NCBI GenBank assembly: GCA_020356065.1
Contig: CP070632.1
Span: 58,665 to 122,664, forward strand
Length of the DNA stretch: 64,000 nucleotides
DNA from: Nitrospiraceae bacterium
Lineage (GTDB): Bacteria; Nitrospirota; Thermodesulfovibrionia; UBA6902
Direction: 5' to 3'
Part shown: piece after piece, positions 1 to 64,000 of the stretch
How positions within the stretch are numbered: the first letter of the stretch is position 1
Layout: each line of letters opens with the position of its first letter
Program-made: the position numbers and the translations under genes
The notes under the pieces: model-generated
The model's database searches: none
Told to the model about the DNA's origin: nothing
The model's input: the letters and a program-made list of their open reading frames with translations, nothing else

Positions 1-20
1 TATACGTAAAGGATAACCTT

Positions 21-52
21 GGCAGGGTCAGCAATGGCTCTGCCTTTTTTTT
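21..52 (+). terminator. Rho-independent terminator-like hairpin ending the gene upstream of the window: GGCAGGG-N10-CTCTGCC followed by T8
   Basis: 7-bp stem with one G·U pair, then TTTTTTTT at 45-52, seen directly. The same hairpin sequence recurs inverted at 42900-42928. Confidence 0.5.
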
Positions 53-170
53 ATTGATTTAAACCGGCAATACTAAGCCTGAACCTCGCCTGATCTATCT
101 ATAAAGCAGCAGGATTCGGTTTTTGGATCGAAGTCTTTCTTTTAAAGGGGTAAAATAGTACAATTGTTCA

Positions 171-1661
171 TTGCTTACAAGCAGTATTCATGCATATCTG
201 GAGGGAGCCTTGGAGCTATTTAATCTGAGTATCGCAGAATTACAGACCATGATCAAAAGTGGGAAGATCGGCTATGCCGAGATAGCTGATTCGGTTTTCA
301 GCAGGATAGATGCTGTTGAGGAAAGGATAAGGTCGTATGTTACATTAAATACGGAACAGGCCGTTGGTCAGGCGAAACAGGCAGACAACAATAGTACGGA
401 TGAGAAGCATGCCCTTTATGCCATGCCATTGGCAATCAAGGACAATATATGCACTGAAGGTGTGAAGACTACCTGCTCTTCAGCTATGTTAAGAAATTTC
501 ATCCCCCCCTATGAAAGCAGTGTTACGGAAAAACTGAAAGAACAGGGTTATATTCTCACAGGCAAGACAAACCTTGATGAGTTTGCCATGGGTTCGTCTA
601 CCGAAAACTCGGCATTCGGGCATACCAGGAATCCTTGGGACCTGGAGCGGGTACCGGGCGGGTCAAGCGGGGGGTCTGCTGCTGCTGTTGCTGCCGATGA
701 ATGCATTGCGGCCCTTGGATCTGATACGGGAGGGTCTATCAGGCAGCCCGCAGCTTTCTGCGGGGTTGTGGGTCTTAAACCGACATACGGAAGGGTTTCC
801 CGATATGGTCTGGTCGCTTTTGCATCATCTCTTGACCAGATAGGACCTGTGACAAAATGTGTTAAGGATTCTGCGATATTATTAAATGCCATTGCAGGAC
901 ATGATGTGTGCGACTCAACGTCTGCTGATGTACCTGTTCCTGATTTTACCGCTGAGATCGGGCAGGACATTAAAGGAATGAAGATAGGTATTCCCAGGGA
1001 ATATTTTATTGAAGGTATTGATGAGGAGGTTGAAGCGGCTGTCAAGGAAGGTATCAGGCAGCTTGAATCGCTTGGAGCGGTTCCAATAGAAATCTCCCTG
1101 CCTCATACCGGATATGCTGTGGCAACGTATTATATACTTGCAACTTCAGAAGCATCTTCAAATCTTGCACGGTATGATGGAGTCAGGTACGGAATGCGTG
1201 TTGAGGGAGATGACCTTATTGATATGTATATGCGCACAAGGGAAGAGGGATTCGGCGCTGAGGTTAAGAGGAGGATAATCCTCGGGACATACTCCCTCTC
1301 ATCAGGCTACTATGATGCCTATTATAAAAAGGCCCAGCAGGCCAGGACATTGATCAAACAGGACTTTGAGAATGCATTTGAAAAGGTTGATGTGATAGTT
1401 ACACCGACCACTCCGACACCTGCTTTTAAAGTTGGGGAAAAGATGGAGGACCCGCTTCAGATGTATCTGACTGATATTTTTACCATATCAATAAATCTTG
1501 CGGGCGTTCCGGGCATTTCTATTCCATGCGGTTTCACAGCTGCAAACCTTCCTGTCGGACTTCAGATCATAGGGAAGCATTTTGACGAGGGATCGGTACT
1601 TAAAGCAGCGTATGCTTTTGAGCAGTCCACAGAATGGCATAAGAGAAAACCGGATTTATAA
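171..1661 (+). CDS. gatA: Glutamyl-tRNA(Gln) amidotransferase subunit A (amidase family)
   Basis: Amidase signature '[12 protein letters not shown]' and '[12 protein letters not shown]', about 490 aa. It lies immediately upstream of gatB. The ORF-track start is a TTG, and the true start may be a few codons downstream. Confidence 0.9.
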
Positions 1662-1679
1662 AATGACAGATGTCAAAGC
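1657..1679. repeat. Motif 'TATAAAATGACAGATGTCAAAGC' containing the palindrome TGACA-N2-TGTCA, overlapping the gatA stop codon
   Basis: About 22 of 23 positions match the copy at 4725-4747. Seen directly. Confidence 0.6.
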
Positions 1680-1814
1680 ATAAATGCCAACTGATATCAC
1701 AATTTAATCGTGAATAATGGCAGATCGTCATTTGAACTTGATTTGACATCCGGATGCAGATATCTGTAATTTCTGTGTTCACGTAACTGAAACTTATTAC
1801 GATAAGGAGCGCAG

Positions 1815-3245
1815 TTGATACAATATGAAGCGGTAATCGGACTTGAGATTCATGCTCAGTTATTGACTGACACCAAGATATTCTGCGGTTGTTCCACGGG
1901 GTTCGGTTCAGAGCCCAATACACAAACGTGCCCGGTATGTACCGGGATGCCGGGTGTGCTCCCTGTTATGAACAGGAAAGCAGTGGAGTATGTTGTCAGG
2001 ACAGGACTTGCCCTGAATTGTGATATTTCTTCGCTCAGCAGGTTTGCACGAAAAAACTATTTTTATCCTGACCTTCCCAAGGGTTACCAGATAAGTCAGT
2101 TTGAGTTTCCCCTGTGTGAGGGTGGCCATGTTGAAATAAACGGAAATGGTACCATTAAAAAAATCGGTCTGACGAGAATACATCTGGAAGAGGATGCAGG
2201 AAAAAATATCCATGAGGGTTCTGCAAACAGCAGTTTTGTTGATCTGAACAGGGCAGGGGTGCCGTTAATGGAGATCGTCTCTGAACCTGATATCAGTACC
2301 GCGAAAGAGGCAGTGGATTTTGTGAAAAAGTTAAGGACAACGGTCCGGTACATAGATGTGTGTGATGGTAACATGGAACAGGGCTCTCTGAGGTGTGACG
2401 CGAATGTTTCTGTAAGACCGGAGGGAGCAGAAGAGTTTGGCGTGAAAACAGAGATTAAAAATATGAACTCCTTCAGGTTTATAGAGAAGGCCCTTGATTA
2501 TGAAATCAAGAGACAGATTAAGGTGTTACAGGAAGGGGGAAGAATCGTACAGGAGACCAGACTGTGGAATGCTGAAAAAGGCATCACTGAATCCATGCGT
2601 TCCAAGGAAGAAGCACATGACTACCGATACTTCCCTGACCCTGACCTTGTTCCGATAGAATTTGATGTATCATGGACAGATGGGATAAGGGCAAATATGA
2701 CTGAGCTGCCTGATGTCAAGAAGGAGCGGTTCATGAATGAATGGGACATTGCGGAACAGGACGCAGAGCTCCTAGCCTCAGAGAGATCAACTGCAGAGTG
2801 GTTTGAGGAGACGGTTAAAATGGGCGGTGATCCAAAGTCAGCCTGCAACTGGATGAAGGGTGATTTTATGAAACTTCTTAATGAAGAAAATATCCAGATT
2901 GATGAGAGCAGAATAAAACCCAGAGATCTTGTCGATATGCTTGCTCTCATTGACAAGGGCACCATAAGCGGAAAGATTGCAAAAACTGTCTTTGAGGAGA
3001 TGTATAAGACCGGGAAAAAGGCCGGTATCATTGTGGAGGAAAAGGGCCTTGTCCAGATAAGTGATGCTTCGGGTCTTGAGTCGATCATTGATGATTTGCT
3101 TGCTAAAAACGCTGATGCAGTGAATAAGTTTAAGGCCGGAGAAAATAAACTGATGGGTTTCTTTGTGGGGCAGGTCATGAAAGAGACAAAGGGCAAGGCC
3201 AATCCCGGGATGGTGAATGAACTGTTAAGGAAGAAGCTCGGGTAA
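1815..3245 (+). CDS. gatB: Aspartyl/glutamyl-tRNA amidotransferase subunit B
   Basis: N-terminus 'YEAVIGLEIHAQL' is typical of GatB, and a C-terminal GatB/YqeY domain is present. TTG start preceded by an AAGGAG ribosome-binding site. Confidence 0.9.
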   Translation: MIQYEAVIGLEIHAQLLTDTKIFCGCSTGFGSEPNTQTCPVCTGMPGVLPVMNRKAVEYVVRTGLALNCDISSLSRFARKNYFYPDLPKGYQISQFEFPLCEGGHVEINGNGTIKKIGLTRIHLEEDAGKNIHEGSANSSFVDLNRAGVPLMEIVSEPDISTAKEAVDFVKKLRTTVRYIDVCDGNMEQGSLRCDANVSVRPEGAEEFGVKTEIKNMNSFRFIEKALDYEIKRQIKVLQEGGRIVQETRLWNAEKGITESMRSKEEAHDYRYFPDPDLVPIEFDVSWTDGIRANMTELPDVKKERFMNEWDIAEQDAELLASERSTAEWFEETVKMGGDPKSACNWMKGDFMKLLNEENIQIDESRIKPRDLVDMLALIDKGTISGKIAKTVFEEMYKTGKKAGIIVEEKGLVQISDASGLESIIDDLLAKNADAVNKFKAGENKLMGFFVGQVMKETKGKANPGMVNELLRKKLG

Positions 3246-3361
3246 CCGTTACTAGTTATCAGGTATCTGTAACTTTTTAATTTAATAATTACCTGATGTA
3301 TGGGGAATTAAATATATAATCTTTATTTTCTTTTAACAAATAACGATTAACTTTTAAAAAA

Positions 3362-4729
3362 ATGTCAAAAATCCTCGTTGTTGAAGACAAGACCGCAATG
3401 GCCCAGATGCTTAAGGAATCCCTGGAACTCGAAGGTTATGAAGTTATCACTGCAAGTGATGGGGCAGAGGGGATCAGGAAGATCAAAGAACGCAGTGCAG
3501 ATCTCGTTCTTACCGACCTTAAACTTCCCAAAAAGAACGGCATCGAGGTATTAAAGGCATCGAGGAATGAAAGCCCGCTAACACCGGTTATTGTGATGAC
3601 AGCGTATGGTTCGATAGAGACTGCGGTTAATGCAATGAAGCTGGGTGCGTATGACTTCATCACCAAGCCTCTTGATATTGACCATCTGAACCTGCTTATA
3701 GACAGGGCACTGAAGAACCAGAAAATTGTAGCGGAGAATTTATTACTCAAAGATGTACTTGCCGAAAGAAAAGGCATTCCCAACATAATCGGTAAGAGTC
3801 CCAGAATGCGTGACGTGGCTGATAACATTCAGAAAGTAGCGTCTGCGAGGACTACGGTACTGCTACTTGGTGAGTCAGGAACGGGGAAGGAGCTTTTTGC
3901 AAGGGCCATTCATGATCTGAGTTCAAGAAAGGACCATCCATTTGTACCGATAAACTGTGCCGCCATTCCGGGAGAGCTTCTTGAATCAGAACTGTTCGGC
4001 CATGAAAAGGGTGCCTTTACAGGCGCCACAGAAAGAAAGCTGGGAAAGCTGGAGATTGCTGACAGGGGGACGGTGTTTCTCGATGAGATCGGGGAAATGG
4101 AAATCTCTCTTCAGTCCAAGATGTTACGAGCACTTCAGGAGGGAGTTATTGAGAGAGTCGGCGGAACAGGTTCACTGAAAGTAGATGTGAGAATTATTGC
4201 TGCAAGTAATAAAGACCTTGAAGCAGCCGTGAATGAGAAAACGTTCCGGGAAGACCTTTATTACAGGTTGAGTGTGTTCCCCATAGTTATTCCTCCTCTG
4301 CGGGACAGAAAAGAGGATCTTCCGGCCCTGATAGAGCACTTCATTGCCAAATATTCGATAGAAATGAACATATCCGGAAAAGAGATCGGACCTGATGCCA
4401 TGAAGGTCCTGCATAGTTATTCATGGAAGGGAAATGTAAGGGAACTGGAGAATGTTATAGAGCGTGCAATGATCATAAGCGATACTGACCGGATAACAAA
4501 GAATGATCTCGGACTCATGCCTGCAAATCTTTCTGATGATGGACTCGCAGGAATATCAATGGAAGGAACGCTCGATGAGGCTGCAAAGGCTGCCTTAAGG
4601 ATAGTTGAGTCCCGAAGGATCAGGCATGCCCTCGAAGAGACCCATGGGAATAAAAGCAGGGCATCTGAGATTCTAAAAGTAAGTTACAAAACGTTACTGA
4701 CCAAAATCAAGGATTATAACATCGAATAA
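3362..4729 (+). CDS. σ54-dependent two-component response regulator, NtrC/AtoC family (REC-AAA+-HTH)
   Basis: Receiver domain with a D in 'LVLTDLKLP'. AAA+ σ54-activator motifs 'GESGTGKE' and 'GAFTGA'. C-terminal Fis-type helix-turn-helix. Confidence 0.85.
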
Positions 4730-4747
4730 AATGACAAATGTCAAAGC
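4725..4747. repeat. Second copy of the TAAAATGACA-N-ATGTCAAAGC palindromic motif, starting at the stop codon of the NtrC-like gene
   Basis: Seen directly. TGACA-AA-TGTCA at 4733-4744. Confidence 0.6.
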
Positions 4748-4839
4748 TCAAATTTCAAAAAAAGTCCCACATGGAAATTGAGCATTTCGTCATTTAGTAT
4801 TGAATGGACATTTGGGTATTATCATTTGATATTTAATTT

Positions 4840-5706
4840 ATGTGGGTCTTCTACTCTCTTTTAACCGCATTTTCCCTTGCAACAAGTGATACCTTGACAA
4901 AACGCATGCTGGCCTCAAGGGACGAGTATTATGTTGCATGGGCCAGGCTGGTGTTTTGTCTTCCGCCTCTTGCATTGAGCTTTCTGTTTATCGAGATACC
5001 ATCGCTTGACAGAACATTCTGGGCTGCAACGTTCTGTGCACTTCCCCTTGAGATACTTGCCATAATTTTATACACAAAGGCCCTTAAAGTGTCTCCCATA
5101 AGTCTGACAGTCCCCTTTCTTGCTCTGACACCGCTGTTCCTGATAGGTATCTCATATATTGTCCTTGGAGAAAGAGTCTCTCTTTACGGCGGCATAGGGA
5201 TTCTTTTAATGGCTGCGGGCAGCTATGCTCTTAACCTTCATAAAATCAGCAGGGACCTGGTTGCTCCTTTTAAGGCGATATTCAGGGAAAAGGGCTCACT
5301 CCTGATGATAGCTGTGGCATTTATTTACAGCTTTACTTCATCTCTGGGTAAGCTTGCAATAGAGCATTCTTCGCCTGTTTTTTTCGGCAGCTTCTATTTT
5401 GTTCTTGTGGTGCTTTTTTTTACTCCGGTTGCCATTGCCCGAAGCAGTGAACGGCTGGTGATTTCCAGACAGGATATAACGCCGCTTTTATGTATTGGCC
5501 TTTCGTATGCAATGATGATTATTTTTCATATGATTGCCATAAGCATGACCCAGGTCTCATACATGATCTCGGTGAAGCGCATGTCTCTCTTCTTCAGTAT
5601 ATTTTACGGCTATCTGATTTTCAAGGAAAAGAATATAAGGGAACGGACCCTGGGAAGCATCATACTGTTTTCAGGATTTTTAATAATAGTCCTGGGAACG
5701 AATTAA
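4840..5706 (+). CDS. EamA/DMT-superfamily membrane transporter
   Basis: About 10 predicted transmembrane helices in two repeated halves, 288 aa. Confidence 0.55.
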   Translation: MWVFYSLLTAFSLATSDTLTKRMLASRDEYYVAWARLVFCLPPLALSFLFIEIPSLDRTFWAATFCALPLEILAIILYTKALKVSPISLTVPFLALTPLFLIGISYIVLGERVSLYGGIGILLMAAGSYALNLHKISRDLVAPFKAIFREKGSLLMIAVAFIYSFTSSLGKLAIEHSSPVFFGSFYFVLVVLFFTPVAIARSSERLVISRQDITPLLCIGLSYAMMIIFHMIAISMTQVSYMISVKRMSLFFSIFYGYLIFKEKNIRERTLGSIILFSGFLIIVLGTN

Positions 5707-5744
5707 AACATTGAACATGCTGTATAATATTCTGAATTCTTTCC

Positions 5745-5816
5745 GTTATTCCCGCTGTTTTAAGCGGGTCTCCGCTAAAGGTCGCTTCGACTCGATCAAC
5801 AGACCTCGGGAATGAC
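5745..5816. repeat. Intergenic repeat copy A. Termini GTTATTCCCGCTG ... CCTCGGGAATGAC are inverted repeats, and the core is the reverse complement of TCGAAGCGAC.
   Basis: Related to 9206-9318 and 37905-37962 by shared termini or core. Seen directly. Confidence 0.4.
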
Positions 5817-5896
5817 ATTGTTAAACCATATTGTGTATGCTGAATATTTACTCATACAAACGTTGATAGAATTATGAATTTAAATCATTCAATACA

Positions 5897-7102
5897 ATGC
5901 CCAAAATCATAGCTGACTTGCATATTCACTCCGAATTCAGCAGGGCTACGAGCAGGGAGATGAATGTCGAGGTGCTTGCATTATGGGCCAAAAAGAAGGG
6001 CATTAATTTAATAGGCACCGGTGACTTTACCCATCCCGGTCATTTCTCGAACTTGAAAAAATCTCTTGAGCCATCCTGCAGCGGTCTCTACTCAATACCA
6101 TCGGAACCTTCGATTTATTTCATGCTGTCAGCCGAAGTCAGCAGCATTTACAAACAGAAGGGAAAGGTGAGAAAGATCCACAACCTCATTTTTGCTCCGG
6201 ATTTTGACATTGCGGAAAAAATAAACGTTGAGCTTGACAGGCGTGGAAATATTTCATCTGATGGGAGGCCCATACTGGGTATATCTGCCAGGGAACTTCT
6301 GGAAATTGTACTGGATATCTCAGAGGACTGTTTATTTGTTCCTGCCCATGCATGGACTCCCTGGTTTTCGATTTTTGGCAGCAGGTCCGGTTTTGATTCC
6401 ATAGAAGAGTGTTTTGAAGAGTATTCGGAGTACATATATGCAATTGAAACGGGCCTGTCCTCAGACCCTGAAATGAACTGGAGGCTGTCCATGCTCGATA
6501 ATATAACCCTTCTCTCAAATTCCGATGCCCATTCACCTGCAAAAATAGGAAGGGAGGCAAATGTATTTCAATGCGATATGGACTATTTCGAGATTATGGA
6601 TGTGATCAGGAAGAAAGACAGAGAGAGATTTCTTTACACGATCGAGTTCTTTCCGGAGGAGGGAAAGTATCATTTCGATGGACACAGAACATGCGGCTTA
6701 TCATTTGCACCTGAACAGACGATTGAGAATGACTTTCTCTGCCCGGCATGTAAAAAGCCGTTGACAGTTGGTGTGATGAGCAGGGTTAATGAACTTGCTG
6801 ATAGACGTCAGGGATTTGTTCCTGATAATGCCGTGCAAACAAAACACCTGGTCCCATTGCAGGAAATTATTTCCGAGGCATACAGCGTAGGTGTTAACTC
6901 AAAAAAAGTGAAGAATGAATATGAGAAGATTGTTTCAACCAGCACGGAATTTGAAGTGATGTTGGACCTGACGGTGGATGAGCTACACAAGATAACAGAC
7001 AGGAAGATAGCTGAGGGGATATTAAAAGTTCGAGCGGGCGATATGTCCATTATACCGGGATATGATGGCGTTTTTGGGAAAGTATCTATTTTTTCAGATT
7101 AA
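5897..7102 (+). CDS. PHP-domain phosphoesterase with C-terminal zinc ribbon; endonuclease Q (EndoQ)-like, COG1379 family
   Basis: 'DLHIHSEFSRA', 'GTGDFTHP', 'PAHAWTPWFS', 'LSNSDAHSPAKIGRE' and 'GKYHFDGHRTC...CPACKK' match the PHP plus Zn-ribbon architecture of archaeal and Bacillus EndoQ. Recalled from memory, not searched. Confidence 0.5.
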   Translation: MPKIIADLHIHSEFSRATSREMNVEVLALWAKKKGINLIGTGDFTHPGHFSNLKKSLEPSCSGLYSIPSEPSIYFMLSAEVSSIYKQKGKVRKIHNLIFAPDFDIAEKINVELDRRGNISSDGRPILGISARELLEIVLDISEDCLFVPAHAWTPWFSIFGSRSGFDSIEECFEEYSEYIYAIETGLSSDPEMNWRLSMLDNITLLSNSDAHSPAKIGREANVFQCDMDYFEIMDVIRKKDRERFLYTIEFFPEEGKYHFDGHRTCGLSFAPEQTIENDFLCPACKKPLTVGVMSRVNELADRRQGFVPDNAVQTKHLVPLQEIISEAYSVGVNSKKVKNEYEKIVSTSTEFEVMLDLTVDELHKITDRKIAEGILKVRAGDMSIIPGYDGVFGKVSIFSD

Positions 7103-7269
7103 TCGTGAAGCAACTAACCCGATAATAAACAAAAGGTTTTTCCTGAGAAGTCCGATAATATAGTATGATTAACTTGCCCCAGTGCAGTTAAATCGGATTA
7201 CATGCATTGCTGGTAATATAAAAAAGAAATATGTTACTCTTAGGGGAATCTAACTTATAGCGGGAGGAA

Positions 7270-9174
7270 GTGTATTTGTATAAAAGTATAGCAATATGGG
7301 TCCTGTTTGGCCTTATGATGATACTGGTTTTCAACCTTCTTGAAACGTCCAAACCTGATGAAGAGATGGTGTTTTCTGATTTTACGGCTAAACTTCTGCA
7401 GGGTGAAGTGGCCGAAGTAACCATCCAGCAGCCTGAAAATCTTATTATAGGAGTACTGAAGAGCGGAGAAAGATTTAAGTCCTATGCTCCTGATTATCCA
7501 GACCTTGTTACGGAGCTTCGCAGCAAGGGTGTCAGAATTACGGCCAAACCTGAGCATACCCCCTGGTATATGAGTGTTCTGTTCAATTTCGGGCCGATCA
7601 TACTTCTTGTATTTCTTTGGGTATTTTTCATGAGGCAGATGCAGGCAGGTGGCAACAAGGCACTTTCTTTCGGCAGAAGCAGGGCAAAGCTTGTTTCTGA
7701 TAAAGGTGTGAAAATAACCTTTACTGATGTGGCCGGTATTGAAGAGGCAAAGGAAGAAGTAACCGAGATTATCGAGTTTCTTAAAGATCCTCAGAAATTT
7801 CAGAAACTTGGCGGAAAGATTCCCAAGGGAGTCATGCTTGTGGGTCCACCGGGTGCGGGAAAGACGCTGCTTGCCAAGGCGATAGCCGGAGAGGCAGAGG
7901 TGCCTTTCTTTTCTATCAGCGGGTCTGATTTTGTGGAAATGTTTGTCGGCGTGGGCGCTTCAAGGGTAAGGGACCTGTTTGAGCAGGCAAAAAAGAATTC
8001 TCCCTGCATCATATTTATAGATGAAATAGACGCGGTTGGCCGCCACAGGGGAGCAGGTCTCGGTGGTGGTCATGATGAGCGGGAACAGACATTGAACCAG
8101 CTTCTGGTGGAACTGGACGGGTTTGCTCCAAATGAAGGTATCATAGTGCTGGCAGCTACCAACAGACCTGATGTGCTTGACCCGGCCCTGTTAAGGCCCG
8201 GCAGGTTTGACAGGCAGGTTGTTGTACCGCAGCCTGACGTTAAAGGCAGGCTGGAAATTATCAAAGTCCACAGCAGGAAGGTACCTCTTGAAGATGATGT
8301 TAACCTTGAGACTCTTGCCAGGGGCACTCCAGGTTTTTCCGGAGCTGATCTTGCCAATCTTATTAATGAAGCAGCTCTGCTCGCGGCCAGAAGGTCCAAG
8401 ACAAAAGTGGCAATGATTGATTTTGAGGATTCAAAGGACAAGGTCATGATGGGCAAGGAAAGAAAGAGCATGATCATTTCTGAAGAGGAAAAAACCAATA
8501 CAGCTTATCATGAGGCAGGACATGCTCTTGTTGCCAAACTGACACCCGGAACTGACCCTCTTCACAAGGTGAGCATAATTCCTCGCGGCATGGCCCTGGG
8601 CATTACCCAGCAGTTACCGATTGATGACAGATATACATATTCTAAGGACCATGTGTTAAATATGCTTGCGGTTCTTATGGGGGGAAGGGTTGCTGAAGAG
8701 ATATGTATGAATCATGTCACCACCGGAGCAGGCAATGATCTGCAGAGGGCGACAGAACTTGCCCGTAAAATGGTTTGTGAGTGGGGTATGAGTGACAAGA
8801 TGGGACCCCTTACATTTGGAAAACGGGAAGAGCAGATTTTCCTTGGTAAGGAATTTTCAAGGCACAAGGACTATTCTGAAAAAACCGCTGAGGAGATTGA
8901 TGGGGAAGTGACAAAAATTGTTGCTGAAAGATATGACTATGCAAAAAAACTTCTTCTTGACAATAAGGACAGACTTCTCAGGATTGCAAATGCGCTACTG
9001 GACAGGGAAACCCTTGATGCATCTGAAATAGATGATTTAGTCAGCGGTAAAGAGCTGGCTCCTTCAGGAAACGGGGATAATCCGAAAAAAGAAGAGAAAG
9101 CTCCATCAGACACAGTTGAAGCAGAAAAAGTAGATGAAGCGGCAGGCGAGTCATCAGATGACTCAAAAGCATAA
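7270..9174 (+). CDS. ftsH: ATP-dependent zinc metalloprotease FtsH
   Basis: Two N-terminal transmembrane helices. AAA Walker A 'GPPGAGKT'. Zn-binding 'HEAGHAL'. GTG start after a GGGAGGAAG ribosome-binding site. Confidence 0.95.
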
Positions 9175-9205
9175 TTAGTATTTTTCCATAACTAAAACCT
9201 TGAGT

Positions 9206-9318
9206 GTCATTCCCGCAGTCTGATGAACAGGAATCCAGAATTTTAAGTAAGTTCTGGTCGAAGCGACTCGTCGCGTAGACTCACTCCAATATACCCGATT
9301 AAGCACTTCGGGCATGAC
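9206..9318. repeat. Intergenic repeat copy B. Termini GTCATTCCCGCAG ... CTTCGGGCATGAC; core GGTCGAAGCGACTCG.
   Basis: Seen directly. Same family as 5745-5816. Confidence 0.4.
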
Positions 9319-9395
9319 AAAAATTGGATAGGGTAATTTATGGACATTCTAAATCACTGATTTCTAAGTAAAACTCATATTCCCATCACTAATAA

Positions 9396-10235
9396 ATGAA
9401 ACTCACATGGAAAAACTACAGTTTTGACTTTTTACTAAAGACCTATATTATGGGCATTCTCAATGTAACGCCAGACTCCTTTTCTGACGGCGGACGGTTC
9501 CTTGATGAACAGAGCGCAGTTCAACAGGCGCTAAGAATGGTGAAGGAAGGCGCGGATATTATTGACATAGGTGGAGAGTCCACCCGGCCCGGGGCTGATC
9601 CTGTCTCAGCAAAAGAAGAAATAAGACGCGTGGTGCCGGTCATCAGGACGCTAGCAAAAAAAATAAAAGTGCCCATATCAATTGACACATGCAAGGCCAA
9701 AGTTGCTGATGAGGCGGTCTCTGCAGGGGCCTCGATAATCAATGACATCAGCGGTCTGAGATTTGACAGAAGAATGGCCAAAGTTGCTGTACAGCACAAA
9801 GTCCCAGTGGTGATCATGCATATACGGGGAACACCTGGAAACATGCAGAAACATCCTGTCTATAAAGCACTCATCCCTGAGATCATGGATTACCTGCGAG
9901 TGGGCATTGATATTGCCCTGAAGGCCGGAATGCGCGAAGACATGATAATAATCGATCCCGGTATAGGTTTTGGAAAAACTGTAAAGCATAACCTTGAAAT
10001 CATTAACAGGCTGGATGAGTTCAAGGGATTTGAAAAACCGATACTCCTGGGTCCGTCCAGAAAGTCCTTTATCGGTAAGTTATTGGGGAACCTGCCAGTT
10101 ACAGATAGGCTTGTGGGTACAGCGGCTGCCATCGCGATCGGTATATCAAAAGGGGCAAACATTATAAGGGTACATGACATTGAAGAGATGACCAGAGTTT
10201 CAAGGATTGCGGATGGAATAACAAGAATAAGCTGA
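9396..10235 (+). CDS. folP: Dihydropteroate synthase
   Basis: 'GILNVTPDSFSDGG' pterin-binding start and a DHPS TIM-barrel. In the ftsH-folP neighbourhood common in bacteria. Confidence 0.85.
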   Translation: MKLTWKNYSFDFLLKTYIMGILNVTPDSFSDGGRFLDEQSAVQQALRMVKEGADIIDIGGESTRPGADPVSAKEEIRRVVPVIRTLAKKIKVPISIDTCKAKVADEAVSAGASIINDISGLRFDRRMAKVAVQHKVPVVIMHIRGTPGNMQKHPVYKALIPEIMDYLRVGIDIALKAGMREDMIIIDPGIGFGKTVKHNLEIINRLDEFKGFEKPILLGPSRKSFIGKLLGNLPVTDRLVGTAAAIAIGISKGANIIRVHDIEEMTRVSRIADGITRIS

Positions 10236-10391
10236 TTAATAAGCAGTTTGCTCTATTTATAATTTTTCCCTCTCAAATTATTTATCCATTTTTTTCTCAT
10301 TATCTAATCACAAGTATTTTCCATATAGATATTAAAGTTTTAATTTTTCTGTTCCGATAAGTACTTAACTATACAACATAATGTACTAAAC

Positions 10392-10406
10392 GGCTCAATA
10401 ACTGCG
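10392..10406 (+). promoter_or_regulatory. Candidate σ54 (-24/-12) promoter 'CGGCTC-N6-CTGC' upstream of the pilin-like gene
   Basis: GG at 10392-10393 and GC at 10404-10405 with the canonical 10-nt separation. Type IV pilins are often σ54-dependent. Confidence 0.3.
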
Positions 10407-10501
10407 GATGTTGTGAATTATGTTAGATCACATAAAAAAGACCTAGAATTAAATTCCATGAATTTTTCTGCAGGAAGAAATCTTTTAAAAGGAGGAGAAA
10501 G

Positions 10502-11083
10502 ATGAGAAATGATTTGAGGGAAAAAGGATTTACGCTGGTTGAACTGGCGATAGTAATGGTCATTATCGGTCTTCTGATCGGTGCGGTGCTTAAAGGTCAG
10601 GCCATGATCGATGATGCAAAGGGAAAAAGACTGCTCAATGACATGCAAGGCATCAGCGCTGCAATGTATACATATCTTGACAGGTATTCGGCAGTCCCGG
10701 GTGATGACACATCAAATCATGGATGGACAGGTGTTGCTACCGGTAGTGGGGATGGCTTAATAACTGGTGACAATAGCACGGATGCGACAGAAGCCCACGA
10801 TGCCTGGCAGGCATTGAGATATGCTGGACTTCTGACTGGAGATCCTGCAGATACGGGCGCGTCACACCTTCCAAAAAATCCTTTTGGTGGTTCCTACGAA
10901 CTGGGATCAATGAGTTTTGGGAGCGGGATAGGCACAAAGAATTATGTCAGAGCTATGGGTGTAACCGGTACACTTGCAGAACTGTTCGACATTAAACATG
11001 ATGATGGCGTATATAATTCAGGATCAGTCCAGGCGAGTGCTGCATTTACATCTGCTACTGTTGATCTGTCTTACGCTAATTAA
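10502..11083 (+). CDS. Type IV pilin / pseudopilin-like protein with prepilin N-terminal methylation motif
   Basis: 'KGFTLVELAIVMVIIGLLIGAV' is a class III signal: G-1, F+1, E+5. Confidence 0.7.
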   Translation: MRNDLREKGFTLVELAIVMVIIGLLIGAVLKGQAMIDDAKGKRLLNDMQGISAAMYTYLDRYSAVPGDDTSNHGWTGVATGSGDGLITGDNSTDATEAHDAWQALRYAGLLTGDPADTGASHLPKNPFGGSYELGSMSFGSGIGTKNYVRAMGVTGTLAELFDIKHDDGVYNSGSVQASAAFTSATVDLSYAN

Positions 11084-11134
11084 CAGAAACTGGCAAGTAT
11101 CTGAGCTTCAGCATATTGCTTTTGGACAATATTT

Positions 11135-11166
11135 GAAAAAGGGGTGAAACATCGCCCCTTTTTCAT
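11135..11166 (+). terminator. Rho-independent terminator. Stem GAAAAAGGGG/CCCCTTTTTC, loop TGAAACATCG.
   Basis: Perfect 10-bp stem followed by a T-run, immediately after the pilin-like gene. Confidence 0.55.
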
Positions 11167-11378
11167 TGTTAAATATCAGGGGCAGAAGTTTGCGATATTC
11201 ACTGATAACATTGACAGGACTTATAGGGGCTCTTTTACTCATTATTACTTACTATCTTCTCTGGATTGATCCTCAAACAGAACTTGAGGATGTTATAATC
11301 AGGACGAGGATGGCGATTATCACATCAATGGTGGGAAGTATACTGAGTGTATATTATATGTTTATGAAGAACAGGTAA
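11166..11378 (+). CDS. Small 2-TM membrane protein (70 aa), hypothetical
   Basis: Two hydrophobic helices. Positioned between two prepilin-type genes. The start codon abuts the terminator, so the real start is uncertain. Confidence 0.3.
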   Translation: MLNIRGRSLRYSLITLTGLIGALLLIITYYLLWIDPQTELEDVIIRTRMAIITSMVGSILSVYYMFMKNR

Positions 11379-11384
11379 AACTTT

Positions 11385-12653
11385 ATGACGAAAATATGGT
11401 ATAAAAACCATGGATCAAGCGGTTTTACCCTGATTGAACTTGCAATAGTCCTTGTCATTGTCGGTCTTCTTATCGGTATGGGGTCAGGACTTGTGGGAAC
11501 ACTTACAAAAAGAGCAAAACTCTACGAGAACAGAAATATCATTGATGCTGCTGTAGAATCATTAATTAGCTATTCCGCTTCCAATAATGAGCTTCCAGAT
11601 ATTTCAACCTTTCCCACGGTGGTCAGAAATCCTAATGATGTATGGAAGAAACAGTTATATTATATAGCTGATGATGATCTTCTCGACACCACTGCCGGAG
11701 GAATATGCGACAGAAGAACGACACAGCTGAAACTGGCAAACTGCCCTGATACTGCCTGCGGGACCCCGACCAATACAATTGATAATGTCGCATTTATCAT
11801 CCTCAGCGGCAGTGCCAATTTCAATAATCAGACCGGTATACCTGCTACGAATCCTGTAACATCAGCTACAACGGTGAATCATTACAGTCAGGGTTTGACG
11901 CTTGATGATTACACTACAGACATGAACAGAGCAGAGCCCTATGACGATATTGTCAGATGGATCACCCTCGATGAATTGAGAATAAAGGCGGGATGTAAAG
12001 GTGCGCCGCTCAATATAGTCAACAATGAGCTGCCTTACGGGTATCAGGATAGCACATATAACGCGACCATCTTTGCAAATGGAGGGGTGCCTTACACGAG
12101 CGGAGGCGGTAAGTACCGTTGGTGCAGACAGGAGAGCGCTTCTACAGGACTGACGTTTACGCCTGATGTTTCAAGTCTTGATTGCCTTGCACTTGCTGAG
12201 GCATCATGGAACCCCCAAGCGGATAGCACGCTCATATCAGGCACTGCTGGTGCGACCGGCAGTTTCCGTATTACATTTTTTGTCAGGGATGACAATGACT
12301 CTGGAGTCCTTGCTCCTGATGACAATATTGCACAAAAGACATTTGTTATCACAGTCAATCCCGCTCCCACCGCTTCAGGTGGGTGTGCTGATTACCGCGT
12401 GTGGAATGCGACAGGCAGTACCTTTGACTTTGATGTTGATGGAACATGCAAAACGCTTGCTAATGGTCTGGAAATCACAACTCCGCAGATGCTGAACGCA
12501 GGAGAAGACATTGAGCGCAGGGCTTCAACTGATGGCGGTTGTACCGGTCAGAACAGAAAACTTTCATATAACGAAGCAGTTGCTGCTGATTTTGATGGTG
12601 ACTGTTGCGTGAATTCACTGGGTGAAACAGGCACGGACAGGGCCTGTCCATAA
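11385..12653 (+). CDS. Large prepilin-type N-terminal cleavage/methylation domain protein (422 aa) with Cys-rich C-terminal region
   Basis: 'SGFTLIELAIVLVIVGLLIG' prepilin motif. A long secreted-like domain with multiple Cys pairs. Confidence 0.6.
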   Translation: MTKIWYKNHGSSGFTLIELAIVLVIVGLLIGMGSGLVGTLTKRAKLYENRNIIDAAVESLISYSASNNELPDISTFPTVVRNPNDVWKKQLYYIADDDLLDTTAGGICDRRTTQLKLANCPDTACGTPTNTIDNVAFIILSGSANFNNQTGIPATNPVTSATTVNHYSQGLTLDDYTTDMNRAEPYDDIVRWITLDELRIKAGCKGAPLNIVNNELPYGYQDSTYNATIFANGGVPYTSGGGKYRWCRQESASTGLTFTPDVSSLDCLALAEASWNPQADSTLISGTAGATGSFRITFFVRDDNDSGVLAPDDNIAQKTFVITVNPAPTASGGCADYRVWNATGSTFDFDVDGTCKTLANGLEITTPQMLNAGEDIERRASTDGGCTGQNRKLSYNEAVAADFDGDCCVNSLGETGTDRACP

Positions 12654-12657
12654 TATC

Positions 12658-12670
12658 GAGGTTCAACCTC
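12658..12670. terminator. Short palindrome GAGGTT-C-AACCTC between two convergent genes
   Basis: Lies between the stop at 12653 (+) and the stop at 12676 (-). The stem is weak and there is no clear U-run. Confidence 0.25.
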
Positions 12671-12675
12671 CATAA

Positions 12676-14781
12676 TTAAACCAGCCCGAATATTATATTC
12701 CTCTCTTCAGTATCAACGCTCTCTACACGTACCGTAAGTTTATTGCCGATGCTGAACATTCTCTTTTTACGTCTTCCTATTAAACGGTAGTTTTTTTCAT
12801 CAAACCGGTAGTAATCATCACTCATGGATGATACATTCAGATATCCTTCGATAAAGAAATCCGTCAGCTTTATTTTCAATCCATGAGAAGTGACATTTGT
12901 GACGATACCGGTATATTCATCGCCTACCTTGTCTTTCATAAACCATACCCTCATGGCATTAACAATTTCCCTTTCAGCCTCTTCAGCTGTACGCTCTGTT
13001 CTTGATGAATGGACGGCAAGATCAGGAAGGAGTTTGGAGAACGCCTGTTTCTTCCTGTCAGACAACTGTTTTTTGCCCAGAATGCTCCGCAGCATCCGAT
13101 GGACAATAAGATCCGGGTATCGTCGTATGGGAGAGGTAAAATGCGTATAGCATGTCGAGGCTAGACCGAAATGTCCGATATTCTCAGTCGAGTACCTTGC
13201 CTGCTTCAGTGAGCGCAGCAGCAGGATATTAATGATGGACTCTTCTTCTCTGCCTTTTGTTTTTTTCAGGACAGAATGGAACGTCTTTTTATGTGCCTTC
13301 TTAATATGTATGCCGAACGCTGCCAGAACCGGTTTAAGCTCATCAATTTTGGTCGTATCAGGCTCTTCGTGCACTCTGTATACTGAAGGAATGCCTGCTT
13401 CTTCGAGATATGATGCAACTGCTTCATTGGCCGCTATCATGAACTCTTCGACCATCATATGCGCGAGGTTCCTCTCACTCTGTATGACCGCCTCGGGTCT
13501 GCCCTGCATATCAAGAAGGATCTCGGGCTCGGGCAGGTCAAAATCAAGACTCCCTCTGCTGATCCTCTTTCTTCTCAGGAGGGCACAGAGTTTTTCCATT
13601 GTCTCAAAGCTGTTGATCAGATATGAATATCTTGATCTTACATCACTATCATTGTCGACCAGTATTTTTTTTACCGACGTGTATGTCATCCTCTCGTTGC
13701 TGTGGATTATGCTCGGGTAAAAATCAGAATCAATAATCTGAGCGTTATTATCAAAATGCATCTCAACAGTAAAAGTGGGTCTGTCCTGCTTCGGAACAAG
13801 ACTGCACAGATCGTTTGACAGTTTTTCAGGCAGCATGGGGATGACACTTCCCGGGAAATAAACACTTGTGCCCCTTCTTCTTGCTTCTAAGTCAATTTCT
13901 GATTCCCATGGAACATAATGGCTGACGTCAGCAATATGCACATACAATATGAATCCTTTGTCATTCCTTTCAATTGAAATGGCATCATCAAAATCCTTTG
14001 CTGTCTCTCCGTCAATAGTAACAGTAAACATGCTGCGGCAGTCCTTCCTGTTGCGAAGGCTGATCTTTGAAGAGAGGTCCTTGACTGCCGAAAGAACGGA
14101 TGCCGGGAATTTACGGGGAAGAGAGTATTCCTCTATGATCATATCGGTTTCAAGGGAGGGCTCTGTCACATCAGTCAATACCTTGAGAACCTTACCCTCG
14201 GGCGGTCTGTTCATGGTGGGGTAGGATATTATCTCCACGGACACTTTACTCCCATGTGCCGCCCCTTTCCGATTCTTCGGGTTTATAACGATGCCAAAGG
14301 GGATGTTCCTGCTTTTGGGTGTTACATAAAATAAATTATCTTCACGGTGGAAGGTCCCGATGATCTTTTTCTTTCCCCGTTCGAGAATTTTAATAATGCT
14401 TGCTTCTCTTCTCTCGATACTTTCCAGACGGGCAACGACCCTGTCACCTGACATAGCTGCCATTGTTTTTCTCGGAGGAATAAAAAGGTCCCGTTCACCT
14501 GATGTTTCAGGGATAACAAATCCATAGCCGTCCCTGTGTGCCTCAAAAAGTCCTGTAACTAGGTTCATCTCCCTGACAAGCCCGTAAAAACCTTTTTTGG
14601 TCCTGAATATCTCCCCTGATTTTATCAGTACGTAAAGAACTCGCCTCAACGTACGTGAGCCCTTTCTCTGTATACCGAGGGCCCGGGCTATCTCCTTGAA
14701 GTTAACAGGCCTTGATGTCTTTGTCCTGAGAAATGTTAAAACAGAATCTTTAAGATGTATGTCTTTTCGGATCATGGTCAT
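12676..14781 (-). CDS. rnr: Ribonuclease R (HTH-OB-RNB-S1)
   Basis: RNB catalytic domain, C-terminal S1 domain, N-terminal winged helix. 701 aa. Confidence 0.9.
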   Translation of the reverse strand: MTMIRKDIHLKDSVLTFLRTKTSRPVNFKEIARALGIQRKGSRTLRRVLYVLIKSGEIFRTKKGFYGLVREMNLVTGLFEAHRDGYGFVIPETSGERDLFIPPRKTMAAMSGDRVVARLESIERREASIIKILERGKKKIIGTFHREDNLFYVTPKSRNIPFGIVINPKNRKGAAHGSKVSVEIISYPTMNRPPEGKVLKVLTDVTEPSLETDMIIEEYSLPRKFPASVLSAVKDLSSKISLRNRKDCRSMFTVTIDGETAKDFDDAISIERNDKGFILYVHIADVSHYVPWESEIDLEARRRGTSVYFPGSVIPMLPEKLSNDLCSLVPKQDRPTFTVEMHFDNNAQIIDSDFYPSIIHSNERMTYTSVKKILVDNDSDVRSRYSYLINSFETMEKLCALLRRKRISRGSLDFDLPEPEILLDMQGRPEAVIQSERNLAHMMVEEFMIAANEAVASYLEEAGIPSVYRVHEEPDTTKIDELKPVLAAFGIHIKKAHKKTFHSVLKKTKGREEESIINILLLRSLKQARYSTENIGHFGLASTCYTHFTSPIRRYPDLIVHRMLRSILGKKQLSDRKKQAFSKLLPDLAVHSSRTERTAEEAEREIVNAMRVWFMKDKVGDEYTGIVTNVTSHGLKIKLTDFFIEGYLNVSSMSDDYYRFDEKNYRLIGRRKKRMFSIGNKLTVRVESVDTEERNIIFGLV

Positions 14782-15021
14782 ATGAGGGGCCGGGGAGACG
14801 AGGATTCAAATGAGTTACAAAAACTTTCATTCTGAATTTGTTTCAGGATCTCTCTTTGTTGTAACACGCAGTAAAAACGAGATTCCGAAACAAGTCCGGA
14901 ATGATAGAATATGCATTTTCTGTATTCTGAAACAGCCTGTTCAGTGGTTTGAGGGATCAGGCGATAAACAAGGTCTTTCACACTTGACTCCTCGAACCTG
15001 GAATCCCTTGCTTTTTTAATT

Positions 15022-16572
15022 TCATTTTGTCTTTTTCCATAGGACCCACTTAATTATTTCCTGAACCATCGCCTCTATGGTGGCTTCCTCTGGCATTACT
15101 GAAACTTTCAGTCCTGCCTTTTCAACCGCCTTTGCAGTAACCGGACCGATGACCGCTATCATAACATCTTTCAGCATCCTGGCTGAGTCTTCACCTGTCA
15201 TCTCAAGGAAATTATTAAAAGTGGCGGCACTGGTAAACGTGGCTATGGAGATCTTGCCTTCTTTTAAAAACCGCTGTAATCTCTTGCCGTGCACCTCAGG
15301 CTTGATGGTCCTGTATACCGGCGGAACATCGATCATACCACCAAGCTCACGGACCTTTTCAGGGAAGACTTCACGTGCAACTTCCGCCCGTGGTAAGAGT
15401 ATTTTAAGTCCGTCAAGTTTCTTATCTGTTGTCTGTTGACTGCCGTGTGCTGTCTTGACAAATGCCTCAATCAGGCCTTCCGCATTAAACTCTTTCGGGA
15501 CCAGATCGACCTTGATCCCGAATGCTCTGATAGCTGAAGCGGTTTTGGATCCGACGGCGCAGATGTTAATACCTTTTAAATCTCTTATATCTCTGTCCTT
15601 CTCAAACAGTCTCTGGAAGAAGAATTTCACTGCATTGCCACTGGTAAGAGTTATCCAGTCATAAGATTCAATCCTGTCGATGGATTTGTCAAGTTCTGAC
15701 CAGTCTTCAGCAGGGACTATCTTAATGGTGGAAAATTCGATGACCTCGGCCCCCATCTCCTCCAGTGGTTCGAAGCCATGGGTATGCTCCCGTGTAACCA
15801 GTACTCTCTGTCCGAACAATGGTTTTTTCTCGATCCAACTTAATGTGTCTCTGAGTTTAACCACATCTCCTACAACCATCACGGCAGGAGGCTTAATGTC
15901 CCGTTCTTTAACAATCTCTGATATATTGCTCAGTTTGCCAACAAGGGTTGTCTGGTCAGCCCGTGTTCCCCAGCGCACAACAGCAACAGGGGTTTCTGCA
16001 CTTCTGCCGTTTTCGATCAGCTTTTTGCATACTTCAGCAATGTTTTTTACCGTCATGAGAAATACGATCGTACCCACCCCGGTTGCAAGACGTGTCCAGT
16101 CTATGAAGTTGTCTTTCTTGGTAACATCTTCATATCCCGGAACAACCGCAAGCGAGGAAGAGTATTTTCTGTGGGTAAGGGGAATTCCCGCATACGCCGG
16201 TGCTGCGATAGATGAACTGATGCCGGGAACAATCTCAAAATCTATTCCTTCACTGGCAAGAACCTCTGCTTCTTCACCGCCCCGTCCAAATACAAAGGGG
16301 TCTCCTCCTTTTAATCGGCAGATCATCTTTCCCTGGTTTGCTTTTTCGACAAGAGTCTGGTTTATCTGGTCCTGAGTCATTGCATGCTGGCCGCCCCGCT
16401 TTCCTGCATAGATAAACTCTGCTTCATGGTCTATATAGTTTAATATCTGTGCATTGAGATGAAAATCATAGACCACAACTTCAGCAGTTTTAAGACACTT
16501 TAAGCCCTTTACCGTGAGGAGACCTATATCTCCAGGTCCTGCGCCTACTATATAAACTTTACCTTTTGACAT
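15022..16572 (-). CDS. cobA-hemD: Uroporphyrinogen-III C-methyltransferase / uroporphyrinogen-III synthase fusion (CobA/HemD)
   Basis: N-terminal 'VYIVGAGPGDIGLLT' SUMT domain plus a C-terminal HemD-like domain. 516 aa. Confidence 0.85.
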   Translation of the reverse strand: MSKGKVYIVGAGPGDIGLLTVKGLKCLKTAEVVVYDFHLNAQILNYIDHEAEFIYAGKRGGQHAMTQDQINQTLVEKANQGKMICRLKGGDPFVFGRGGEEAEVLASEGIDFEIVPGISSSIAAPAYAGIPLTHRKYSSSLAVVPGYEDVTKKDNFIDWTRLATGVGTIVFLMTVKNIAEVCKKLIENGRSAETPVAVVRWGTRADQTTLVGKLSNISEIVKERDIKPPAVMVVGDVVKLRDTLSWIEKKPLFGQRVLVTREHTHGFEPLEEMGAEVIEFSTIKIVPAEDWSELDKSIDRIESYDWITLTSGNAVKFFFQRLFEKDRDIRDLKGINICAVGSKTASAIRAFGIKVDLVPKEFNAEGLIEAFVKTAHGSQQTTDKKLDGLKILLPRAEVAREVFPEKVRELGGMIDVPPVYRTIKPEVHGKRLQRFLKEGKISIATFTSAATFNNFLEMTGEDSARMLKDVMIAVIGPVTAKAVEKAGLKVSVMPEEATIEAMVQEIIKWVLWKKTK

Positions 16573-16903
16573 ATGAATGATGGAGTGTCCTTTTCTGATC
16601 CGGGATAACCATGTAATAATACCACAATTATATTTTGTTCGTAACTATATTCACAGGCAAATGGTACCTGCACAGGAAGAAAGTAATAAGGGCACACAGG
16701 CACAAAGTTGTAACAGCAAAACATGACAAATGATTTCAAGCCTCTGTTTGCTTTGTCCCTTTGCAACGTTGTGCCTGATTGTTTACTGTCGTTCGGATAG
16801 AAACGAATTCGTACTAGTAGAAAGGTTATTAGATTAAATAAGCTGTGGGGACGAACGGCTGTTCGCCCCTGACATGAGTATATGTAAATTGCGAATGAAT
16901 CTC

Positions 16904-17188
16904 TTACAGGCTTCTGTTGACCATCTCACGCAGTTCTTTTCCTACCTTGAAGTAAGGTACCTTTTTGGGAGGAACATCAACTGCTTCTCCTGTTTTCGGG
17001 TTCCTGGCTTTCCTGGCATTTCTGCTGCGAAGCCTGAAATTGCCAAATCCCCTTATCTCAACTTTGCCGCCCTTAGCAAGAGACTCTTTTATGCTTTCAA
17101 AAATCGTTTCAACGATAACCTCGGTCTGCTTTTTTGAAAGCCCGTCCACCTTTTCAGATATTTTTTCGATCAACTCAGACTTTGTCAT
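16904..17188 (-). CDS. ihfB: Integration host factor β / HU-family DNA-binding protein
   Basis: 'GFGNFRLRSRNARKARNPKTGE' IHF/HU arm. It lies downstream of rpsA, as in the E. coli cmk-rpsA-ihfB arrangement. Confidence 0.7.
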   Translation of the reverse strand: MTKSELIEKISEKVDGLSKKQTEVIVETIFESIKESLAKGGKVEIRGFGNFRLRSRNARKARNPKTGEAVDVPPKKVPYFKVGKELREMVNRSL

Positions 17189-17262
17189 ACCTTCCTCCTG
17201 CTGTATTTAATATATATGCCAACGTTTATGTAATATCCCTTTAAATTAAAATATACCATACA

Positions 17263-18111
17263 TTATAAAGTAAATAAATATTTAAGTGAAACTCCTGAAA
17301 AAGTATCTCCCATGAATTTAACGGGAATCTGGTTCCTGAGTATCTCTAGGAGACTGAATTTTTCCTTCTTACGGACAACCTCAGGCTCACCCTTGATCCC
17401 TGACAGTTTTCCCGCCAGGGCGATTGCATCTTCAAGGCTGCCCAGTTCGTCAACAAGTCCGGCTTTCATTGCCATGCGTCCGGTAAATATTCTTCCATCC
17501 GCAATTTTTCTGGTTTCCTCCACATCCATTCCCCTGCCGTCTGAGACGGCCTGGATAAACTGATCATGCACATCATCGAGCACTGTCTGGAGTATTTCTT
17601 TTTCCTCAGGCTTCAGGGACTTGAAGACAGAGGCAAGGTCCTTATGCTTTCCGCTTTTTATTACCTGTGCCTCTATACCTATTTTTTCCATCAGTCCTTT
17701 GACATTGGGGATTTCCATAATAACACCGATAGATCCGGTCAATGTTCCGGCGTTTGCCACTATCCTGTCAGCTGGCGCCGAGATATAATATCCACCTGAT
17801 GCGGCAACAGATCCCATAGATACAACGACTTTTTTCTTTTCTCTTGCCTTGAGCACTTCTTTATAAATCTCCTGGGAGGGAGCGACTGCTCCGCCCGGAC
17901 TGTCTACCCTTAACACAATTGCCTTTATGGAATTGTCCTTGGTATGGGTCTTGAGTTCTTCAACCGCTCCCGAAGAATCCAGAATGACGCCTGTAACGTT
18001 AATCAGTGCGACTTTTTCTCCGGGAACGACTTTTTTTGAAAAAGTCACAATAAAGCTGAGAATGGCAGTAATAATAAAAATGATTGCAAAAAAGATGAGA
18101 ACCTTTTTCAA
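17263..18111 (-). CDS. sppA: Signal peptide peptidase SppA (36K type)
   Basis: N-terminal transmembrane helix and a ClpP/crotonase-fold S49 peptidase domain. Confidence 0.75.
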   Translation of the reverse strand: MKKVLIFFAIIFIITAILSFIVTFSKKVVPGEKVALINVTGVILDSSGAVEELKTHTKDNSIKAIVLRVDSPGGAVAPSQEIYKEVLKAREKKKVVVSMGSVAASGGYYISAPADRIVANAGTLTGSIGVIMEIPNVKGLMEKIGIEAQVIKSGKHKDLASVFKSLKPEEKEILQTVLDDVHDQFIQAVSDGRGMDVEETRKIADGRIFTGRMAMKAGLVDELGSLEDAIALAGKLSGIKGEPEVVRKKEKFSLLEILRNQIPVKFMGDTFSGVSLKYLFTL

Positions 18112-18170
18112 CTTTTAAACCTCAATCATGTACAAGAGTTACGATATCTATAATTATGAATGACCGGGCA

Positions 18171-19748
18171 CTAACCGATCATGGTCTTTAATGTGAGGTC
18201 TATCTTTCTTTCCTCTGTGTTGAGATTAATCACTCTTGCCGTGATCTCATCACCGATCGCGAAAAGCTCTTCGATTTTTTCATCAGGCTTTTTTTCGATC
18301 TCTGAAATATGGATCAGTCCCTCCGCACCTTCCTCAAGTTCAACAAAGATCCCAAAATCGGCGATACTCACGACTCTTCCAGTGACACTGTCCCCTAGAA
18401 TATATTTTTCAGGAATCTCACTGATCCAGGGGTCTGTCGTAAGCTCCTTGAGTCCTACAGAAATTCTTTCCTTTTCAGGTTCGATATTAAGCACGACAAC
18501 CTCTACGTCCTGTCCCTTGGTTAACACATCGGAAGGATGGCGGATCCGTTTTACCCAGGACATATCTGAAATATGCAGGAGGGCGTCAACGCCTTCATCC
18601 AAAGCTATAAATGCCCCAAACTCGGCAAAGCTTTTTACTTTCCCTTTTATCCGCTGCCCAACTTCATAGGTGTCTTTTACCGCTTCCCATGGGTTTGGTT
18701 TCAGCTGCTTTATGCTCAGAGAAATCCTCTTTTCAGATTTACTGACTTTCAATACCGCTGCTTCCACTTTATCTCCAATGGAAAAAAACTTGGATGGTTT
18801 AATGGATTTTTCAACCCAATCGAGTTCACTTACATGGATAAGTCCTTCAACACCCTCTTCGAGCTCGATGAAGATGCCATAGTCAGTGATGGTGATGATT
18901 TTTCCCAGCACTTTCTGCCCCGGCGGATATTTCTCTTCAGCGGTGGCCCATGGATCGTCTTTTTTCTGTTTATACCCGAGCGTGACCTTTTCATTTTCCT
19001 TATCATAGGTTAATACAATGACTTCAACAGTGTCACCGATGCTGAACAATTCCCCGGGATGGCTGATCCGCCCCCAGGACATATCAGATATATGTAAAAG
19101 GCCGTCTATACCGCCCAGATCGATAAAAGCTCCATAATCGGTCAGGTTCTTAACAACCCCTTTTACCGTAATTCCTTCTTTAAGCGTGGTCAGTGTCTGT
19201 TCCCTGAGTTTGTTGCGTTCTTCCTCAAGAATGACGCGTCGTGAAACTATGACATTTGCTCCTCTATGGTTCAGGTTTAACACCCTGAATGTAAATGTCT
19301 GGCCGATCAGACTATCCGTGTTTTTCGGTGCTTTAAGGTCTATCTGCGATCCCGGCAGGAAAGCACTGATGCCCCCTATATCGACAGTCATTCCCCCTTT
19401 TACCTTGCCGGTTATTTTGCCATCAACAGGTTTGTTTGCATGAAAGGCATCATCGAGCATATCCCATGTCTTGGCCCCCTCAGCTTTCTGCCGGGACAGT
19501 TTTACAAAACCATCGGAGTCACTGAGATTAACAACAAAAACTTCAACTTCATCGCCGGGGGTCAACTTTGCGAGTTCATTTTCGGTGAGCTCGTGCAAAG
19601 GAACAAAGCCTTCACATTTTGATCCCACGTCAACAATCACACCATCGGACTTGACCTGTATTACCTTTCCTGTGGTTATTGCACCAGTCTTCAGTCCTTT
19701 GAATGTGTCGGCGTACAATTTTTCAAGGTTATCCATTTGTATTTCCAT
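18171..19748 (-). CDS. rpsA: 30S ribosomal protein S1
   Basis: Multiple tandem S1 domains. 525 aa. Confidence 0.9.
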   Translation of the reverse strand: MEIQMDNLEKLYADTFKGLKTGAITTGKVIQVKSDGVIVDVGSKCEGFVPLHELTENELAKLTPGDEVEVFVVNLSDSDGFVKLSRQKAEGAKTWDMLDDAFHANKPVDGKITGKVKGGMTVDIGGISAFLPGSQIDLKAPKNTDSLIGQTFTFRVLNLNHRGANVIVSRRVILEEERNKLREQTLTTLKEGITVKGVVKNLTDYGAFIDLGGIDGLLHISDMSWGRISHPGELFSIGDTVEVIVLTYDKENEKVTLGYKQKKDDPWATAEEKYPPGQKVLGKIITITDYGIFIELEEGVEGLIHVSELDWVEKSIKPSKFFSIGDKVEAAVLKVSKSEKRISLSIKQLKPNPWEAVKDTYEVGQRIKGKVKSFAEFGAFIALDEGVDALLHISDMSWVKRIRHPSDVLTKGQDVEVVVLNIEPEKERISVGLKELTTDPWISEIPEKYILGDSVTGRVVSIADFGIFVELEEGAEGLIHISEIEKKPDEKIEELFAIGDEITARVINLNTEERKIDLTLKTMIG

Positions 19749-19938
19749 AATTATAAATTATATTACCTCCTGAAAGAAATTTTCTTTTATTTTTCATGTC
19801 AGTAATCATTGACAATGACAACATTACAGCATTTCGACGGCAAATCACAAGTTCATTGTTACGTAATTGCTGTCATCAGGCTGAATAATGCATGTAACAT
19901 TATACTTTATTTCCCATGATAAATCATAAGTAATATTA

Positions 19939-19989
19939 TAGTGATATCTTGAACATAGTGATATCTTGAACATAGTGATATCTTGAACC
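19939..19989. repeat. Perfect tandem repeat, 3 copies of the 17-bp unit 'ATAGTGATATCTTGAAC', upstream of rpsA
   Basis: Seen directly: 19939-19955, 19956-19972 and 19973-19989. The unit contains a GATATC palindrome. Confidence 0.9.
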
Positions 19990-20031
19990 GGCATTTTTTT
20001 ACATAATGTCATGCATAATGATATCCCGGTT

Positions 20032-20682
20032 TTACCGAAGTTGCTTATGCTCAAAATCTCTTTTTAACTCTCCAATGGCATGCATGATCGTGCTTCCGAT
20101 TGGGTGGTCCTGCTTTTTACCGGTATCGGACTCAGTTTCAGTTATTGCATTATAATATATGGGCTTTCCAAATACTACCGATATGTCGGCCCTCTTGATC
20201 CACTTTGCATGAAAGGGCAGGGCTTTGTTCGATCCGTGGAGATATGTGGGAATGATAGCAGCTTTGCTCAGTCTAGCGATGACGTCAACTCCCCGCCTTG
20301 CTTCCTGAAGCTCTCCTGTTTCACTTCTCTTCCCTTCAGGAAAAAGTACGATAAGCTCTCCCTTCTTTAACCGGGTTACAGCATCTTTAATGGACGACGG
20401 TCTGGGATTTTCCCTGTCAACAGGAAAGGCGGCCCGGCTTATCATCCATCCCAGCACAGGGGCATCAAACAGCCCTTTTCTGGCCATAAAGGTTGCTATC
20501 CTGGGCAGTACCGCTCCGACAAGGGGCGGATCCAGGTAACTGATATGGTTACAGGCAACAATGACTCCGCCTTTTTCCGGTATGTTTTCCCTGCCATATA
20601 CCGTGAGCGTTCCGCTTATTCTCAGTATGATCTTTATTGTCAGCTGGACTAGCCGGTAAAGCACATTATATACGAAATCCAT
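20032..20682 (-). CDS. plsC: 1-acyl-sn-glycerol-3-phosphate acyltransferase
   Basis: 'NHISYLD' HxxxxD acyltransferase motif and an 'FPEGKRS' block. Confidence 0.75.
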   Translation of the reverse strand: MDFVYNVLYRLVQLTIKIILRISGTLTVYGRENIPEKGGVIVACNHISYLDPPLVGAVLPRIATFMARKGLFDAPVLGWMISRAAFPVDRENPRPSSIKDAVTRLKKGELIVLFPEGKRSETGELQEARRGVDVIARLSKAAIIPTYLHGSNKALPFHAKWIKRADISVVFGKPIYYNAITETESDTGKKQDHPIGSTIMHAIGELKRDFEHKQLR

Positions 20683-20700
20683 GTAATTACCTTCAGTACA

Positions 20701-21345
20701 TCACTTTAATCTGTCGAATATGTGAGTTACAACGTAGTCAATCTCCATTCCCGTTGAATCAACATATATCATGTCATCGGTTTTCCTTAACGGCGAACTT
20801 TCCCTTGATGAGTCCCTTAAATCCCTGCTTCTGATATCATCAATCGTCTTGTCCATGGTCATCTCCGGGTTATTGATTTTGAGTTCTTTAAATCTGCGCC
20901 TTGCTCTCTCCTCAACACTTGCATCAAGATAGAATTTATTTTCTGACTCAGGACATATGGTAGTGCCTGTGTCTCTTCCCTCAATTACGACTCTTCCCTG
21001 AAGACATAATTTTCTCTGGATATCAAAAAGAGCTGATCTGACAGAAGGCTTCGCAGAGACACGGGAACTCAGTTCGCTTATTTCAGCTGTCCTGATCTCT
21101 GAAGAGATGTCCTGCCCGTCAACAAGGATCTGTTCATTTTCAAAGGTGATATGTATTTTCTTCAGCATATCATCAAGGGCCTTTTCATTTTCAATATCTA
21201 TTTTATGTTGGTCCGTCTGCCAGGCAACGGCCCTGTACAACGCACCTGTATCAAGGTAACTGTAACCGAGTTTCCTGGCGAGGAGCTTTGCGATTGTTCC
21301 CTTGCCTGACCCTGACGGGCCGTCTATTGTTATAACATGCTTCAT
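20701..21345 (-). CDS. cmk: Cytidylate kinase
   Basis: P-loop 'IDGPSGSGKGT'. 214 aa. Upstream of rpsA. Confidence 0.9.
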   Translation of the reverse strand: MKHVITIDGPSGSGKGTIAKLLARKLGYSYLDTGALYRAVAWQTDQHKIDIENEKALDDMLKKIHITFENEQILVDGQDISSEIRTAEISELSSRVSAKPSVRSALFDIQRKLCLQGRVVIEGRDTGTTICPESENKFYLDASVEERARRRFKELKINNPEMTMDKTIDDIRSRDLRDSSRESSPLRKTDDMIYVDSTGMEIDYVVTHIFDRLK

Positions 21346-21403
21346 TGTCTGTTCAGTATTCGATTCATGAATGTCAAAGATGTTTGGCCCACATTATTCA
21401 CAC

Positions 21404-21557
21404 AGCCAGGGAGGTAAGCTTTAAAAAAAGTTTTGAATTAGGCGCAATGCAAGTTAAAATGATCATTCTTAGCACTTCATCAAGGTATAATATGTATGCT
21501 TACGTACTGCTGTGATAGCCGCTCCCAAAACTTTTTTTAAAGCTTACCTCCCTGGCT
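21404..21557. mobile_element. MITE-like 154-bp element with perfect 32-bp terminal inverted repeats (AGCCAGGGAGGTAAGCTTTAAAAAAAGTTTTG) flanking a 90-bp core
   Basis: The left arm 21404-21435 is the exact reverse complement of the right arm 21526-21557. No coding capacity. It sits between aroA and cmk. Confidence 0.5.
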
Positions 21558-21594
21558 CAACTATTTATGAATAAAAAGGATTAGTAATACAGTT

Positions 21595-22992
21595 TCAATA
21601 CAAACTTTTCAGCAGTTCAGGAAACTGAGGGAAAGATGTATTGATACATTCCGTGTCCTCAATTATTAAGCCGCCTTCTGTAACCAGGCCCGCGACAGCC
21701 ATTGACATTGCGACTCTGTGATCACCGTGACTCTGTACGACGGCATGTCTTAATCTGTCTAATCCTGTAATGGCAAGGCCATCTTCAGATTCTTCAACGT
21801 GCACCCCTGTCTTCCGCAGTTCCATAGCCATTGATGCGATCCTGTCGGACTCCTTTACCCTCAATTCTGATGCCCCGGATATTCTGGTTACCCCTCCGGC
21901 TATTGCTGAAGCAGCACACAATACAGGAAATTCATCTATTGCCCTGAGAATGAGGTCTCCGCCGATGTCTGTTCCCATGAGTTCTGAATATCTGACGCGT
22001 ATATCAGCGACAGATTCGCCGGAAACTTCGTGTACATTATGGAGAGTTATATCTCCACCCATCTTCTGAAAGATATCAATTATGCCTGTTCTTGTAGGAT
22101 TAATTCCCACTTTTTTTATAACTATATCCGAGCCGGGCACTATCAGACCGGCAGCAATAAAAAATGCAGCGGACGAAAGGTCACCAGGGATGGTGATGTC
22201 AAATGGAGCCAGTCCCTTTCCACCCTGAATGCTCACTTCCAGGCCATCAATATTAATATCAGCTCCGCATGAGGTAAGCATCCTCTCGGTATGATCACGC
22301 GATTTGCCAGGCTCAATAACTGTTGTACAGCCTTCACAGTAAAGGCCTGCGAAAAGAATTGCTGACTTTACCTGTGCGCTGGCAACAGGGGAATGATATG
22401 TAATTGCAATCAGGTTACCGCCTTTAATAGTGAGAGGAGGCCTACCCCCTTTTTCAGAACTGATATGAGCGCCCATTTCAGAAAGCGGCTTAATGATCCG
22501 GCGCATTGGTCTTCTGAGAAGAAACTTATCTCCCGTAAGGACCGAAGTAAATGGCTGTGCTGAAAGAATTCCGCTCAGAAGCCTCATTGTTGTGCCGGAA
22601 TTACCGCAATCTATGTTATCCCGTGGAGCTGTCAGTCCTCTTAGTCCCTTTCCATTAATGATGATCCGGTCGCTGTCTTTATCATCTATGTCTATGCCCA
22701 TTTGGCGGAATGCTTTAAGGGTGCTTACGGGATCTTCAGCCTGCAGAGAGTTTCTGATGCTGCTTTTACCCTCGGCAAGGGAGGCCAGCATAATAGCTCG
22801 ATGGGAAATTGATTTGTCAGCAGGAGGTTTAATTTCTCCTTGCAACGGGCCTCTATGCCTGATACTAATCTGACTCAATGAGCTTTCTTGCCTCTTGTGC
22901 CTTGATAAATTCCTGTTCCAGGCCGGGCCAGTCAGAATTTTCAAACATCGCAATGAGAGCAGTGATGTGAGAAGAGAACTTTTTAAGGACAT
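21595..22992 (-). CDS. aroA: 3-phosphoshikimate 1-carboxyvinyltransferase (EPSP synthase)
   Basis: 'LQGEIKPPADKSISHRAIMLASLAEG' and 'NSGTTMRLL' EPSPS motifs. The annotated N-terminus overlaps tyrA by about 128 nt, so the true start is probably a TTG or other alternative codon near 22878. Confidence 0.88.
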   Translation of the reverse strand: MSLKSSLLTSLLSLRCLKILTGPAWNRNLSRHKRQESSLSQISIRHRGPLQGEIKPPADKSISHRAIMLASLAEGKSSIRNSLQAEDPVSTLKAFRQMGIDIDDKDSDRIIINGKGLRGLTAPRDNIDCGNSGTTMRLLSGILSAQPFTSVLTGDKFLLRRPMRRIIKPLSEMGAHISSEKGGRPPLTIKGGNLIAITYHSPVASAQVKSAILFAGLYCEGCTTVIEPGKSRDHTERMLTSCGADINIDGLEVSIQGGKGLAPFDITIPGDLSSAAFFIAAGLIVPGSDIVIKKVGINPTRTGIIDIFQKMGGDITLHNVHEVSGESVADIRVRYSELMGTDIGGDLILRAIDEFPVLCAASAIAGGVTRISGASELRVKESDRIASMAMELRKTGVHVEESEDGLAITGLDRLRHAVVQSHGDHRVAMSMAVAGLVTEGGLIIEDTECINTSFPQFPELLKSLY

Positions 22993-23719
22993 TTAATACT
23001 TCATCTTTATTGCTCGAGCATATATCACGCCATAATTCTGCCGGACTTAATGCGATTCGGGTCATGTCCTTTAATCCTGTTCCGCCAAAATGCAGTATAT
23101 TGGGATTTACGTCCATGATCGTGTTGACAACAGCATAGGCAACCACATGTGGCATATGGCTGACCGCAGCAAAAATCCGGTCGTGTTCTTCCGGGTTCAT
23201 ATGCAGAACGACCGACCCGACTGACTCCCATAATTCGATCACATTGTCAATGGCATGATCAACTGTCTTCGCGCTGGGAGTAATGATGCATTTTGAATCC
23301 CTGAACAGATCGGCGCTCGCACAATCAATGCCGGAACATTCCTTCCCTGCAATAGGATGGGCGCCGACAAAACTGACGCCTTGAGGCATCATGTCATCAA
23401 GCGTCTGTACAATACGTGCCTTAACACTTCCCACATCTGTGACGATCGAGCCTGTTTTGAGACCTGTTTTAATACTGTTCATGATATCGGTAAAATGTCC
23501 TGTGCAGGATGCCAGAACTACAAGATCGGCATCATGAACTCCCTCCTCATGGACCGTAGTGTAATTATCTATCATTCCGAATTCTCTGGCCTTGATCAGG
23601 TTTTCTTCACGTCTCCCTATGCCGGTAATGTGTCCCGTGAAGCCGGTCTGCTTGATCGCAAGTGCAAGTGAGCCGCCGATAAGACCTAATCCGATAATGG
23701 CAATTTTACTGAAGTTCAT
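22865..23719 (-). CDS. tyrA: Prephenate dehydrogenase
   Basis: N-terminal Rossmann 'IAIIGLGLIGGSLA' and a PDH domain. Confidence 0.85.
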   Translation of the reverse strand: MNFSKIAIIGLGLIGGSLALAIKQTGFTGHITGIGRREENLIKAREFGMIDNYTTVHEEGVHDADLVVLASCTGHFTDIMNSIKTGLKTGSIVTDVGSVKARIVQTLDDMMPQGVSFVGAHPIAGKECSGIDCASADLFRDSKCIITPSAKTVDHAIDNVIELWESVGSVVLHMNPEEHDRIFAAVSHMPHVVAYAVVNTIMDVNPNILHFGGTGLKDMTRIALSPAELWRDICSSNKDEVLNVLKKFSSHITALIAMFENSDWPGLEQEFIKAQEARKLIESD

Positions 23720-23824
23720 GATCGTACGTATAACTGATAAGTGGTATTTTCCCTCATTCTGAAATAATCAGCTACTAAGTATAAATAAATGAAAAATAAA
23801 AGTCATAACACCCCTGAGATGTGC

Positions 23825-24901
23825 TTACGTTATTGCTTTTCCCAGGGCATGTACAAGCTTTTTGTTTTCTCCCTGAAGACCTACGGTAATGCGTATTGAA
23901 TTCGGTCCCATCGGTCTGACGATAACCCCCAGTTTTAACATTTTATTATAAACCCTTTCGGCATCATTTTCGCCAACTACAACATATATGAAATTGGCTT
24001 CTGAAGGGACAAAGGTGACCCCAAGGTTCTTTAATTCTCTGTAAAGAAATTTTTTACCACGGGTGTTCATCTGTTTTACTTTTTTCACGTGGTTGTCATC
24101 ACGAAGAGCTTCAATGGCAGCGGCCTGAGCCAGGGAATTTACATTAAATGGCTGCCTGACCTTATTCAATTCCTGTATGATCGAAGCCTGTGCAACGCCG
24201 TATCCTATTCTCAAACCGGCCAGGCCGTAGATTTTTGAAAAAGTCCTGAGTATCAGGATTTCCTTACTTGCCCTCAGGTATGTAAAGCTGTCAGCGTATT
24301 CAGGAGCGTCGACATATTCGGAGTACGCCTCATCAACTACGATCAGTACGCCCTCAGGTACTTTTTTTACGAAACGGTCCATCTCATCCATGGTATTAAT
24401 TGTACCGGTAGGATTATTGGGATTGGCTATGAAAATCAATCTGGTCCTGTCTGTTATTCTTGAGGCCATTGCATCAAGGTCATGACGCCAGTCTCTAAGG
24501 GGAACGAGATTACTTTTGCCATTAGCTGCCTGAACGATCATTGAATACACAACAAAAGAAGGATGTGCCATAATTGCCTCATCCCCCGGATTTATGAATG
24601 TTCTGACTGCCAGTTCAATAATTTCATTTGAGCCATTGCCGAACAGAATTTGATCAGAACTGACCCGAAGTTTTTTTGACAGGACATCCTTCAGGTAGTA
24701 ACAGTTCCCATCAGGATATCTGTGTAATGTCTTCAGGCCGTTACGGATGGCTTTTACGGCTGAAGGTGAAGGCCCCATCGGATTTTCATTAGAAGCCAGT
24801 TTTACTGATTCTGATATACCCAGTTCCCGTTCAAGCTCCTCAACCGGTTTACCCGGTACATAAGGTTTTATACTGCTGATATGTTCGGGGGCTTTGATCA
24901 T
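23825..24901 (-). CDS. hisC: Histidinol-phosphate / aromatic aminotransferase (class II PLP)
   Basis: 'LASNENPMGPSP' start and the 'RTFSKIYGLAGLRIGY' lysine block. Embedded in the aro cluster, so it may serve Phe/Tyr transamination. Confidence 0.8.
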   Translation of the reverse strand: MIKAPEHISSIKPYVPGKPVEELERELGISESVKLASNENPMGPSPSAVKAIRNGLKTLHRYPDGNCYYLKDVLSKKLRVSSDQILFGNGSNEIIELAVRTFINPGDEAIMAHPSFVVYSMIVQAANGKSNLVPLRDWRHDLDAMASRITDRTRLIFIANPNNPTGTINTMDEMDRFVKKVPEGVLIVVDEAYSEYVDAPEYADSFTYLRASKEILILRTFSKIYGLAGLRIGYGVAQASIIQELNKVRQPFNVNSLAQAAAIEALRDDNHVKKVKQMNTRGKKFLYRELKNLGVTFVPSEANFIYVVVGENDAERVYNKMLKLGVIVRPMGPNSIRITVGLQGENKKLVHALGKAIT

Positions 24902-25003
24902 AAAAAATAAAAGATAAAATAAGAAAACTTAAAAATATGGATTCTATTTATTAAAATAATTTCCGAAAATTTAATTTTTTATTATTAATGTTTGATCTTT
25001 TTG

Positions 25004-26071
25004 TTACTCCGCAGAAGGATACGACCCGAGGACTTTAAGAAAGAGGCATTCCTTCTTTACATCTTTTATGGCCTTGCTTACTGCCCTGTCTTCTACATGT
25101 CCGGACATGTCAACAAAAAACAGGTATTCCCAGGCTTTTCTTCTTGAAGGTCGTGACTCGATTTTTGTCAGGTTAATCTTGTGTCTGGCAAAGGGTCTTA
25201 ACATCAAATACAGCGCACCCGGCTTATCCTTCAGAGACAGCATGATTGATGTCTTGTCCTTACCTGTCTTCCCCGGTGATTCCTTTGCTATTACAAGGAA
25301 ACGGGTATAATTTGCCTTATTATCTTCGATCCCCTTTTCAACGACCTTCAGATTATACACAGATGCCGCAAGCTCACTCGCGACTGCCGCAGCTGAAGGG
25401 TCCCGTGCTGCACGCCTTGCTGCTGCTGCCGTGCTGAGTTCTTCCAGGATAGGAACATGTGGATAGTTTCGATCCAGCCATGCCCGGCACTGGGCCCTTG
25501 GTTGAGGATGGGAATATATTTTCTTTATATTTTTTTTTAATCCGGTCTTTGACAGCAGATAGTGAGATATTGGTAGCATGACCTCAAAAGCGATTTTAAG
25601 GTCGAAATCAATAAACATGTCGAGTGTATAATTAATTACTCCTTCGGTGGAGTTTTCGATTGGTATTACACCATACTGCACATGTTCTCTCAGCACAGAC
25701 TCGAACACCTCTTTTATGGTACTTTCAGGAAGGTACTCGGAAGACGTTCCAAACTTCCTCCTTGCTGCTAAATGTGTGAATGTTGCTGACGGTCCCAGAT
25801 ACGCGACTTTTAAAGGTTGCTGCAAAGCCAGGGATGCTGATATTATTTCTTCATACACAAGTCTGAGCGTTTCATCAGGAAACGGCCCGGGGTTGAGCTT
25901 TTTCAGCCTTTTAAGGATTGCCCGTTCCCTTTCCGGAGAATGAATCTTCAGGCTCTTGTTCTGCTTGGTTTTTCCAACTTCCAGTGCGACCTCTGCTCGC
26001 TTATTCAAAAGGCCAAGGATCTGCTGATCTATTACATCAATTTCTTCCCGGAGTTTTTTCAGCTCTGACAT
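25004..26071 (-). CDS. pheA: Bifunctional chorismate mutase / prephenate dehydratase (P-protein) with ACT domain
   Basis: N-terminal chorismate mutase helix, a PDT domain and a C-terminal ACT domain. Confidence 0.85.
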   Translation of the reverse strand: MSELKKLREEIDVIDQQILGLLNKRAEVALEVGKTKQNKSLKIHSPERERAILKRLKKLNPGPFPDETLRLVYEEIISASLALQQPLKVAYLGPSATFTHLAARRKFGTSSEYLPESTIKEVFESVLREHVQYGVIPIENSTEGVINYTLDMFIDFDLKIAFEVMLPISHYLLSKTGLKKNIKKIYSHPQPRAQCRAWLDRNYPHVPILEELSTAAAARRAARDPSAAAVASELAASVYNLKVVEKGIEDNKANYTRFLVIAKESPGKTGKDKTSIMLSLKDKPGALYLMLRPFARHKINLTKIESRPSRRKAWEYLFFVDMSGHVEDRAVSKAIKDVKKECLFLKVLGSYPSAE

Positions 26072-26541
26072 AGTAATTAATGCTTCGGGTTAAAGGGTTA
26101 TCGCAGAAATATGTTGATGCTTAATTTAGCAATAAAAACAAGATTTTTCAAGACTTGAAGCAAGAACCTCTTGTTGTTTGGATACTCCTTCTATCATGTT
26201 GATCATGATCATTTATCAAAAATACAACTTATCAGCGGAGGTGCAAGTTGGATGAGTGACGGACTTGAATACCGTTTTTTATGACGAATAATCTGTGTGT
26301 ATAAAACATTACATTCTATGTATCAGTAAAGTCATTCAATTGCATGATTTTGCATACACAATCAGGGATTGTGCTCTGATAATTAATTTGTCATTATGAC
26401 AATTACATATTAATCAATTAGTTATAAGAGGCATAAATATAGGCATATTTATTGCTTCCAACTAATACACGCACTATGTGAAGCAATGGATGCGTACGTT
26501 CTTAAGCTCAATTTTCAGAAAATTTAAGGCATGGGAGTAAT

Positions 26542-27579
26542 ATGATCATAACAAACAAGAGAAGATCCAGACGGTTTGATCGTCCCTTTTTTGTCCAGTT
26601 CAGACAATTGAAGGGACTGGCTTCGTATTCACTGGGTATGACATCTAATATTTCAAGTGATGGATTTTGCTTTCAGTTTCAAAATATTGAGCTTAAGCAG
26701 GGTGATAACCTGGAATTCAAATTTAACAACCAGCAGACTAAACAGTCTGTTCATTTTTTTGGAGATGTGATGTGGACTCAGAAAAATGATATGAAATACA
26801 TCGCAGGTATAAGATTCTGCATGTCTGACAAGAAAAACAGAAAGAAAATGCTGAAAATTATATCTGACTTTTTTACAATTCCTTTGGATCAGTTGACTTA
26901 CAGGCATGATAAAAAATCGTCAGAGCATGTGAGAAGTAAAAAAGCAGTATCAGAAACGGATCAGGTGCACGGAAATTTATCAAGTTATTGGAAGCATATC
27001 ATAAAAAAAGGAATTAAAATATGCATGCATTTGGTTATATTAGCTGTGATCACCACTGCATTCGTGTTAGTTATGCCAGTATTGACCGAACAGTATGAGC
27101 ACCTGACGAAACCCCCTGTTGAATCGCATGTTCAAACTGTTGTTTATGATAATTCTGTTAATGATACGTCAAAATCAATGTCTGTACATCAGATAAGGGA
27201 TGCAATCAGAAGTGAATATGACGAATCAGAGAAATTATTTTTTGCAGATAAACATAGCGACTTGGAAGTAAAGAAAGGAAGCAGCAATGTAACTGCAATA
27301 GAGAAAGGAATGGAACTGACACATACTCAGCCGACACAAAGCGAATCAGAAAATTTTAAATTTTATGTTCAGGTCACATCTCCATACGACCCTGAGCATG
27401 CTTATGAAATGCTTTTAAAAATAAAAAATTATTATCCGGATGCGTTCCTGTTTAAGATAAATGACTATTATAAAATAAGAATTCCAGGAATAACGAGTGA
27501 AAAACAGGGGACAGAGGTCAATAAAGATCTGGAGGATAAGCTGAACGTCAAGTCTGTCTTAGTATACAGACTGAAATGA
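26542..27579 (+). CDS. PilZ domain - single transmembrane helix - SPOR domain protein
   Basis: PilZ motifs 'RRSRRFDR' (RxxxR) and 'NISSDG' ((D/N)xSxxG). Transmembrane helix 'ICMHLVILAVITTAFVLVMPVL'. C-terminal SPOR-like 'FYVQVTSPYDPEHAYEMLLKIK...YKIRIPG'. Confidence 0.55.
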   Translation: MIITNKRRSRRFDRPFFVQFRQLKGLASYSLGMTSNISSDGFCFQFQNIELKQGDNLEFKFNNQQTKQSVHFFGDVMWTQKNDMKYIAGIRFCMSDKKNRKKMLKIISDFFTIPLDQLTYRHDKKSSEHVRSKKAVSETDQVHGNLSSYWKHIIKKGIKICMHLVILAVITTAFVLVMPVLTEQYEHLTKPPVESHVQTVVYDNSVNDTSKSMSVHQIRDAIRSEYDESEKLFFADKHSDLEVKKGSSNVTAIEKGMELTHTQPTQSESENFKFYVQVTSPYDPEHAYEMLLKIKNYYPDAFLFKINDYYKIRIPGITSEKQGTEVNKDLEDKLNVKSVLVYRLK

Positions 27580-27892
27580 TAGCTGGTACGTGCCATACAA
27601 AATGGTATCGATTATGAGGGACCGATGTGATCCGTATGACAAATATCATGGTTTAATTTCTGAAATACGGGTAATTAATACTAAGAAAAGAAATAGGCAA
27701 TCAAAAGAGGGTGTTGATTGAAATAAAAAGTTCCTATCTACCCCCCCCACTAAGAGCTTGGACTTTTTATTTTCACGTTGTCCAAAGACATCAGTCAGCA
27801 TCCTCTTTTTCCTTTCTTTTAATCATCGATTAAATTCTTTAAGATCTGAGTTTTGCACATGAACATGCAATTAAGGAAGGAGATGTTCCGTA

Positions 27893-30800
27893 TTATTTTT
27901 TTATCACTTTTACCATGATATCACCAAAGCCCGGCATACCGGTGAAGGGAGATAAGTTATTTGAGTCAAAAAGTTCATTAATATTAAAAGTGTACCCTGA
28001 AGTATTATTTGCAAATCCCATTCCAGACGCTGTTTGACCTCCTGGCCCGAAAGCTGTTTTAATAACCCCAGGCATTATTTCCTCTGTCAGGTATACCTTA
28101 CCATTCACTCTTTGTCCTAAAGGATTCTCAAGAGTAACTATTTCTCCGGTCTTGATTCTGAGATGATTGCCATCGGCTGTGTTAATAGATAAAACTGGTA
28201 TTGATACAGTTCCGGCATGAAATAGTTTTTCACCGTACTGAGGAATCGCATCTTTATCAGCCGGATTATGAATGGCAGGGTTAACATTCCGGAAATCGTC
28301 ATTTAATGGTTTCATACATTCAGTTTCAGTCTCGGCAAGGGAGGGGCATATACCAGTCATAGTCATTGCATAATGCGCCCTTCCGCTGATTAGTTGAAAG
28401 GGATACTCTTTCTTTTTTTCTCTGTAATGAAAATTTGAAGTAATCCACTTGCATTCTGACCAGTAAAAAGTAGAAGGGAAATCAGTGCCGAAAGTGCTAT
28501 TTATTTTTTCAAGATAACTGAATTTAAATTCAAATCTGCCCGACCCAGTGCGGGGGTACGTTCCTGAAGGGGATCCGTCTGACTTTTTATAACGGTAATA
28601 GCTTGCAGGCCAGATTGCCACGCCGTGGTTGTTTCTTAACCACTCAACAGTGAGGGGTACTCCCTGCCTGATCTTTATTTTGTCCAAGTTAGCTGTAGGA
28701 TCATCCGGCACTCCCATAATCAAGCTTCCTTCCGGCAGATCAGGATAGGGAAGGGGGTGTCCGAAATTATAGAATCCCGGAGCTTCACTTAATATTTCAT
28801 TTATGAAATCTTCTTCGTCTGTGTACTTCATAAAATCCTCAGCCTTTATATCAGGATCACCGTTTTTTATAAAGGCTTCAGAAAGGCAGGTCATGATTTC
28901 AAATGGAGTTTTAGAATTGTGTAATGGTTTAATTGTCTGGTCTCTTAAAGCAATTTCCGGGCTCATGGTATACACATCACTCACACCCATTCTCTCCAGA
29001 TATCCGGCCTCCGGTAGTATTAGATCAGCGTATTTACCGGTAACATTGATATGTGTGTCAATAAATACCATCAGCTCTAGGTGATAATCTCCGTTTTTTT
29101 GTTTTGCAGTAACGGAGTCGATCCAGTCATTGGTGTTGCCGGCAGTGATAACAGGATTTCCAGCCCTTGCTATAAAGGCCTTTACAGGGTAATGGTGACC
29201 TTTGAACGGGCCGTGTTTGAGTGTTATTCCATTTCGTATTTTATCCGGCATATCAGCAAGAACCCCTTTCCAGGCCGCTGGATAGTCGCCTAAGAGGTCT
29301 TTATGAAGTGCTGAGAGTTTGCCATTATTCTCACGACCTTTAATAATCCGGCTGACAATAACATTTAAAAAATTTTTGCCTGAAGTACGCTCCCCCTTTC
29401 TGGCCTTCTGGGAATCTATGAATACAAGCCCTCCCGGCACATCCATATTGCCAGTAATCAGGCAAATCGCTGTCATGAGAATGGACGTTACATCACCATT
29501 TGTGTGGTGAGCAGTACCATGCATACCAATTTCAATCGCAGAAGGTTTTGTGATTCCAAAGAGATGGGAAATATTCCTTATATCAGCTTGGGAAATTCCA
29601 GTCCTTTGCTCAGCCCACTCAGGCGTGAAAAAATTCAAACCATTAGATTCATCTATTCTAGTTGTATATGACAGAAATGCTTTTTTAAACTCGGTCCAAC
29701 CGGTTGTATATTTATCAATAAAATCATGATCTATATATTTTTTATTATCATTATTTGGATCGTCATCAGTAATAATGCAATAAAGGATTGATGCAAGCAG
29801 CGCCGCATCTGCCCCTGGATTTATTGGTAACCAAATGTCAGCATGTGCAGAAGAATTGGTGTAAGATGGATCAATAACAATATACATGCATCCGTTTTCT
29901 TCTTTAGCTGCCGGGATACCTCCAGACATGTAATTGAACCTGGTTGCCACTAATGGATTAGCGCCTATATTAAGAAGCAATTTTATGTCATGCTTTTTTT
30001 TTAGATCCAGATTCCCGTTATCATTTCTTACCAAAACCGGCCTCTGAATGTCAGGTAAAGGTCTTTCATCACCTATCATGATGCTCTGTCCCCATTTTCG
30101 GTTAGGATCACAGATGCTGCCATGATTGTAAGTATTCGGTGTACCGAAAGCATGAAATAAACGGTAATAGGCTTCCCTGTCAGTGACATCCCCGCAATCG
30201 AGAAATACTGATTCAGGTCCGTAATTCTTTTTAATATCAATTAATTTGCCTGCGATATGGTCAGCTGCTTCTTTCCATGTGATTTCTTTCCATTTATCGT
30301 CACCCCTATTACCGGTCCTTATAAGAGGAGATTTTATTCTATTCTGTGAGTATGTTAGCTCAAGCCCTGCAGCTCCTTTTGCACAAAGTGCTCCGTTATT
30401 AACTAAAGTATGGGGATTGCCATGTATCTTTGTAGCTACACCGTTCTCAACAGTTACTGTTATCCCGCATTCGGAAGGACACATTGCGTCTGAAGTAAAT
30501 ATCTGTGATGAAGAGTGTTCAGAAGGTGATAGGGGAAGTCGTGATTGAGTGCGAAGGGTAGACGGAATTTTTGCTTTTATATTCCTGGATAAGAGATTAA
30601 TATCAATGGGGTCATTTATTGTATAAAAAATTGAAGGATTTGTGGGGTGCTCTGAAAATCGAACATACTGATTTTTCTGTGTTAAAGCATGAGATATCTC
30701 ACTTGTTTTATTATTCAGGTCACCGAATATCATTGCTTTTCCCATACAACTATCAACACATACGGGTGATAAATTGTGTACTATCCTGTTGTCATAACAG

Positions 30801-31168
30801 AAATCACACTTTTCCACCTGAGCCGATTCCTCATTTATCTCAATCGCATCATATGGACATTTGTCATAACAGATCTGACATCCGGTACATTTTTGCTTAT
30901 CAAAAACAACAACACCATCCTGATTTTTAACGAGTGCCTGTTCCTCGCAGGCATCTATGCAGGGTGCACTATCACAGTGATTACATAAGCGCGGAAGGAA
31001 AATTTTTTTCAGATGTGGGTAATTACCTGACCGGACTGTTTCAATTCTGCATCTGGAAGTACCGAAGGGGATATTGAATTCAGATTTGCAGACCATCTGG
31101 CAGGCCTGACATCCAATGCATCTGTTAAGATTGATTAACATTCCCAATCTTCGCTGTTTATGGGCCAT
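27893..31168 (-). CDS. Fused 4x[4Fe-4S] ferredoxin (PsrB/NrfC-like) and molybdopterin (Mo-bisPGD) oxidoreductase catalytic subunit; no Tat motif
   Basis: Four N-terminal CxxCxxCxxxCP clusters, e.g. 'CIGCQACQMVCK' and 'CTGCQICYDKCP'. Then a MopB N-terminal FeS 'CPSECGITV...CAKG' and a long molybdopterin domain. 1091 aa. Confidence 0.75.
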   Translation of the reverse strand: MAHKQRRLGMLINLNRCIGCQACQMVCKSEFNIPFGTSRCRIETVRSGNYPHLKKIFLPRLCNHCDSAPCIDACEEQALVKNQDGVVVFDKQKCTGCQICYDKCPYDAIEINEESAQVEKCDFCYDNRIVHNLSPVCVDSCMGKAMIFGDLNNKTSEISHALTQKNQYVRFSEHPTNPSIFYTINDPIDINLLSRNIKAKIPSTLRTQSRLPLSPSEHSSSQIFTSDAMCPSECGITVTVENGVATKIHGNPHTLVNNGALCAKGAAGLELTYSQNRIKSPLIRTGNRGDDKWKEITWKEAADHIAGKLIDIKKNYGPESVFLDCGDVTDREAYYRLFHAFGTPNTYNHGSICDPNRKWGQSIMIGDERPLPDIQRPVLVRNDNGNLDLKKKHDIKLLLNIGANPLVATRFNYMSGGIPAAKEENGCMYIVIDPSYTNSSAHADIWLPINPGADAALLASILYCIITDDDPNNDNKKYIDHDFIDKYTTGWTEFKKAFLSYTTRIDESNGLNFFTPEWAEQRTGISQADIRNISHLFGITKPSAIEIGMHGTAHHTNGDVTSILMTAICLITGNMDVPGGLVFIDSQKARKGERTSGKNFLNVIVSRIIKGRENNGKLSALHKDLLGDYPAAWKGVLADMPDKIRNGITLKHGPFKGHHYPVKAFIARAGNPVITAGNTNDWIDSVTAKQKNGDYHLELMVFIDTHINVTGKYADLILPEAGYLERMGVSDVYTMSPEIALRDQTIKPLHNSKTPFEIMTCLSEAFIKNGDPDIKAEDFMKYTDEEDFINEILSEAPGFYNFGHPLPYPDLPEGSLIMGVPDDPTANLDKIKIRQGVPLTVEWLRNNHGVAIWPASYYRYKKSDGSPSGTYPRTGSGRFEFKFSYLEKINSTFGTDFPSTFYWSECKWITSNFHYREKKKEYPFQLISGRAHYAMTMTGICPSLAETETECMKPLNDDFRNVNPAIHNPADKDAIPQYGEKLFHAGTVSIPVLSINTADGNHLRIKTGEIVTLENPLGQRVNGKVYLTEEIMPGVIKTAFGPGGQTASGMGFANNTSGYTFNINELFDSNNLSPFTGMPGFGDIMVKVIKK

Positions 31169-31259
31169 ATCTGTAATTTAACTGATTATTTCTTATAAAA
31201 TAAACCGATGTCAGTTAAGGTATAATTAACAACTTCATATAGATATCATTATTCAGAAC

Positions 31260-31649
31260 ATGACTGCATATTTCAATACACATAATTTGGAGGGAAAAAT
31301 GTCATATAAAATAAATTTTAATATTGAACTGGATTGTCTGGATAGGGATGAATTATTGGAAAGAATAAACGGACAATTCAATTTTGTGCTGATAGATACA
31401 ATTGGAAAATATGATGGGAACAGGTTCAAAATTAAAGGGGCTACAACAATCTCCTATCCTGAGGTTGTGGATAGACGCAAAGAGTTTGAATTATTTGATG
31501 AAATTATCATTTACTGCAAACATAAGGATTGCATGGCTTCAAAAAAAGTTGCAATTGGCTTAAAAATGCTTAATATACCTAATGTGAAAATATATGAGGG
31601 AGGAATAGACGAATGGATTGCAAATAACCTGCCTGTAGAACAAGAATAA
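31260..31649 (+). CDS. Rhodanese-like sulfurtransferase (single domain)
   Basis: Rhodanese fold with a candidate active-site Cys loop 'IIYCKHKDCMASKK'. Confidence 0.65.
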   Translation: MTAYFNTHNLEGKMSYKINFNIELDCLDRDELLERINGQFNFVLIDTIGKYDGNRFKIKGATTISYPEVVDRRKEFELFDEIIIYCKHKDCMASKKVAIGLKMLNIPNVKIYEGGIDEWIANNLPVEQE

Positions 31650-31678
31650 TATACTCCTTCATTATACTACATTTTTAT

Positions 31679-32005
31679 TTACTCACTGAAGATAAACTTG
31701 CAGCAGCCCAGGTCCAGAACCTGGTTGTCTTCAGAAAGGTGTGACCTGAGGTTTTCTGTAACATGATAAATTCTGTGTATCCCGTCTTTTCTTTTCTGTA
31801 CCAGTCCGCTGGTTTCAAGGATCTTCAGGTGCTTTGAAATATTATATGTCTTGATATCCAGAGATTCAGAAAGGTCCTGAACAGAGGACTCCTGCTTCAG
31901 GAGCGTATGAATGATCTGAAGACGGTTTTCATCAGCCAGAGCCTTTAATATCGAAGTCCAGTTAAGCGTAGACTCAATTCGTGACTTTTTCCCCTTGTAT
32001 TCCAT
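31679..32005 (-). CDS. ArsR/SmtB-family transcriptional regulator
   Basis: 'LKALADENRLQIIHTL' winged helix-turn-helix. C-terminal Cys pair 'GCCK'. Confidence 0.75.
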   Translation of the reverse strand: MEYKGKKSRIESTLNWTSILKALADENRLQIIHTLLKQESSVQDLSESLDIKTYNISKHLKILETSGLVQKRKDGIHRIYHVTENLRSHLSEDNQVLDLGCCKFIFSE

Positions 32006-32270
32006 ATTTTTTATATATTCTATTACAGAAGTAAAATCAAGAGAATGTTATTCTCTAATCATTTGGATATAAAACAGATTTTGAATAGTAATATTAATAT
32101 AGTTTAACAGATTCTGTTATTACTTGCCAAAGTCAGCAAATAATAAATTGCATATTAATAATCGTCTTATAAATATTTCTAATTGCTCCAGTAAATTATA
32201 GTATGTTATAATGCGTCGATTGATTTTCTTGACTCTTTTTTAAAATCTAACAGTTAATCAGGAAATTATC

Positions 32271-33791
32271 ATGCTGCTATATATATTTCTGGTTGTATAC
32301 TTTCTCATCCTGTTCACGGTTTTTGTTTATTCCTCCCACAGGTATTACATGGTGTATCTTTATTACAAACATCAGAAAGATAAACCTGTCCTTAAAAAGA
32401 AACTCGACAAGCTTCCCCAAGTGACCGTACAACTTCCAATTTATAACGAAATGTATGTCACCAGGAGATTGATACAGGCATCGTGTAATATTGACTACCC
32501 GGTTGAACTGCTCGAAATCCAGGTCCTGGATGATTCAACTGATGAGACGACTGAAGTGGCCCGCACATGCGTCGAGGAACTCAGAGCAAAAGGTTATGAC
32601 ATTCAATATATTCACAGGGAAAACAGAGCGGGCTTTAAAGGGGGTGCGCTTGCAAATGGACTGAAAACAGCGAAAGGTGAGTTTGTGGCAGTGTTTGATG
32701 CTGATTTCGTCCCCCAGAAGGACATTCTGAAGAAAACGATTCATTTCTTTGCGGACCCGACCGTGGGAATGGTACAGACCAGATGGTCCTATCTGAACAG
32801 GGCATATTCATTTCTGACAAGGATTCAGGCGATCATGCTTGACGGGCACTTTGTAATTGAACATACAGCAAGAAACTGGTCAGGGAGATTTTTTAATTTT
32901 AACGGTACAGCCGGCGTGTGGAGGAAAGAGGCCATTCAGACTGCAGGGGGCTGGCAGAATGATACGCTCACCGAAGACCTGGACCTGAGCTATAGATCAC
33001 AGCTTAAGGGATGGAAGTTTATATTTCTGAAAGATGAACTGTCACCGTCAGAAATTCCTGTTGAAATTAACGGTTTTAAAAGTCAGCAGCACAGGTGGGC
33101 AAAGGGATCGATACAGACAGCAAAAAAACTCCTCCCCCAATTATTGAAAAGCGATCTGCCCTTAAAAATTAAAGTCGAGGCTTTTTTTCATCTTACCAAT
33201 AATATTTCGTATCTGCTGATGCTGGTACTTTCGGTTTTAATATATCCTTCGATGGTTGCAAGAATCAACATCGGCTGGTTTCAGATGCTGGTTACCGACG
33301 TACCTTTCCTTTTATTTGCAACGGTCGGGATATCTTTCTTTTACACCTGTTCGCAGAGGGAGGCTTATAAAAACTGGAGGTCAAGAATTCTCTATCTTCC
33401 CATGCTCATGTCTCTCGGGATCGGGCTTTCCGTTAACAACTCAAAGGCTGTTCTAGAAGCGATCTTTAACAGACAGACAGAATTTAAACGGACCCCGAAA
33501 TACAGCATAGAAGCAAAAAAAGACAGCTGGCTTGGGAAGAAATACAGGGGAGAGATAAATTTTCTGGTTATCATGGAACTGCTGCTGGGTGTGTATTTCT
33601 CATTCAATATTTATTTTGCATTCATTAACAAGATTTATGTATCGATACCGTTTCTGATGATATTTCAGATGGGATATTTTTATGTTGCCTTTCTCTCGAT
33701 TTTTCAAGTAATATTAAACGCCATAACTTCGAACAGACTGGCACGCCACATTATTTCAAAAAGAAACACGGAAGACGTCATTGCTGCTTAG
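32271..33791 (+). CDS. Membrane-embedded processive family-2 glycosyltransferase (cellulose/chitin/PNAG-synthase-like)
   Basis: DxD 'DDSTDET', 'DADF', and the 'QQHRWAKG' QxxRW processivity motif. N- and C-terminal transmembrane helices. No C-terminal PilZ. Confidence 0.7.
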   Translation: MLLYIFLVVYFLILFTVFVYSSHRYYMVYLYYKHQKDKPVLKKKLDKLPQVTVQLPIYNEMYVTRRLIQASCNIDYPVELLEIQVLDDSTDETTEVARTCVEELRAKGYDIQYIHRENRAGFKGGALANGLKTAKGEFVAVFDADFVPQKDILKKTIHFFADPTVGMVQTRWSYLNRAYSFLTRIQAIMLDGHFVIEHTARNWSGRFFNFNGTAGVWRKEAIQTAGGWQNDTLTEDLDLSYRSQLKGWKFIFLKDELSPSEIPVEINGFKSQQHRWAKGSIQTAKKLLPQLLKSDLPLKIKVEAFFHLTNNISYLLMLVLSVLIYPSMVARINIGWFQMLVTDVPFLLFATVGISFFYTCSQREAYKNWRSRILYLPMLMSLGIGLSVNNSKAVLEAIFNRQTEFKRTPKYSIEAKKDSWLGKKYRGEINFLVIMELLLGVYFSFNIYFAFINKIYVSIPFLMIFQMGYFYVAFLSIFQVILNAITSNRLARHIISKRNTEDVIAA

Positions 33792-33866
33792 CGGGCATGT
33801 ATGAAAAGATCCGGAAGCGGAATAAATAATATTTTATTAAATCTAATTCTAAAGGAGAGCGTAATT

Positions 33867-34904
33867 ATGAAGAAGATTTTGTTGGTGGCTTTCTTGTTAA
33901 TCACAGCATTGATTTTTACAGCTGGTGATGCCTTTTCTGCATGGACACAGCCCAAAGGATATGCTTACAATCAATTATCCTTCAGTTATTACAAAACGAA
34001 TGAGAAATGGACAACATTAGGACTCAACGCCGATGGTGAGGTCATTGACCTGGATGTTGATGTGGAAAAGACCGATACTGAAGATTTTACCTCTACAAAG
34101 ATTTCCTACTACAGTGAGTACGGAATAATTGATAAACTGACCATATTCTATTCATTTGGATATGACTGGCAGAAATCTGATGATGTTCAGAAATTCACAG
34201 ATGAAAACGGTCCGAGTGGCATAGGAGATATAGATCTTGGATTACGATATCATCTCATGGACAATATCGCGGGAACCGGCATTCTGTCGTCAGCACAGGT
34301 GAAACTAAAAATTCCTGAGGCGTATGATTATGGTAACCCAGTTACAAAACTCAGTCTTGGAGACGGCCAGTATGATGCTACGTTTGCACTGTTGTTTGGA
34401 AGAGGCTTCAGCAAGGGATATGCATGGCTTAACGCAGGCTATAAGTACAGGTTTGAAAATAAAGAGCATGATCCTATTACGTTCAAGCCGTCTGACCAGG
34501 TCAAGGTTTCCTTTGGCGGCGGGTATCCTCTTTTATCATGGTTGTCAATAGGAGGCCTTGTTGACTGGACCAAGTCTGTCGGCAATGCAGAAGTGTCAGA
34601 TGAACTATTAATAGCCAATTATCCAGCCGGGGGAAAAACTTGGCATGGTGATACTGTAGTTATTAAAGACTCCCTTGGCCTTGAGCCGAGCGCCCTGAGT
34701 CTTGGTGTTGATCTGATCTTTGATATATCCAAGTTTGTACCGGTTATGAAGGAAACATTCCCGAGCAAATCAATTGTCTTTTCTTTTGTAACGGATGTGG
34801 CCGGTTTCGGACCTTTTAAAACCGAGGATTACTCTCTCGGCAGGACGTACAGCGTTGCTTTTGTATTTCCGGGTAAGGGTTTTTTCCCGGTCAACCTGTT
34901 CTAA
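33867..34904 (+). CDS. Outer-membrane β-barrel protein (putative exopolysaccharide export porin)
   Basis: Signal peptide 'MKKILLVAFLLITALIFTAGDAFSA' after an AAAGGAGAG ribosome-binding site. Alternating amphipathic strands. C-terminal '...FPVNLF' terminal-Phe β-barrel signature. The ORF-track start at 33801 is probably too long. Confidence 0.5.
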   Translation: MKKILLVAFLLITALIFTAGDAFSAWTQPKGYAYNQLSFSYYKTNEKWTTLGLNADGEVIDLDVDVEKTDTEDFTSTKISYYSEYGIIDKLTIFYSFGYDWQKSDDVQKFTDENGPSGIGDIDLGLRYHLMDNIAGTGILSSAQVKLKIPEAYDYGNPVTKLSLGDGQYDATFALLFGRGFSKGYAWLNAGYKYRFENKEHDPITFKPSDQVKVSFGGGYPLLSWLSIGGLVDWTKSVGNAEVSDELLIANYPAGGKTWHGDTVVIKDSLGLEPSALSLGVDLIFDISKFVPVMKETFPSKSIVFSFVTDVAGFGPFKTEDYSLGRTYSVAFVFPGKGFFPVNLF

Positions 34905-34951
34905 ACGCTGTTCATTCGTTTCCGGTGATTATCCGGACTTGACGATCTTTT

Positions 34952-34996
34952 ATAAATTTTATCCCGACCCTTACATAGGATCGGGATAAAATTTAT
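34952..34996 (+). promoter_or_regulatory. Perfect 16-bp inverted repeat ATAAATTTTATCCCGA / TCGGGATAAAATTTAT with 13-nt loop, between the OMP and TPR genes
   Basis: Seen directly. Either an intercistronic terminator/attenuator or a protein-binding palindrome. Confidence 0.4.
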
Positions 34997-35053
34997 CTGC
35001 AAATTACGAAGCTGTCAGGTATATACCTTAGTGTCAGTTCAGGATGTGCACAC

Positions 35054-35665
35054 ATGAACATAAAAAAGGTTCTCCCTCTGCTCATCATAATCTCTGTTTC
35101 GAGCGTTCTTGCTCTTTATATGTATCATCACAGATACACGCTTACTGCTCTATTTTACCAGACATTCCGGGAGCAGAACAGGGCGATCGATAACTTCAAG
35201 ATGGCCATAGAACGTGATCAGGGAAATGTGTATGCATATTATCAGCTTGGATTAATATATAAGGAAAGAAAAGAGTATGCCAAGGCCGAGAATATATATC
35301 TGAAGCTGTTAGATCTGGCCCCTGAGCATCCCTTTGCCAATTATGATCTGGGATTCATATATCGGGAGCTGAAATTATTTCAAAAAGCGATGAGGCATTA
35401 CGAGAAGGCTCTGGAGATAGATCCACGGAATACATACGCACTATCTGATATTGGATATATTTACAAGGAGCAGGGTATGTATGGTAAAGCTGTTGTCCAG
35501 TTTGAGAAGGTCCTCGCAATTGAACCTGACCATAAATATGCCTTATGGGACATTGCCGAGGTCTATGAAAGGATGGGGATGAAAGAACGGGCTGACGAAC
35601 AATACAAATATTATCACGAAAGGACGGACTGCAGTTTCACAAAAGTCTGGAATTGTTTTGATTGA
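35054..35665 (+). CDS. TPR-repeat protein with N-terminal signal-anchor
   Basis: Four to five TPR units, e.g. 'AYYQLGLIYKERKEYAKAENIYLKLLDLAPEHP'. The stop codon directly abuts the next gene's start. Confidence 0.75.
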   Translation: MNIKKVLPLLIIISVSSVLALYMYHHRYTLTALFYQTFREQNRAIDNFKMAIERDQGNVYAYYQLGLIYKERKEYAKAENIYLKLLDLAPEHPFANYDLGFIYRELKLFQKAMRHYEKALEIDPRNTYALSDIGYIYKEQGMYGKAVVQFEKVLAIEPDHKYALWDIAEVYERMGMKERADEQYKYYHERTDCSFTKVWNCFD

Positions 35666-37666
35666 TTGAATATTATTTCCTATATCCTCATAAATCTGCT
35701 GCTTTTTTCTTCCTGGTACACATTCCTATTTAACAAGAGGGGATTCATACCTTTTGTTGACCGGCTCATTGGGACTTCTGTATTTGCCCTGACACAGATA
35801 ATATTGACTGAAATGTTCCTTGGGGTTTTATTTAAAGCACTCTACAGTTCAAGCCTGCTGTCTCTTAATCTGATTATATCCATGACAGTATTGACATATT
35901 CCCTCCGCTTCGGGAGTGTCACTGCAGGAACTCCTCTTTCAGTTTATATAATATCGGTCTTTGTTGAGCTGGGAGAAAAGAGCAAACGGTTTTTCAGTAT
36001 CATTGGCAATGACATTATATTAACTTTAATATTCAGTCTTTTTTGCATTTTAATCGGCTGGATGATTTTCATTGCATATCTTTTCCCTTCGTATACGTGG
36101 GATGCTCTGTGGTACCATCTCCCGATAGTCGGGTATATCATGCAGAATGGAGCTGTCCAGGAGCTTGCCAACAACTCATTTATAGAGCAGTTTATAAATA
36201 TTTTTCCGAAAAACATAGAGTTGTTCTTCCTCTGGAACATAATATTTCTTAAAAGCGATGTCTTGATTGATCTGAGCCAGATGTTATTTACACTGGTCGG
36301 GGTATTAGCAGTGTTCAGTATGGCAATAAAACTTGAAATTCGGGAAGAGTACGCTATGTACGCTGCTTTATTGTTTTTCTTTACACCGGTTATTATTCTA
36401 CAGTCCACAACCAACTATGTAGATATTGCTATTTCTGTTTTATTTCTTGCCGCCCTGAATTTTTTAATCAGCAACTGCGAGCTGACGTCCTGGAACAGTG
36501 TGATGGTAATTAACAATATTAAGCAGAGAAAAATGTTTCTGCTTCTGGGAGGACTGACTACAGGCATACTGCTTGGTGCAAAGGGATCAGGCCCGTTGTT
36601 CCTTGTCATACTCTCTGCACTGGTCATGATACAGAAAGTAAGGAAATATATGGCTTATACTCGGAATCCGGACATGTTAAAGGAATACATAGCCCGGAAA
36701 GTTATGAAATCATATCTCATATATTTTATTGTCCCGGCTGTCATGATGGGAGGGTACTGGTATATGAAGAACTGGGTTTTATATGACAATCCGGTATATC
36801 CAATGGATGTGTCAATCATGGGCAAGGTATTGTTCAAGGGTTTATATAAGGATATGATTGAGCCGGTCCCGGATACCATTAAAAAGCTTTCTTTCTTTGC
36901 AAGACCAATATATGTCTGGATGGAACATATTGAATTTTATTTATATGATTCCAGGCTCGGCGGTTTGGGACCCATATGGTTTATTCTTTTTATTCCCAGC
37001 CTGGTTTTTTCAACTTTACATGCTCTGAAAAACAGAAAATATCAATTCCTTGCTGTTGTGGCTATTATTATGACAGGTTTTTTTATCTATCCACGACACT
37101 GGACGCCAAGATATGTAATATTTATTGTAGGACTGGGTGCGCTGTCATTTGCATATATTATGGACTTCTTTTATGTTAGAGACAGAATAATCAGACTAAT
37201 CGTGCTTTTGCTTACCGCATATACATTTTTAACGGTCAATTCCCCGTGCGTTACTCCTGCACAAATTAAACATTTCGTCAATCTTCCTGCCAGTGAAAGG
37301 ACGATTGCGCGTCATGCTCCATATAATATAGATATACATGCCCGGCAGGAATACGGACACTGGATCTGGATAAGTGATAACATAAAGACAGGTGAAACTT
37401 TGGCCTATACATTTGAACCATTGTTCCTCTCGCCATTATGGAACAGCGGATTTTCAAACTCTATTATATATATTAAAGCAGAATCATATAATGAATGGTT
37501 AAAGGATCTGGAGATGAACATGGTCTCATATGTACTTGTAAGAACAAAATCTAAAGAGGACAAATGGGTAGAGGCCAGTTATTCCCTTATCTGGATGGGG
37601 ATGAGGGAAAGGTTTAACGTTGAATATGCTGACGATCATTACAAAATCATAAGGTTTTTAAAGTGA
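35666..37666 (+). CDS. Large polytopic membrane protein, putative GT-C-fold glycosyltransferase (PMT/ArnT/YfhO-like)
   Basis: At least 11 transmembrane helices followed by a roughly 150-aa C-terminal soluble domain. Paired with a DPM1-like GT2 downstream. Assignment is by architecture only. Confidence 0.35.
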   Translation: MNIISYILINLLLFSSWYTFLFNKRGFIPFVDRLIGTSVFALTQIILTEMFLGVLFKALYSSSLLSLNLIISMTVLTYSLRFGSVTAGTPLSVYIISVFVELGEKSKRFFSIIGNDIILTLIFSLFCILIGWMIFIAYLFPSYTWDALWYHLPIVGYIMQNGAVQELANNSFIEQFINIFPKNIELFFLWNIIFLKSDVLIDLSQMLFTLVGVLAVFSMAIKLEIREEYAMYAALLFFFTPVIILQSTTNYVDIAISVLFLAALNFLISNCELTSWNSVMVINNIKQRKMFLLLGGLTTGILLGAKGSGPLFLVILSALVMIQKVRKYMAYTRNPDMLKEYIARKVMKSYLIYFIVPAVMMGGYWYMKNWVLYDNPVYPMDVSIMGKVLFKGLYKDMIEPVPDTIKKLSFFARPIYVWMEHIEFYLYDSRLGGLGPIWFILFIPSLVFSTLHALKNRKYQFLAVVAIIMTGFFIYPRHWTPRYVIFIVGLGALSFAYIMDFFYVRDRIIRLIVLLLTAYTFLTVNSPCVTPAQIKHFVNLPASERTIARHAPYNIDIHARQEYGHWIWISDNIKTGETLAYTFEPLFLSPLWNSGFSNSIIYIKAESYNEWLKDLEMNMVSYVLVRTKSKEDKWVEASYSLIWMGMRERFNVEYADDHYKIIRFLK

Positions 37667-37904
37667 TGAATATAAAAGACAGGCGGGACTAATATTATTT
37701 TCTGTTTATAATATGCATAGCTGTTCTTGCATTCTATTATTTCACCATGTAGGAAAGAGCGGCCTTTATAAAGCAGCAGTTAATATGGTGGTGAGAGTTT
37801 TTTAGATAGTAACATGAATTATGCAAAATATATGAATGAGTTAACTCGAAAAAGTTTCTATAATCTTCAGGAGTTAAGGTGTCAAGGATTCAAGGAGTAC
37901 AGTT

Positions 37905-37962
37905 AGAAGTCGCTTGATTCCTGGGATTTCGAAGCGAGTCTACGCAAGAGTCGCTACGACCT
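37905..37962. repeat. Intergenic repeat copy C (TTCGAAGCGAGTCTACGC / GAGTCGCTACGACC palindromic core)
   Basis: Shares the TCGAAGCGA and GCGTAGACTC / GAGTCTACGC segments with copy B. Seen directly. Confidence 0.3.
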
Positions 37963-37998
37963 GTAATTCCATTTCTAACTAAATGTGAGAAATAAATC

Positions 37999-38691
37999 AT
38001 GCTTGATGACAAAAAAATAGCTGTCATCATACCGGCCTTAAATGAAGAATCCACACTTCCTCTTGTGTTGAAAGATATATCAAGAGAGCTGGTGGATGAA
38101 ATAGTTGTTATTGATAACGGCAGCAGTGACAGGACCGCTGTAATAGCAAGAAATGCCGGGGCAACAGTCCTTCATGAAACCAAAAAGGGTTACGGATATC
38201 CCTGTCTGAAAGGAATTGAACACATCAAAACCAGCAGGGCAGATGTTCTGGTCTTTGTAGATGGCAATTACAGTGATCACCCTGATGAAATCATGAATCT
38301 GGTAGAACCGATAGTAAGAAATGATTATGATCTTGTTCTTGGATCCAGAACTCTTGGACAGGCTGAAGAAGGATCATTAAGGGTGCCTGTACGATTTGGA
38401 AACTGGCTTGCTACAGTCCTGATCAGCCTTTTTTATAATTATAAATACAGTGATGTTGGTCCATTCAGGGCGATTAAATTTGACAGGCTTCTTGACCTTG
38501 ATATGCATGATAACCTCGGATGGACAATCGAGATGCAGGTAAAAGCCGTCAGGAGAAAATACAGGATAACCGAAGTGCCTGTCAGTTACCGGACTGGAAC
38601 GGGAAAGTCAAAGTTAACGGGAAATATAAGGGGCATTGCTGTTGTTGGATACAGGATAATCAGGGCTATACTTAAAAATCTTTTTTACTAG
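37999..38691 (+). CDS. Family-2 glycosyltransferase, DPM1/GtrB-like polyprenyl-phosphate sugar synthase (soluble form)
   Basis: 'IAVIIPALNEE', 'VIDNGSSDRT' and 'DGNYSDHPDE' (DxD). 230 aa. Confidence 0.75.
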   Translation: MLDDKKIAVIIPALNEESTLPLVLKDISRELVDEIVVIDNGSSDRTAVIARNAGATVLHETKKGYGYPCLKGIEHIKTSRADVLVFVDGNYSDHPDEIMNLVEPIVRNDYDLVLGSRTLGQAEEGSLRVPVRFGNWLATVLISLFYNYKYSDVGPFRAIKFDRLLDLDMHDNLGWTIEMQVKAVRRKYRITEVPVSYRTGTGKSKLTGNIRGIAVVGYRIIRAILKNLFY

Positions 38692-38735
38692 AACTAATTA
38701 TGCATACCTTTTGTTAACAAAAAAGAAAAACTGAA

Positions 38736-39893
38736 TCATAGATGTGAGATGAGGTCCCTTTTGTATACAGAATAAAATGCAAAAGGAACAGTAATAACCA
38801 TGCCCAGCAACACGGTTCCCATAATAACCTCGATGAAAGGTCCGGCGGAAAAGATAAAACGCAGGGGTACATGATCTGCCTGAATAACGGTCACGATGAG
38901 TGCAATAGTCTGTCCTGCAATGGAACCAAGGAGTGTTATCCAGACTGTTCTGAAAGTAAGTATCTTGAGAATGATATTCTGTGCAGTCCCCAGTGTATAT
39001 ACTGTTGATATTTCGGATTTTCTGGCGTCGAGGTTAATATAGGTGCTGATCATGATACAGAAGGCTATCAGAATAAATGCTATGGTGTACAGGGCCTTCT
39101 GATACGTTTCCAATGTTGAATCTACCTCTTTCTCAGCCGTATCACCCCGGTATGCATCAACAGTGTTTAACTGACTGCTGTATTCATTAAGCAGTGATTT
39201 CAGTTGTTCATAAGATGGCAGGGAAGCGGGGAACAGCCGTATCTCATTAATACGCCCTGAGTGACCTGTAATGTCCTGCAGGACAGAGAGTGGTAAAAAA
39301 ACAGATGCGTCTTCAATCCCTCCTGTTGTAGGGATGATTCCGGCGACTGTATACGTCCCGGAGCCGATCATGACTGTATCATTCATTACTTTTCCCAATT
39401 TATCAGAAGCAACTTTACCTAGTATGACCTCATTATCCCTGATCGAATATTCTGAAAATGGATAAGAGTAAACATTTGAAAACTCTATTCCGGTAACCGG
39501 TATCTTTTTGCCGTCTACCTGCAGTCTTAATGTGAATCTGGGTTCAGCATAACGAAGGTGTGAAAAGAACTTTTGTTTAATATCGTTGAAGAGTGAAAGT
39601 GGATAATACCGCCCTTTAAAATTTGCCGTTACAAGATCAGACGAGTCTGTACCTTTGGGTATGAGTATCAGGGATGGTCCGATATAATCGATCCTGTTGT
39701 TGACAGAGCTCTTCTTGGCCTTACCCAGAAGATCGAGCGATACAGGCAGTGCGACCAGCAAGGATACAAGTATGACATTAATGATAAAAACCGCTTTACG
39801 GCCTGTGAGCTCCTGCCATGAAAGCCAGAGACTGAATGGGGCAGACAGTAATGCTGATTTACCGATTGTTGGTTCCGTTTGTGAATTTTCCAT
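38736..39893 (-). CDS. ABC transporter permease, FtsX/MacB/LolE-like
   Basis: N-terminal transmembrane helix, large periplasmic domain, and three C-terminal transmembrane helices of the FtsX fold. Confidence 0.65.
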   Translation of the reverse strand: MENSQTEPTIGKSALLSAPFSLWLSWQELTGRKAVFIINVILVSLLVALPVSLDLLGKAKKSSVNNRIDYIGPSLILIPKGTDSSDLVTANFKGRYYPLSLFNDIKQKFFSHLRYAEPRFTLRLQVDGKKIPVTGIEFSNVYSYPFSEYSIRDNEVILGKVASDKLGKVMNDTVMIGSGTYTVAGIIPTTGGIEDASVFLPLSVLQDITGHSGRINEIRLFPASLPSYEQLKSLLNEYSSQLNTVDAYRGDTAEKEVDSTLETYQKALYTIAFILIAFCIMISTYINLDARKSEISTVYTLGTAQNIILKILTFRTVWITLLGSIAGQTIALIVTVIQADHVPLRFIFSAGPFIEVIMGTVLLGMVITVPFAFYSVYKRDLISHL

Positions 39894-40539
39894 TCTGGAG
39901 GTGCAGTACTTTTTGAGCGTAGGCAGCTACTTCTTCTTCATGAGTCACGATTATAACCGTATGACCACTGCTGTTCAGCTCTTTGAAAAGAGACATGACT
40001 TCCCGGGTCATGGCAGGGTCAAGATTTCCGGTAGGCTCATCAGCAAGGATAATATCCGGGTTGTTTATCACACTTCTGCATAAGGCGACCCTCTGTCTCT
40101 CCCCCACACTGAGTTCAGAAAAGTTATGTTCCAGCCTGGCTCCTAGACCGAACCTCTGCAGCAGCTCAGAGGCCCTTTCATTGGCTTTTTTCCTCGATTT
40201 TATGGTGAGCATGGCAGGTACGGAAACATTGTCCAGTGCGCTCAGGTAGGGTATGAGATTGAACGTCTGAAACACAAACCCTATCTCCCGAAGCCTGAGA
40301 CCAGCCCTGTAGGAAGGAGTTGTATCATACATGTTTTTGCCATTTAAAAGGACTTCTCCTTCTGACGGGTTTAAAAGCGCGCCGATGATAAACAGCAGGG
40401 TACTTTTTCCGCTGCCGCTTGGTCCCACTATTGACAGGAACTCACCTTTTTCTACCTTCAGATTAATGTCTGTCAGCGCTGCCACCTGCTCCTTTTTATT
40501 ATTGATAAAGTCTCTTGCTACATTTTTAAGTTCCAGCAT
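39859..40539 (-). CDS. ABC transporter ATP-binding protein (LolD/MacB-type)
   Basis: Walker A 'GPSGSGKST', signature 'LSVGERQRVALCR', Walker B 'ILADEPTGNLD'. Confidence 0.85.
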   Translation of the reverse strand: MLELKNVARDFINNKKEQVAALTDINLKVEKGEFLSIVGPSGSGKSTLLFIIGALLNPSEGEVLLNGKNMYDTTPSYRAGLRLREIGFVFQTFNLIPYLSALDNVSVPAMLTIKSRKKANERASELLQRFGLGARLEHNFSELSVGERQRVALCRSVINNPDIILADEPTGNLDPAMTREVMSLFKELNSSGHTVIIVTHEEEVAAYAQKVLHLQNGKFTNGTNNR

Positions 40540-40540
40540 A

Positions 40541-41638
40541 TTATTCCTCTCTTAACAGTCTCGTAGGATCAAGTCTGGTCACAAACCATGAAGGAAATGC
40601 TGAGGCCAATAAGGCGATAACCAGTGATGCAGATACAAAGTGTGGTAAATAATCCCATGAAGGTATGAGGCCAATGCGCATGAAGGTCTTTCCAAACCAG
40701 GACATAAACGGGACGCTCAGGATATGACCGAGCAGTGCCCCAATGATCGAAGACAATACCGCTATGGTAATATTTTTAAAGATAATTTTCCCCGGTGTAA
40801 ATCCTATGCTGAGTAAAAGGCCTATCTCCCGTTCACCTTTGTGCAGCATATAGAAGATAAGAAAGACAATACTTCCAACAACCAGCACCGTACCTGTGAT
40901 CCATAACAGCGTAGAGTACTGTTGCATGATGGCATTAATCTGGGTCTGTGCCTTGGCCATGCCGTCAACAGTAATAGCCATCGTCCCGGGCAGGGTATTT
41001 TCAACCTCACCGGCAAAACCGGCCACGTCCAGTTTGCACCAGCAGCCGCCCATGTTAAGGGCATTAATTTTACCTGGTTTATCAAGGATATTCTGTGCTG
41101 CACCTAACGGCATGAAAATGGCCATGTCATAACCCTTTGGCGGGGGATCAAGCACCCTGGCAATCCTGAATGAATTTCCCCTGATATCCAGTGCATCTCC
41201 TTTTTTAAGACCAAGGACAGATGCAGCGCCTTTGCCAATGGTGATAGACTGGGAATCCGTATATCCATAGCGGGGATTATTTACCGTGCGTCCGACAATG
41301 ATAAGGTCATTGCCCTGAACATTTATATTTCCGTATAACCAGGGCTGAATTTTTCCGGCATGTCTGCCCACCGGAGATTGTTTTATGCGGTCACCATAAT
41401 CATCAGGCATGACCTCCGGGCCGTATTTCATTGAATAAAACGATTCCAGGTCAGTCCCCTGTGGAACGACGAGCATCCCTTTACCCAGATCATGTGTCAG
41501 TTCTTTGATCCTGTCTTCTGCTGAACTGTTTAATGAACTTTGAATAACAAGTACAGATATTACAAATGCCATGAGAAGAATGACCAGTGTATGAATCAGC
41601 CATCGGTGTCTGATCTCCTTAAGCATTAACAGAAACAC
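40541..41638 (-). CDS. ABC transporter permease, FtsX/MacB/LolC-like
   Basis: Same architecture as 38736-39893. The permease-ATPase-permease order resembles lolCDE. Confidence 0.65.
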   Translation of the reverse strand: MFLLMLKEIRHRWLIHTLVILLMAFVISVLVIQSSLNSSAEDRIKELTHDLGKGMLVVPQGTDLESFYSMKYGPEVMPDDYGDRIKQSPVGRHAGKIQPWLYGNINVQGNDLIIVGRTVNNPRYGYTDSQSITIGKGAASVLGLKKGDALDIRGNSFRIARVLDPPPKGYDMAIFMPLGAAQNILDKPGKINALNMGGCWCKLDVAGFAGEVENTLPGTMAITVDGMAKAQTQINAIMQQYSTLLWITGTVLVVGSIVFLIFYMLHKGEREIGLLLSIGFTPGKIIFKNITIAVLSSIIGALLGHILSVPFMSWFGKTFMRIGLIPSWDYLPHFVSASLVIALLASAFPSWFVTRLDPTRLLREE

Positions 41639-41861
41639 GTAATATTAAAGCCTCCGTTCAAAATTTCATTACCTATATATATTATATTTATAATAGTGAA
41701 GATAATATGAAGGAGAATAAGGCTAACCCTTCTGCTTTCGCCTTAGTAAGGGAAGAATAATTTTTCCCCTCCTTACTAAGGATGGGGGGCGGGGAGGTGG
41801 CATGACTTCAATCAACAGGGATATGACATAAGGCATACATAATAGAATGTGATAACAATTC

Positions 41862-42353
41862 TTGAACGAGGGAGAAGATGAGATGAAAAAAGTTATGTTT
41901 ATTACATTAATAATATTGCTCTTTGTATCAGCCGGAATGGCCCACATGATGAAGGAGGATAGATATGAAGGAAGGCATGATTTTCCTGACAACCGGATGG
42001 AAGGATATAAATTTTTCGGCTGGGGAATGCATGGACCTCAAACTCCCGACTGTGGATGCGGGCATGAAATGATGAGTCATGAATACTGCGGCACAATGGG
42101 GCATCAAGGTATGTTGCCCGGAATGATGGGGTATGGCATGGGCCCCGGAATGGGGGGATTTGATGCGGACAGGTATGATACATTTATGCGTGATACCATT
42201 GACATGAGAAGGGAATTTCATAACAGGGAGTTTGACTATAATGAGGCTCTTCGAAACAGGGACGTAAAACACGATGACCTGATCAAGATGGAAAAAGAGA
42301 TGCTTGAACTTCAGATGAAGATCAGGGAAAAATGGTGGAACAGGACTGACTGA
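41862..42353 (+). CDS. Secreted Met/His/Gly-rich protein, putative periplasmic copper-binding protein
   Basis: Signal peptide, then 'MHGPQTPDCGCGHEMMSHEYCGTMGHQGMLPGMMGYGMGPGMGG'. A charged helical C-terminus. Confidence 0.45.
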   Translation: MNEGEDEMKKVMFITLIILLFVSAGMAHMMKEDRYEGRHDFPDNRMEGYKFFGWGMHGPQTPDCGCGHEMMSHEYCGTMGHQGMLPGMMGYGMGPGMGGFDADRYDTFMRDTIDMRREFHNREFDYNEALRNRDVKHDDLIKMEKEMLELQMKIREKWWNRTD

Positions 42354-42453
42354 TAAGGACTTCCCGGTTACGGACTTTAAGTAATGCCCATGAGATGGAA
42401 CAGGCCTTCTCGCGTCACTCAGAGTGACACAAAAAGCATGTCAACTTTACAGG

Positions 42454-42669
42454 CTAACTGACTACTTTATAGCCGGCAGCTTGAATTGCTCCGGTTATTG
42501 CATCACTGTTTGTCTTTGATTCATCAAAACTGACAACCGCACTGCCAACCTCAACATTTGAAGAACTTACTCCGTCCACTGCATCCACTGCTTTTTTTAC
42601 AGCAGTCACACAATGCTGGCAGCTCATGCCGTCAATTTTTATTGTTACTTCTGCCATAAAATCCTCCAT
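42454..42669 (-). CDS. copZ: Heavy-metal-associated (HMA) domain copper chaperone
   Basis: 'GMSCQHC' MxCxxC motif. 71 aa. Confidence 0.8.
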   Translation of the reverse strand: MEDFMAEVTIKIDGMSCQHCVTAVKKAVDAVDGVSSSNVEVGSAVVSFDESKTNSDAITGAIQAAGYKVVS

Positions 42670-42899
42670 TACAGTATCAGGACATTATTTGTCCGAATAA
42701 ACAATATAAATAATACAAAATTTAAAAGTAATAAGCCAGATTTTGGAATAATGCAATAATCGAACTATTAGTTAACTTGTTTGATCAGTCTATTATCCGC
42801 TGATTATACCGACACCCATATAGCGTGATCAACAATAATATCATGATATGAGTAAATCGATGTGATCCAAAAGTTAAGGATTGCCAGTTTAAGTCAATG

Positions 42900-42928
42900 A
42901 AAAAAGCAGAGCCATAGATGACCCTGCC
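42900..42928 (-). terminator. Terminator hairpin on the minus strand (GGCAGGG-N8-GGCTCTGC + T6); a near-identical copy of the hairpin at 21-44
   Basis: Plus-strand sequence 'AAAAAAGCAGAGCCATAGATGACCCTGCC'. It lies downstream of the minus-strand CheC-REC gene. Confidence 0.45.
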
Positions 42929-43120
42929 TTATGGTTACTACTTTATGAAAAGAACCTTTGTTTCAGTTTCTTTCTTAACCCCCTGTACTAAAGAATGTTT
43001 TAGCAAATTGCTTATAGTTAAATGCAAATCCTGAAGTGATGAAATAACTCGGGGCCAAATCACCAAGGTCTTCAATTAGATGCATGAACGTCAATAAAGC
43101 TGAGCCAGGCGTATTGTAGT

Positions 43121-44020
43121 TTACAGGAACACTTTCAGCCTGCTCGGCCCGTTTTCAGCCGTAAGCGGTTTCAAGACAAACCCGGAAACTCCCATCTGGT
43201 TGCATCTGTCAATCACGGTATAGTCAGTTACAGATGTCAGCATGACAATGGGTATATTGCTGTCTGTTGCCCGGATTTTTTTCAACGCCTCATCCCCGGT
43301 CATCTCGGGCATGACAATATCCATAAAGATAATCGCCGGTTTATCTTTTGCATGCATCTCGACTGCCTCTACTCCGTTTGCAGCTTCCACAATATTTTCA
43401 TAACCCAGGGAGTTGAGGAATCTCTTCATGCTGCGCCTGATAAACTTTGAATCATCAACAACCAGAATCTTTTCACCTGTCTGTATTTTGGGAGCATCCT
43501 TTGCCTCGCCTGCTTTGGAGTCGATCATAAGAAGGTTAAAATAGAACCTGCCCACATCATCAATATGGACTGGTACGGAAATGATTTCCCGAACATTTTC
43601 CAAAAGCGACTTCATGTTTTCAGTGTTAAGAATAAAATAAGGTGGCTCAAACTGTATGCCAAGTCTTTGCGTTTCAAGGCACTGTGTAGCATTTCCGATT
43701 GCGGTGTTGCCCCACTCGGCCAAGGCAGACTGCATCTCTTCATTTATTTCAGGCAATTCGTCTGATTCATTGAGTATATTAAACCTGAGGCGGTTGCCGA
43801 TGGCAAGAGCAGTTTCGACATAATGATGTATAAGAATAACCATTTCAAGGTTGCCGTGAGTTTTGGCTGCAATAGCATATCCCTTAAATCTGAAATCCTC
43901 TACGTTATCTGTAAATGCTTCACCTACATGCGCCTTGAGATGAGCCATTACCTCCAGGCTATTAATCGTTTCATCAATAAACGGTTTCAGCATGTTTGTT
44001 TTGATCTCTGTAGCTATCAT
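43121..44020 (-). CDS. CheC/CheX-like phosphatase domain fused to a CheY-like receiver domain
   Basis: C-terminal REC 'ILVVDDSKFIRRSMKRFL...IIFMDIVMPEMTG...LKP'. The N-terminal 150 aa resemble the CheC/CheX fold. Confidence 0.55.
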   Translation of the reverse strand: MIATEIKTNMLKPFIDETINSLEVMAHLKAHVGEAFTDNVEDFRFKGYAIAAKTHGNLEMVILIHHYVETALAIGNRLRFNILNESDELPEINEEMQSALAEWGNTAIGNATQCLETQRLGIQFEPPYFILNTENMKSLLENVREIISVPVHIDDVGRFYFNLLMIDSKAGEAKDAPKIQTGEKILVVDDSKFIRRSMKRFLNSLGYENIVEAANGVEAVEMHAKDKPAIIFMDIVMPEMTGDEALKKIRATDSNIPIVMLTSVTDYTVIDRCNQMGVSGFVLKPLTAENGPSRLKVFL

Positions 44021-44461
44021 ATGATCTCCTTTTCATTTAAGTTCTTCTATTCCCTTCCAATAAAGGAACTGTATAAACAGACTATTATTATATCGGCAGG
44101 ATTATCAATAACTTTACTGACATGTAATAATAAACGACAGAATATGGTCTGAATAAACTTTATTTATAACTTCAAAAAGTCAATGAAGTCCTGCCTGCTG
44201 CGAAATTATTGATAGGAGGGGAAAAGCGAGGATTTATGTTCTTATTAGAAAACAGTGACTCTTAGATCGGAGTTATCATCATGTGCCATTCTTGATACTG
44301 ATTATAATTTGATGTTTTCCAGGTCATCTTCAGGTTTTATCATCTCCAGTGATTTTCAATTTAGGTCAGAAATGTAAAGTTATCTGACTCAAATACTGTA
44401 TAATGAAAAATGAAATACTTTTTACGAACGAATTATATTATACAGTGAAGGAGGATATGAA

Positions 44462-44857
44462 ATGAGTTACCATTTCACAAAAAAACTTGACACTTCATAT
44501 GATGAAGCTATTAGCAGGGCCACAGAAGAGTTGAAAAAGGAAGGATTTGGGATTCTGACAGAGATCGATGTAAAAGAGGCCCTTAAGAAAAAACTTGATG
44601 TGGACTTCAGGAAATATAAAATCCTTGGTGCATGCAATCCCTCTTTTGCATATCAGGCACTGCAGGCGGAAGATAAAATAGGGACCATGCTTCCCTGTAA
44701 CGTGATTGTTCAGGAGACGGATGACGGCAAAATTGAAGTTTCAGCCATTGATCCGATTGCTTCGATGCAGGCTATTGATAACCCGTCTCTTGGTGATATT
44801 GCCAGAGAGGTCAGAGAGAAGTTAAAAAAGGTTATAGATAGTATTCAATCCACATAA
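44462..44857 (+). CDS. DUF302 family protein
   Basis: Small α/β protein whose pattern matches DUF302. Extended -10 'TGTATAAT' at about 44395-44403. Confidence 0.55.
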   Translation: MSYHFTKKLDTSYDEAISRATEELKKEGFGILTEIDVKEALKKKLDVDFRKYKILGACNPSFAYQALQAEDKIGTMLPCNVIVQETDDGKIEVSAIDPIASMQAIDNPSLGDIAREVREKLKKVIDSIQST

Positions 44858-45030
44858 AGACCATTATTTCTTTATGTCAGCCCGAAGTCCGTAATCGGGC
44901 ATACAGAAGAAACTTATGAATAGATTGGATTTTGTGCCTCAGGCCTTTCGTGCCGGAAGGCAGACTGCCGGAATGATGAATAAAAAACTTTTTCTTAAAA
45001 TCTAAATGACGCCATTTATAGTTAATAATA

Positions 45031-47568
45031 ATGATTAATAAGCGTGACAAAAACAGGCAGAATAAAGAAGCCTGCCCATTGCCTGAACGGGATAAGAAAG
45101 CAGATCCCAGGGGGTCTTCCCATGCTAAAAGAATAGACCTCCCGGTTACCGGTATGTCCTGCGCTGCCTGTTCGGCCCGGGTCCAGAAGTCACTTTCAGG
45201 ACTGAAGGGTGTCAAGTCTGCAATGGTTAATCTTGCTGCTGAAAGAGCAACAGTCTTTTACGATCCGGAAGAATCATCCGTAGATGATGTAGTTTCTCAT
45301 ATTAAGGACCTGGGTTATGGAGTTTCTGTTTCAAAAGTTACCATACCCATAAAGGGTATGACCTGTGCTGCCTGTGTTAAAAGGGTCCAGGATGCTCTCC
45401 AGTCTTTGGACGGAGTTTTGAATGCAACAGTAAATCTGGCCACAGAAAAAGCCACTGTTGAATATTCTCCAGCTCAGGCAGGGATGAGAGACTTCAAGAA
45501 TGCAATAAAGGGAACGGGATATGATATTGTTGAGTTTAAGCAGGGGGAGGATATTGTTGAAAAAGAAAAAAGAGAACGGGAAACAGCGTATAAGAAACTC
45601 AGATCCAGGGTTATTATCGGTGCTTCCTTAACCGTTCCTGTATTTCTTCTGGTATTCTGGGACAGACTTGGACTAAATTTAATATTATCCATTCCAATGC
45701 AAACCAATTTTTTTCTGCAGTTTCTGATTCAGACACCTGTTCAGTTCTGGGCAGGGTGGCAGTTTTATACGGGTGCGATCTCTGCTGCCCGGCATAGAAC
45801 CACAAACATGAACACGCTTATTGCTGTTGGTACGTCCGCAGCGTATATGTACAGTGTAACCGCTACTTTTATTCCATCTATATTCGAAATAAAGGGATAC
45901 TCCGCACATGTATATTTTGACACAGCAGCTACCATCATAGTTCTTATTCTTCTTGGTCGGCTCTTCGAAGCGCAGGCAAAGGGCAAGACCTCAGAAGCCA
46001 TTAAGAAACTGGCCGGCCTGCAGTCAAAGACCGCCCGTGTTGTTCATAACGGTGAGGAAAAAGATATCCCGATTGAAGAGGTTGAAATAGGAGACATCAT
46101 TCTGGTGAGACCGGGTGATAAAATTCCGGTTGACGGGGTAATCAGGCAAGGATACTCGTCAGTGGATGAATCAATGATATCTGGTGAGTCCATTCCTGTT
46201 GAGAAAAAAACAGGGGATGAAGTAATCGGGGCCACGATCAATAAAACCGGTTCTTTTAAGTTTGAGGCAACAAAGATCGGAAGGGACACTATGCTCTCGC
46301 AGATCATACATATGGTCCAGGAGGCCCAGGGATCAAAACCCCCCATAGCCAGACTTGCAGATAAGATCGCTTCGGTTTTTGTACCGGCGGTCATGGTTAT
46401 TGCAACGCTGACATTCATGATCTGGTTCATTTTTGGACCTGCACCTTCATTTACATATGCGATTCTGAATTTCATAGCGGTCATGATCATAGCATGTCCA
46501 TGTGCACTTGGACTGGCAACACCCACATCGATAATGGTGGGGACCGGTAAAGGTGCTGAGCAGGGCATTTTGATCAGAGGAGCAGAAGCCCTGGAGACAC
46601 TACATAAAGTAACGTCAATCGTCTTTGACAAAACTGGCACGCTGACTAAAGGGAAGCCGGTTGTTACCGATATTATAGGTTTAAACGGGAATGCTGATGA
46701 AGTTCTTTTCTTTGCTGCATCTGCGGAAAAAGGGTCTGAGCATCCTCTTGGTGAAGCAATTGTAAATAAGGCAAAAGATGAAAGTATCCGGCTGACAGAT
46801 CCGGTTGATTTTTCAGCTTTCCCCGGTCATGGGATAACAGCTGGCGTTGACGGTAAAACAGTATATCTTGGAAATCTCAACTTCTTGAAAGATCAGAATG
46901 TCGATATATCAAATTTATCTCAGGTTGCCGGGGAAATGTCAGGACAAGGGAAAACTCCTATGTATGTAGCAGTGGATGGGCAGGCAGCTGGGCTGATAGC
47001 TGTAGCAGATACATTGAAAGAAAATTCAGCACAGGCAGTGACCGCTCTCAGGAAATCAGGGATTGAAACAGTGATGATAACAGGGGATAACAGGCGGACT
47101 GCCGACGCAATCGGTAAGCAGGTCGGGATTGACAGGGTGCTATCTGAAGTTCTTCCTGAAGACAAGGCGGCCGCAGTAAAAAAATTTCAGTCTGAAGGCA
47201 GAATTGTTGCCATGGTAGGTGACGGAATTAATGATGCTCCAGCACTTGCACAGGCAGATGTCGGCATTGCTATCGGTACAGGAACTGATGTTGCGATGGA
47301 GGCCTCGGATGTTACATTGATCAGGGGTGATCTCAAGGGAGTTGTTGAGTCTATTGCGCTGTCAAAGGCAACAATCAGAAATATCAAGCAGAACCTTTTC
47401 TGGGCATTTGCTTATAATACGGTGTTGATTCCTGTTGCTGCAGGCTTACTGTTTCCGTTCTTCGGGATTTTACTTAACCCTATGTTCGCAGCTGCGGCCA
47501 TGGGTATGTCATCAGTTACGGTTGTCTTAAATGCGTTAAGATTGAGAAGTTTTCAGTACACGATCTAG
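45031..47568 (+). CDS. copA: Copper-translocating P1B-type ATPase with two N-terminal HMA domains
   Basis: 'GMSCAAC' and 'GMTCAAC'. CPC motif 'ACPCALG'. 'DKTGTLT' phosphorylation site. 'GDGINDAP'. Confidence 0.9.
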
Positions 47569-47740
47569 GGTATTATAATTTCCTATTATATTCGATAGCT
47601 TCCCCCCGTTCTCTCACAGCATAAAATCATTCTGATTTATGTTAATTCTCAGCTATAAAGGTCTGTTTAAGATGAAAGAAATGATGTCCGATAATAATAT
47701 ATGAAGAAGAATTTAAAATTATCGAAAGGGATCAAATCGC

Positions 47741-49363
47741 TTGCTTAACCTGACATTAAAAAATATTGCTCACAAAGAAGACTTTTCTGCACAGAAAGAT
47801 GTTTCATTGAGAGATGTAACGGAATTAATGAATAAAAATGGAAAAGGTGTTGTTGTCATCCTTGATGGTAAGAAAATTGCGGGCATTCTTACCGAAAGGG
47901 ACATAGTGAAATGCCTTCACAAGGGAATAGATCTGGATACTAATGTTACGGGTTTTGCCGATAAAAAACTTGTTGCGACAAGAGGAGACAGAACAGTCGG
48001 ATATGCACTATCCCTTATGATAGAAAATAATATCAGACGTATAATCATTACAGACGGGTTCCTGGATGAATTTATTGGAGTTGTTACACAGCAGGATTTG
48101 CTGAAATATCTTGAAGAGGATTTTTACCGAGCAACCATCAAAGTCAAACATATCATAGACCGATTGGGGCATTTGTTTAACGTGGAACCTGATGACTCAC
48201 TGAAAAGTGTTCTGGATCAGATGGTTGGAAATCAAATAAGTGCGGTTGCCATCATCAGTGACGGTGTAGCTGAGGGAATTATCTCTGAGAAAGACATATT
48301 GCGATTGGCCTGTGAAAATATATCTCTTGACAGCAGAGTTCATGAACATATGTCAACCCCGGTGATCAATGTACATCTCGATAATGCGCTTGTCGACATT
48401 GTGACCATAATGAATGAATTGCAGATCAATAGAGTTATCGTACATGATGACAGCGGTATCGCTACCAATGTCATTACCACGAGAGATGTGTTGAAAAGCC
48501 TGGAGAGTGATTATAGTGCATTCCTTGAGCGCAAACTGAGGAGTGCCAAGGAAATTCTTAACCTTTTGCCGGAAATGATGGTAGAAATAGCTGAAACCGA
48601 GTCTGACCAGTTAATTGTGTGGGCAAACGATAAGGTGACGAGGAAGTTCGGCATGGACCTCCTTGACCAGCCGATAACTGAGTTTCTGCCCAGGGAGCAG
48701 TGGCATAAGATTTACACAACACTGAGAGACTCGGGGAAAGTAGAAAATATAAAAATGAAGAAGGGAGACAGCATTCTTGAGCTTTCCGGGTTTTATCTGA
48801 ACGTTGACAGTAATCAGAATAATGGAAAAATCCAGCTCATTATCAGAGATATCACGGATGATATACGATTGTCTACTTCTGACCCCTTGACAGGTTTATA
48901 TAACAGACGGTTTGTGAATGAATATTTAATAAAGGAGATCGCACGATTTAAAAGGTCGAACGAATCTTTTTCACTTGTGATGTGTGACATTGATAACTTC
49001 AAGGAGATAAATGACACGTACGGCCATTTGGCCGGTGATATAGTTCTTAAGTCATTGGCACAGCTTGTCACTCCTACGTTAAGGCAGCTTGATATCTTCG
49101 GCAGATACGGCGGCGATGAGTTTGTTTTAATTCTGCCCGGGACGGACAGTACATTTGCCTCAAATGTAATTGACAGACTGAGGATAAAAATAGAAAGCAT
49201 TCCAATAGCTCTTCCCGCAGGAGTAAAAAAATCTATAACTGCCAGTTTTGGTGTTGCAACATTTCCGATGGACGGAGAATCTTCAGATGATCTGCTGATC
49301 AAGGCCGATGAGCGATTATATAAGGCGAAGAGTCTTGGAAAAAACAAGGTTGTCTTTGTATGA
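47741..49363 (+). CDS. Diguanylate cyclase: 4xCBS - PAS - GGDEF, with I-site
   Basis: 'RYGGDEF' active site preceded by an RxxD I-site 'RQLD'. CBS pairs at the N-terminus. Confidence 0.85.
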   Translation: MLNLTLKNIAHKEDFSAQKDVSLRDVTELMNKNGKGVVVILDGKKIAGILTERDIVKCLHKGIDLDTNVTGFADKKLVATRGDRTVGYALSLMIENNIRRIIITDGFLDEFIGVVTQQDLLKYLEEDFYRATIKVKHIIDRLGHLFNVEPDDSLKSVLDQMVGNQISAVAIISDGVAEGIISEKDILRLACENISLDSRVHEHMSTPVINVHLDNALVDIVTIMNELQINRVIVHDDSGIATNVITTRDVLKSLESDYSAFLERKLRSAKEILNLLPEMMVEIAETESDQLIVWANDKVTRKFGMDLLDQPITEFLPREQWHKIYTTLRDSGKVENIKMKKGDSILELSGFYLNVDSNQNNGKIQLIIRDITDDIRLSTSDPLTGLYNRRFVNEYLIKEIARFKRSNESFSLVMCDIDNFKEINDTYGHLAGDIVLKSLAQLVTPTLRQLDIFGRYGGDEFVLILPGTDSTFASNVIDRLRIKIESIPIALPAGVKKSITASFGVATFPMDGESSDDLLIKADERLYKAKSLGKNKVVFV

Positions 49364-49528
49364 AGCAAATCGCACCCAATCGTACCTCTTGTTACATCAT
49401 ATCAAGCTGAGATTCTTCTGTGATAAGAGTCCATGTATATCACTGTGGTACCGGGCTAAACATATTCATCGAAAATGCCGATTTATAATCAGGAGTTAAA
49501 ATGAAATGCCATTAATACGGAAGGGACT

Positions 49529-51535
49529 ATGTTAGAAGAGGATAAAAGACAATTTGCCCGGTACCGAAAACAGTCATTATGTGATGTAAGAATAGGGTCA
49601 GAACTCCATAAAGGAAAAGTCGTTGATTACTCAAACGGTGTTGGGATACTCATAAAAAAAGTTCCGGAACTGGTAAAAGGTGCCATTGCTGAAATAGAAA
49701 TTTTAGACTATGAAATTAAATTCAGCGGCGAAGTGGTGTGGACAGAAGATTTTGGATATCAGCTCAGAGTCGGATTCAGAAGGCTCAACAACCTGAGGGG
49801 CAATCTTAAACATTACAGACTGATTGACATCCTTTTAGGTCTCAGCAAGAGCAGAAAAACGGGAATACTTGAGATAATCGTAGGTTCGACAGTAAAAAAG
49901 ATATATATTGACAATGGACTGAAGATTTTTGCTGTATCTACAAATACAAATGACCGCCTCGGAGAGTATCTTTTAACACAGGGTAAAATTACCCTTGAAG
50001 AATATAATCAGGCCTCTTACCTCGTTGAAAAAAAGGGACAGCGACTGGGTCAGGTTCTTATCGATCTTGGTTATTTAAAACCGAGTGATCTTGCCCCGTC
50101 AGTCCAACATCAGGTTGAAGAGATTATTATGGGCCTCTTTAATATAGATGAAGGCATATTTGAATTTAAAGAAGTCCCGCTCCCAACGGATGAACCAATA
50201 AAACTCCAAGTCAGCACGCCAAATCTCATATACAAGGGAATCAAGAGAATTAACAGCTTTCCCATGATAGATAAGATGTGTCCACCATTAGATACAGTAT
50301 TTAATCTGGCCAAGGACCCGCTCCCGCTGTTTCAGTCGCTCGACATTTTGGATGCCGATAAAAAAGTCCTATCGTATGTGAACGGAATCCATCCACTAAA
50401 AGGGATATTAACCCTTTCTCATACAAGTAATTTTGAGACACTTAAATCTGTTATCGCCCTTATGACCATAGGACTCATTACTATCAAGGGAGAAAATGAC
50501 ACTCCTGTTAAACTTCCCCTTGAAGTGATCTTTGGCGAACCTGACAAAACTCAACCGGTGGAACCAGATGAAGAGACACAGGAAGAGGTAACGACTGATA
50601 TTGGTGCAGGAGCTGCTGAAATGACAGACACTCAAACGAATATTGTTGAGAAACAGGAGAACGTTAAAGAACCCACAAAAGAGGAAGAGTCGGCAGTACC
50701 AGCATTGCCTGAAGCTCCCGCGTCTGAAATAACTGATGAAGATTCACATGACGATGAATCGGCTGATGTGAATGCAGAAGCCACTGAATGGGCAGTTGAA
50801 TATACGAATATGGTCGAGAATCAGGAGAACATGAAAGCGTCTGATGAGGAGGAATTGGCGATATCAACACCGCCTGAAGTTCCTGTTTCTGAAATAAATG
50901 AAGATACACATTCAGAAGAGATGGCTTCATTACGCGCAGAGAGTGCTGAAGAGACAATCGAACATGTGAAAACAAGTGAGAGCATCAGTAAAATGAATGT
51001 GATATCAGAGTCACACCTGTCTTTTATAGATGAGCATGATGAGATACAGGCTGAGAATATTACTGAACAGACAGATGAAAAACAATCCATTACATACACA
51101 GCAGGTTATGTCAATGAAACATCCGGAGTTCCTGAACCTGCTGCCATGGAGTCAGAAATGGCGGCTGCAGCAGGAGAGGAAGCATACGTACAGATGAATG
51201 ATATGACGTCTGAAAACACATCAACTGACGTGCTGCCGAACACTGTTCTGCAAAATGACGAAAGTGCTGACACTGCAGCAAAACCGAAGTCCAGAAAAAT
51301 ACTCATCATCTCAATTGTTATGATAATCATTCTTGTTGGAGCCATTGTTCCGATCATTTATGAATATATTACAATGCCATTATCTCCACCTGCCGTGACA
51401 ACTATAAAAAAATCTGAGTCTTTATCACCTGTGAACAATGAGGCATCAGAAAAAGTGAATGCAGGAATGCCGCAAGACAAATCATCATTCCCTGTCTTTC
51501 GGGAGGATGCAATAAAAAAGTTTCTCAACGAGTAA
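49529..51535 (+). CDS. PilZ - DUF4388 - acidic repeat linker - transmembrane helix protein (putative c-di-GMP receptor)
   Basis: 'RQFARYR' (RxxxR) plus 'DYSNGVG'. DUF4388-like 'LIDILLGLSKSRKTGILEI'. E/S/T-rich repeat. Transmembrane helix 'ILIISIVMIIILVGAIVPII'. Confidence 0.6.
   Translation: MLEEDKRQFARYRKQSLCDVRIGSELHKGKVVDYSNGVGILIKKVPELVKGAIAEIEILDYEIKFSGEVVWTEDFGYQLRVGFRRLNNLRGNLKHYRLIDILLGLSKSRKTGILEIIVGSTVKKIYIDNGLKIFAVSTNTNDRLGEYLLTQGKITLEEYNQASYLVEKKGQRLGQVLIDLGYLKPSDLAPSVQHQVEEIIMGLFNIDEGIFEFKEVPLPTDEPIKLQVSTPNLIYKGIKRINSFPMIDKMCPPLDTVFNLAKDPLPLFQSLDILDADKKVLSYVNGIHPLKGILTLSHTSNFETLKSVIALMTIGLITIKGENDTPVKLPLEVIFGEPDKTQPVEPDEETQEEVTTDIGAGAAEMTDTQTNIVEKQENVKEPTKEEESAVPALPEAPASEITDEDSHDDESADVNAEATEWAVEYTNMVENQENMKASDEEELAISTPPEVPVSEINEDTHSEEMASLRAESAEETIEHVKTSESISKMNVISESHLSFIDEHDEIQAENITEQTDEKQSITYTAGYVNETSGVPEPAAMESEMAAAAGEEAYVQMNDMTSENTSTDVLPNTVLQNDESADTAAKPKSRKILIISIVMIIILVGAIVPIIYEYITMPLSPPAVTTIKKSESLSPVNNEASEKVNAGMPQDKSSFPVFREDAIKKFLNE
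50641..50960 (+). repeat. Degenerate tandem duplication of about 162 bp (54 aa) inside the acidic linker of the PilZ-DUF4388 gene
   Basis: 'IVEKQENVKEP...PEAPASEITDEDSHD' against 'MVENQENMKAS...PEVPVSEINEDTHSE'. Confidence 0.6.
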
Positions 51536-51583
51536 CCGGTAAATTAATATATTTTTATTCGTTTATAGAATTATTTATCATTA

Positions 51584-51702
51584 CCCCTCTGTATCTCCCT
51601 TCGGAATCGGGTCGTACCGGCTTCGCAATGAGTCACATCGAACTGGCACAGAGGGGGTTTGAATTCTCCCCTTAACGAGCCGGTCCGACCCGATTCCGAG
51701 AC
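51584..51702. repeat. Highly structured intergenic element with nested inverted repeats: a roughly 25-bp imperfect pair (13-bp perfect core CGGAATCGGGTCG / CGACCCGATTCCG) plus CCCCTCTGT / ACAGAGGGG
   Basis: Seen directly. Located between convergent genes. No ORF. Confidence 0.4.
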
Positions 51703-51801
51703 CTGCTTAGGGATGGCCTTGGCGCGGTGATCTTTTGAAATTTCAAGTCACTAAAAACCCTTACCATAATGGCAGGTATTTTTAGTGTTCAACGTACATT
51801 A

Positions 51802-52713
51802 TTAATTAATGATCGCAAGAAGTTGATTCGAGGTCTTTTTATCGATATTCTTTATTTTGAGGTATATATCCATGGCCTTATCTTTATTGTCGTTCTTTGC
51901 ATATGTAATGCACAGACCCGTCAGGGCATCTAAATGCCCTGGATCAAGACGTAAGGCATTGTTAAACGCATCAATTGCCTCATCATACCTTTTAAGAAAA
52001 AAGTACGAATACCCGAGACCATTATGAAACTCCGGGATGTCCGGGGACAGCCGTGTGGCTTTTTCAAGGTATCCCCGGGCCTCTGAAGGTTTATCCATCT
52101 TCAGAAGGACCATTCCGAACCATGCGTTAAGGTCAGGGTGATCCGGCTGTTGTCTTATTTCCGCAGTTATAATATCAAACGCAGCAGTATAATCATTATT
52201 CTTGACAAGAGTCTCAATTTCTTTCAGGTTCTCCTTTAATCGCACATCTCTGACATTTTTGTCCTCATCTTCAGATGCAATGGAAACAGCTTGGTCAAGG
52301 GCAGGGGATGCAGATGATCTGTCCCCAGGCTCTTTCATTTTCACAGTGGATGAATCGGAATAAAGCTTCACGATCCTTTCCTCTTTTATATATGCTTTCA
52401 TCACAACAGCACTGGGTAGTTTTGATTCGACCGAACTGAAGAATTTCTCAACCAAATTATAATCCGTAAATTTACCCAGTCTGACAGAGTAGTATTTGCC
52501 GATTTTCTCTATTCTTAAATGGTCCAGTTGAGTTTCATCCAAAGTATTTGCAATCGAATCAAACTGCTCCTGTGCATCGTTCACATTTGAAAAGCTGCTT
52601 ACCTGAATTGTATGAAACAGGTTCGATGAATAAACTTTCAGAGGTAACAGCATTAAGAACAAGAATAAGGTTGCATATCCTGCTGCAGATACATTAAAGA
52701 CATTTTTTCGCAT
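51802..52713 (-). CDS. SPOR domain + TPR repeat protein with N-terminal signal-anchor
   Basis: SPOR-like 'IQVSSFSNVNDAQEQ...YYSVRLGKF'. C-terminal TPRs 'AWFGMVLLKMDKPSEARGYLEKATRLSPD'. Confidence 0.6.
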   Translation of the reverse strand: MRKNVFNVSAAGYATLFLFLMLLPLKVYSSNLFHTIQVSSFSNVNDAQEQFDSIANTLDETQLDHLRIEKIGKYYSVRLGKFTDYNLVEKFFSSVESKLPSAVVMKAYIKEERIVKLYSDSSTVKMKEPGDRSSASPALDQAVSIASEDEDKNVRDVRLKENLKEIETLVKNNDYTAAFDIITAEIRQQPDHPDLNAWFGMVLLKMDKPSEARGYLEKATRLSPDIPEFHNGLGYSYFFLKRYDEAIDAFNNALRLDPGHLDALTGLCITYAKNDNKDKAMDIYLKIKNIDKKTSNQLLAIIN

Positions 52714-53020
52714 ATAAAATCCTTTTTTCCCTTACGTTCCCGATGCTAGTGTTCTTATCGGAACATACATATGAAAACTTAAAATTATATTGTGAACGAA
52801 GTGACGTTTTTTATCATTGATTATACATGGTGCACAATGTTCAAAGGAATGCGTACATGTCATTCGATATACGAACTTACGAGCTGGAAGGAAATCCTTC
52901 TTGTACCTGGTAACGAATGTCTTGTAGCATATATAATCACCCTCAATGAACGCAGGGTCAGCGCATGCTCCAACATCCCTAAATCACTGATTTAAAACGA
53001 TGATGTGTCTACCCACAGCA

Positions 53021-54019
53021 TCAATTACCGAAAAGGTTGGGGAAATAAAAAGTATCATATTTTGTAACAAGGCTTTTAATATTCAGGTACTGAAGATCTT
53101 TAGACCTCTTCTCGCCAAATCCCAGTTTTTCAAAATCCATCATTCCGCCGGACACATGACATTCATTGCAGGCAATACTCACTTCTTTTCTTGCTATGTT
53201 TTTGTGGAACAGCTCAAATGAGTCCTTTTTCTCTTTATTGGACAGAGAGCTCTCCTTTGACATATATTCTCTGGCCTTGTCAGAATCTGCTGTATTCATC
53301 AATATTTTTTTCTTGCCGCTTTTTTTTGAAAACACGGCTATTCTTGATATGAGTGCGCCGTTTGCCTCCACAGGTTCATCTGATTTGTGTGAATCCGGAG
53401 ACATTTTTAGCATCTCCTGAATCGCCTTATTTGAATTGTGGCTTGAACGGTCTGTGATCGTTCCATAGGGTTCACCCACATATTCAAAGTGCTCCGGATC
53501 ATTCCAGTCATACTGGAGCTGTTTCAGATCCTCTTTCTTAAGGTGGCAGACTTCACACAACATGAAACCAGTGTGCATATTCAGCAGTGCCCTTACTTTT
53601 TTATTGTTGCTGTGAGGGTAAAGAGGGTGACAGACCCTGCATGACGATTTATCATCCAGCTTTGTAATGGCAAACCGCTCAAGCTTATGATAATTAACTT
53701 TGTATCCCGGGTACAGTGCATCTATTTTATCCCTGTCCTCAGTGTGACACCCGGTTGTGCAATTGACCGCGGTTTCACCGGTATGCGGTATCTGTGTGAC
53801 TGTAGGATGACACTTCCTGCAATCAACCGTGCCGTGGTCCGATGCAAGATGAATTTCTTCATCTATATGCATGACTTTAAATGTGTCAGGTTTCTCCATT
53901 CTGACCAGTCCCGGGTATTTATGACAGGTAAGGCAGCCCCCGTGGTCAACGGCAACACTTGTAACCGGAACTATCAATATAGTTAATAGATTTACTAACA
54001 GAAGCTTAATATTTCTCAT
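53021..54019 (-). CDS. Periplasmic multiheme cytochrome c (five CxxCH plus one CxxxCH)
   Basis: Signal peptide. Heme motifs CLTCH, CRKCH, CRVCH, CEVCH and CNECH, plus 'CTTGCH'. Confidence 0.75.
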   Translation of the reverse strand: MRNIKLLLVNLLTILIVPVTSVAVDHGGCLTCHKYPGLVRMEKPDTFKVMHIDEEIHLASDHGTVDCRKCHPTVTQIPHTGETAVNCTTGCHTEDRDKIDALYPGYKVNYHKLERFAITKLDDKSSCRVCHPLYPHSNNKKVRALLNMHTGFMLCEVCHLKKEDLKQLQYDWNDPEHFEYVGEPYGTITDRSSHNSNKAIQEMLKMSPDSHKSDEPVEANGALISRIAVFSKKSGKKKILMNTADSDKAREYMSKESSLSNKEKKDSFELFHKNIARKEVSIACNECHVSGGMMDFEKLGFGEKRSKDLQYLNIKSLVTKYDTFYFPNLFGN

Positions 54020-54166
54020 GTCATCAATTTTAAAAGGTATTACATAAGGAATCTCTGTATCGATACGAGCACATGAACGATACTATTCATTTTCTATCAT
54101 ATTATCGGGGCGTTGTAAATTAAAAAAAACTGATACAGATATAAATCTGAAAGATGTGCTGTCGGG

Positions 54167-54709
54167 TTAGGGGCTGGATACGGGTGTATGTGCGGCGGAA
54201 TCCTGTATGTCTATAATTTTTACATCAAAGTACAGTGTTTTGCCGGCGAGAGGGTGGTTGTAATCAAGAATGACTGTATTGTCTTTAACTTCCCTGACAG
54301 TTAATGGGATGACCCTGCCTCTCGCAGTTCGTCCCTGAATTTGAGCACCTGCCTTACGGGAATCTTCCGGTATTTTATCCTTTGGAACTTCACGGATTGC
54401 ATCTTCACGTACGTTACCGTAACCATCTTCAGGTTTAACAACAACATGTTTGCTTTCGCCTTTTTTCATACCGGAAAGTTCTTTCTCCAGCCCCGGCACC
54501 AACTGACCCTTTCCATGAATAAAGGACATGGGAGTTGGTCCGTCATTTGTATCATCCACATTTGTACCATCCACTTTGAGTGTATATTCAATCACAACAT
54601 ATTTCCCATCCGTAATGATTGGGATAATTTCCACTCCGGTTGTCTCAGCTAGAACCGAGGCTATAAAAAAAGCGGTGCATAAAAAAAGAATGACAACAAT
54701 CTTATTCAT
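54167..54709 (-). CDS. FKBP-type peptidyl-prolyl cis-trans isomerase, secreted
   Basis: Signal peptide plus an FKBP domain: 'YTLKVDGTNVDDT', 'GKGQLVPGLEKEL' and 'LAGKTLYFDVKIIDI'. Confidence 0.75.
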   Translation of the reverse strand: MNKIVVILFLCTAFFIASVLAETTGVEIIPIITDGKYVVIEYTLKVDGTNVDDTNDGPTPMSFIHGKGQLVPGLEKELSGMKKGESKHVVVKPEDGYGNVREDAIREVPKDKIPEDSRKAGAQIQGRTARGRVIPLTVREVKDNTVILDYNHPLAGKTLYFDVKIIDIQDSAAHTPVSSP

Positions 54710-54891
54710 GAAACACTGGCCCTCTTATTCTGCCATACGTTAACATGTACCGGATACCTATCTAAAAGTAACATATGGCAGGCACATATGCCAACCCGAT
54801 ACATAACTGGGATTATAATTTTATTTCATATATAATTCTATGACCAATATTTTGATACAAAGTAAACATTTTCATACTGGAGGTCCATACA

Positions 54892-55386
54892 ATGGCTGAA
54901 TATTCATTTGATGTAGTAAGCAGGGTCGATCTTCAGGAGGTTTTAAATGCGATCCAGCAGGCAATGAAGGAAATCAAACAGAGATTTGACTTCAGAGGCA
55001 GTAAGAGCAACCTGGAACTGGATCAGGGTAACAGCCTGATAACGATAACGTCTGATGATGAGTATAAACTGAAAAGTGTAATCGATATCCTTGAGAATAA
55101 GCTCATCAAAAGAAAGGTGCCGGTCAAGGCAATCAGCTACGGTAAAGTAGAGGATGCCGCCGGAAGCACAGTGAGACAGGTTGCTACTCTTCAGCAGGGC
55201 ATCCCGACAGAGAAAAGCAAGGAAATTGTCAAAATAGTGAAACATTCCAAACTGAAAGTACAGTCCGAGATCCAGAAAGACCAGCTCCGGATCAGGGCCA
55301 AGAAAAAAGACGATCTGCAGGCAGTTATTGCATTGTTAAAGGAAAAAGATCTGGGTATTCATATAGAGTTTGTGAATTACAGGTGA
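54892..55386 (+). CDS. yajQ: YajQ-family (UPF0234) nucleotide-binding protein
   Basis: 164 aa with the YajQ fold pattern. Family members bind c-di-GMP in xanthomonads. Confidence 0.75.
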   Translation: MAEYSFDVVSRVDLQEVLNAIQQAMKEIKQRFDFRGSKSNLELDQGNSLITITSDDEYKLKSVIDILENKLIKRKVPVKAISYGKVEDAAGSTVRQVATLQQGIPTEKSKEIVKIVKHSKLKVQSEIQKDQLRIRAKKKDDLQAVIALLKEKDLGIHIEFVNYR

Positions 55387-55479
55387 GATAGGGAATGGAT
55401 AATAGGTGACAGGTCATGGGTCATTGTCTTTTTTTATAACCGATAACCCATAATCCGTATTTTTTGTATAATACCTTTT

Positions 55480-57597
55480 ATGAGTGTATGGAATGATATA
55501 AGGCATGATTTTAAAACTGTTTTTACCATGGATCCTGCTGCCAGGAGCAAGGTTGAGGTCATTATCTCCTATTCAGGATTTCATGCTATAGTTTTTCACA
55601 GGTTAAATCATTACCTCTGGAATGCCAGGATACCCATACTACCCCGTTTTTTTTCGCAGGTAGCAAAGATATTTACCGGTATAGAGATACATCCTGCTGC
55701 AAAGATTGGCCGTGGGTTTTTCATAGACCACGGGATGGGTGTGGTGATAGGTGAGACTACGGAGATAGGAGAAAACTGTCTGCTGTATCAGGGAGTGACT
55801 CTTGGGGGTACGGGCAAGGAAAAGGGAAAGAGACATCCTACCTTAAAGAATAATATCGTTGTTGGCACCGGAGCAAAAGTGCTCGGGGCGATTACCATTG
55901 GAGACAACGTTAAAATAGGGGCCAATTCGGTTGTGCTTCATGATGTTCCCAAAGACTCCATTGTGGTAGGAGTGCCTGGAAGGGTCATTAAGAAAAAGGT
56001 TGTGAAGATGTTTGAAGATGGTCCGGTTGAGATGCTTGACCATGTTCATATTCCTGACCCGGTCGAAGATAAGTTTGAAAAGCTGAATAACATTATTCAT
56101 GAACTTGAAAGGAGAATCAGCACATTGGAAGGCAAGGGAGAGACCATAAAGGTTTATAACACAATGAGCGGAAAGAAAGAGGAGTTCATTCCCTTCACTC
56201 CGGGCAAGGTCAATATGTATGTGTGCGGGATTACCGCCTATGACGTATGTCACCTCGGACATGCAAGGAGCGCTATCGTGTTCGACATTATTAAGAGATA
56301 TCTGAGATACAGCGGTTATGATGTGACCCATGTGAGAAATATTACTGACATTGATGATAAGATTATAGCCCGATCAGCACAGGAGGGCATTTCCACTGAG
56401 GAAGTCGCCAAGAAATACACTGATGAATATTACAATGACATGGAGCTTCTGGGTGTCAGCAGGGCTGATATTGAGCCAAACGCTACTGACCATATCCATG
56501 AAATGGTAGAAACCATTAAAGGACTTATTGAAAAGGGATACGCATATCCGGTTGATGGTGACGTTTATTTTGAAGTGAGCAGGTTCTCCGGTTACGGGAA
56601 ACTGTCCGGGAAAAATATCGATGATCTCAAGGCAGGAGCCAGGGTCGATATTGATGAGAGAAAGAGGAGCCCTCTTGATTTTGCACTCTGGAAATCATCT
56701 AAGGAAGGTGAGCCATTCTGGGAAAGCCCATGGGGCAAGGGAAGGCCGGGCTGGCACATTGAGTGCACTGCCATGTCTTCAAAATATCTTGGGACAAGCT
56801 TTGATATACACGGCGGCGGAGCAGACCTCATATTCCCCCATCACGAAAATGAGCTTGCGCAGAGCGAAGCCTATTCGGACGAGCCTTTCGTGAAATACTG
56901 GATGCATAACGGTTTTATTACAGTGGACAAGGAAAAGATGTCTAAATCTCTCGGCAATTTCTTCACAATCAAGGAGATCTTAAGCAGATATGAACCCGAA
57001 GTAGTCAGATATTTTCTGCTCTCCGCTCATTATAGAAGTCCGATAGAGTTTTCTGACGTGCAGCTCAATGAAGCAGAGCTGTCGATTGACAGATACTATA
57101 CCACTGTCCTGCGGATCGATGATTTTCTGCAGTCAGAAAGTAATATTGACAGGATCACATCATCCGCTGAACTTGAAGACATTATGTCCGGATTCAGGCA
57201 CAAGTTCCATAATGCAATGAATGATGATTTTAATACTGCATCAGCACTGGGAATTATTTTTGAACTTATCAGAGAGGTAAACAGGTTTCTTGATTCCAAA
57301 CCTGCAGGTCAAAGGGCCAGGGACTTTGTTAAGCAGGCTTATGATCTGCTTGCTGAAATAGGCGGGGTGCTGAATATTTTTAATAAAACACCTGAAGAGT
57401 GGTACCGGGCGCTTATGAAAGTCAAGAAGATAGACATTACAGAAGATGATCTTCTCAAAAAAATTGATGCACGGCAGAATGCAAGGAAGAACAAGGACTG
57501 GTCTGCTGCGGATGATATAAGAAATGAACTCGCAGCAAAGAATATAATCCTTGAAGATAAAAAAGACGGGACTTCCTGGAAGATCAAGGTGGGTTAG
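55480..57597 (+). CDS. cysE-cysS: Fusion of serine O-acetyltransferase (CysE) with cysteinyl-tRNA synthetase (CysS) in one 705-aa ORF
   Basis: N-terminal 'IHPAAKIGRGFFIDHGMGVVIGETTEIG...LGGTGKEKGKRHP' matches the SAT hexapeptide domain. From about residue 225, 'MYVCGITAYDVCHLGHARS' (HIGH) and 'KMSKS' mark a class-I CysRS. Confidence 0.8.
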   Translation: MSVWNDIRHDFKTVFTMDPAARSKVEVIISYSGFHAIVFHRLNHYLWNARIPILPRFFSQVAKIFTGIEIHPAAKIGRGFFIDHGMGVVIGETTEIGENCLLYQGVTLGGTGKEKGKRHPTLKNNIVVGTGAKVLGAITIGDNVKIGANSVVLHDVPKDSIVVGVPGRVIKKKVVKMFEDGPVEMLDHVHIPDPVEDKFEKLNNIIHELERRISTLEGKGETIKVYNTMSGKKEEFIPFTPGKVNMYVCGITAYDVCHLGHARSAIVFDIIKRYLRYSGYDVTHVRNITDIDDKIIARSAQEGISTEEVAKKYTDEYYNDMELLGVSRADIEPNATDHIHEMVETIKGLIEKGYAYPVDGDVYFEVSRFSGYGKLSGKNIDDLKAGARVDIDERKRSPLDFALWKSSKEGEPFWESPWGKGRPGWHIECTAMSSKYLGTSFDIHGGGADLIFPHHENELAQSEAYSDEPFVKYWMHNGFITVDKEKMSKSLGNFFTIKEILSRYEPEVVRYFLLSAHYRSPIEFSDVQLNEAELSIDRYYTTVLRIDDFLQSESNIDRITSSAELEDIMSGFRHKFHNAMNDDFNTASALGIIFELIREVNRFLDSKPAGQRARDFVKQAYDLLAEIGGVLNIFNKTPEEWYRALMKVKKIDITEDDLLKKIDARQNARKNKDWSAADDIRNELAAKNIILEDKKDGTSWKIKVG

Positions 57598-57602
57598 AGA
57601 TG

Positions 57603-58670
57603 TTATTCTGTAATCCTCTTTCCATTGAGGAAGAAATGCACGCCCGTATCAGCCAACGAAAGAGTTATTTCTGCTCCTCTGCGTATCTGAAAACCTGAAG
57701 CAGCTTTTGCAGTAATTCTCTTTCCGTTAACGCTGACATAAATAAGGGTCTCAGGTCCGAGATGTTCGGTCAGTTCGACAGTTCCTGTAATCGGTCCAGC
57801 GCCGGGAGACAGGGACTCTGGCCTGATACCCATTATAAGATCCTTGCCTGTATACTGCATCAGCTCAGTTCTCGATGATACGTCAATCATCAGAGGTCCT
57901 GATTCAAAAAATATTTTGCCATCTCTATGAAGAGTTGTGCCGGTGAAAAGATTAATCTGTGGAGTCCCAATGAAGGTTGCTACAAACAGGTTGGAGGGTT
58001 TATGGTAGACCTCATCAGGAGTGCCTGTCTGTTGAATCTCTCCCTGATCAAAAAGAATGATTTTTTCCCCGAGTGTCATTGCCTCCACCTGGTCGTGAGT
58101 AACATATACAGTTGTTACCTTTAACTTCTGATGAAGATTTGCGAGCTCTACCCTCATGGTACTGCGCAGTTTAGCATCAAGGTTTGAAAGGGGCTCGTCA
58201 AAGAGAAAAAGCTTTGGGTTCCTTACAATAGCTCGCCCTATCGCAACGCGTTGTCTCTGTCCACCAGAAAGTTCTTTAGGCTTTCTGTCAAGGAAGTTAT
58301 AAAGCTCAAGCAGTGATGCTGTTTCTTTTACTTTAAGGTCTATATCATTCTTTGGCATGTTCCGCATTTTCAAGGCAAATGCCATATTATCAAATACGCT
58401 CATATGGGGGTACAATGCATAACTCTGAAATACCATGGCAATGTCCCTGTCTCTGGGAGTAAGATTGCTGACGTCTCTGTCGTTAATGAAAATACTGCCT
58501 TGATCAGACTGGTCCAGACCTGCTATCAGCCTGAGAACAGTGGTTTTTCCACATCCTGACGGCCCCAGGAGGACACAAAATTCTCCGTGATGTATTTCAA
58601 ATGATACATCTCTTATCACCTCAGTATTACCAAATGATTTTTTCAGATTGCTTACTTTGAGACTGCCCAT
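57603..58670 (-). CDS. MalK/UgpC-type ABC sugar-transport ATPase (orphan, with C-terminal TOBE-like domain)
   Basis: 'GPSGCGKTT', '[14 protein letters not shown]', '[11 protein letters not shown]'. No permease gene adjacent. Confidence 0.8.
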
Positions 58671-58980
58671 ACCTGATATATCGTTATTTCGGAAAATTAC
58701 TTCTTTTACATTGAGTTGAGGTTTTTAAAACAAATGATCTGGGTCTATTATAGCGTTCAGTTTCATAAAAAACATTCAATACCTGAAATTCCTGCATGAA
58801 AGAGGTGTATGTCAATTTATTTATCTAGTATGTTCAAATTATCCGTTTGATTAATGGAATTACGCTATTTATTGAATAACTTGCAGGTAAAAGGCTGTTA
58901 TCTATAAGTGACTGAATAAAAAAGGGAAATATTTTTTTCTCAATCTAAAGCTAACAATCAAAATTGCCGATAATATCAGT

Positions 58981-59667
58981 ATGACCGACATTCCCATGGA
59001 TGATAATGAAATAAACAAAGATTCCCTGGTCAACAATGCAGAAGAACTGAATAAATCTTATAGTGGAGAAACGGCAAATATGAGTGAAATGGATGAGCAA
59101 AGCAGATCAGACAGCAGCAGATCGTCTGATAATGATTTACATAACAACGTGTCTGCCAATGGATCTGAAACAGATAATAACGAAGCGTCAGGCGAAGAGT
59201 ATGCAGACCTGAATCAACCGTATGTACCTGACAGGCGGCAGGAAGAGCGAGATGGCCGTGACCGGAGGAGACATGAGCGTTCGGGGTTTACATATCCTGT
59301 GGGGCTGAAGATTTTTAAAAATCAGACATCAAATACATCTCACGATGGATATATTGAAGACATATCTATTAGCGGGGCAGGCGTAAAGTTTGAGGACAAA
59401 TATGGCAGAGTACAATTGGAAGGTCTTGCCGGTTCAAGTATCAAGATGATTGTCAGAATGCCGCGTGGTGATGATATAGCTTTATTGTCTGTTATAAAAT
59501 GGATCAGAAGAGATGTTACTGACAATGCGATTGTCAAAGTCGGCATTCAATTTCAGAGAATGGAAGACTGGCAGTTAAAGACAATAAAACAGCTGATCAG
59601 TCTTAAGAACAAGGACCACAATATGATGTGGAACCTTTTTGATAACTATGAAAAAAATGTCAGGTAG
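58981..59667 (+). CDS. PilZ domain protein with acidic, Ser-rich disordered N-terminus
   Basis: 'RDRRRHER' (RxxxR) plus 'DISISGAG' ((D/N)xSxxG). Confidence 0.6.
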   Translation: MTDIPMDDNEINKDSLVNNAEELNKSYSGETANMSEMDEQSRSDSSRSSDNDLHNNVSANGSETDNNEASGEEYADLNQPYVPDRRQEERDGRDRRRHERSGFTYPVGLKIFKNQTSNTSHDGYIEDISISGAGVKFEDKYGRVQLEGLAGSSIKMIVRMPRGDDIALLSVIKWIRRDVTDNAIVKVGIQFQRMEDWQLKTIKQLISLKNKDHNMMWNLFDNYEKNVR

Positions 59668-59673
59668 GGAACC

Positions 59674-60639
59674 ATGGATGAGATAAAGAAAAAGTTATGG
59701 GCCATTGGCGGAGGCAAGGGAGGTGTCGGAAAAAGCATCGTATCGATTATGCTCGGGGCTTCCCTTGCCAGACAGGGGAAAAAAGTCATACTGGTAGATG
59801 CGGATCTTGGAGGAAGTAATCTTCATACTCTTGTTGGTATTAAATATCCTCTTTATACACTTGCAGATTTTATTAACAGGCAGGTTGAGAATATTGAAGA
59901 GGTCGTGATGGATACCCCGGTAGAAAACATGCAACTCATATGCGGAGCTGATGATATACTTGGCATAGCCAATCCGAAAAACACGCAAAAGAACCGCCTC
60001 TTTAATCATCTGAAGAATCTAAAGGCTGATTATATTGTGCTGGATCTCGGCGCCGGTGCTTCGTTTACAACAATGGATTTTTTCCTTTTTGCCACCAATA
60101 AAATATGTGTCCTTACTCCACAGATAACATCAATTCAAAATGCATATGGATTTATTAAGGCCAGTATGTACAGAGGATTAATGCAGGTCTTCAGAGGTGA
60201 ACCAGGGGCGCAGGATATGGTGAGACGTGCCAGTTCTGCTATTGAGGGTGAGAATATTGATTCAATAGATACACTAAAAGATTCTCTGAAAAATCTTGAC
60301 GAGCATTTTGAAAGTGACCTGAATACATACATCGAAAGTTTAAAAATCAAGACTATTGTAAATATGGTCAGAAATGACAGAGAAAAAGAGGTAGGCAATA
60401 TTGTCAGGTCTGTTGCAGAAAACTACCTGAATCTGCCTCTTGAGAATTATGGTTATGTGCCATATGACAGGATACTGGTTAATTCGATAAATCACATGCC
60501 CGAGTTTCTTAAGAACAGAAAAGACAGCATGTCAAGCATGAGTTTTTATGAAATAGCCGGAAGTATTATCCGCGACAGTGAGCAGCCGTCCACATCTGAA
60601 AGCCGGTTCAGTGTGAAGATCCCTGCAAGCAGGCTATAA
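59674..60639 (+). CDS. MinD/ParA-family P-loop ATPase (FlhG/FleN-like)
   Basis: Deviant Walker A 'GGGKGGVGKS' and the 'DADLGGSNLH' motif. 321 aa. Confidence 0.75.
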   Translation: MDEIKKKLWAIGGGKGGVGKSIVSIMLGASLARQGKKVILVDADLGGSNLHTLVGIKYPLYTLADFINRQVENIEEVVMDTPVENMQLICGADDILGIANPKNTQKNRLFNHLKNLKADYIVLDLGAGASFTTMDFFLFATNKICVLTPQITSIQNAYGFIKASMYRGLMQVFRGEPGAQDMVRRASSAIEGENIDSIDTLKDSLKNLDEHFESDLNTYIESLKIKTIVNMVRNDREKEVGNIVRSVAENYLNLPLENYGYVPYDRILVNSINHMPEFLKNRKDSMSSMSFYEIAGSIIRDSEQPSTSESRFSVKIPASRL

Positions 60640-60864
60640 AAGTGTCCTGAACACTCATTGCACACATACTGCATGCGAACGCATTTCCCGACTTCATTAT
60701 AAAATCGTCATGAAAATGACAAATATCAAAATCTAAATGTCAAATTATATCCCATTAACTTAATATCGACAAAATTTCTTAAATGAAAATTTTGTCATTC
60801 ATTTGGCATTTGAACTTTGACATTTGACTGCAAGATTGTATTTATATAAACACGAACTGAGACA

Positions 60865-62076
60865 TCAAGGGGAGACAGGTCTTCTTACCAGATCATTGGC
60901 CCTTACTCCTGGTTCTGAAGGGATGATTACCATCTGTTCATTTCTGGCTGACTCAATAGGCAGCCCCTCTCTGCTTAATATCTTGTCTACGACATACGTC
61001 CTGTTTTCAATGCCATGAGAAAGAAACTGGATGGTATCTCCGAGTTTGAGAGTATTTCTCAATGCCAACTGAACATGTCCGTTGTTCAGTGACGTGACAA
61101 TTCCGACGAGTTCATGGCTCATTGAATATTTGTTCTTCTCATCATGATTGTAATCTCTATCCGGCTGCTTGCCGAAAAACATTCCGGTCGTATATCCCCT
61201 GCTTGAGAACATTGATAATTCATTCATCGATTGCTTACTCACTTTATAAGGTTTGTGATGAAGCCCGTCGATAGCCTCCCTGTATGTTTTTACAACTCCC
61301 GCAACATAGTTGATGCCTTTCATCCTGCCTTCTATTTTAAAACTGTTAATTCCCGCATCATACAGCTTGTCTAGATGCTCAATCATGCACAAGTCCCTTG
61401 AGCTCATCACATACGTACCCCTGTCATTCTCATACACCGGATGCCGTTCTTCAGGTCGCATCTCTTCCATTAAGGTATAGTTCCATCTGCATGAATTGGT
61501 GCATTCACCAAGATTGCCTGATCTGTTTGCCAAAAAACTGCTAATATAACATCTGCCAGAATAGGAAATGCATATCGCTCCATGGACAAAGCACTCAAGA
61601 TCAATGGATACGTTATCACGTATCTCTTTTATTTCATCCAGGGACAGTTCTCTTGCAAGTACGAGTCTCCTTGCACCAAGCTGCTCCCAGAACCTGGCAG
61701 CTCTGTGGTTAGTAATATTTGCCTGTGTGCTGATGTGCACCGGGATCTCAGGAACAGAATCAATGGCCATTTCTACCACTCCCGGATCTGAAATGATAAT
61801 ACCGTCGGGCCTGATGTTTCTCAGCTCATGAAGATGATGCCTGATCATTGCAATATCCCTGTTATGAGGGAAGATATTAACTGTGATGTACAGTTTCTTC
61901 CCCTTACGGCGTATTAACCCGGCAGCATCCTGGAGTTCTTTGAAAGTGAAGTTGTCGGCCCTGGCCCTGAGACTCAACTCGGAAATGCCCATGTATACGG
62001 CATCGGCACCGTAGTGCAGCGCAGTTACAAGTTTTTCAAAATTACCCGCGGGAGCAAGCAGTTCAGGCTTTTTCAT
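60865..62076 (-). CDS. Peptidase U32 family protein (likely Fe-S RNA/quinone hydroxylase such as RlhA/TrhP/UbiU)
   Basis: U32 core with the conserved Cys cluster 'CISYSGRC...GECTNSC'. Confidence 0.8.
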   Translation of the reverse strand: MKKPELLAPAGNFEKLVTALHYGADAVYMGISELSLRARADNFTFKELQDAAGLIRRKGKKLYITVNIFPHNRDIAMIRHHLHELRNIRPDGIIISDPGVVEMAIDSVPEIPVHISTQANITNHRAARFWEQLGARRLVLARELSLDEIKEIRDNVSIDLECFVHGAICISYSGRCYISSFLANRSGNLGECTNSCRWNYTLMEEMRPEERHPVYENDRGTYVMSSRDLCMIEHLDKLYDAGINSFKIEGRMKGINYVAGVVKTYREAIDGLHHKPYKVSKQSMNELSMFSSRGYTTGMFFGKQPDRDYNHDEKNKYSMSHELVGIVTSLNNGHVQLALRNTLKLGDTIQFLSHGIENRTYVVDKILSREGLPIESARNEQMVIIPSEPGVRANDLVRRPVSP

Positions 62077-62274
62077 AAATGATATATTACCTCTTTGAGG
62101 CTGATAATTTCCTGTTTAGGCACTTACAGGATATATCACCTGACGCATAATGAGGGATGGTTCATGGTGAAAAGAAAGGAATGGTTGATCAGCCAGGCAG
62201 TAGATTGCAGACAATACGGGGAATAATTCATTCCGGATTCCGGCTGCGTAACTCAGTCAGGAAATTATGATTTG

Positions 62275-62592
62275 TTATGACTTTATCAGATGGGCATGTG
62301 TCATTGAATACTCATTGAATAACTCGATATAGTCCAGCCCCTCTTCAGCAGTGATATGTAAAAAGACTTCACATCCCACGCAGCTTTCAAGCTTTGATGT
62401 ATATGTGCCCTGGATCTTGCTACAGCAGATTGTTCCTTCCGCTGACCAGCATGATCGTCCTGCATTGATTCCTCCATTTGCTCCGTTTTTTGATGTGCAC
62501 GTGGATGCAGGACATGCTCCACGCTTTGCAGCCTTTTTTCCGCCCAGCTCTCTGCCACACTTTTTAATGTCCCAGCAGTTTAGTTTATCCAT
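62275..62592 (-). CDS. Small Cys-rich protein (105 aa), unknown function
   Basis: Eleven Cys in 75 residues: 'NCWDIKKCG', 'GACPASTC', 'SCWSAEGTICC', 'CVGCEVF'. Confidence 0.4.
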   Translation of the reverse strand: MDKLNCWDIKKCGRELGGKKAAKRGACPASTCTSKNGANGGINAGRSCWSAEGTICCSKIQGTYTSKLESCVGCEVFLHITAEEGLDYIELFNEYSMTHAHLIKS

Positions 62593-63118
62593 AATTTCTA
62601 TCTCCTTATTGGTTATCTATGTAATCGGCTGTCTCTCTGTTAATCTTTACAATAAAATGATTTCAGTTCCGGATTTAATCAGCTTACATAAGCAATTTAT
62701 ATGCCAACACAATGAGCATGATTAATGTCGTGATGCAGCTTCATTTACAGAAATATTTTAACTGTGATTAAACATACAATCCATATAATTTTAAAAAGAG
62801 AGGTACACTGAAAAAAACTTATTCATCAATACGTTAGAGATAAATATCAATAACACTTTTTAAGATATGTTCTTAATCGGGATTAATGCATATAACGAAT
62901 CTCGTCTCATTTTAATAAGTTTTTTTAGTATGACTGTCCTGACAAGAATCTCAATGAATTTTACTGGCGAGGAATTTCTGTATGATTTCACAGACGAAAA
63001 ATAAAGGGAAAAAGATTTTAGGCTACTGGTAATATCATATAAAAAAACCAGATATAAAGAACAGTGAACATTAATGCATCCAGGTACTAATTTCCCGAAC
63101 AACACCCGGAAGAAGGAA

Positions 63119-63142
63119 GGCAGCCAGGGGGGGCTGGCTGCC
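63119..63142. other. GC-rich perfect hairpin GGCAGCCAG-GGGGG-CTGGCTGCC in an AT-rich 840-bp noncoding stretch
   Basis: 9-bp perfect stem. No clean U-run on either strand. Confidence 0.3.
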
Positions 63143-63431
63143 TTTAGGGGAGATGAAAGGACCTGTGTCCATTCATCTGTAACAATTGATAGTTTTAGGT
63201 TATGGAAAGAATATGAAGATAATATGAATGTCTTCCGACTCTGAGGAATTATTAACTAATTCAAAGAGTTGTCATGAACGTAGTCTGATCAATCTAAAAT
63301 AAATGTCATGACAGAAAATAACCCTGCATATCCGGTTTGCAGTATAACGCATATTTTTATACTATTTTATGCAGAAGTGAAGATAGTGGAAATTAATAAT
63401 TAATTTTTCTCAACACAGATGCGGACAGGTA

Positions 63432-64000
63432 ATGTTTATTGTTCAAAAACGACACTTCAATAAAGTATTGTTATTGATTATTATGGTTGTATTATTCTGT
63501 TTTTTCCAGTTCTACTGGGATATTGCCTCCTATGTTACACCGGAAGAAACCGGGAATTTGCTTTCGGGAGCAGGTAGTCTGGCGCCACTGTTATATATTG
63601 CTACTATGGCTCTTGCGGTAGTAATCAGTCCTGTTCCCAGCCTGCCGCTGGATATTGCTGCCGGTGCATTCTTTGGCCCTTTTTTAGGTACCCTGTATTC
63701 TGTCAAAGGAGCATTGTCCGGTTCGGTTGTCAGTTTCATGATTTCACGTTTTATTGGACGGGAATTTATCGAACGACTGCTGGGCGGTCATATAAATTTC
63801 TGCACCGAATGCTCAGACGGATTATTAAGCAAAATTGTTTTTTTCTCCCTTCTCCTACCTATCGTATCATTTGATGTCATCAGCTATGGCGCCGGATTGA
63901 CGAAGATGTCTCTCAGGAAATTCACCCTGGCAACGGTGCTGGGGATGATACCCCTTACCTTTATCTACAATTACTTCGGCTCGGTACTGGTTATCGGAAA
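63432..64000 (+). CDS. DedA/TVP38/SNARE-associated family membrane protein (5' partial; runs off the window)
   Basis: The translation 'MFIVQKRHF...LLYIATMALAVVISPVPSLPLDIAAGAFFGPFLGTLYS...' carries the DedA signature region. The ORF is open to the window end. Confidence 0.7.
   Translation, partial: MFIVQKRHFNKVLLLIIMVVLFCFFQFYWDIASYVTPEETGNLLSGAGSLAPLLYIATMALAVVISPVPSLPLDIAAGAFFGPFLGTLYSVKGALSGSVVSFMISRFIGREFIERLLGGHINFCTECSDGLLSKIVFFSLLLPIVSFDVISYGAGLTKMSLRKFTLATVLGMIPLTFIYNYFGSVLVIG

Follow-up and report, generated by a model that had tools for sequence, protein, structure and literature searches.

The window, the whole 64,000-nucleotide stretch of DNA that was analysed, carries a fused cysE-cysS gene at positions 55480..57597 on the forward strand (705 codons and a stop). 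The ORF listing places exactly one ORF in this interval, which begins with ATG and encodes 705 amino acids. Pfam finds Hexapep, tRNA-synt_1e, DALR_2, and CysS_C domains in the product together with part of SATase_N, and NCBIfam models likewise recognise both enzymes. No stop or frameshift within the interval separates the serine acetyltransferase (SAT, CysE) half from the cysteinyl-tRNA synthetase (CysRS) half. The gene is a genuine in-frame fusion of SAT to a class-I CysRS, as had been proposed in an earlier sequence-only reading, and the same frame recurs in independent loci.

The catalytic domain of the SAT module is a left-handed β-helix of the hexapeptide type (residues 67–172; 55678..55995, +) that contains E69, D83-H84, and R118-H119, as judged from Pfam, NCBIfam, and alignment to the Haemophilus influenzae SAT structure (1SSQ). 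The protein exceeds the cut-off of the cysE equivalog TIGR01172 (242.8 bits versus 210.65), with residues 7–168 covering the whole 162-position NCBIfam model; Pfam Hexapep scores 40.2 bits in two stretches against a cut-off of 27, and the best PDB matches of the module are 22 SAT structures. The alignment to 1SSQ is ungapped with an offset of 70 and pairs D18, D83-H84, and R118-H119 with D88, D153-H154, and R188-H189 of the H. influenzae enzyme. H84 and D18 occupy the positions of the catalytic His158 and Asp92 of the Escherichia coli enzyme, and D83, R118, and H119 those of the serine/cysteine-binding Asp157, Arg192, and His193. In alignments A1 and A3, each of these five residues is either invariant or conserved to at least 90%. 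E69 stands where H. influenzae has D139 and E. coli Asp143 in the 1SSQ alignment; this is a conservative substitution, and IEIHP is the general form in the fused clade. The equivalog score and the retained active-site residues rule out a generic hexapeptide acyltransferase, which had been raised as the finding that would speak against a fused CysE.

The module is CysE proper with its catalytic residues kept, but it is not the complete E. coli-type enzyme that had been read from the sequence, because the protein starts at about residue 72 of the H. influenzae SAT. Residues 1–66 (55480..55677, +), which contain D18, represent a four-helix remnant of the SAT N-terminal domain according to the ungapped 1SSQ alignment and an AF2 monomer model, in which helices in this part span residues 3–17, 24–30, 32–48, and 54–66; across the β-helix, the pLDDT of this model is below 50. 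Only positions 71–103 of the 105-position SATase_N profile (PF06426) match, with 19.3 bits against a cut-off of 21, and the full-length CysE model PRK11132 stays below its cut-off of 397 with a score of 160.7. The protein lacks the eight-helix SATase_N of about 140 residues that has a dimer-of-trimers role in the full-length (E. coli-type) isoform. These comparisons identify the SAT module as an N-terminally truncated CysE isoform that is without about 70–76 N-terminal residues. The suggested architecture SATase_N+Hexapep+tRNA-synt_1e is therefore overstated; Hexapep and tRNA-synt_1e are present, but SATase_N is partial and falls below its cut-off. A truncated SAT isoform has been described (PMC13040420); it is predicted to be trimeric and has an elongated C-terminal helix, a coil in multimer models.

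Residues 223–705 (56146..57594, +) comprise the synthetase, including a Rossmann catalytic domain, according to Pfam, NCBIfam, and PDB matches. The Pfam domain tRNA-synt_1e covers residues 238–532 with 463.8 bits, and the NCBIfam model TIGR00435 (cysS) scores 582.9 bits against a cut-off of 340, with model positions 1–464 of 466 aligned to residues 223–701. The module aligns end to end with the CysRS structures 8qhp (490.7 bits) and E. coli 1li5 (480.2 bits). The HIGH motif, here HLGH (residues 258–261; 56251-56262, +), and KMSKS (residues 486–490; 56935-56949, +) are invariant in alignments A1 and A3. The same holds for C249 (MYVCGIT), C429 (GWHIEC), and H454 and E458 (FPHHENE), which we take, by motif equivalence, to be the cysteine-selecting zinc site that E. 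coli CysRS forms with C28, C209, H234, and E238. DALR_2 (57202-57381, +; 61.2 bits) and CysS_C (57466-57579, +; 28.3 bits) are both above their Pfam cut-offs. This evidence establishes the C-terminal module, from its sequence, as a complete CysRS with anticodon-binding domains, and the earlier description of a full class-I synthetase with HIGH and KMSKS motifs stands.

Between the two enzymes lies a segment of about 50 residues (173–222; 55996..56145, +). It has the length that the sequence-only reading gave to an interdomain linker, but alignments and the tails of stand-alone CysE proteins identify it as the native C-terminal tail of truncated CysE, which has become an internal connector. The segment contains the motif GPVEMLDHVHIPDPVEDKF at residues 181–199, of the LDHxHxPDPV type, and a heptad helix with F199, L202, I206, L209, I213, and L216 at a/d positions. 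About 75 stand-alone CysE proteins share a tail in which LDxxHxPDPV is combined with a helix, and a novel linker is ruled out because the segment is this ancestral tail. The connector is ungapped in alignments A1 and A3, in which P192, D193, P194, F199, E210, R212, E217, and G218 are invariant; the AF2 monomer model places a helix at residues 194–216 with low confidence (pLDDT only about 56–62). Whether the SAT part keeps the C-terminal tail that binds CysK had been posed as a check. The protein has no free C-terminal Ile tail; the CysE tail runs on into CysRS, and the polypeptide ends in ...WKIKVG. Only 6 of the ~78 stand-alone relatives end in Ile.

Comparison of junctions across the fused genes defines a hinge, E217-G-K-G-E-T-I223 (GAAGGCAAGGGAGAGACCATA; 56128..56148, +), at the end of the connector. 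The window reads ACC ATA at the old cysS start, and no start codon is left. Other fused genes have AAAGGAGGCAGG-ATG (L001), AAGGGAGGGACG-ATG (L123), or AAAGGAGAAGGT-GTG (L127) at the ancestral start position. ATG, GTG, or TTG is kept at this site in 13 of 30 fused genes and is absent from the window and 16 others, in which codons 222–223 are ACN-ATH, ATA-ATA, AGG-CTG, or CGG-CTA. Purine runs resembling a Shine-Dalgarno (SD) sequence lie 4–7 nt upstream of the junction start codon in L001, L123, L127, L118, L119, and L122. The pattern indicates that the E-G-K-G-E of the hinge is a translated relic of the ancestral cysS SD. This relic appears not to be maintained as RNA, because the G-K-G-E codons vary freely at their third positions; for the window's crown group, RNA-level conservation of the relic is accordingly unsupported.

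A putative extended -10 promoter box, TGTATAAT (55465..55472, +), was read in the sequence and ends 7 nt before the ATG of the fused gene. The box is conserved: TATAAT lies 5–10 nt (mostly exactly 7) before the start codon at 32 of 41 fused loci (30 perfect matches and 2 with one mismatch), and the sequence further upstream is unrelated among these loci. No SD was found upstream of the fused-gene ATG in the window, and the position of the -10 box suggests that the mRNA is leaderless or nearly so. A T-box or other Rfam element was found neither in the window nor in the fused loci L001, L002, L081, and L082; the same Rfam search detected a T-box (RF00230) in the Bacillota loci L003, L005, and L048. 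There is no cysteine or sulfur gene neighbourhood in the 64-kb window, L081, or L082, and the window contains no second stand-alone cysS or cysE and no cysK or cysM.

The statement that the usual partner of CysE is CysK and not CysS holds for protein complexes, but at the gene level cysE directly upstream of cysS is widespread. We found cysE, a stop, and cysS in adjacency in at least about 70 loci of Bacillota, Omnitrophota, Chloroflexota, and Actinomycetota; the spacing in these unfused loci is often 1–50 nt or a small overlap, and the two genes are often in the same frame. The arrangement has been described as a Firmicutes cysES operon with a T-box (PMC2940859) and as a cysES (gltX-cysE-cysS) operon (Gagnon et al. 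1994 JBC 269:7473, as cited in PMC13040420), so that the fusion, a Rosetta-stone event, joins genes whose pairing is not itself new. A downstream tRNA Thr-Tyr-(Gly)-Thr cluster is common to the fused locus L002 and the unfused locus L022. Because cysE, stop, and cysS stand in this order in some 70 loci, often so closely spaced, we read the fusion as the loss of a stop codon in the known cysES gene pair. It would have arisen once, in an ancestor of the Nitrospirota (Thermodesulfovibrionia-type) clade, from this old and widespread pair. Loss of the cysE stop would have led to translation through the short spacer, with the old cysS SD coming to encode E-G-K-G-E ahead of cysS. Divergent fused lineages retain the SD and ATG at the junction, whereas the window lineage has no start codon there; in the latter, the old cysS start presumably mutated later to Thr-Ile, and the window CysRS would therefore be producible solely as part of the fusion.

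The fused protein, of about 705 residues, forms more than 120 clusters at 90% identity (68–89% identical) drawn from NCBI, JGI, ENA, and Logan assemblies. At the DNA level the fusion is uninterrupted in at least 43 independent contigs (at least 2 GTDB genomes and at least 41 metagenome or MAG contigs); a motif scan of GTDB genome contigs returned at least two Nitrospirota genomes, and a junction-specific metagenome scan was added. The same unbroken frame is present in L001, L002, L081, L082, L131, and about 40 metagenome contigs, and all carriers are Nitrospirota/Thermodesulfovibrionia where named. In NJ trees of both halves (31 members; midpoint-rooted, no bootstraps) the fused sequences are monophyletic. 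The architecture is not widespread: among 1.84 billion (1.84e9) representative proteins, which stand for 50%-identity clusters, just one (P0121) has the CysE-CysRS architecture and matches residues 1–704. All other representative matches down to 425 bits cover CysRS only, and other long CysRS proteins have mTERF or unannotated extensions without Hexapep. A 484-residue protein, P0273, shares a 90% cluster with the fused P0098; it is not an unfused close relative, since the underlying DNA is fused and the short protein is an annotation truncation. In estimates of dN/dS from 12 sequence pairs, pN/pS was 0.109 for SAT and 0.112 for CysRS, which indicates equally strong purifying selection on both halves (about 0.11); within the connector, the PDPV motif gave 0.045 and the helix 0.31.

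Several alternative readings of the locus were weighed against these data. An assembly or sequencing artefact would have joined adjacent cysE and cysS genes through a missed stop or an indel, and because the ancestral arrangement differs by as little as one stop, a single base error might mimic the fusion; in L008 and L020, for example, the two genes are separated by 1 nt and share a frame. Such an error can for practical purposes be dismissed, given an unbroken frame in all the clusters and contigs counted above, a junction that aligns ungapped and is under purifying selection, and a window in which the old start codon has itself been replaced. The hidden stop or frameshift that the sequence-only reading had asked to rule out is thus absent from many independent assemblies, and this conservation makes resequencing unnecessary. 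We also think it unlikely that initiation at the relic SD yields free CysRS as the main product, leaving the fusion protein a minor or non-functional by-product. The start codons retained in 13 of 30 fused genes, with SD-like runs upstream, fit this idea, and free CysRS may thus be an additional product in some relatives. In GCA_030646035.1 the NCBI pipeline called the gene from the ATG at this ancestral start, and if the mRNA is leaderless an internal SD might work efficiently. However, neither the window gene nor 16 others in the fused set have a start codon at codons 222–223, the relic SD is not maintained as RNA, the next ATG (M229) lacks an SD and falls within the first strands of CysRS, and none of the 31 monophyletic members has regained a stop codon (0/31).

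Another reading, in which the SAT module is dead or repurposed as a cysteine/acetyl-CoA sensor or as a scaffold for CysRS trimerisation while another enzyme makes O-acetylserine, has a low probability in our judgement. It could draw on E69 in place of the Asp of structurally characterised enzymes, on the absence of cysK nearby, and on the NCBIfam EpsC model, which at 239.6 also exceeds its cut-off of 150, so that the SAT subfamily assignment is not unique. Against it, the CysE equivalog cut-off is exceeded, the GGTGK loop and D18, D83, H84, R118, and H119 show little or no variation even in sequences with identities as low as 63%, the pN/pS of SAT is the same as that of CysRS, and the module is a direct descendant of the cysE in the cysES pair. 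As for the synthetase, MshC is a paralogue of CysRS, and a partial match to the MshC model TIGR03447 might point to a non-translational, MshC-like ligase for low-molecular-weight thiols, with the canonical cysS elsewhere in the genome. We regard this as highly improbable: the MshC score of 298.3 bits lies far below its cut-off of 485.1 while the cysS score is far above its own, the anticodon-binding DALR_2 and CysS_C domains are kept, and the module matches CysRS structures, that of E. coli included, from end to end and is strongly constrained.

The fused gene is likely to encode a bifunctional enzyme, most likely a housekeeping one for both steps, that originated by stop loss in the cysES pair. 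The C-terminal tail of a truncated-isoform SAT, predicted to be active, would connect this enzyme to a complete CysRS. Trimerisation is a trait of all β-helix acyltransferases of this kind, and stand-alone E. coli CysRS is a monomer. In the fusion the β-helix domains would trimerise, the three heptad helices of the tails would come together on the three-fold axis as a short stalk, and one CysRS module per chain would hang from this stalk by the Gly-rich hinge; the synthetase is thus predicted to be presented as a trimer. Transcription would proceed from the conserved extended -10 promoter to give a leaderless mRNA. The resulting 1:1 stoichiometry and co-expression would tie the committed step of cysteine synthesis to the use of cysteine in translation, a protein-level counterpart of what the T-box-controlled cysES operon of Firmicutes does via RNA. 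In the cysteine synthase complex, the terminal carboxylate/Ile of CysE lies inside the active site of CysK. Because the C-terminus of SAT is not free in the fusion, the canonical complex should not form, and control of SAT would therefore rest on cysteine feedback at the active site. Substrate is not expected to be channelled directly, since a separate sulfhydrylase has to act on O-acetylserine first. A more speculative extension, which we consider unlikely, is that the fusion takes the place of the T-box by forming a sensor loop at the protein level. The stalk, as a coiled coil, might relay to the SAT trimer whether CysRS is occupied by cysteine, Cys-AMP, or uncharged tRNA-Cys, or a signal might pass in the opposite direction. 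If so, the demand of translation for cysteine would directly set O-acetylserine output, and a synthetase that is normally a monomer would function as an obligate trimer.

Among known systems, the Bacillota cysES operon has the same two genes, with order and strand unchanged and minimal spacing, the same truncated type of CysE with the same PDPV-helix tail, and the same logic, in that cysteine synthesis and tRNA-Cys charging are co-expressed. The operon yields two polypeptides with a stop between them and is controlled at the RNA level, often by a cysteine-specific T-box leader, whereas the fusion yields one polypeptide without T-box or leader and, in the window lineage, without an internal start. 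Truncated SATs of the Staphylococcus aureus and Mycobacterium tuberculosis CysE type (Oldham et al. 2025, PMC13040420) likewise lack the ~70–76 residues (four helices) and share the hexapeptide β-helix, the His/Asp catalytic residues, and the elongated C-terminal α-helical tail; in the fusion, however, this tail has no free carboxylate/Ile and runs into a CysRS of 483 residues, so that the canonical CysK anchor is unavailable. The cysteine synthase complex of CysE and CysK is also a physical association of CysE that regulates cysteine synthesis, but it is non-covalent, its partner is O-acetylserine sulfhydrylase, and it depends on the free CysE C-terminus that the fusion blocks; the C-terminal Ile of CysE is required for this complex (PMC13040420). 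Bacterial class-I CysRSs (1LI5/1U0B; 8QHP) are collinear with the fusion over their full length (480–491 bits) and share the HIGH, KMSKS, and zinc Cys/His/Glu motifs as well as the DALR and C-terminal anticodon-binding domains. They differ in size, at about 460–500 residues when stand-alone, from the fusion with its additional 222-residue N-terminal enzyme module.

Synthetases covalently joined to another catalytic module include metazoan Glu-ProRS, double TyrRS, and fused GlyRS α-β. These join two synthetases or two subunits of a single synthetase, whereas the partner here is the biosynthetic enzyme for the cognate amino acid. To our knowledge and in the literature searched, no aminoacyl-tRNA synthetase fused to an enzyme that makes its own amino acid has been described. 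Searches under several names found no description of a CysE-CysRS fusion, and the architecture appears neither in the curated synthetase review of AARS Online, which gives only GST and a small C-terminal extension as accessory domains of CysRS (PMC11580382), nor in the 2025 survey of CysE diversity (PMC13040420). Living intermediates make this an unusually clean example, since they show its origin step by step, from the operon pair through loss of the stop and freezing of the SD as a Gly-rich hinge to loss of the internal start. It offers a natural test of the role of the C-terminal helix of truncated CysE, of CysE regulation without the CysK complex, and of whether a monomeric synthetase tolerates or gains from trimeric presentation. 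Public databases annotate the fused proteins plainly as 'cysteine--tRNA ligase', and in at least one genome the gene is truncated at the internal ATG. Because the annotation names CysRS only or truncates the gene, cysE may be wrongly recorded as missing in metabolic reconstructions of Thermodesulfovibrionia-type Nitrospirota.

The fused gene (window 55480..57597, + strand) is the sole ORF listed there and encodes 705 amino acids from an ATG start; GC content and GC skew are unbroken across it. The protein surpasses two curated NCBIfam equivalog cut-offs simultaneously, those for cysE (TIGR01172; residues 7–168, 242.8 versus 210.65) and cysS (TIGR00435; residues 223–701, 582.9 versus 340), which bears out the sequence-only reading of a single uninterrupted ORF joining serine acetyltransferase (SAT) to cysteinyl-tRNA synthetase (CysRS). 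Pfam places tRNA-synt_1e at residues 238–532 (463.8 bits), with DALR_2 and CysS_C C-terminal to it, and Hexapep within the first 170 residues. The SAT domain had also been described as complete; it is the N-terminally truncated isoform, in which SATase_N is represented, also within the first 170 residues, by its last 33 positions only. MshC was rejected as the identity of the protein (298 versus 485 needed), as was E. coli-type long CysE for the SAT part (PRK11132; 161 versus 397); every other hexapeptide transferase scored well under its own NCBIfam cut-off.

The N-terminal 222 residues align without gaps to H. influenzae SAT (1SSQ and related entries), such that residue n equals structure residue n+70. 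D18 corresponds to H. influenzae Asp88 (E. coli Asp92), E69 to Asp139 (Asp143), D83-H84 to Asp153-His154 (Asp157-His158), and R118-H119 to Arg188-His189 (Arg192-His193). The catalytic dyad of CysE consists of His158 and Asp92 (PMC13040420). Conservation at these active-site positions is complete or at least 90% in alignments of 14 and 48 sequences reaching down to 68% identity, and the residues are kept even in P0121, the most divergent fused representative (63% identity). With the cysE cut-off passed and the His/Asp active-site residues kept, the N-terminal domain is not a generic acyltransferase. The C-terminal 483 residues are collinear end to end with CysRS structures (8QHP, 490.7 bits; E. 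coli 1LI5, 480.2 bits). The HIGH and KMSKS motifs expected of a class-I CysRS were found as HLGH (258–261) and KMSKS (486–490); neither they nor the zinc-site motifs vary in the two alignments. Zinc-site residues are C249 in MYVCGIT, C429 in GWHIEC, and H454 and E458 in FPHHENE, which we take, from motif identity and established knowledge, to be E. coli C28, C209, H234, and E238. These alignments show an intact CysE active site and an intact CysRS, along with a CysE tail, in one polypeptide; judged by them, each half appears competent for catalysis.

Relatives were sought among 5.8 billion proteins with a word index. More than 120 clusters (90% identity) match the fused protein; they are 68–89% identical to it, nearly all 689–721 amino acids long, and derive from NCBI, JGI, ENA, and Logan assemblies. 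Named matches come from Nitrospirae or Nitrospirota bacteria and carry the label "cysteine--tRNA ligase" only. Reading frames were checked at the DNA level in two GTDB genomes (L001 and L002, among the matches listed), two MAG contigs (L081, L082), and 48 metagenome contigs recovered by a junction-specific pattern. The fusion frame is uninterrupted in at least 43 contigs; the others comprise contig ends, two cases of a frameshift within CysRS, and two loci from human gut that are unfused. An assembly artefact is ruled out by the recurrence of the same fusion in many independent assemblies and in the contigs checked at the DNA level. The Nei-Gojobori method, applied to 30 full-length fused genes, a small sample of 12 pairs with dS 0.05–1.5, gave pN/pS values of 0.109 for the SAT segment, 0.112 for the CysRS segment, and 0.160 for the whole tail (residues 173–222), with 0.045 for the tail motif GPVEMLDHVHxPDPVEEKF and 0.307 for the tail helix. 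Purifying selection acts on SAT, CysRS, and connector alike. Within the fused clade, no other segment of the protein is as constrained as the LDxxHxPDPV motif.

An exhaustive HMMER search of 1.84 billion representatives of 50%-identity clusters, which would list any second fused lineage scoring above ~425 bits, returned exactly one representative matched over residues 1–704 (P0121, 711 amino acids). All remaining matches down to 425 bits span residues ~223–701 only. Hexapep never occurs in the other unusually long CysRSs of this list, whose extensions are mTERF or unannotated. Neighbour-joining (NJ) trees of each half, unbootstrapped and midpoint-rooted, group the 31 fused sequences in a single clade that contains nothing unfused; one of these sequences bears the label Thermodesulfovibrionia. 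The closest unfused CysRS is that of Flexistipes sinusarabici (P0122, 53% identity), and the closest unfused CysEs are from Omnitrophota (L012, L075). The simplest reading of these trees is that the fusion arose once, within Nitrospirota.

A scan of GTDB genomes revealed at least ~70 loci in which cysE lies directly 5′ of cysS on the same strand with a true stop between them; hosts among the matches listed are Bacillota, Omnitrophota, Chloroflexota, and Actinomycetota. In the unfused loci listed, the CysRS match typically starts 1–50 nt after the cysE stop or the genes overlap by 3–16 nt, and in many the two share one frame, parted by a single stop. This adjacency is the cysES pair of Firmicutes (PMC2940859); B. 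subtilis gltX-cysE-cysS is co-transcribed (Gagnon et al. 1994, as cited in PMC13040420). When translated, the 3′ ends of stand-alone cysE genes almost all encode the C-terminal extension found in the fusion: an LD(H/Q)xHxPDPV motif, then an amphipathic helix with many L/I..LE repeats, then a stop. Because stand-alone genes encode the same extension, residues 173–222 represent the ancestral CysE tail and are not by origin the ~50-residue linker initially proposed. Among stand-alone truncated-isoform CysEs (L003–L080), LDxxHxPDPV is strongly conserved, and only 6 of ~78 tails end in Ile, the putative CysK anchor.

In divergent fused lineages, the codons ahead of CysRS still resemble a ribosome-binding site and start codon: AAAGGAGGCAGG-ATG in L001, AAGGGAGGGACG-ATG in L123, and AAAGGAGAAGGT-GTG in L127, with a TTG start in L121 and ATG in L118, L119, and L122. 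In the window and its crown group, GAA GGC AAG GGA GAG encodes a conserved E-G-K-G-E hinge, and the former start codon is now ACC ATA (Thr-Ile). Intergenic Shine-Dalgarno sequences of unfused loci, read in frame, give like peptides (EGKM in L072, GGHM in L010). A start-capable codon persists at position 222 or 223 in 13 of 30 fused genes and is absent in 17, including that of the window. Third codon positions of the hinge are free to vary in the crown group; by its codons, hinge conservation now concerns the peptide, not an RNA signal. Two junctions are remodelled: that of L127 (about 1837–2040) has a 12-residue insertion, HDTLNRKLRGQSVNKGEG, ahead of GTG, and that of L002 (about 6330–6400) has KGKIASQTSM in place of LEGKG..M. 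The NJ trees still place both divergent members inside the clade of fused sequences. A tRNA Thr(TGT)-Tyr-(Gly)-Thr(GGT) cluster, with no tRNA-Cys in it, lies directly 3′ of cysS in fused L002 (8732–9178) and unfused Chloroflexota L022 (2949–3351). The cluster has the look of an ancestral neighbourhood common to both and is consistent with fusion in place.

A T-box leader (RF00230) lies 5′ of cysE in Bacillota loci L003, L005, and L048; it was not found at Paenibacillus locus L015, and there is none in the window, four other fused loci, or the scanned Omnitrophota and Chloroflexota loci. The region upstream of the fused gene is essentially leaderless. An extended -10 box, TGTATAAT (TTGTATAATAC in the clade), at window 55465–55472 ends 7 nt 5′ of the ATG and was missed by a promoter-consensus scan because there is no -35 box. 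Of 41 fused loci, 30 have a perfect TATAAT and another 2 have it with one mismatch (32/41 total); the box ends 5–10 nt, mostly exactly 7, from the start codon. Farther 5′, sequences are unrelated among fused loci (70 nt upstream compared, L081–L127), and no Shine-Dalgarno sequence lies 5′ of the start. This arrangement suggests a leaderless mRNA conserved across the clade.

Neighbouring genes encode YajQ, an FKBP isomerase, and a multihaem cytochrome on the 5′ side and, 5 nt away on the 3′ side, a convergent MalK-like ABC ATPase (57603–58670, −); none is sulfur-related. Prediction of intrinsic terminators gave none between the fused and ATPase genes (57595–57605). Upstream synteny is kept in an 89%-identical relative, and the neighbourhood is entirely different in a 74%-identical one. 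The rest of the 64-kb window, an otherwise ordinary chromosome, contains no cysK, cysM, or second cysE or cysS. The yajQ gene (DUF520; window 54892–55386) adjoins the fused gene upstream in many crown-group members (L084, L086, L098, L102, L107, L109). In L098, L107, and L109, the yajQ stop directly abuts the fused gene without a -10 box, which suggests co-transcription.

SAT active sites are created by a trimer of beta-helix domains, a general property of the family, and the beta-helix domains of the fusion would trimerise to form them. The truncated CysE isoform, which lacks ~70–76 N-terminal residues, is predicted to be trimeric, not hexameric (PMC13040420). A clean a/d heptad pattern runs through the tail helix (F199, L202, I206, L209, I213, L216), which AlphaFold models, with low confidence, as one helix at 194–216 followed by a loop to the first CysRS strand at 224. 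Multimer models of S. aureus CysE suggested that the tail helix forms a three-helix stalk (PMC13040420). By analogy, the tail helices of the fusion probably build such a stalk, from which three CysRS modules would be suspended through the Gly-rich hinge. This arrangement would impose an obligate 1:1 stoichiometry and co-express the committed step of cysteine synthesis with translational consumption of cysteine. The free C-terminus of CysE anchors the CysK complex (PMC13040420); fusion would remove this anchor, and SAT regulation would revert to cysteine feedback at the SAT site. Since a separate sulfhydrylase has to work between the SAT and CysRS reactions, substrate is unlikely to be channelled directly from one to the other.

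Textbook enzymes make up the protein, and their genes pair in an operon already known; novelty lies in their covalent fusion, in its fixation throughout the clade, and in a path of formation that can be traced. The fusion is an evolutionarily simple Rosetta-stone event, real and clean; its physiological advantage is conjecture. The words "fusion", "fused", "cysS", and "Nitrospir" have zero occurrences in a 2025 survey of CysE diversity (PMC13040420). The AARS Online review (PMC11580382) covers EPRS, double TyrRS, fused GlyRS, and AlaRS, PheRS, and PylRS isoforms; its CysRS entries are GST and a small C-terminal extension only. We found no description of a CysE-CysRS fusion in the open-access literature; an earlier mention elsewhere is possible. 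Public databases annotate the fused proteins as plain CysRS. In GCA_030646035.1 (JAUSMY010000023.1, L131 3356–5455), a 484-amino-acid CysRS is called from an internal ATG and the in-frame, intact 650-bp SAT-coding region is left unannotated. This gene call conceals the fusion in that genome, where cysE would score as missing.

Other apparent fusions occur in the window. A 1091-amino-acid protein (27893–31168, −) carries Fer4_11 (4Fe-4S dicluster, residues 54–149) on the N-terminal side of a complete catalytic unit of molybdopterin oxidoreductase, so that iron-sulfur and catalytic subunits appear, from domain content, to be fused into a single chain. Uroporphyrinogen-III methyltransferase (TP_methylase) and uroporphyrinogen-III synthase (HEM4) share a single ORF (15022–16572, −), presumably the CobA/HemD-type fusion known from anaerobes. 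Genes for c-di-GMP signalling are dense (26542–27579, 47741–51535, 58981–59667), of which three encode proteins with a PilZ domain, accompanied in one of them by PatA_N/DUF4388, and another encodes a CBS-PAS-GGDEF cyclase. The neighbourhood of the fused gene is flanked by two of these genes.

Follow-up and report, generated by a model that had tools for sequence, protein, structure and literature searches.

ATPases of the ParA/MinD class organise chromosomes, division sites, flagella, chemoreceptor arrays and carboxysomes. To our knowledge, the way in which environmental signals enter the cycles of these ATPases is a largely open question. Within the stretch of DNA that was analysed (64,000 nucleotides; hereafter, the window), a gene for a PilZ protein stands immediately upstream of a gene for a ParA/MinD-type ATPase, and it may be asked whether the two products work together, whether c-di-GMP takes part, and on which machinery they act. 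The first-pass annotation of this DNA, made from the sequence alone, had suggested that c-di-GMP controls the localisation of some machinery through this pair, an interpretation that is partly supported by the analysis below.

The gene pair and its conservation

58981 to 59667, forward strand: gene of the PilZ partner (228 aa), an open reading frame with a Pfam PilZ match
59668 to 59673, forward strand: intergenic spacer of 6 nt, GGAACC, read from the sequence
59674 to 60639, forward strand: gene of the ATPase (321 aa), ParA/MinD class, distinct PilZ-linked clade, an open reading frame with Pfam matches above cut-off to CbiA, AAA_31 and ParA
57603 to 58670, reverse strand: UgpC/MalK-like ABC ATPase, the upstream neighbour, divergent
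60865 to 62076, reverse strand: U32 peptidase/TrhP-like, the downstream neighbour, convergent

Both the 228-residue PilZ protein and the MinD/ParA-family ATPase that had been read from the sequence were recovered as open reading frames. Their close spacing also stands, but the spacer is 6 nt rather than the 7 bp given earlier, a value obtained when counting starts at the last base of the stop codon. The PilZ stop codon (TAG) occupies positions 59665-59667, the ATPase ATG begins at 59674, and the two open reading frames share one reading frame; the purine-rich AGGTAGGGA, which overlaps the stop codon, could, judged by eye, be a ribosome-binding site. In the closest group of loci, the PilZ match ends 6-37 nt ahead of the ATPase match (tblastn), and in some other contigs the two genes overlap. 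Because the flanking genes are divergent and convergent, the pair constitutes an isolated two-gene unit, around which a promoter and terminator scan revealed nothing above the level of shuffled sequences. A search of the window found neither a second copy of either gene nor the subgroup-B companion genes, and an exact look-up of the ATPase in public assemblies gave no record. Flagellar, Bcs, Min and pilus genes are absent from the 32 larger open reading frames scanned in the window, in agreement with the earlier remark that no flagellar or Bcs genes are adjacent, and pilus genes used as tblastn queries had no match within the 64 kb.

Conservation was analysed at 80 loci from different species genomes, kept from at least 580 species-level matches. 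A partner recognised by its PilZ domain or its C-terminal tail (described below) is encoded immediately upstream in 53 of the 59 evaluable loci of the ATPase clade, none being detected in the other 6, compared with 0 of 16 loci outside the clade; tblastn alone placed a PilZ homologue immediately upstream on the same strand at 44 loci. The pair spans Nitrospirota, Desulfobacterota and other phyla, and it also occurs in independent metagenome contigs. Such pairing is far beyond chance; the first-pass annotation had made its reading depend on conservation of the pair, and the pair is kept. In one lineage, the C-terminus of the ATPase is extended by a further PilZ domain, which adds a domain-fusion link between PilZ and the ATPase. 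Two other candidates were rejected, namely an apparent PilZ-ATPase fusion in locus L028, the two parts of which lie in different frames, and an apparent move of the sensor to the ATPase at the P0119 loci, leaving a truncated partner. The 102-aa gene call behind the latter is an artefact; the open reading frame of the partner is open upstream of this call and encodes a complete PilZ domain with both of its motifs. No published description of the PilZ-ATPase pair was found.

The ATPase and its relation to known families

59707 to 59736, forward strand: deviant Walker A motif GGGKGGVGKS, aa 12-21, which includes K20 and, as signature lysine, K15 (ATPase alignment)
59797 to 59814, forward strand: switch I/Walker A' region DADLGG, aa 42-47 (ATPase alignment)
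60031 to 60057, forward strand: Walker B region YIVLDLGAG, aa 120-128 (ATPase alignment)
60190 to 60345, forward strand: family-specific helical insertion, aa ~173-224 (alignment, AF2 helices)
60589 to 60636, forward strand: C-terminal tail of the ATPase, aa 306-321, not conserved and with predicted disorder (pLDDT <50)

The deviant Walker A motif named in the first-pass annotation is present, and G12-G14, K15, G16, G17, G19, K20 and S21 are invariant in the ATPase alignment. The same is true of D42, A43, D44, L45, G46 and G47, which align with DADLGL of FleN, and of L123, D124, L125, G126, A127 and G128, which match Walker B of both FleN and FlhG in the alignment. All catalytic elements that would be required for the formation of ATP-sandwich dimers and for ATP hydrolysis are in place. 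The AF2 model (pLDDT 80.9, pTM 0.83) was matched by Foldseek with a probability of 1.00 to FlhG, FleN, MinD and Soj, the nearest solved relatives being FleN and FlhG in the sequence comparison (68 bits) as well as in the fold comparison, where E=2e-16 and the target-normalised TM-score was 0.80-0.84. Sequence identity among relatives is about 40-84%. The family is set apart by an insertion of ~50 residues, modelled as helices 177-187, 198-208 and 210-223: between residues 163 and 226 of the window protein, 62-64 residues occur in 58/58 members of the clade and 12/12 members of its sister clade, whereas FleN and FlhG have about 10 residues at this site. Beyond about residue 303, neither length nor sequence is conserved, and neither the alignment nor the AF2 model revealed a conserved C-terminal membrane-targeting helix of the MinD/FlhG type; no conserved C-terminal helix was seen that could be recognised as a surface-binding element.

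TadZ/CpaE is a ParA/MinD-class ATPase dedicated to the Tad pilus machine, and its defining features are an N-terminal receiver-like domain and a tad/cpa locus. The window ATPase begins 8 residues before its P-loop strand and therefore lacks such a domain; its match to TIGR03815 reached 24.6 bits against a cut-off of 154, and there is no tad locus. None of the NCBIfam models reached its cut-off with this protein. For MinD, TIGR01968 gave 86.3 bits (cut-off 212.9) in a match limited to aa 10-158 and NF008079 gave 48 bits (cut-off 508), and minC and minE are absent from the window and from the recurrent neighbours, with E. coli minCDE as the control for their adjacency. For BcsQ, TIGR03371 gave 23.1 bits (cut-off 157.9) and PF06564 19.4 bits (cut-off 21.3), and no bcs genes lie nearby. 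A neighbour-joining tree was built from Poisson distances and included no more than five references, two of which are partial sequences. In it, the PilZ-linked ATPases form a single clade (87% bootstrap), and MinD, Mrp, BcsQ, FleN and FlhG fall outside this clade; the clustering with Mrp/ApbC that the first-pass annotation had named as evidence against its reading was thus not seen. By these comparisons, FlhG, MinD, Mrp and BcsQ are all excluded as identities of the ATPase. A tblastn search of a plasmid collection for annotated FlhG/ParA references returned one irrelevant match.

Two explanations can be weighed on this evidence. That the ATPase is FlhG, controlling flagellar number or placement together with a YcgR-like PilZ brake, might be expected from the label 'flagellar biosynthesis protein FlhG', which JGI gives to many homologues, and from the solved structures, of which FlhG and FleN (proteins associated with FlhF, FliM and FleQ/FlrA) are the nearest. 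Nonetheless, this is very improbable and already contradicted by the tests. The DQAxxLR motif of the N-terminal enhancer helix defined in PMC12826062 is found in 0 of 70 members of the ATPase family, and the approximately 8 residues before the P-loop strand leave no room for this helix; neither flhF nor any other flagellar gene is present in the scanned open reading frames of the window, and no FlhF-like neighbour recurs in the 80 loci. Moreover, the clade leaves out both FlhG and FleN, which also lack the insertion, and the Pfam scan detected no YcgR N-domain in the PilZ protein. The earlier description of the ATPase as 'MinD/FlhG-like' therefore holds for the fold, whereas a functional likeness to FlhG does not, the DQAxxLR motif, the FlhF partner and a conserved C-terminal membrane-targeting element all being missing. 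Even more remote, and likewise already contradicted, is an iron-sulfur carrier of the Mrp/ApbC/NBP35 type that stands beside PilZ without functional significance. A match of 55 bits to Pfam PF10609 ('NUBPL iron-transfer P-loop NTPase') does cover the N-terminal half, and there are weak NCBIfam matches to MrpORP and ApbC, but these score 44.7 against 450 and 36.3 against 348 bits, respectively. Furthermore, a non-conserved CxxC is present in only 3/70 members (CSNC in the control, E. coli Mrp), Mrp-type structures rank far below FlhG, FleN and MinD by both sequence and fold, and the pair itself is conserved.

The PilZ partner and its C-terminal tail

58981 to 59232, forward strand: acidic low-complexity N-terminal region, aa 1-84 (composition, variability, pLDDT <50)
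59266 to 59280, forward strand: RxxxR motif, R96-R-H-E-R100 (conservation, published motif definition)
59359 to 59376, forward strand: [D/N]hSxxG motif, D127-I-S-I-S-G132 (conservation, published motif definition)
59605 to 59658, forward strand: conserved C-terminal tail, aa 209-226, KNKDHNMMWNLFDNYEKN, KDHNMMWNLW-like (conservation, tail HMM)

The partner had been described as a C-terminal PilZ domain preceded by a disordered acidic N-terminus, and both parts of this description are borne out, the second as a prediction. Pfam PilZ (PF07238) matches aa 94-206 of the 228-aa protein with 46.2 bits (cut-off 22.5), and both motifs for binding c-di-GMP, RxxxR as well as [D/N]hSxxG in the definition of bioRxiv 10.1101/814665, are intact. 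R96 and R100 are invariant among close orthologues and at least 90% conserved over 45 partner proteins. D127, I128, S129 and G132 are also invariant in the alignment of close orthologues; over the 45 partners, conservation reaches at least 90% for the S and G of this motif and at least 60% for its D and its hydrophobic residue. Because the domain retains RxxxR and DxSxxG, it is plausibly competent to bind c-di-GMP. Residues 1-84 contain 21 D/E against 4 K/R, together with 26 S/N, and are the most variable part of the protein, differing in length and sequence even among close orthologues and being absent from orthologues of 140-200 aa; this composition and variability, together with pLDDT values below 50 in AF2, justify the term 'acidic and disordered' as a prediction.

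AF2 places six strands at residues 105-191, a helix at 196-209 and an extra helix at 215-227, with a mean pLDDT of only 44.8, and a PDB sequence search with the protein gave no match. A search of 1.84 billion proteins gave 70 representatives at E<=1e-3, and the partners form a small subfamily distinct from generic PilZ proteins. Their architecture varies and includes a cNMP_binding-PilZ form, forms with TM-like hydrophobic segments and a class of 306-321 aa; in some lineages, the tail-bearing PilZ protein has an extra N-terminal region of ~170 residues. Since these modules vary whereas the ATPase is nearly constant, the partner looks like an adaptor for signal input and the ATPase like a conserved engine.

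No stretch of the partner varies less among close orthologues than the tail (aa 209-226), which lies outside the Pfam PilZ match; the extra helix that AF2 predicts there, with low confidence, is a second one past the canonical PilZ helix. An HMM built from the tail only gave 53 matches at E<=0.01, including 7 loci outside the building set of the model, each of them immediately upstream of the ATPase; among 18,942 six-frame segments, no significant match was located away from the ATPase. At the loci with the ATPase-PilZ fusion, the partner gene likewise encodes the tail. The tail is a candidate for the peptide that contacts the ATPase, although it could instead simply lend stability to the PilZ fold or be a binding site for a third protein. 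Two supposed variants found no support with the same HMM: a tail peptide fused to the N-terminus of the ATPase (L019, L023), where the HMM has no match, and tail-only mini-partners, for which it gave E=0.046 in L012 and no match in L016.

A possible coupling mechanism, its cargo and alternatives

It appears reasonably probable that the pair is a two-component nucleotide switch of the ParA/MinD type in which the partner is a c-di-GMP receptor coupled to the ATPase cycle through its tail. The PilZ protein would then occupy the role held elsewhere by MinE, ParB, McdB or BcsR and would touch the ATPase via its conserved C-terminal tail helix. Binding of c-di-GMP near the barrel would alter the availability of the tail, and this availability would couple the level of the second messenger to dimerisation, hydrolysis or surface release in the ATPase cycle. 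We infer c-di-GMP binding, the tail-mediated contact between PilZ and ATPase, its gating and any positioning role from the features described above. Several precedents point in this direction. In A/D ATPases, a short peptide of the adjacent partner binds the dimer and stimulates hydrolysis (PMC11407121); the known peptides are usually N-terminal (PMC11407121), whereas the conserved peptide here is C-terminal. BcsE, a c-di-GMP sensor, binds the MinD-like BcsQ, which is stabilised by the small upstream-encoded BcsR (PMC7439463), PDB titles show FleN acting together with FleQ, a c-di-GMP receptor, and the output element of MrkH that depends on c-di-GMP is a C-terminal helix. Several observations weigh against the switch: the low confidence of the PilZ model, the C-terminal place of the conserved peptide, the 6 clade loci at which no partner was detected, the changing neighbourhood of the pair, the absence of a recognisable surface-binding element in the ATPase, and the small reference set of the tree.

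The comparison with known systems reveals a mixture of shared and distinct traits. As in MinD-MinE, ParA-ParB and McdA-McdB, an ATPase with a deviant Walker A motif and complete catalytic motifs lies beside a small, faster-evolving partner with a short conserved terminal peptide; unlike in those systems, the partner is a PilZ receptor for c-di-GMP, its peptide is at the C-terminus rather than the N-terminus, and the ATPase combines the helical insertion with the lack of a conserved C-terminal membrane helix. The pairing of FleN with the receptor FleQ offers a parallel; the FlhG/FleN group differs, however, in falling outside the PilZ-linked clade and in having the DQAxxLR helix, FlhF, a flagellar context and a conserved membrane-targeting sequence, and FleQ is an AAA+ enhancer-binding protein, whereas the sensor here is a PilZ protein. 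With BcsQ-BcsR-BcsE of E. coli cellulose secretion (PMC7439463), the pair shares a MinD-like SIMIBI NTPase, a small partner encoded upstream and a c-di-GMP sensor. In contrast to that system, BcsQ models remain at 19-23 bits, below their cut-offs, bcs genes are not nearby, the sensor is PilZ and not a degenerate REC-GGDEF as in BcsE, and one protein joins the roles of small upstream partner and sensor. TadZ/CpaE, despite its receiver-like domain and tad locus, would be a functional analogue if the pilus lead discussed below is right. Both canonical motifs, RxxxR as well as [D/N]hSxxG, are shared with MapZ/PA4608, the PilZ protein of FimX-PilZ-PilB, and MrkH. In stand-alone PilZ adaptors and MrkH, the barrel passes on c-di-GMP by protein-protein contact (bioRxiv 10.1101/814665), but the stand-alone adaptors do not possess the highly conserved extra tail helix or the obligate genomic link to one ATPase clade; two PilZ surveys, one of them bioRxiv 10.1101/814665, do not mention such an ATPase-linked partner.

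No conserved cargo gene lies beside the pair, the neighbours of which differ even between close relatives. In this window, the output is not encoded next to the pair; the most promising candidate, suggested by other lineages, is an assembly machine resembling that of type IV pili. Compatible with the nucleotide switch, but committing on its output, is the view that the pair localises or regulates a machine of the PilB/MshE type by c-di-GMP, as a functional analogue of TadZ/CpaE of Tad pili and of PilZ-FimX-PilB; we consider it possible but doubtful. On three MAG contigs, the genes that come after the pair, in the same orientation, encode MshEN-T2SSE, T2SSF and an N-methyl pilin, MshEN-T2SSE lies within about 6 kb at L023, L031, L033, L035, L036 and L039, and pilus-like neighbours occur in four lineages in all. 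One subclade has genes for a Roadblock/LC7 protein and a Ras/Arf-like GTPase nearby, which resemble the MglB/MglA polarity module, and the gene at position -3 of a four-gene cassette shows weak AMIN-like matches, albeit under the Pfam cut-off. In the window itself, 8 kb upstream of the pair, a PilZ-PATAN (DUF4388) protein adjoins a GGDEF cyclase, and the pilus motor PilB1 is a binding target of PATAN regulators (bioRxiv 10.1101/2021.06.11.447907). However, the window itself has no pilus gene, pilus genes occur at just 6/80 loci, all from a few related lineages, their enrichment is not significant (6/64 versus 0/16 outside the clade), and other members of the ~310-aa partner class have no pilus neighbours.

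A c-di-GMP-responsive regulator of division, cell shape or chromosome organisation, similar to MinD, PomZ or MipZ and addressed via PilZ, appears unlikely, although several contexts point to it. The PilZ-less sister clade has the same family-specific insertion, and its ATPase gene lies between scpB and a DnaJ + HTH_25 (RodZ-type HTH) gene; at L065, the ATPase is fused in one open reading frame to a full MreB domain (346 bits). Genes for Maf, MurJ and a Mur ligase are scattered among the neighbours of PilZ-linked ATPases, a SPOR+TPR protein is encoded 6 kb upstream in the window, and an ATPase as strongly conserved as this one, with about 60% identity between phyla, would fit a universal cellular target. 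These contexts come mainly from the sister clade or from single lineages, however, and the L065 fusion, known from a single MAG contig, could be an assembly or frameshift artefact; minC, minE and ftsZ are not adjacent, MinD models remain well under cut-off (86 vs 213 bits), and there is no conserved C-terminal membrane-targeting element. Quite unlikely, in turn, is co-transcription and co-inheritance without contact, for example with both proteins acting on a third component, or with the ATPase as a FleN-like anti-activator and PilZ signalling elsewhere. FleN is a precedent for such a non-positioning role, and a sigma-54 activator is encoded in the window, but 55 kb away; the exclusivity of the tail motif to neighbours of this ATPase clade, the existing fusion of PilZ to the ATPase and the very short spacing or overlap of the genes all argue for contact, as does the observation that the small gene adjacent to A/D ATPases normally encodes a direct partner (PMC11407121).

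A broader form of the nucleotide-switch reading can be put forward, although tentatively. The pair might represent a widespread, undescribed class in which c-di-GMP exposes or hides the PilZ tail, the tail docks on the ATP-bound dimer and sets its hydrolysis or release, and the assembly of an envelope machine, most plausibly a type-IV-pilus-like apparatus, is thereby controlled. Swaps of the input module (a cNMP-binding domain, a membrane anchor or an N-domain) would then re-wire the same engine.

In the known links of c-di-GMP to such ATPases, FleQ-FleN and BcsE-BcsQ, the sensor is a large regulator of one specific machine. Here, the minimal partner is the PilZ receptor itself, with an exclusive signature peptide, joined to one ATPase clade in several phyla. 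The two-gene unit is probably a second-messenger-controlled molecular switch, seemingly undescribed. If the contact is real, the pair would offer a compact and testable system in which a second messenger directly controls an A/D ATPase, and for which a ligand, a peptide and two small soluble proteins suffice, and it would correct the widespread automatic labelling of these genes as 'FlhG'. The lineage-specific links to PilB/MshE-type operons, together with the links of the sister clade to MreB, RodZ and ScpB, provide starting points for a cargo search.

Conservation of the gene pair

Both ORFs of the pair lie on one strand and in one frame, separated by a 6-nt spacer after a TAG stop:

58981..59667, + strand: PilZ protein gene (ORF, 228 aa)
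59674..60639, + strand: ATPase gene (ORF, 321 aa)

The first-pass annotation had described a PilZ gene immediately upstream of a MinD/ParA-family ATPase with a deviant Walker A motif, the PilZ protein having an acidic, disordered N-terminus, and this description was borne out. The PilZ protein matches Pfam PilZ at aa 94-206 (46.2 bits, cut-off 22.5), the ATPase matches CbiA, AAA_31 and ParA, and GGGKGGVGKS is read at aa 12-21 of the latter. Residues 1-84 of the PilZ protein are acidic (21 D/E vs. 4 K/R), predicted to be disordered, and lack conservation. Because the flanking genes are divergent (a UgpC/MalK-like ABC ATPase) and convergent (a U32-peptidase/TrhP-like protein), the pair is an isolated two-gene unit.

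The ATPase has many well-conserved homologues, those from Nitrospirota MAGs sharing approx. 60% full-length identity with those from Deltaproteobacteria MAGs. When one genome per GTDB species was scanned, at least 580 relatives were found and 80 loci were retained; among these, the closest relative belongs to a Thermodesulfovibrionia MAG (82% identity), which makes that class of Nitrospirota the probable source of the window. By tblastn, 44 of the 80 loci have a relative of this PilZ protein directly upstream and in the same orientation. A bootstrapped neighbour-joining tree was built with five references (E. coli MinD, Mrp, and BcsQ, and the FleN and FlhG cores); in it, the PilZ-linked ATPases group in a single clade of 58 taxa (87% support), and all five references fall outside it. 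When all evidence is combined, the partner is present in 53 of 59 evaluable clade loci (90%) vs. 0 of 16 outside the clade; thus, the pair is conserved, as its earlier reading as a module presupposed. The same adjacency occurs in independent metagenome and MAG contigs, and an 84%-identical relative has the same pair next to the divergent ABC gene, with another gene downstream. The conserved unit is the pair itself.

Identity of the ATPase

No NCBIfam model reaches its cut-off with the ATPase: the best, bacterial MinD, scores 86 bits vs. 213 and covers aa 10-158 only, and ApbC and BcsQ score 36 vs. 348 and 23 vs. 158, respectively. Compared by sequence with solved structures, the ATPase is closest to FleN and FlhG (approx. 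68 bits), followed by MinD (43-58) and the Mrp/NBP35 group (30-33). A Foldseek search of the PDB with an AlphaFold2 model (21 input sequences, pLDDT 80.9, pTM 0.83) returned the same order, with FlhG 4rz2 and FleN 5j1j at the top (E=2e-16), then MinD, then Soj/ParA, and Mrp-type HypB lower. The full catalytic set (K15, K20, D42, D44, and D124) is invariant in the family. Clustering with Mrp/ApbC carriers, which the first-pass annotation had named as fatal to its proposal, was not observed: Mrp is excluded from the clade, and CxxC occurs in only 3 of 70 family members, with E. coli Mrp as a positive control.

The ATPase differs from FleN and FlhG in having only approx. 8 residues ahead of the first strand, three helices inserted at aa ~173-224, a stretch that spans approx. 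10 residues in FleN and FlhG, and a C-terminus that beyond aa ~303 varies in sequence and length. As this C-terminus is also predicted to be disordered, the family has no conserved membrane-targeting helix of the MinD/FlhG type. The enhancer motif that defines FlhG, DQAxxLR (PMC12826062), was found in 0 of 70 family members. The name 'FlhG', assigned automatically by JGI to many homologues, does not fit, since the defining features of FlhG are missing.

The PilZ partner and a proposed mechanism

The c-di-GMP motifs of the PilZ protein (R96xxxR100 and D127-I-S-I-S-G132) are intact, conserved over 45 partner proteins, and fit the canonical definition (Galperin and Chou survey, bioRxiv 10.1101/814665). 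Past the PilZ barrel and its canonical helix, a low-confidence model places a second helix at 215-227. The most invariant stretch of the protein is the C-terminal tail at aa 209-226, KNKDHNMMWNLFDNYEKN, which appears in more distant lineages as GEQNLIWSLW or KDIKELWDxWD. Run against 18,942 six-frame segments (80 loci plus the window), a tail-only HMM of 17 positions found 53 matches at E<=0.01, every one directly upstream of the ATPase, and nothing significant elsewhere in these segments (best E=0.33); 7 of the matched loci lay outside its building set. Only 70 of 1.84 billion representative proteins matched the partner profile at E<=1e-3. Judged by sequence, the partner is a small, distinct PilZ subfamily rather than a generic PilZ protein, and it occurs in several architectures:

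Stand-alone, 140-230 aa
(TPR)-cNMP_binding-PilZ, ~390 aa, in a four-gene cassette of Desulfobacterales
PilZ, then TM-like hydrophobic segments
306-321-aa class, N-terminal region without assignment

The cassette (genes -3 to 0) was seen in 21-23 loci of the Desulfobacterales type (L030-L062 and others) and comprises, in order, a membrane protein of ~300 aa whose AMIN-like matches are weak and sub-threshold, a protein of ~107 aa that matches nothing in Pfam, the (TPR)-cNMP_binding-PilZ protein with the tail, and the ATPase. Downstream, some cassette loci also have another PilZ gene together with genes for a Roadblock/LC7 protein and a Ras/Arf-like GTPase.

In one lineage, an extra PilZ domain is fused at the ATPase C-terminus, with a complete upstream partner still present. 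The ATPase is near-constant and the PilZ partner modular and fast-evolving: in the nearest genome, the partner is 65% identical vs. 82-84% for the ATPase. Normally, a ParA/MinD ATPase is paired with a partner encoded next to it, and a short peptide within that partner binds the ATP-dimer and stimulates hydrolysis (PMC11407121). A partner role for the PilZ protein fits four observations: the tail is exclusive to the ATPase clade, the genes are tightly spaced, a fusion exists, and the two proteins differ in constancy as described. c-di-GMP would then be the input to the PilZ protein, and the tail the likely element contacting the ATPase; we infer this contact, its gating, and any positioning role. 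Individual pieces of the mechanism have precedents: the c-di-GMP sensor BcsE binds MinD-like BcsQ, which is stabilised by small, upstream-encoded BcsR (PMC7439463); FleN, according to PDB titles, partners the c-di-GMP receptor FleQ; and the C-terminal helix of MrkH is a c-di-GMP-dependent output (PilZ family survey). The c-di-GMP-responsive positioning module first proposed is partly supported: the functional linkage is upheld and c-di-GMP competence is predicted, with positioning kept as what the pair might do.

The literature covered, mostly open full text, where absence is not proof, yielded no account of a PilZ protein as partner to a ParA/MinD ATPase; none is given in the ParA/MinD review (PMC11407121) or in two PilZ family surveys. 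The parts are of known kinds; what is new is how they vary the ParA/MinD-plus-partner theme. A dedicated ATPase clade that has an insertion of its own is matched with a PilZ partner subfamily whose tail motif is exclusive and whose input domains can be swapped.

Possible cargo and neighbouring genes

The genes adjoining the pair in the window give no pointer to a cargo, and the other scanned ORFs, apart from signalling genes and those listed below, are housekeeping. Elsewhere, MshEN-T2SSE (PilB/MshE-type) ATPases lie near the pair in four lineages, and in three contigs MshEN-T2SSE, T2SSF, and pilin genes share a same-strand operon with it, making service to a type-IV-pilus-like machine conceivable, if somewhat unlikely. 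In one subclade, the neighbours include Roadblock/LC7 and Ras-like GTPase genes. A role in division, shape, or chromosome organisation, which we consider improbable, is suggested by the PilZ-less sister clade, which has the helical insertion in common, scpB and DnaJ/RodZ-type-HTH flanks, and one MreB fusion.

The sister-clade context is conserved and differs from that of the PilZ-linked clade: scpB lies upstream (gene -1) in L061, L067, L071, and L078, and DnaJ and HTH_25 (RodZ-type HTH) downstream (gene +1) in the same loci and L070. In L065, from a Latescibacterota MAG (1300-3432, + strand), one 710-aa ORF joins the ATPase to a full MreB domain (346 bits, aa 376-695), either as a real ParA/MinD-MreB fusion or as an assembly artefact. 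In L033 (6914-9256, - strand) and L035, a 779-aa GAF-MshEN-T2SSE ATPase is convergent to the pair, giving one PilB/MshE-type motor two potential small-molecule inputs.

Other c-di-GMP-related genes of the window lie no more than 12 kb from the pair:

47741-49360, + strand: CBS-CBS-PAS-GGDEF diguanylate cyclase
49529-51532, + strand: 668-aa protein with N-terminal PilZ and DUF4388/PATAN, directly after the cyclase
54892-55386, + strand: DUF520/YajQ-family protein (204 bits)

PilB1, the type IV pilus motor of cyanobacteria, is a known binding target of PATAN regulators (bioRxiv 10.1101/2021.06.11.447907). Located 8-11 kb from the pair, the PilZ-PATAN fusion beside the cyclase resembles a second module for c-di-GMP output. 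The DUF520/YajQ gene is the third such gene; some members of this family are reported to bind c-di-GMP (PMC6988422). Further genes in the window are as follows:

43121-44017, - strand: CheX-like phosphatase domain fused to a receiver domain, no surrounding chemotaxis operon
51802-52713, - strand: protein with a SPOR domain (septal peptidoglycan binding) at the N-terminus and TPR repeats at the C-terminus, located 6 kb upstream of the pair
55480-57597, + strand: 705-aa ORF, N-terminal Hexapep/SATase_N region and complete cysteinyl-tRNA synthetase
57603-58670, - strand: UgpC/MalK-type ABC-transporter ATPase (454 bits vs. cut-off 432)
62275-62592, - strand: cysteine-rich two-CW-domain protein, 105 aa (NCBIfam NF045718, 85.9 bits)

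With its hexapeptide-repeat, serine-acetyltransferase-like N-terminal region, the 705-aa ORF appears to fuse cysteine synthesis to cysteine charging. No gene for a permease or binding protein adjoins the UgpC/MalK-type gene, whose arrangement divergent from the PilZ gene is retained in the close relatives L001, L002, and L081.
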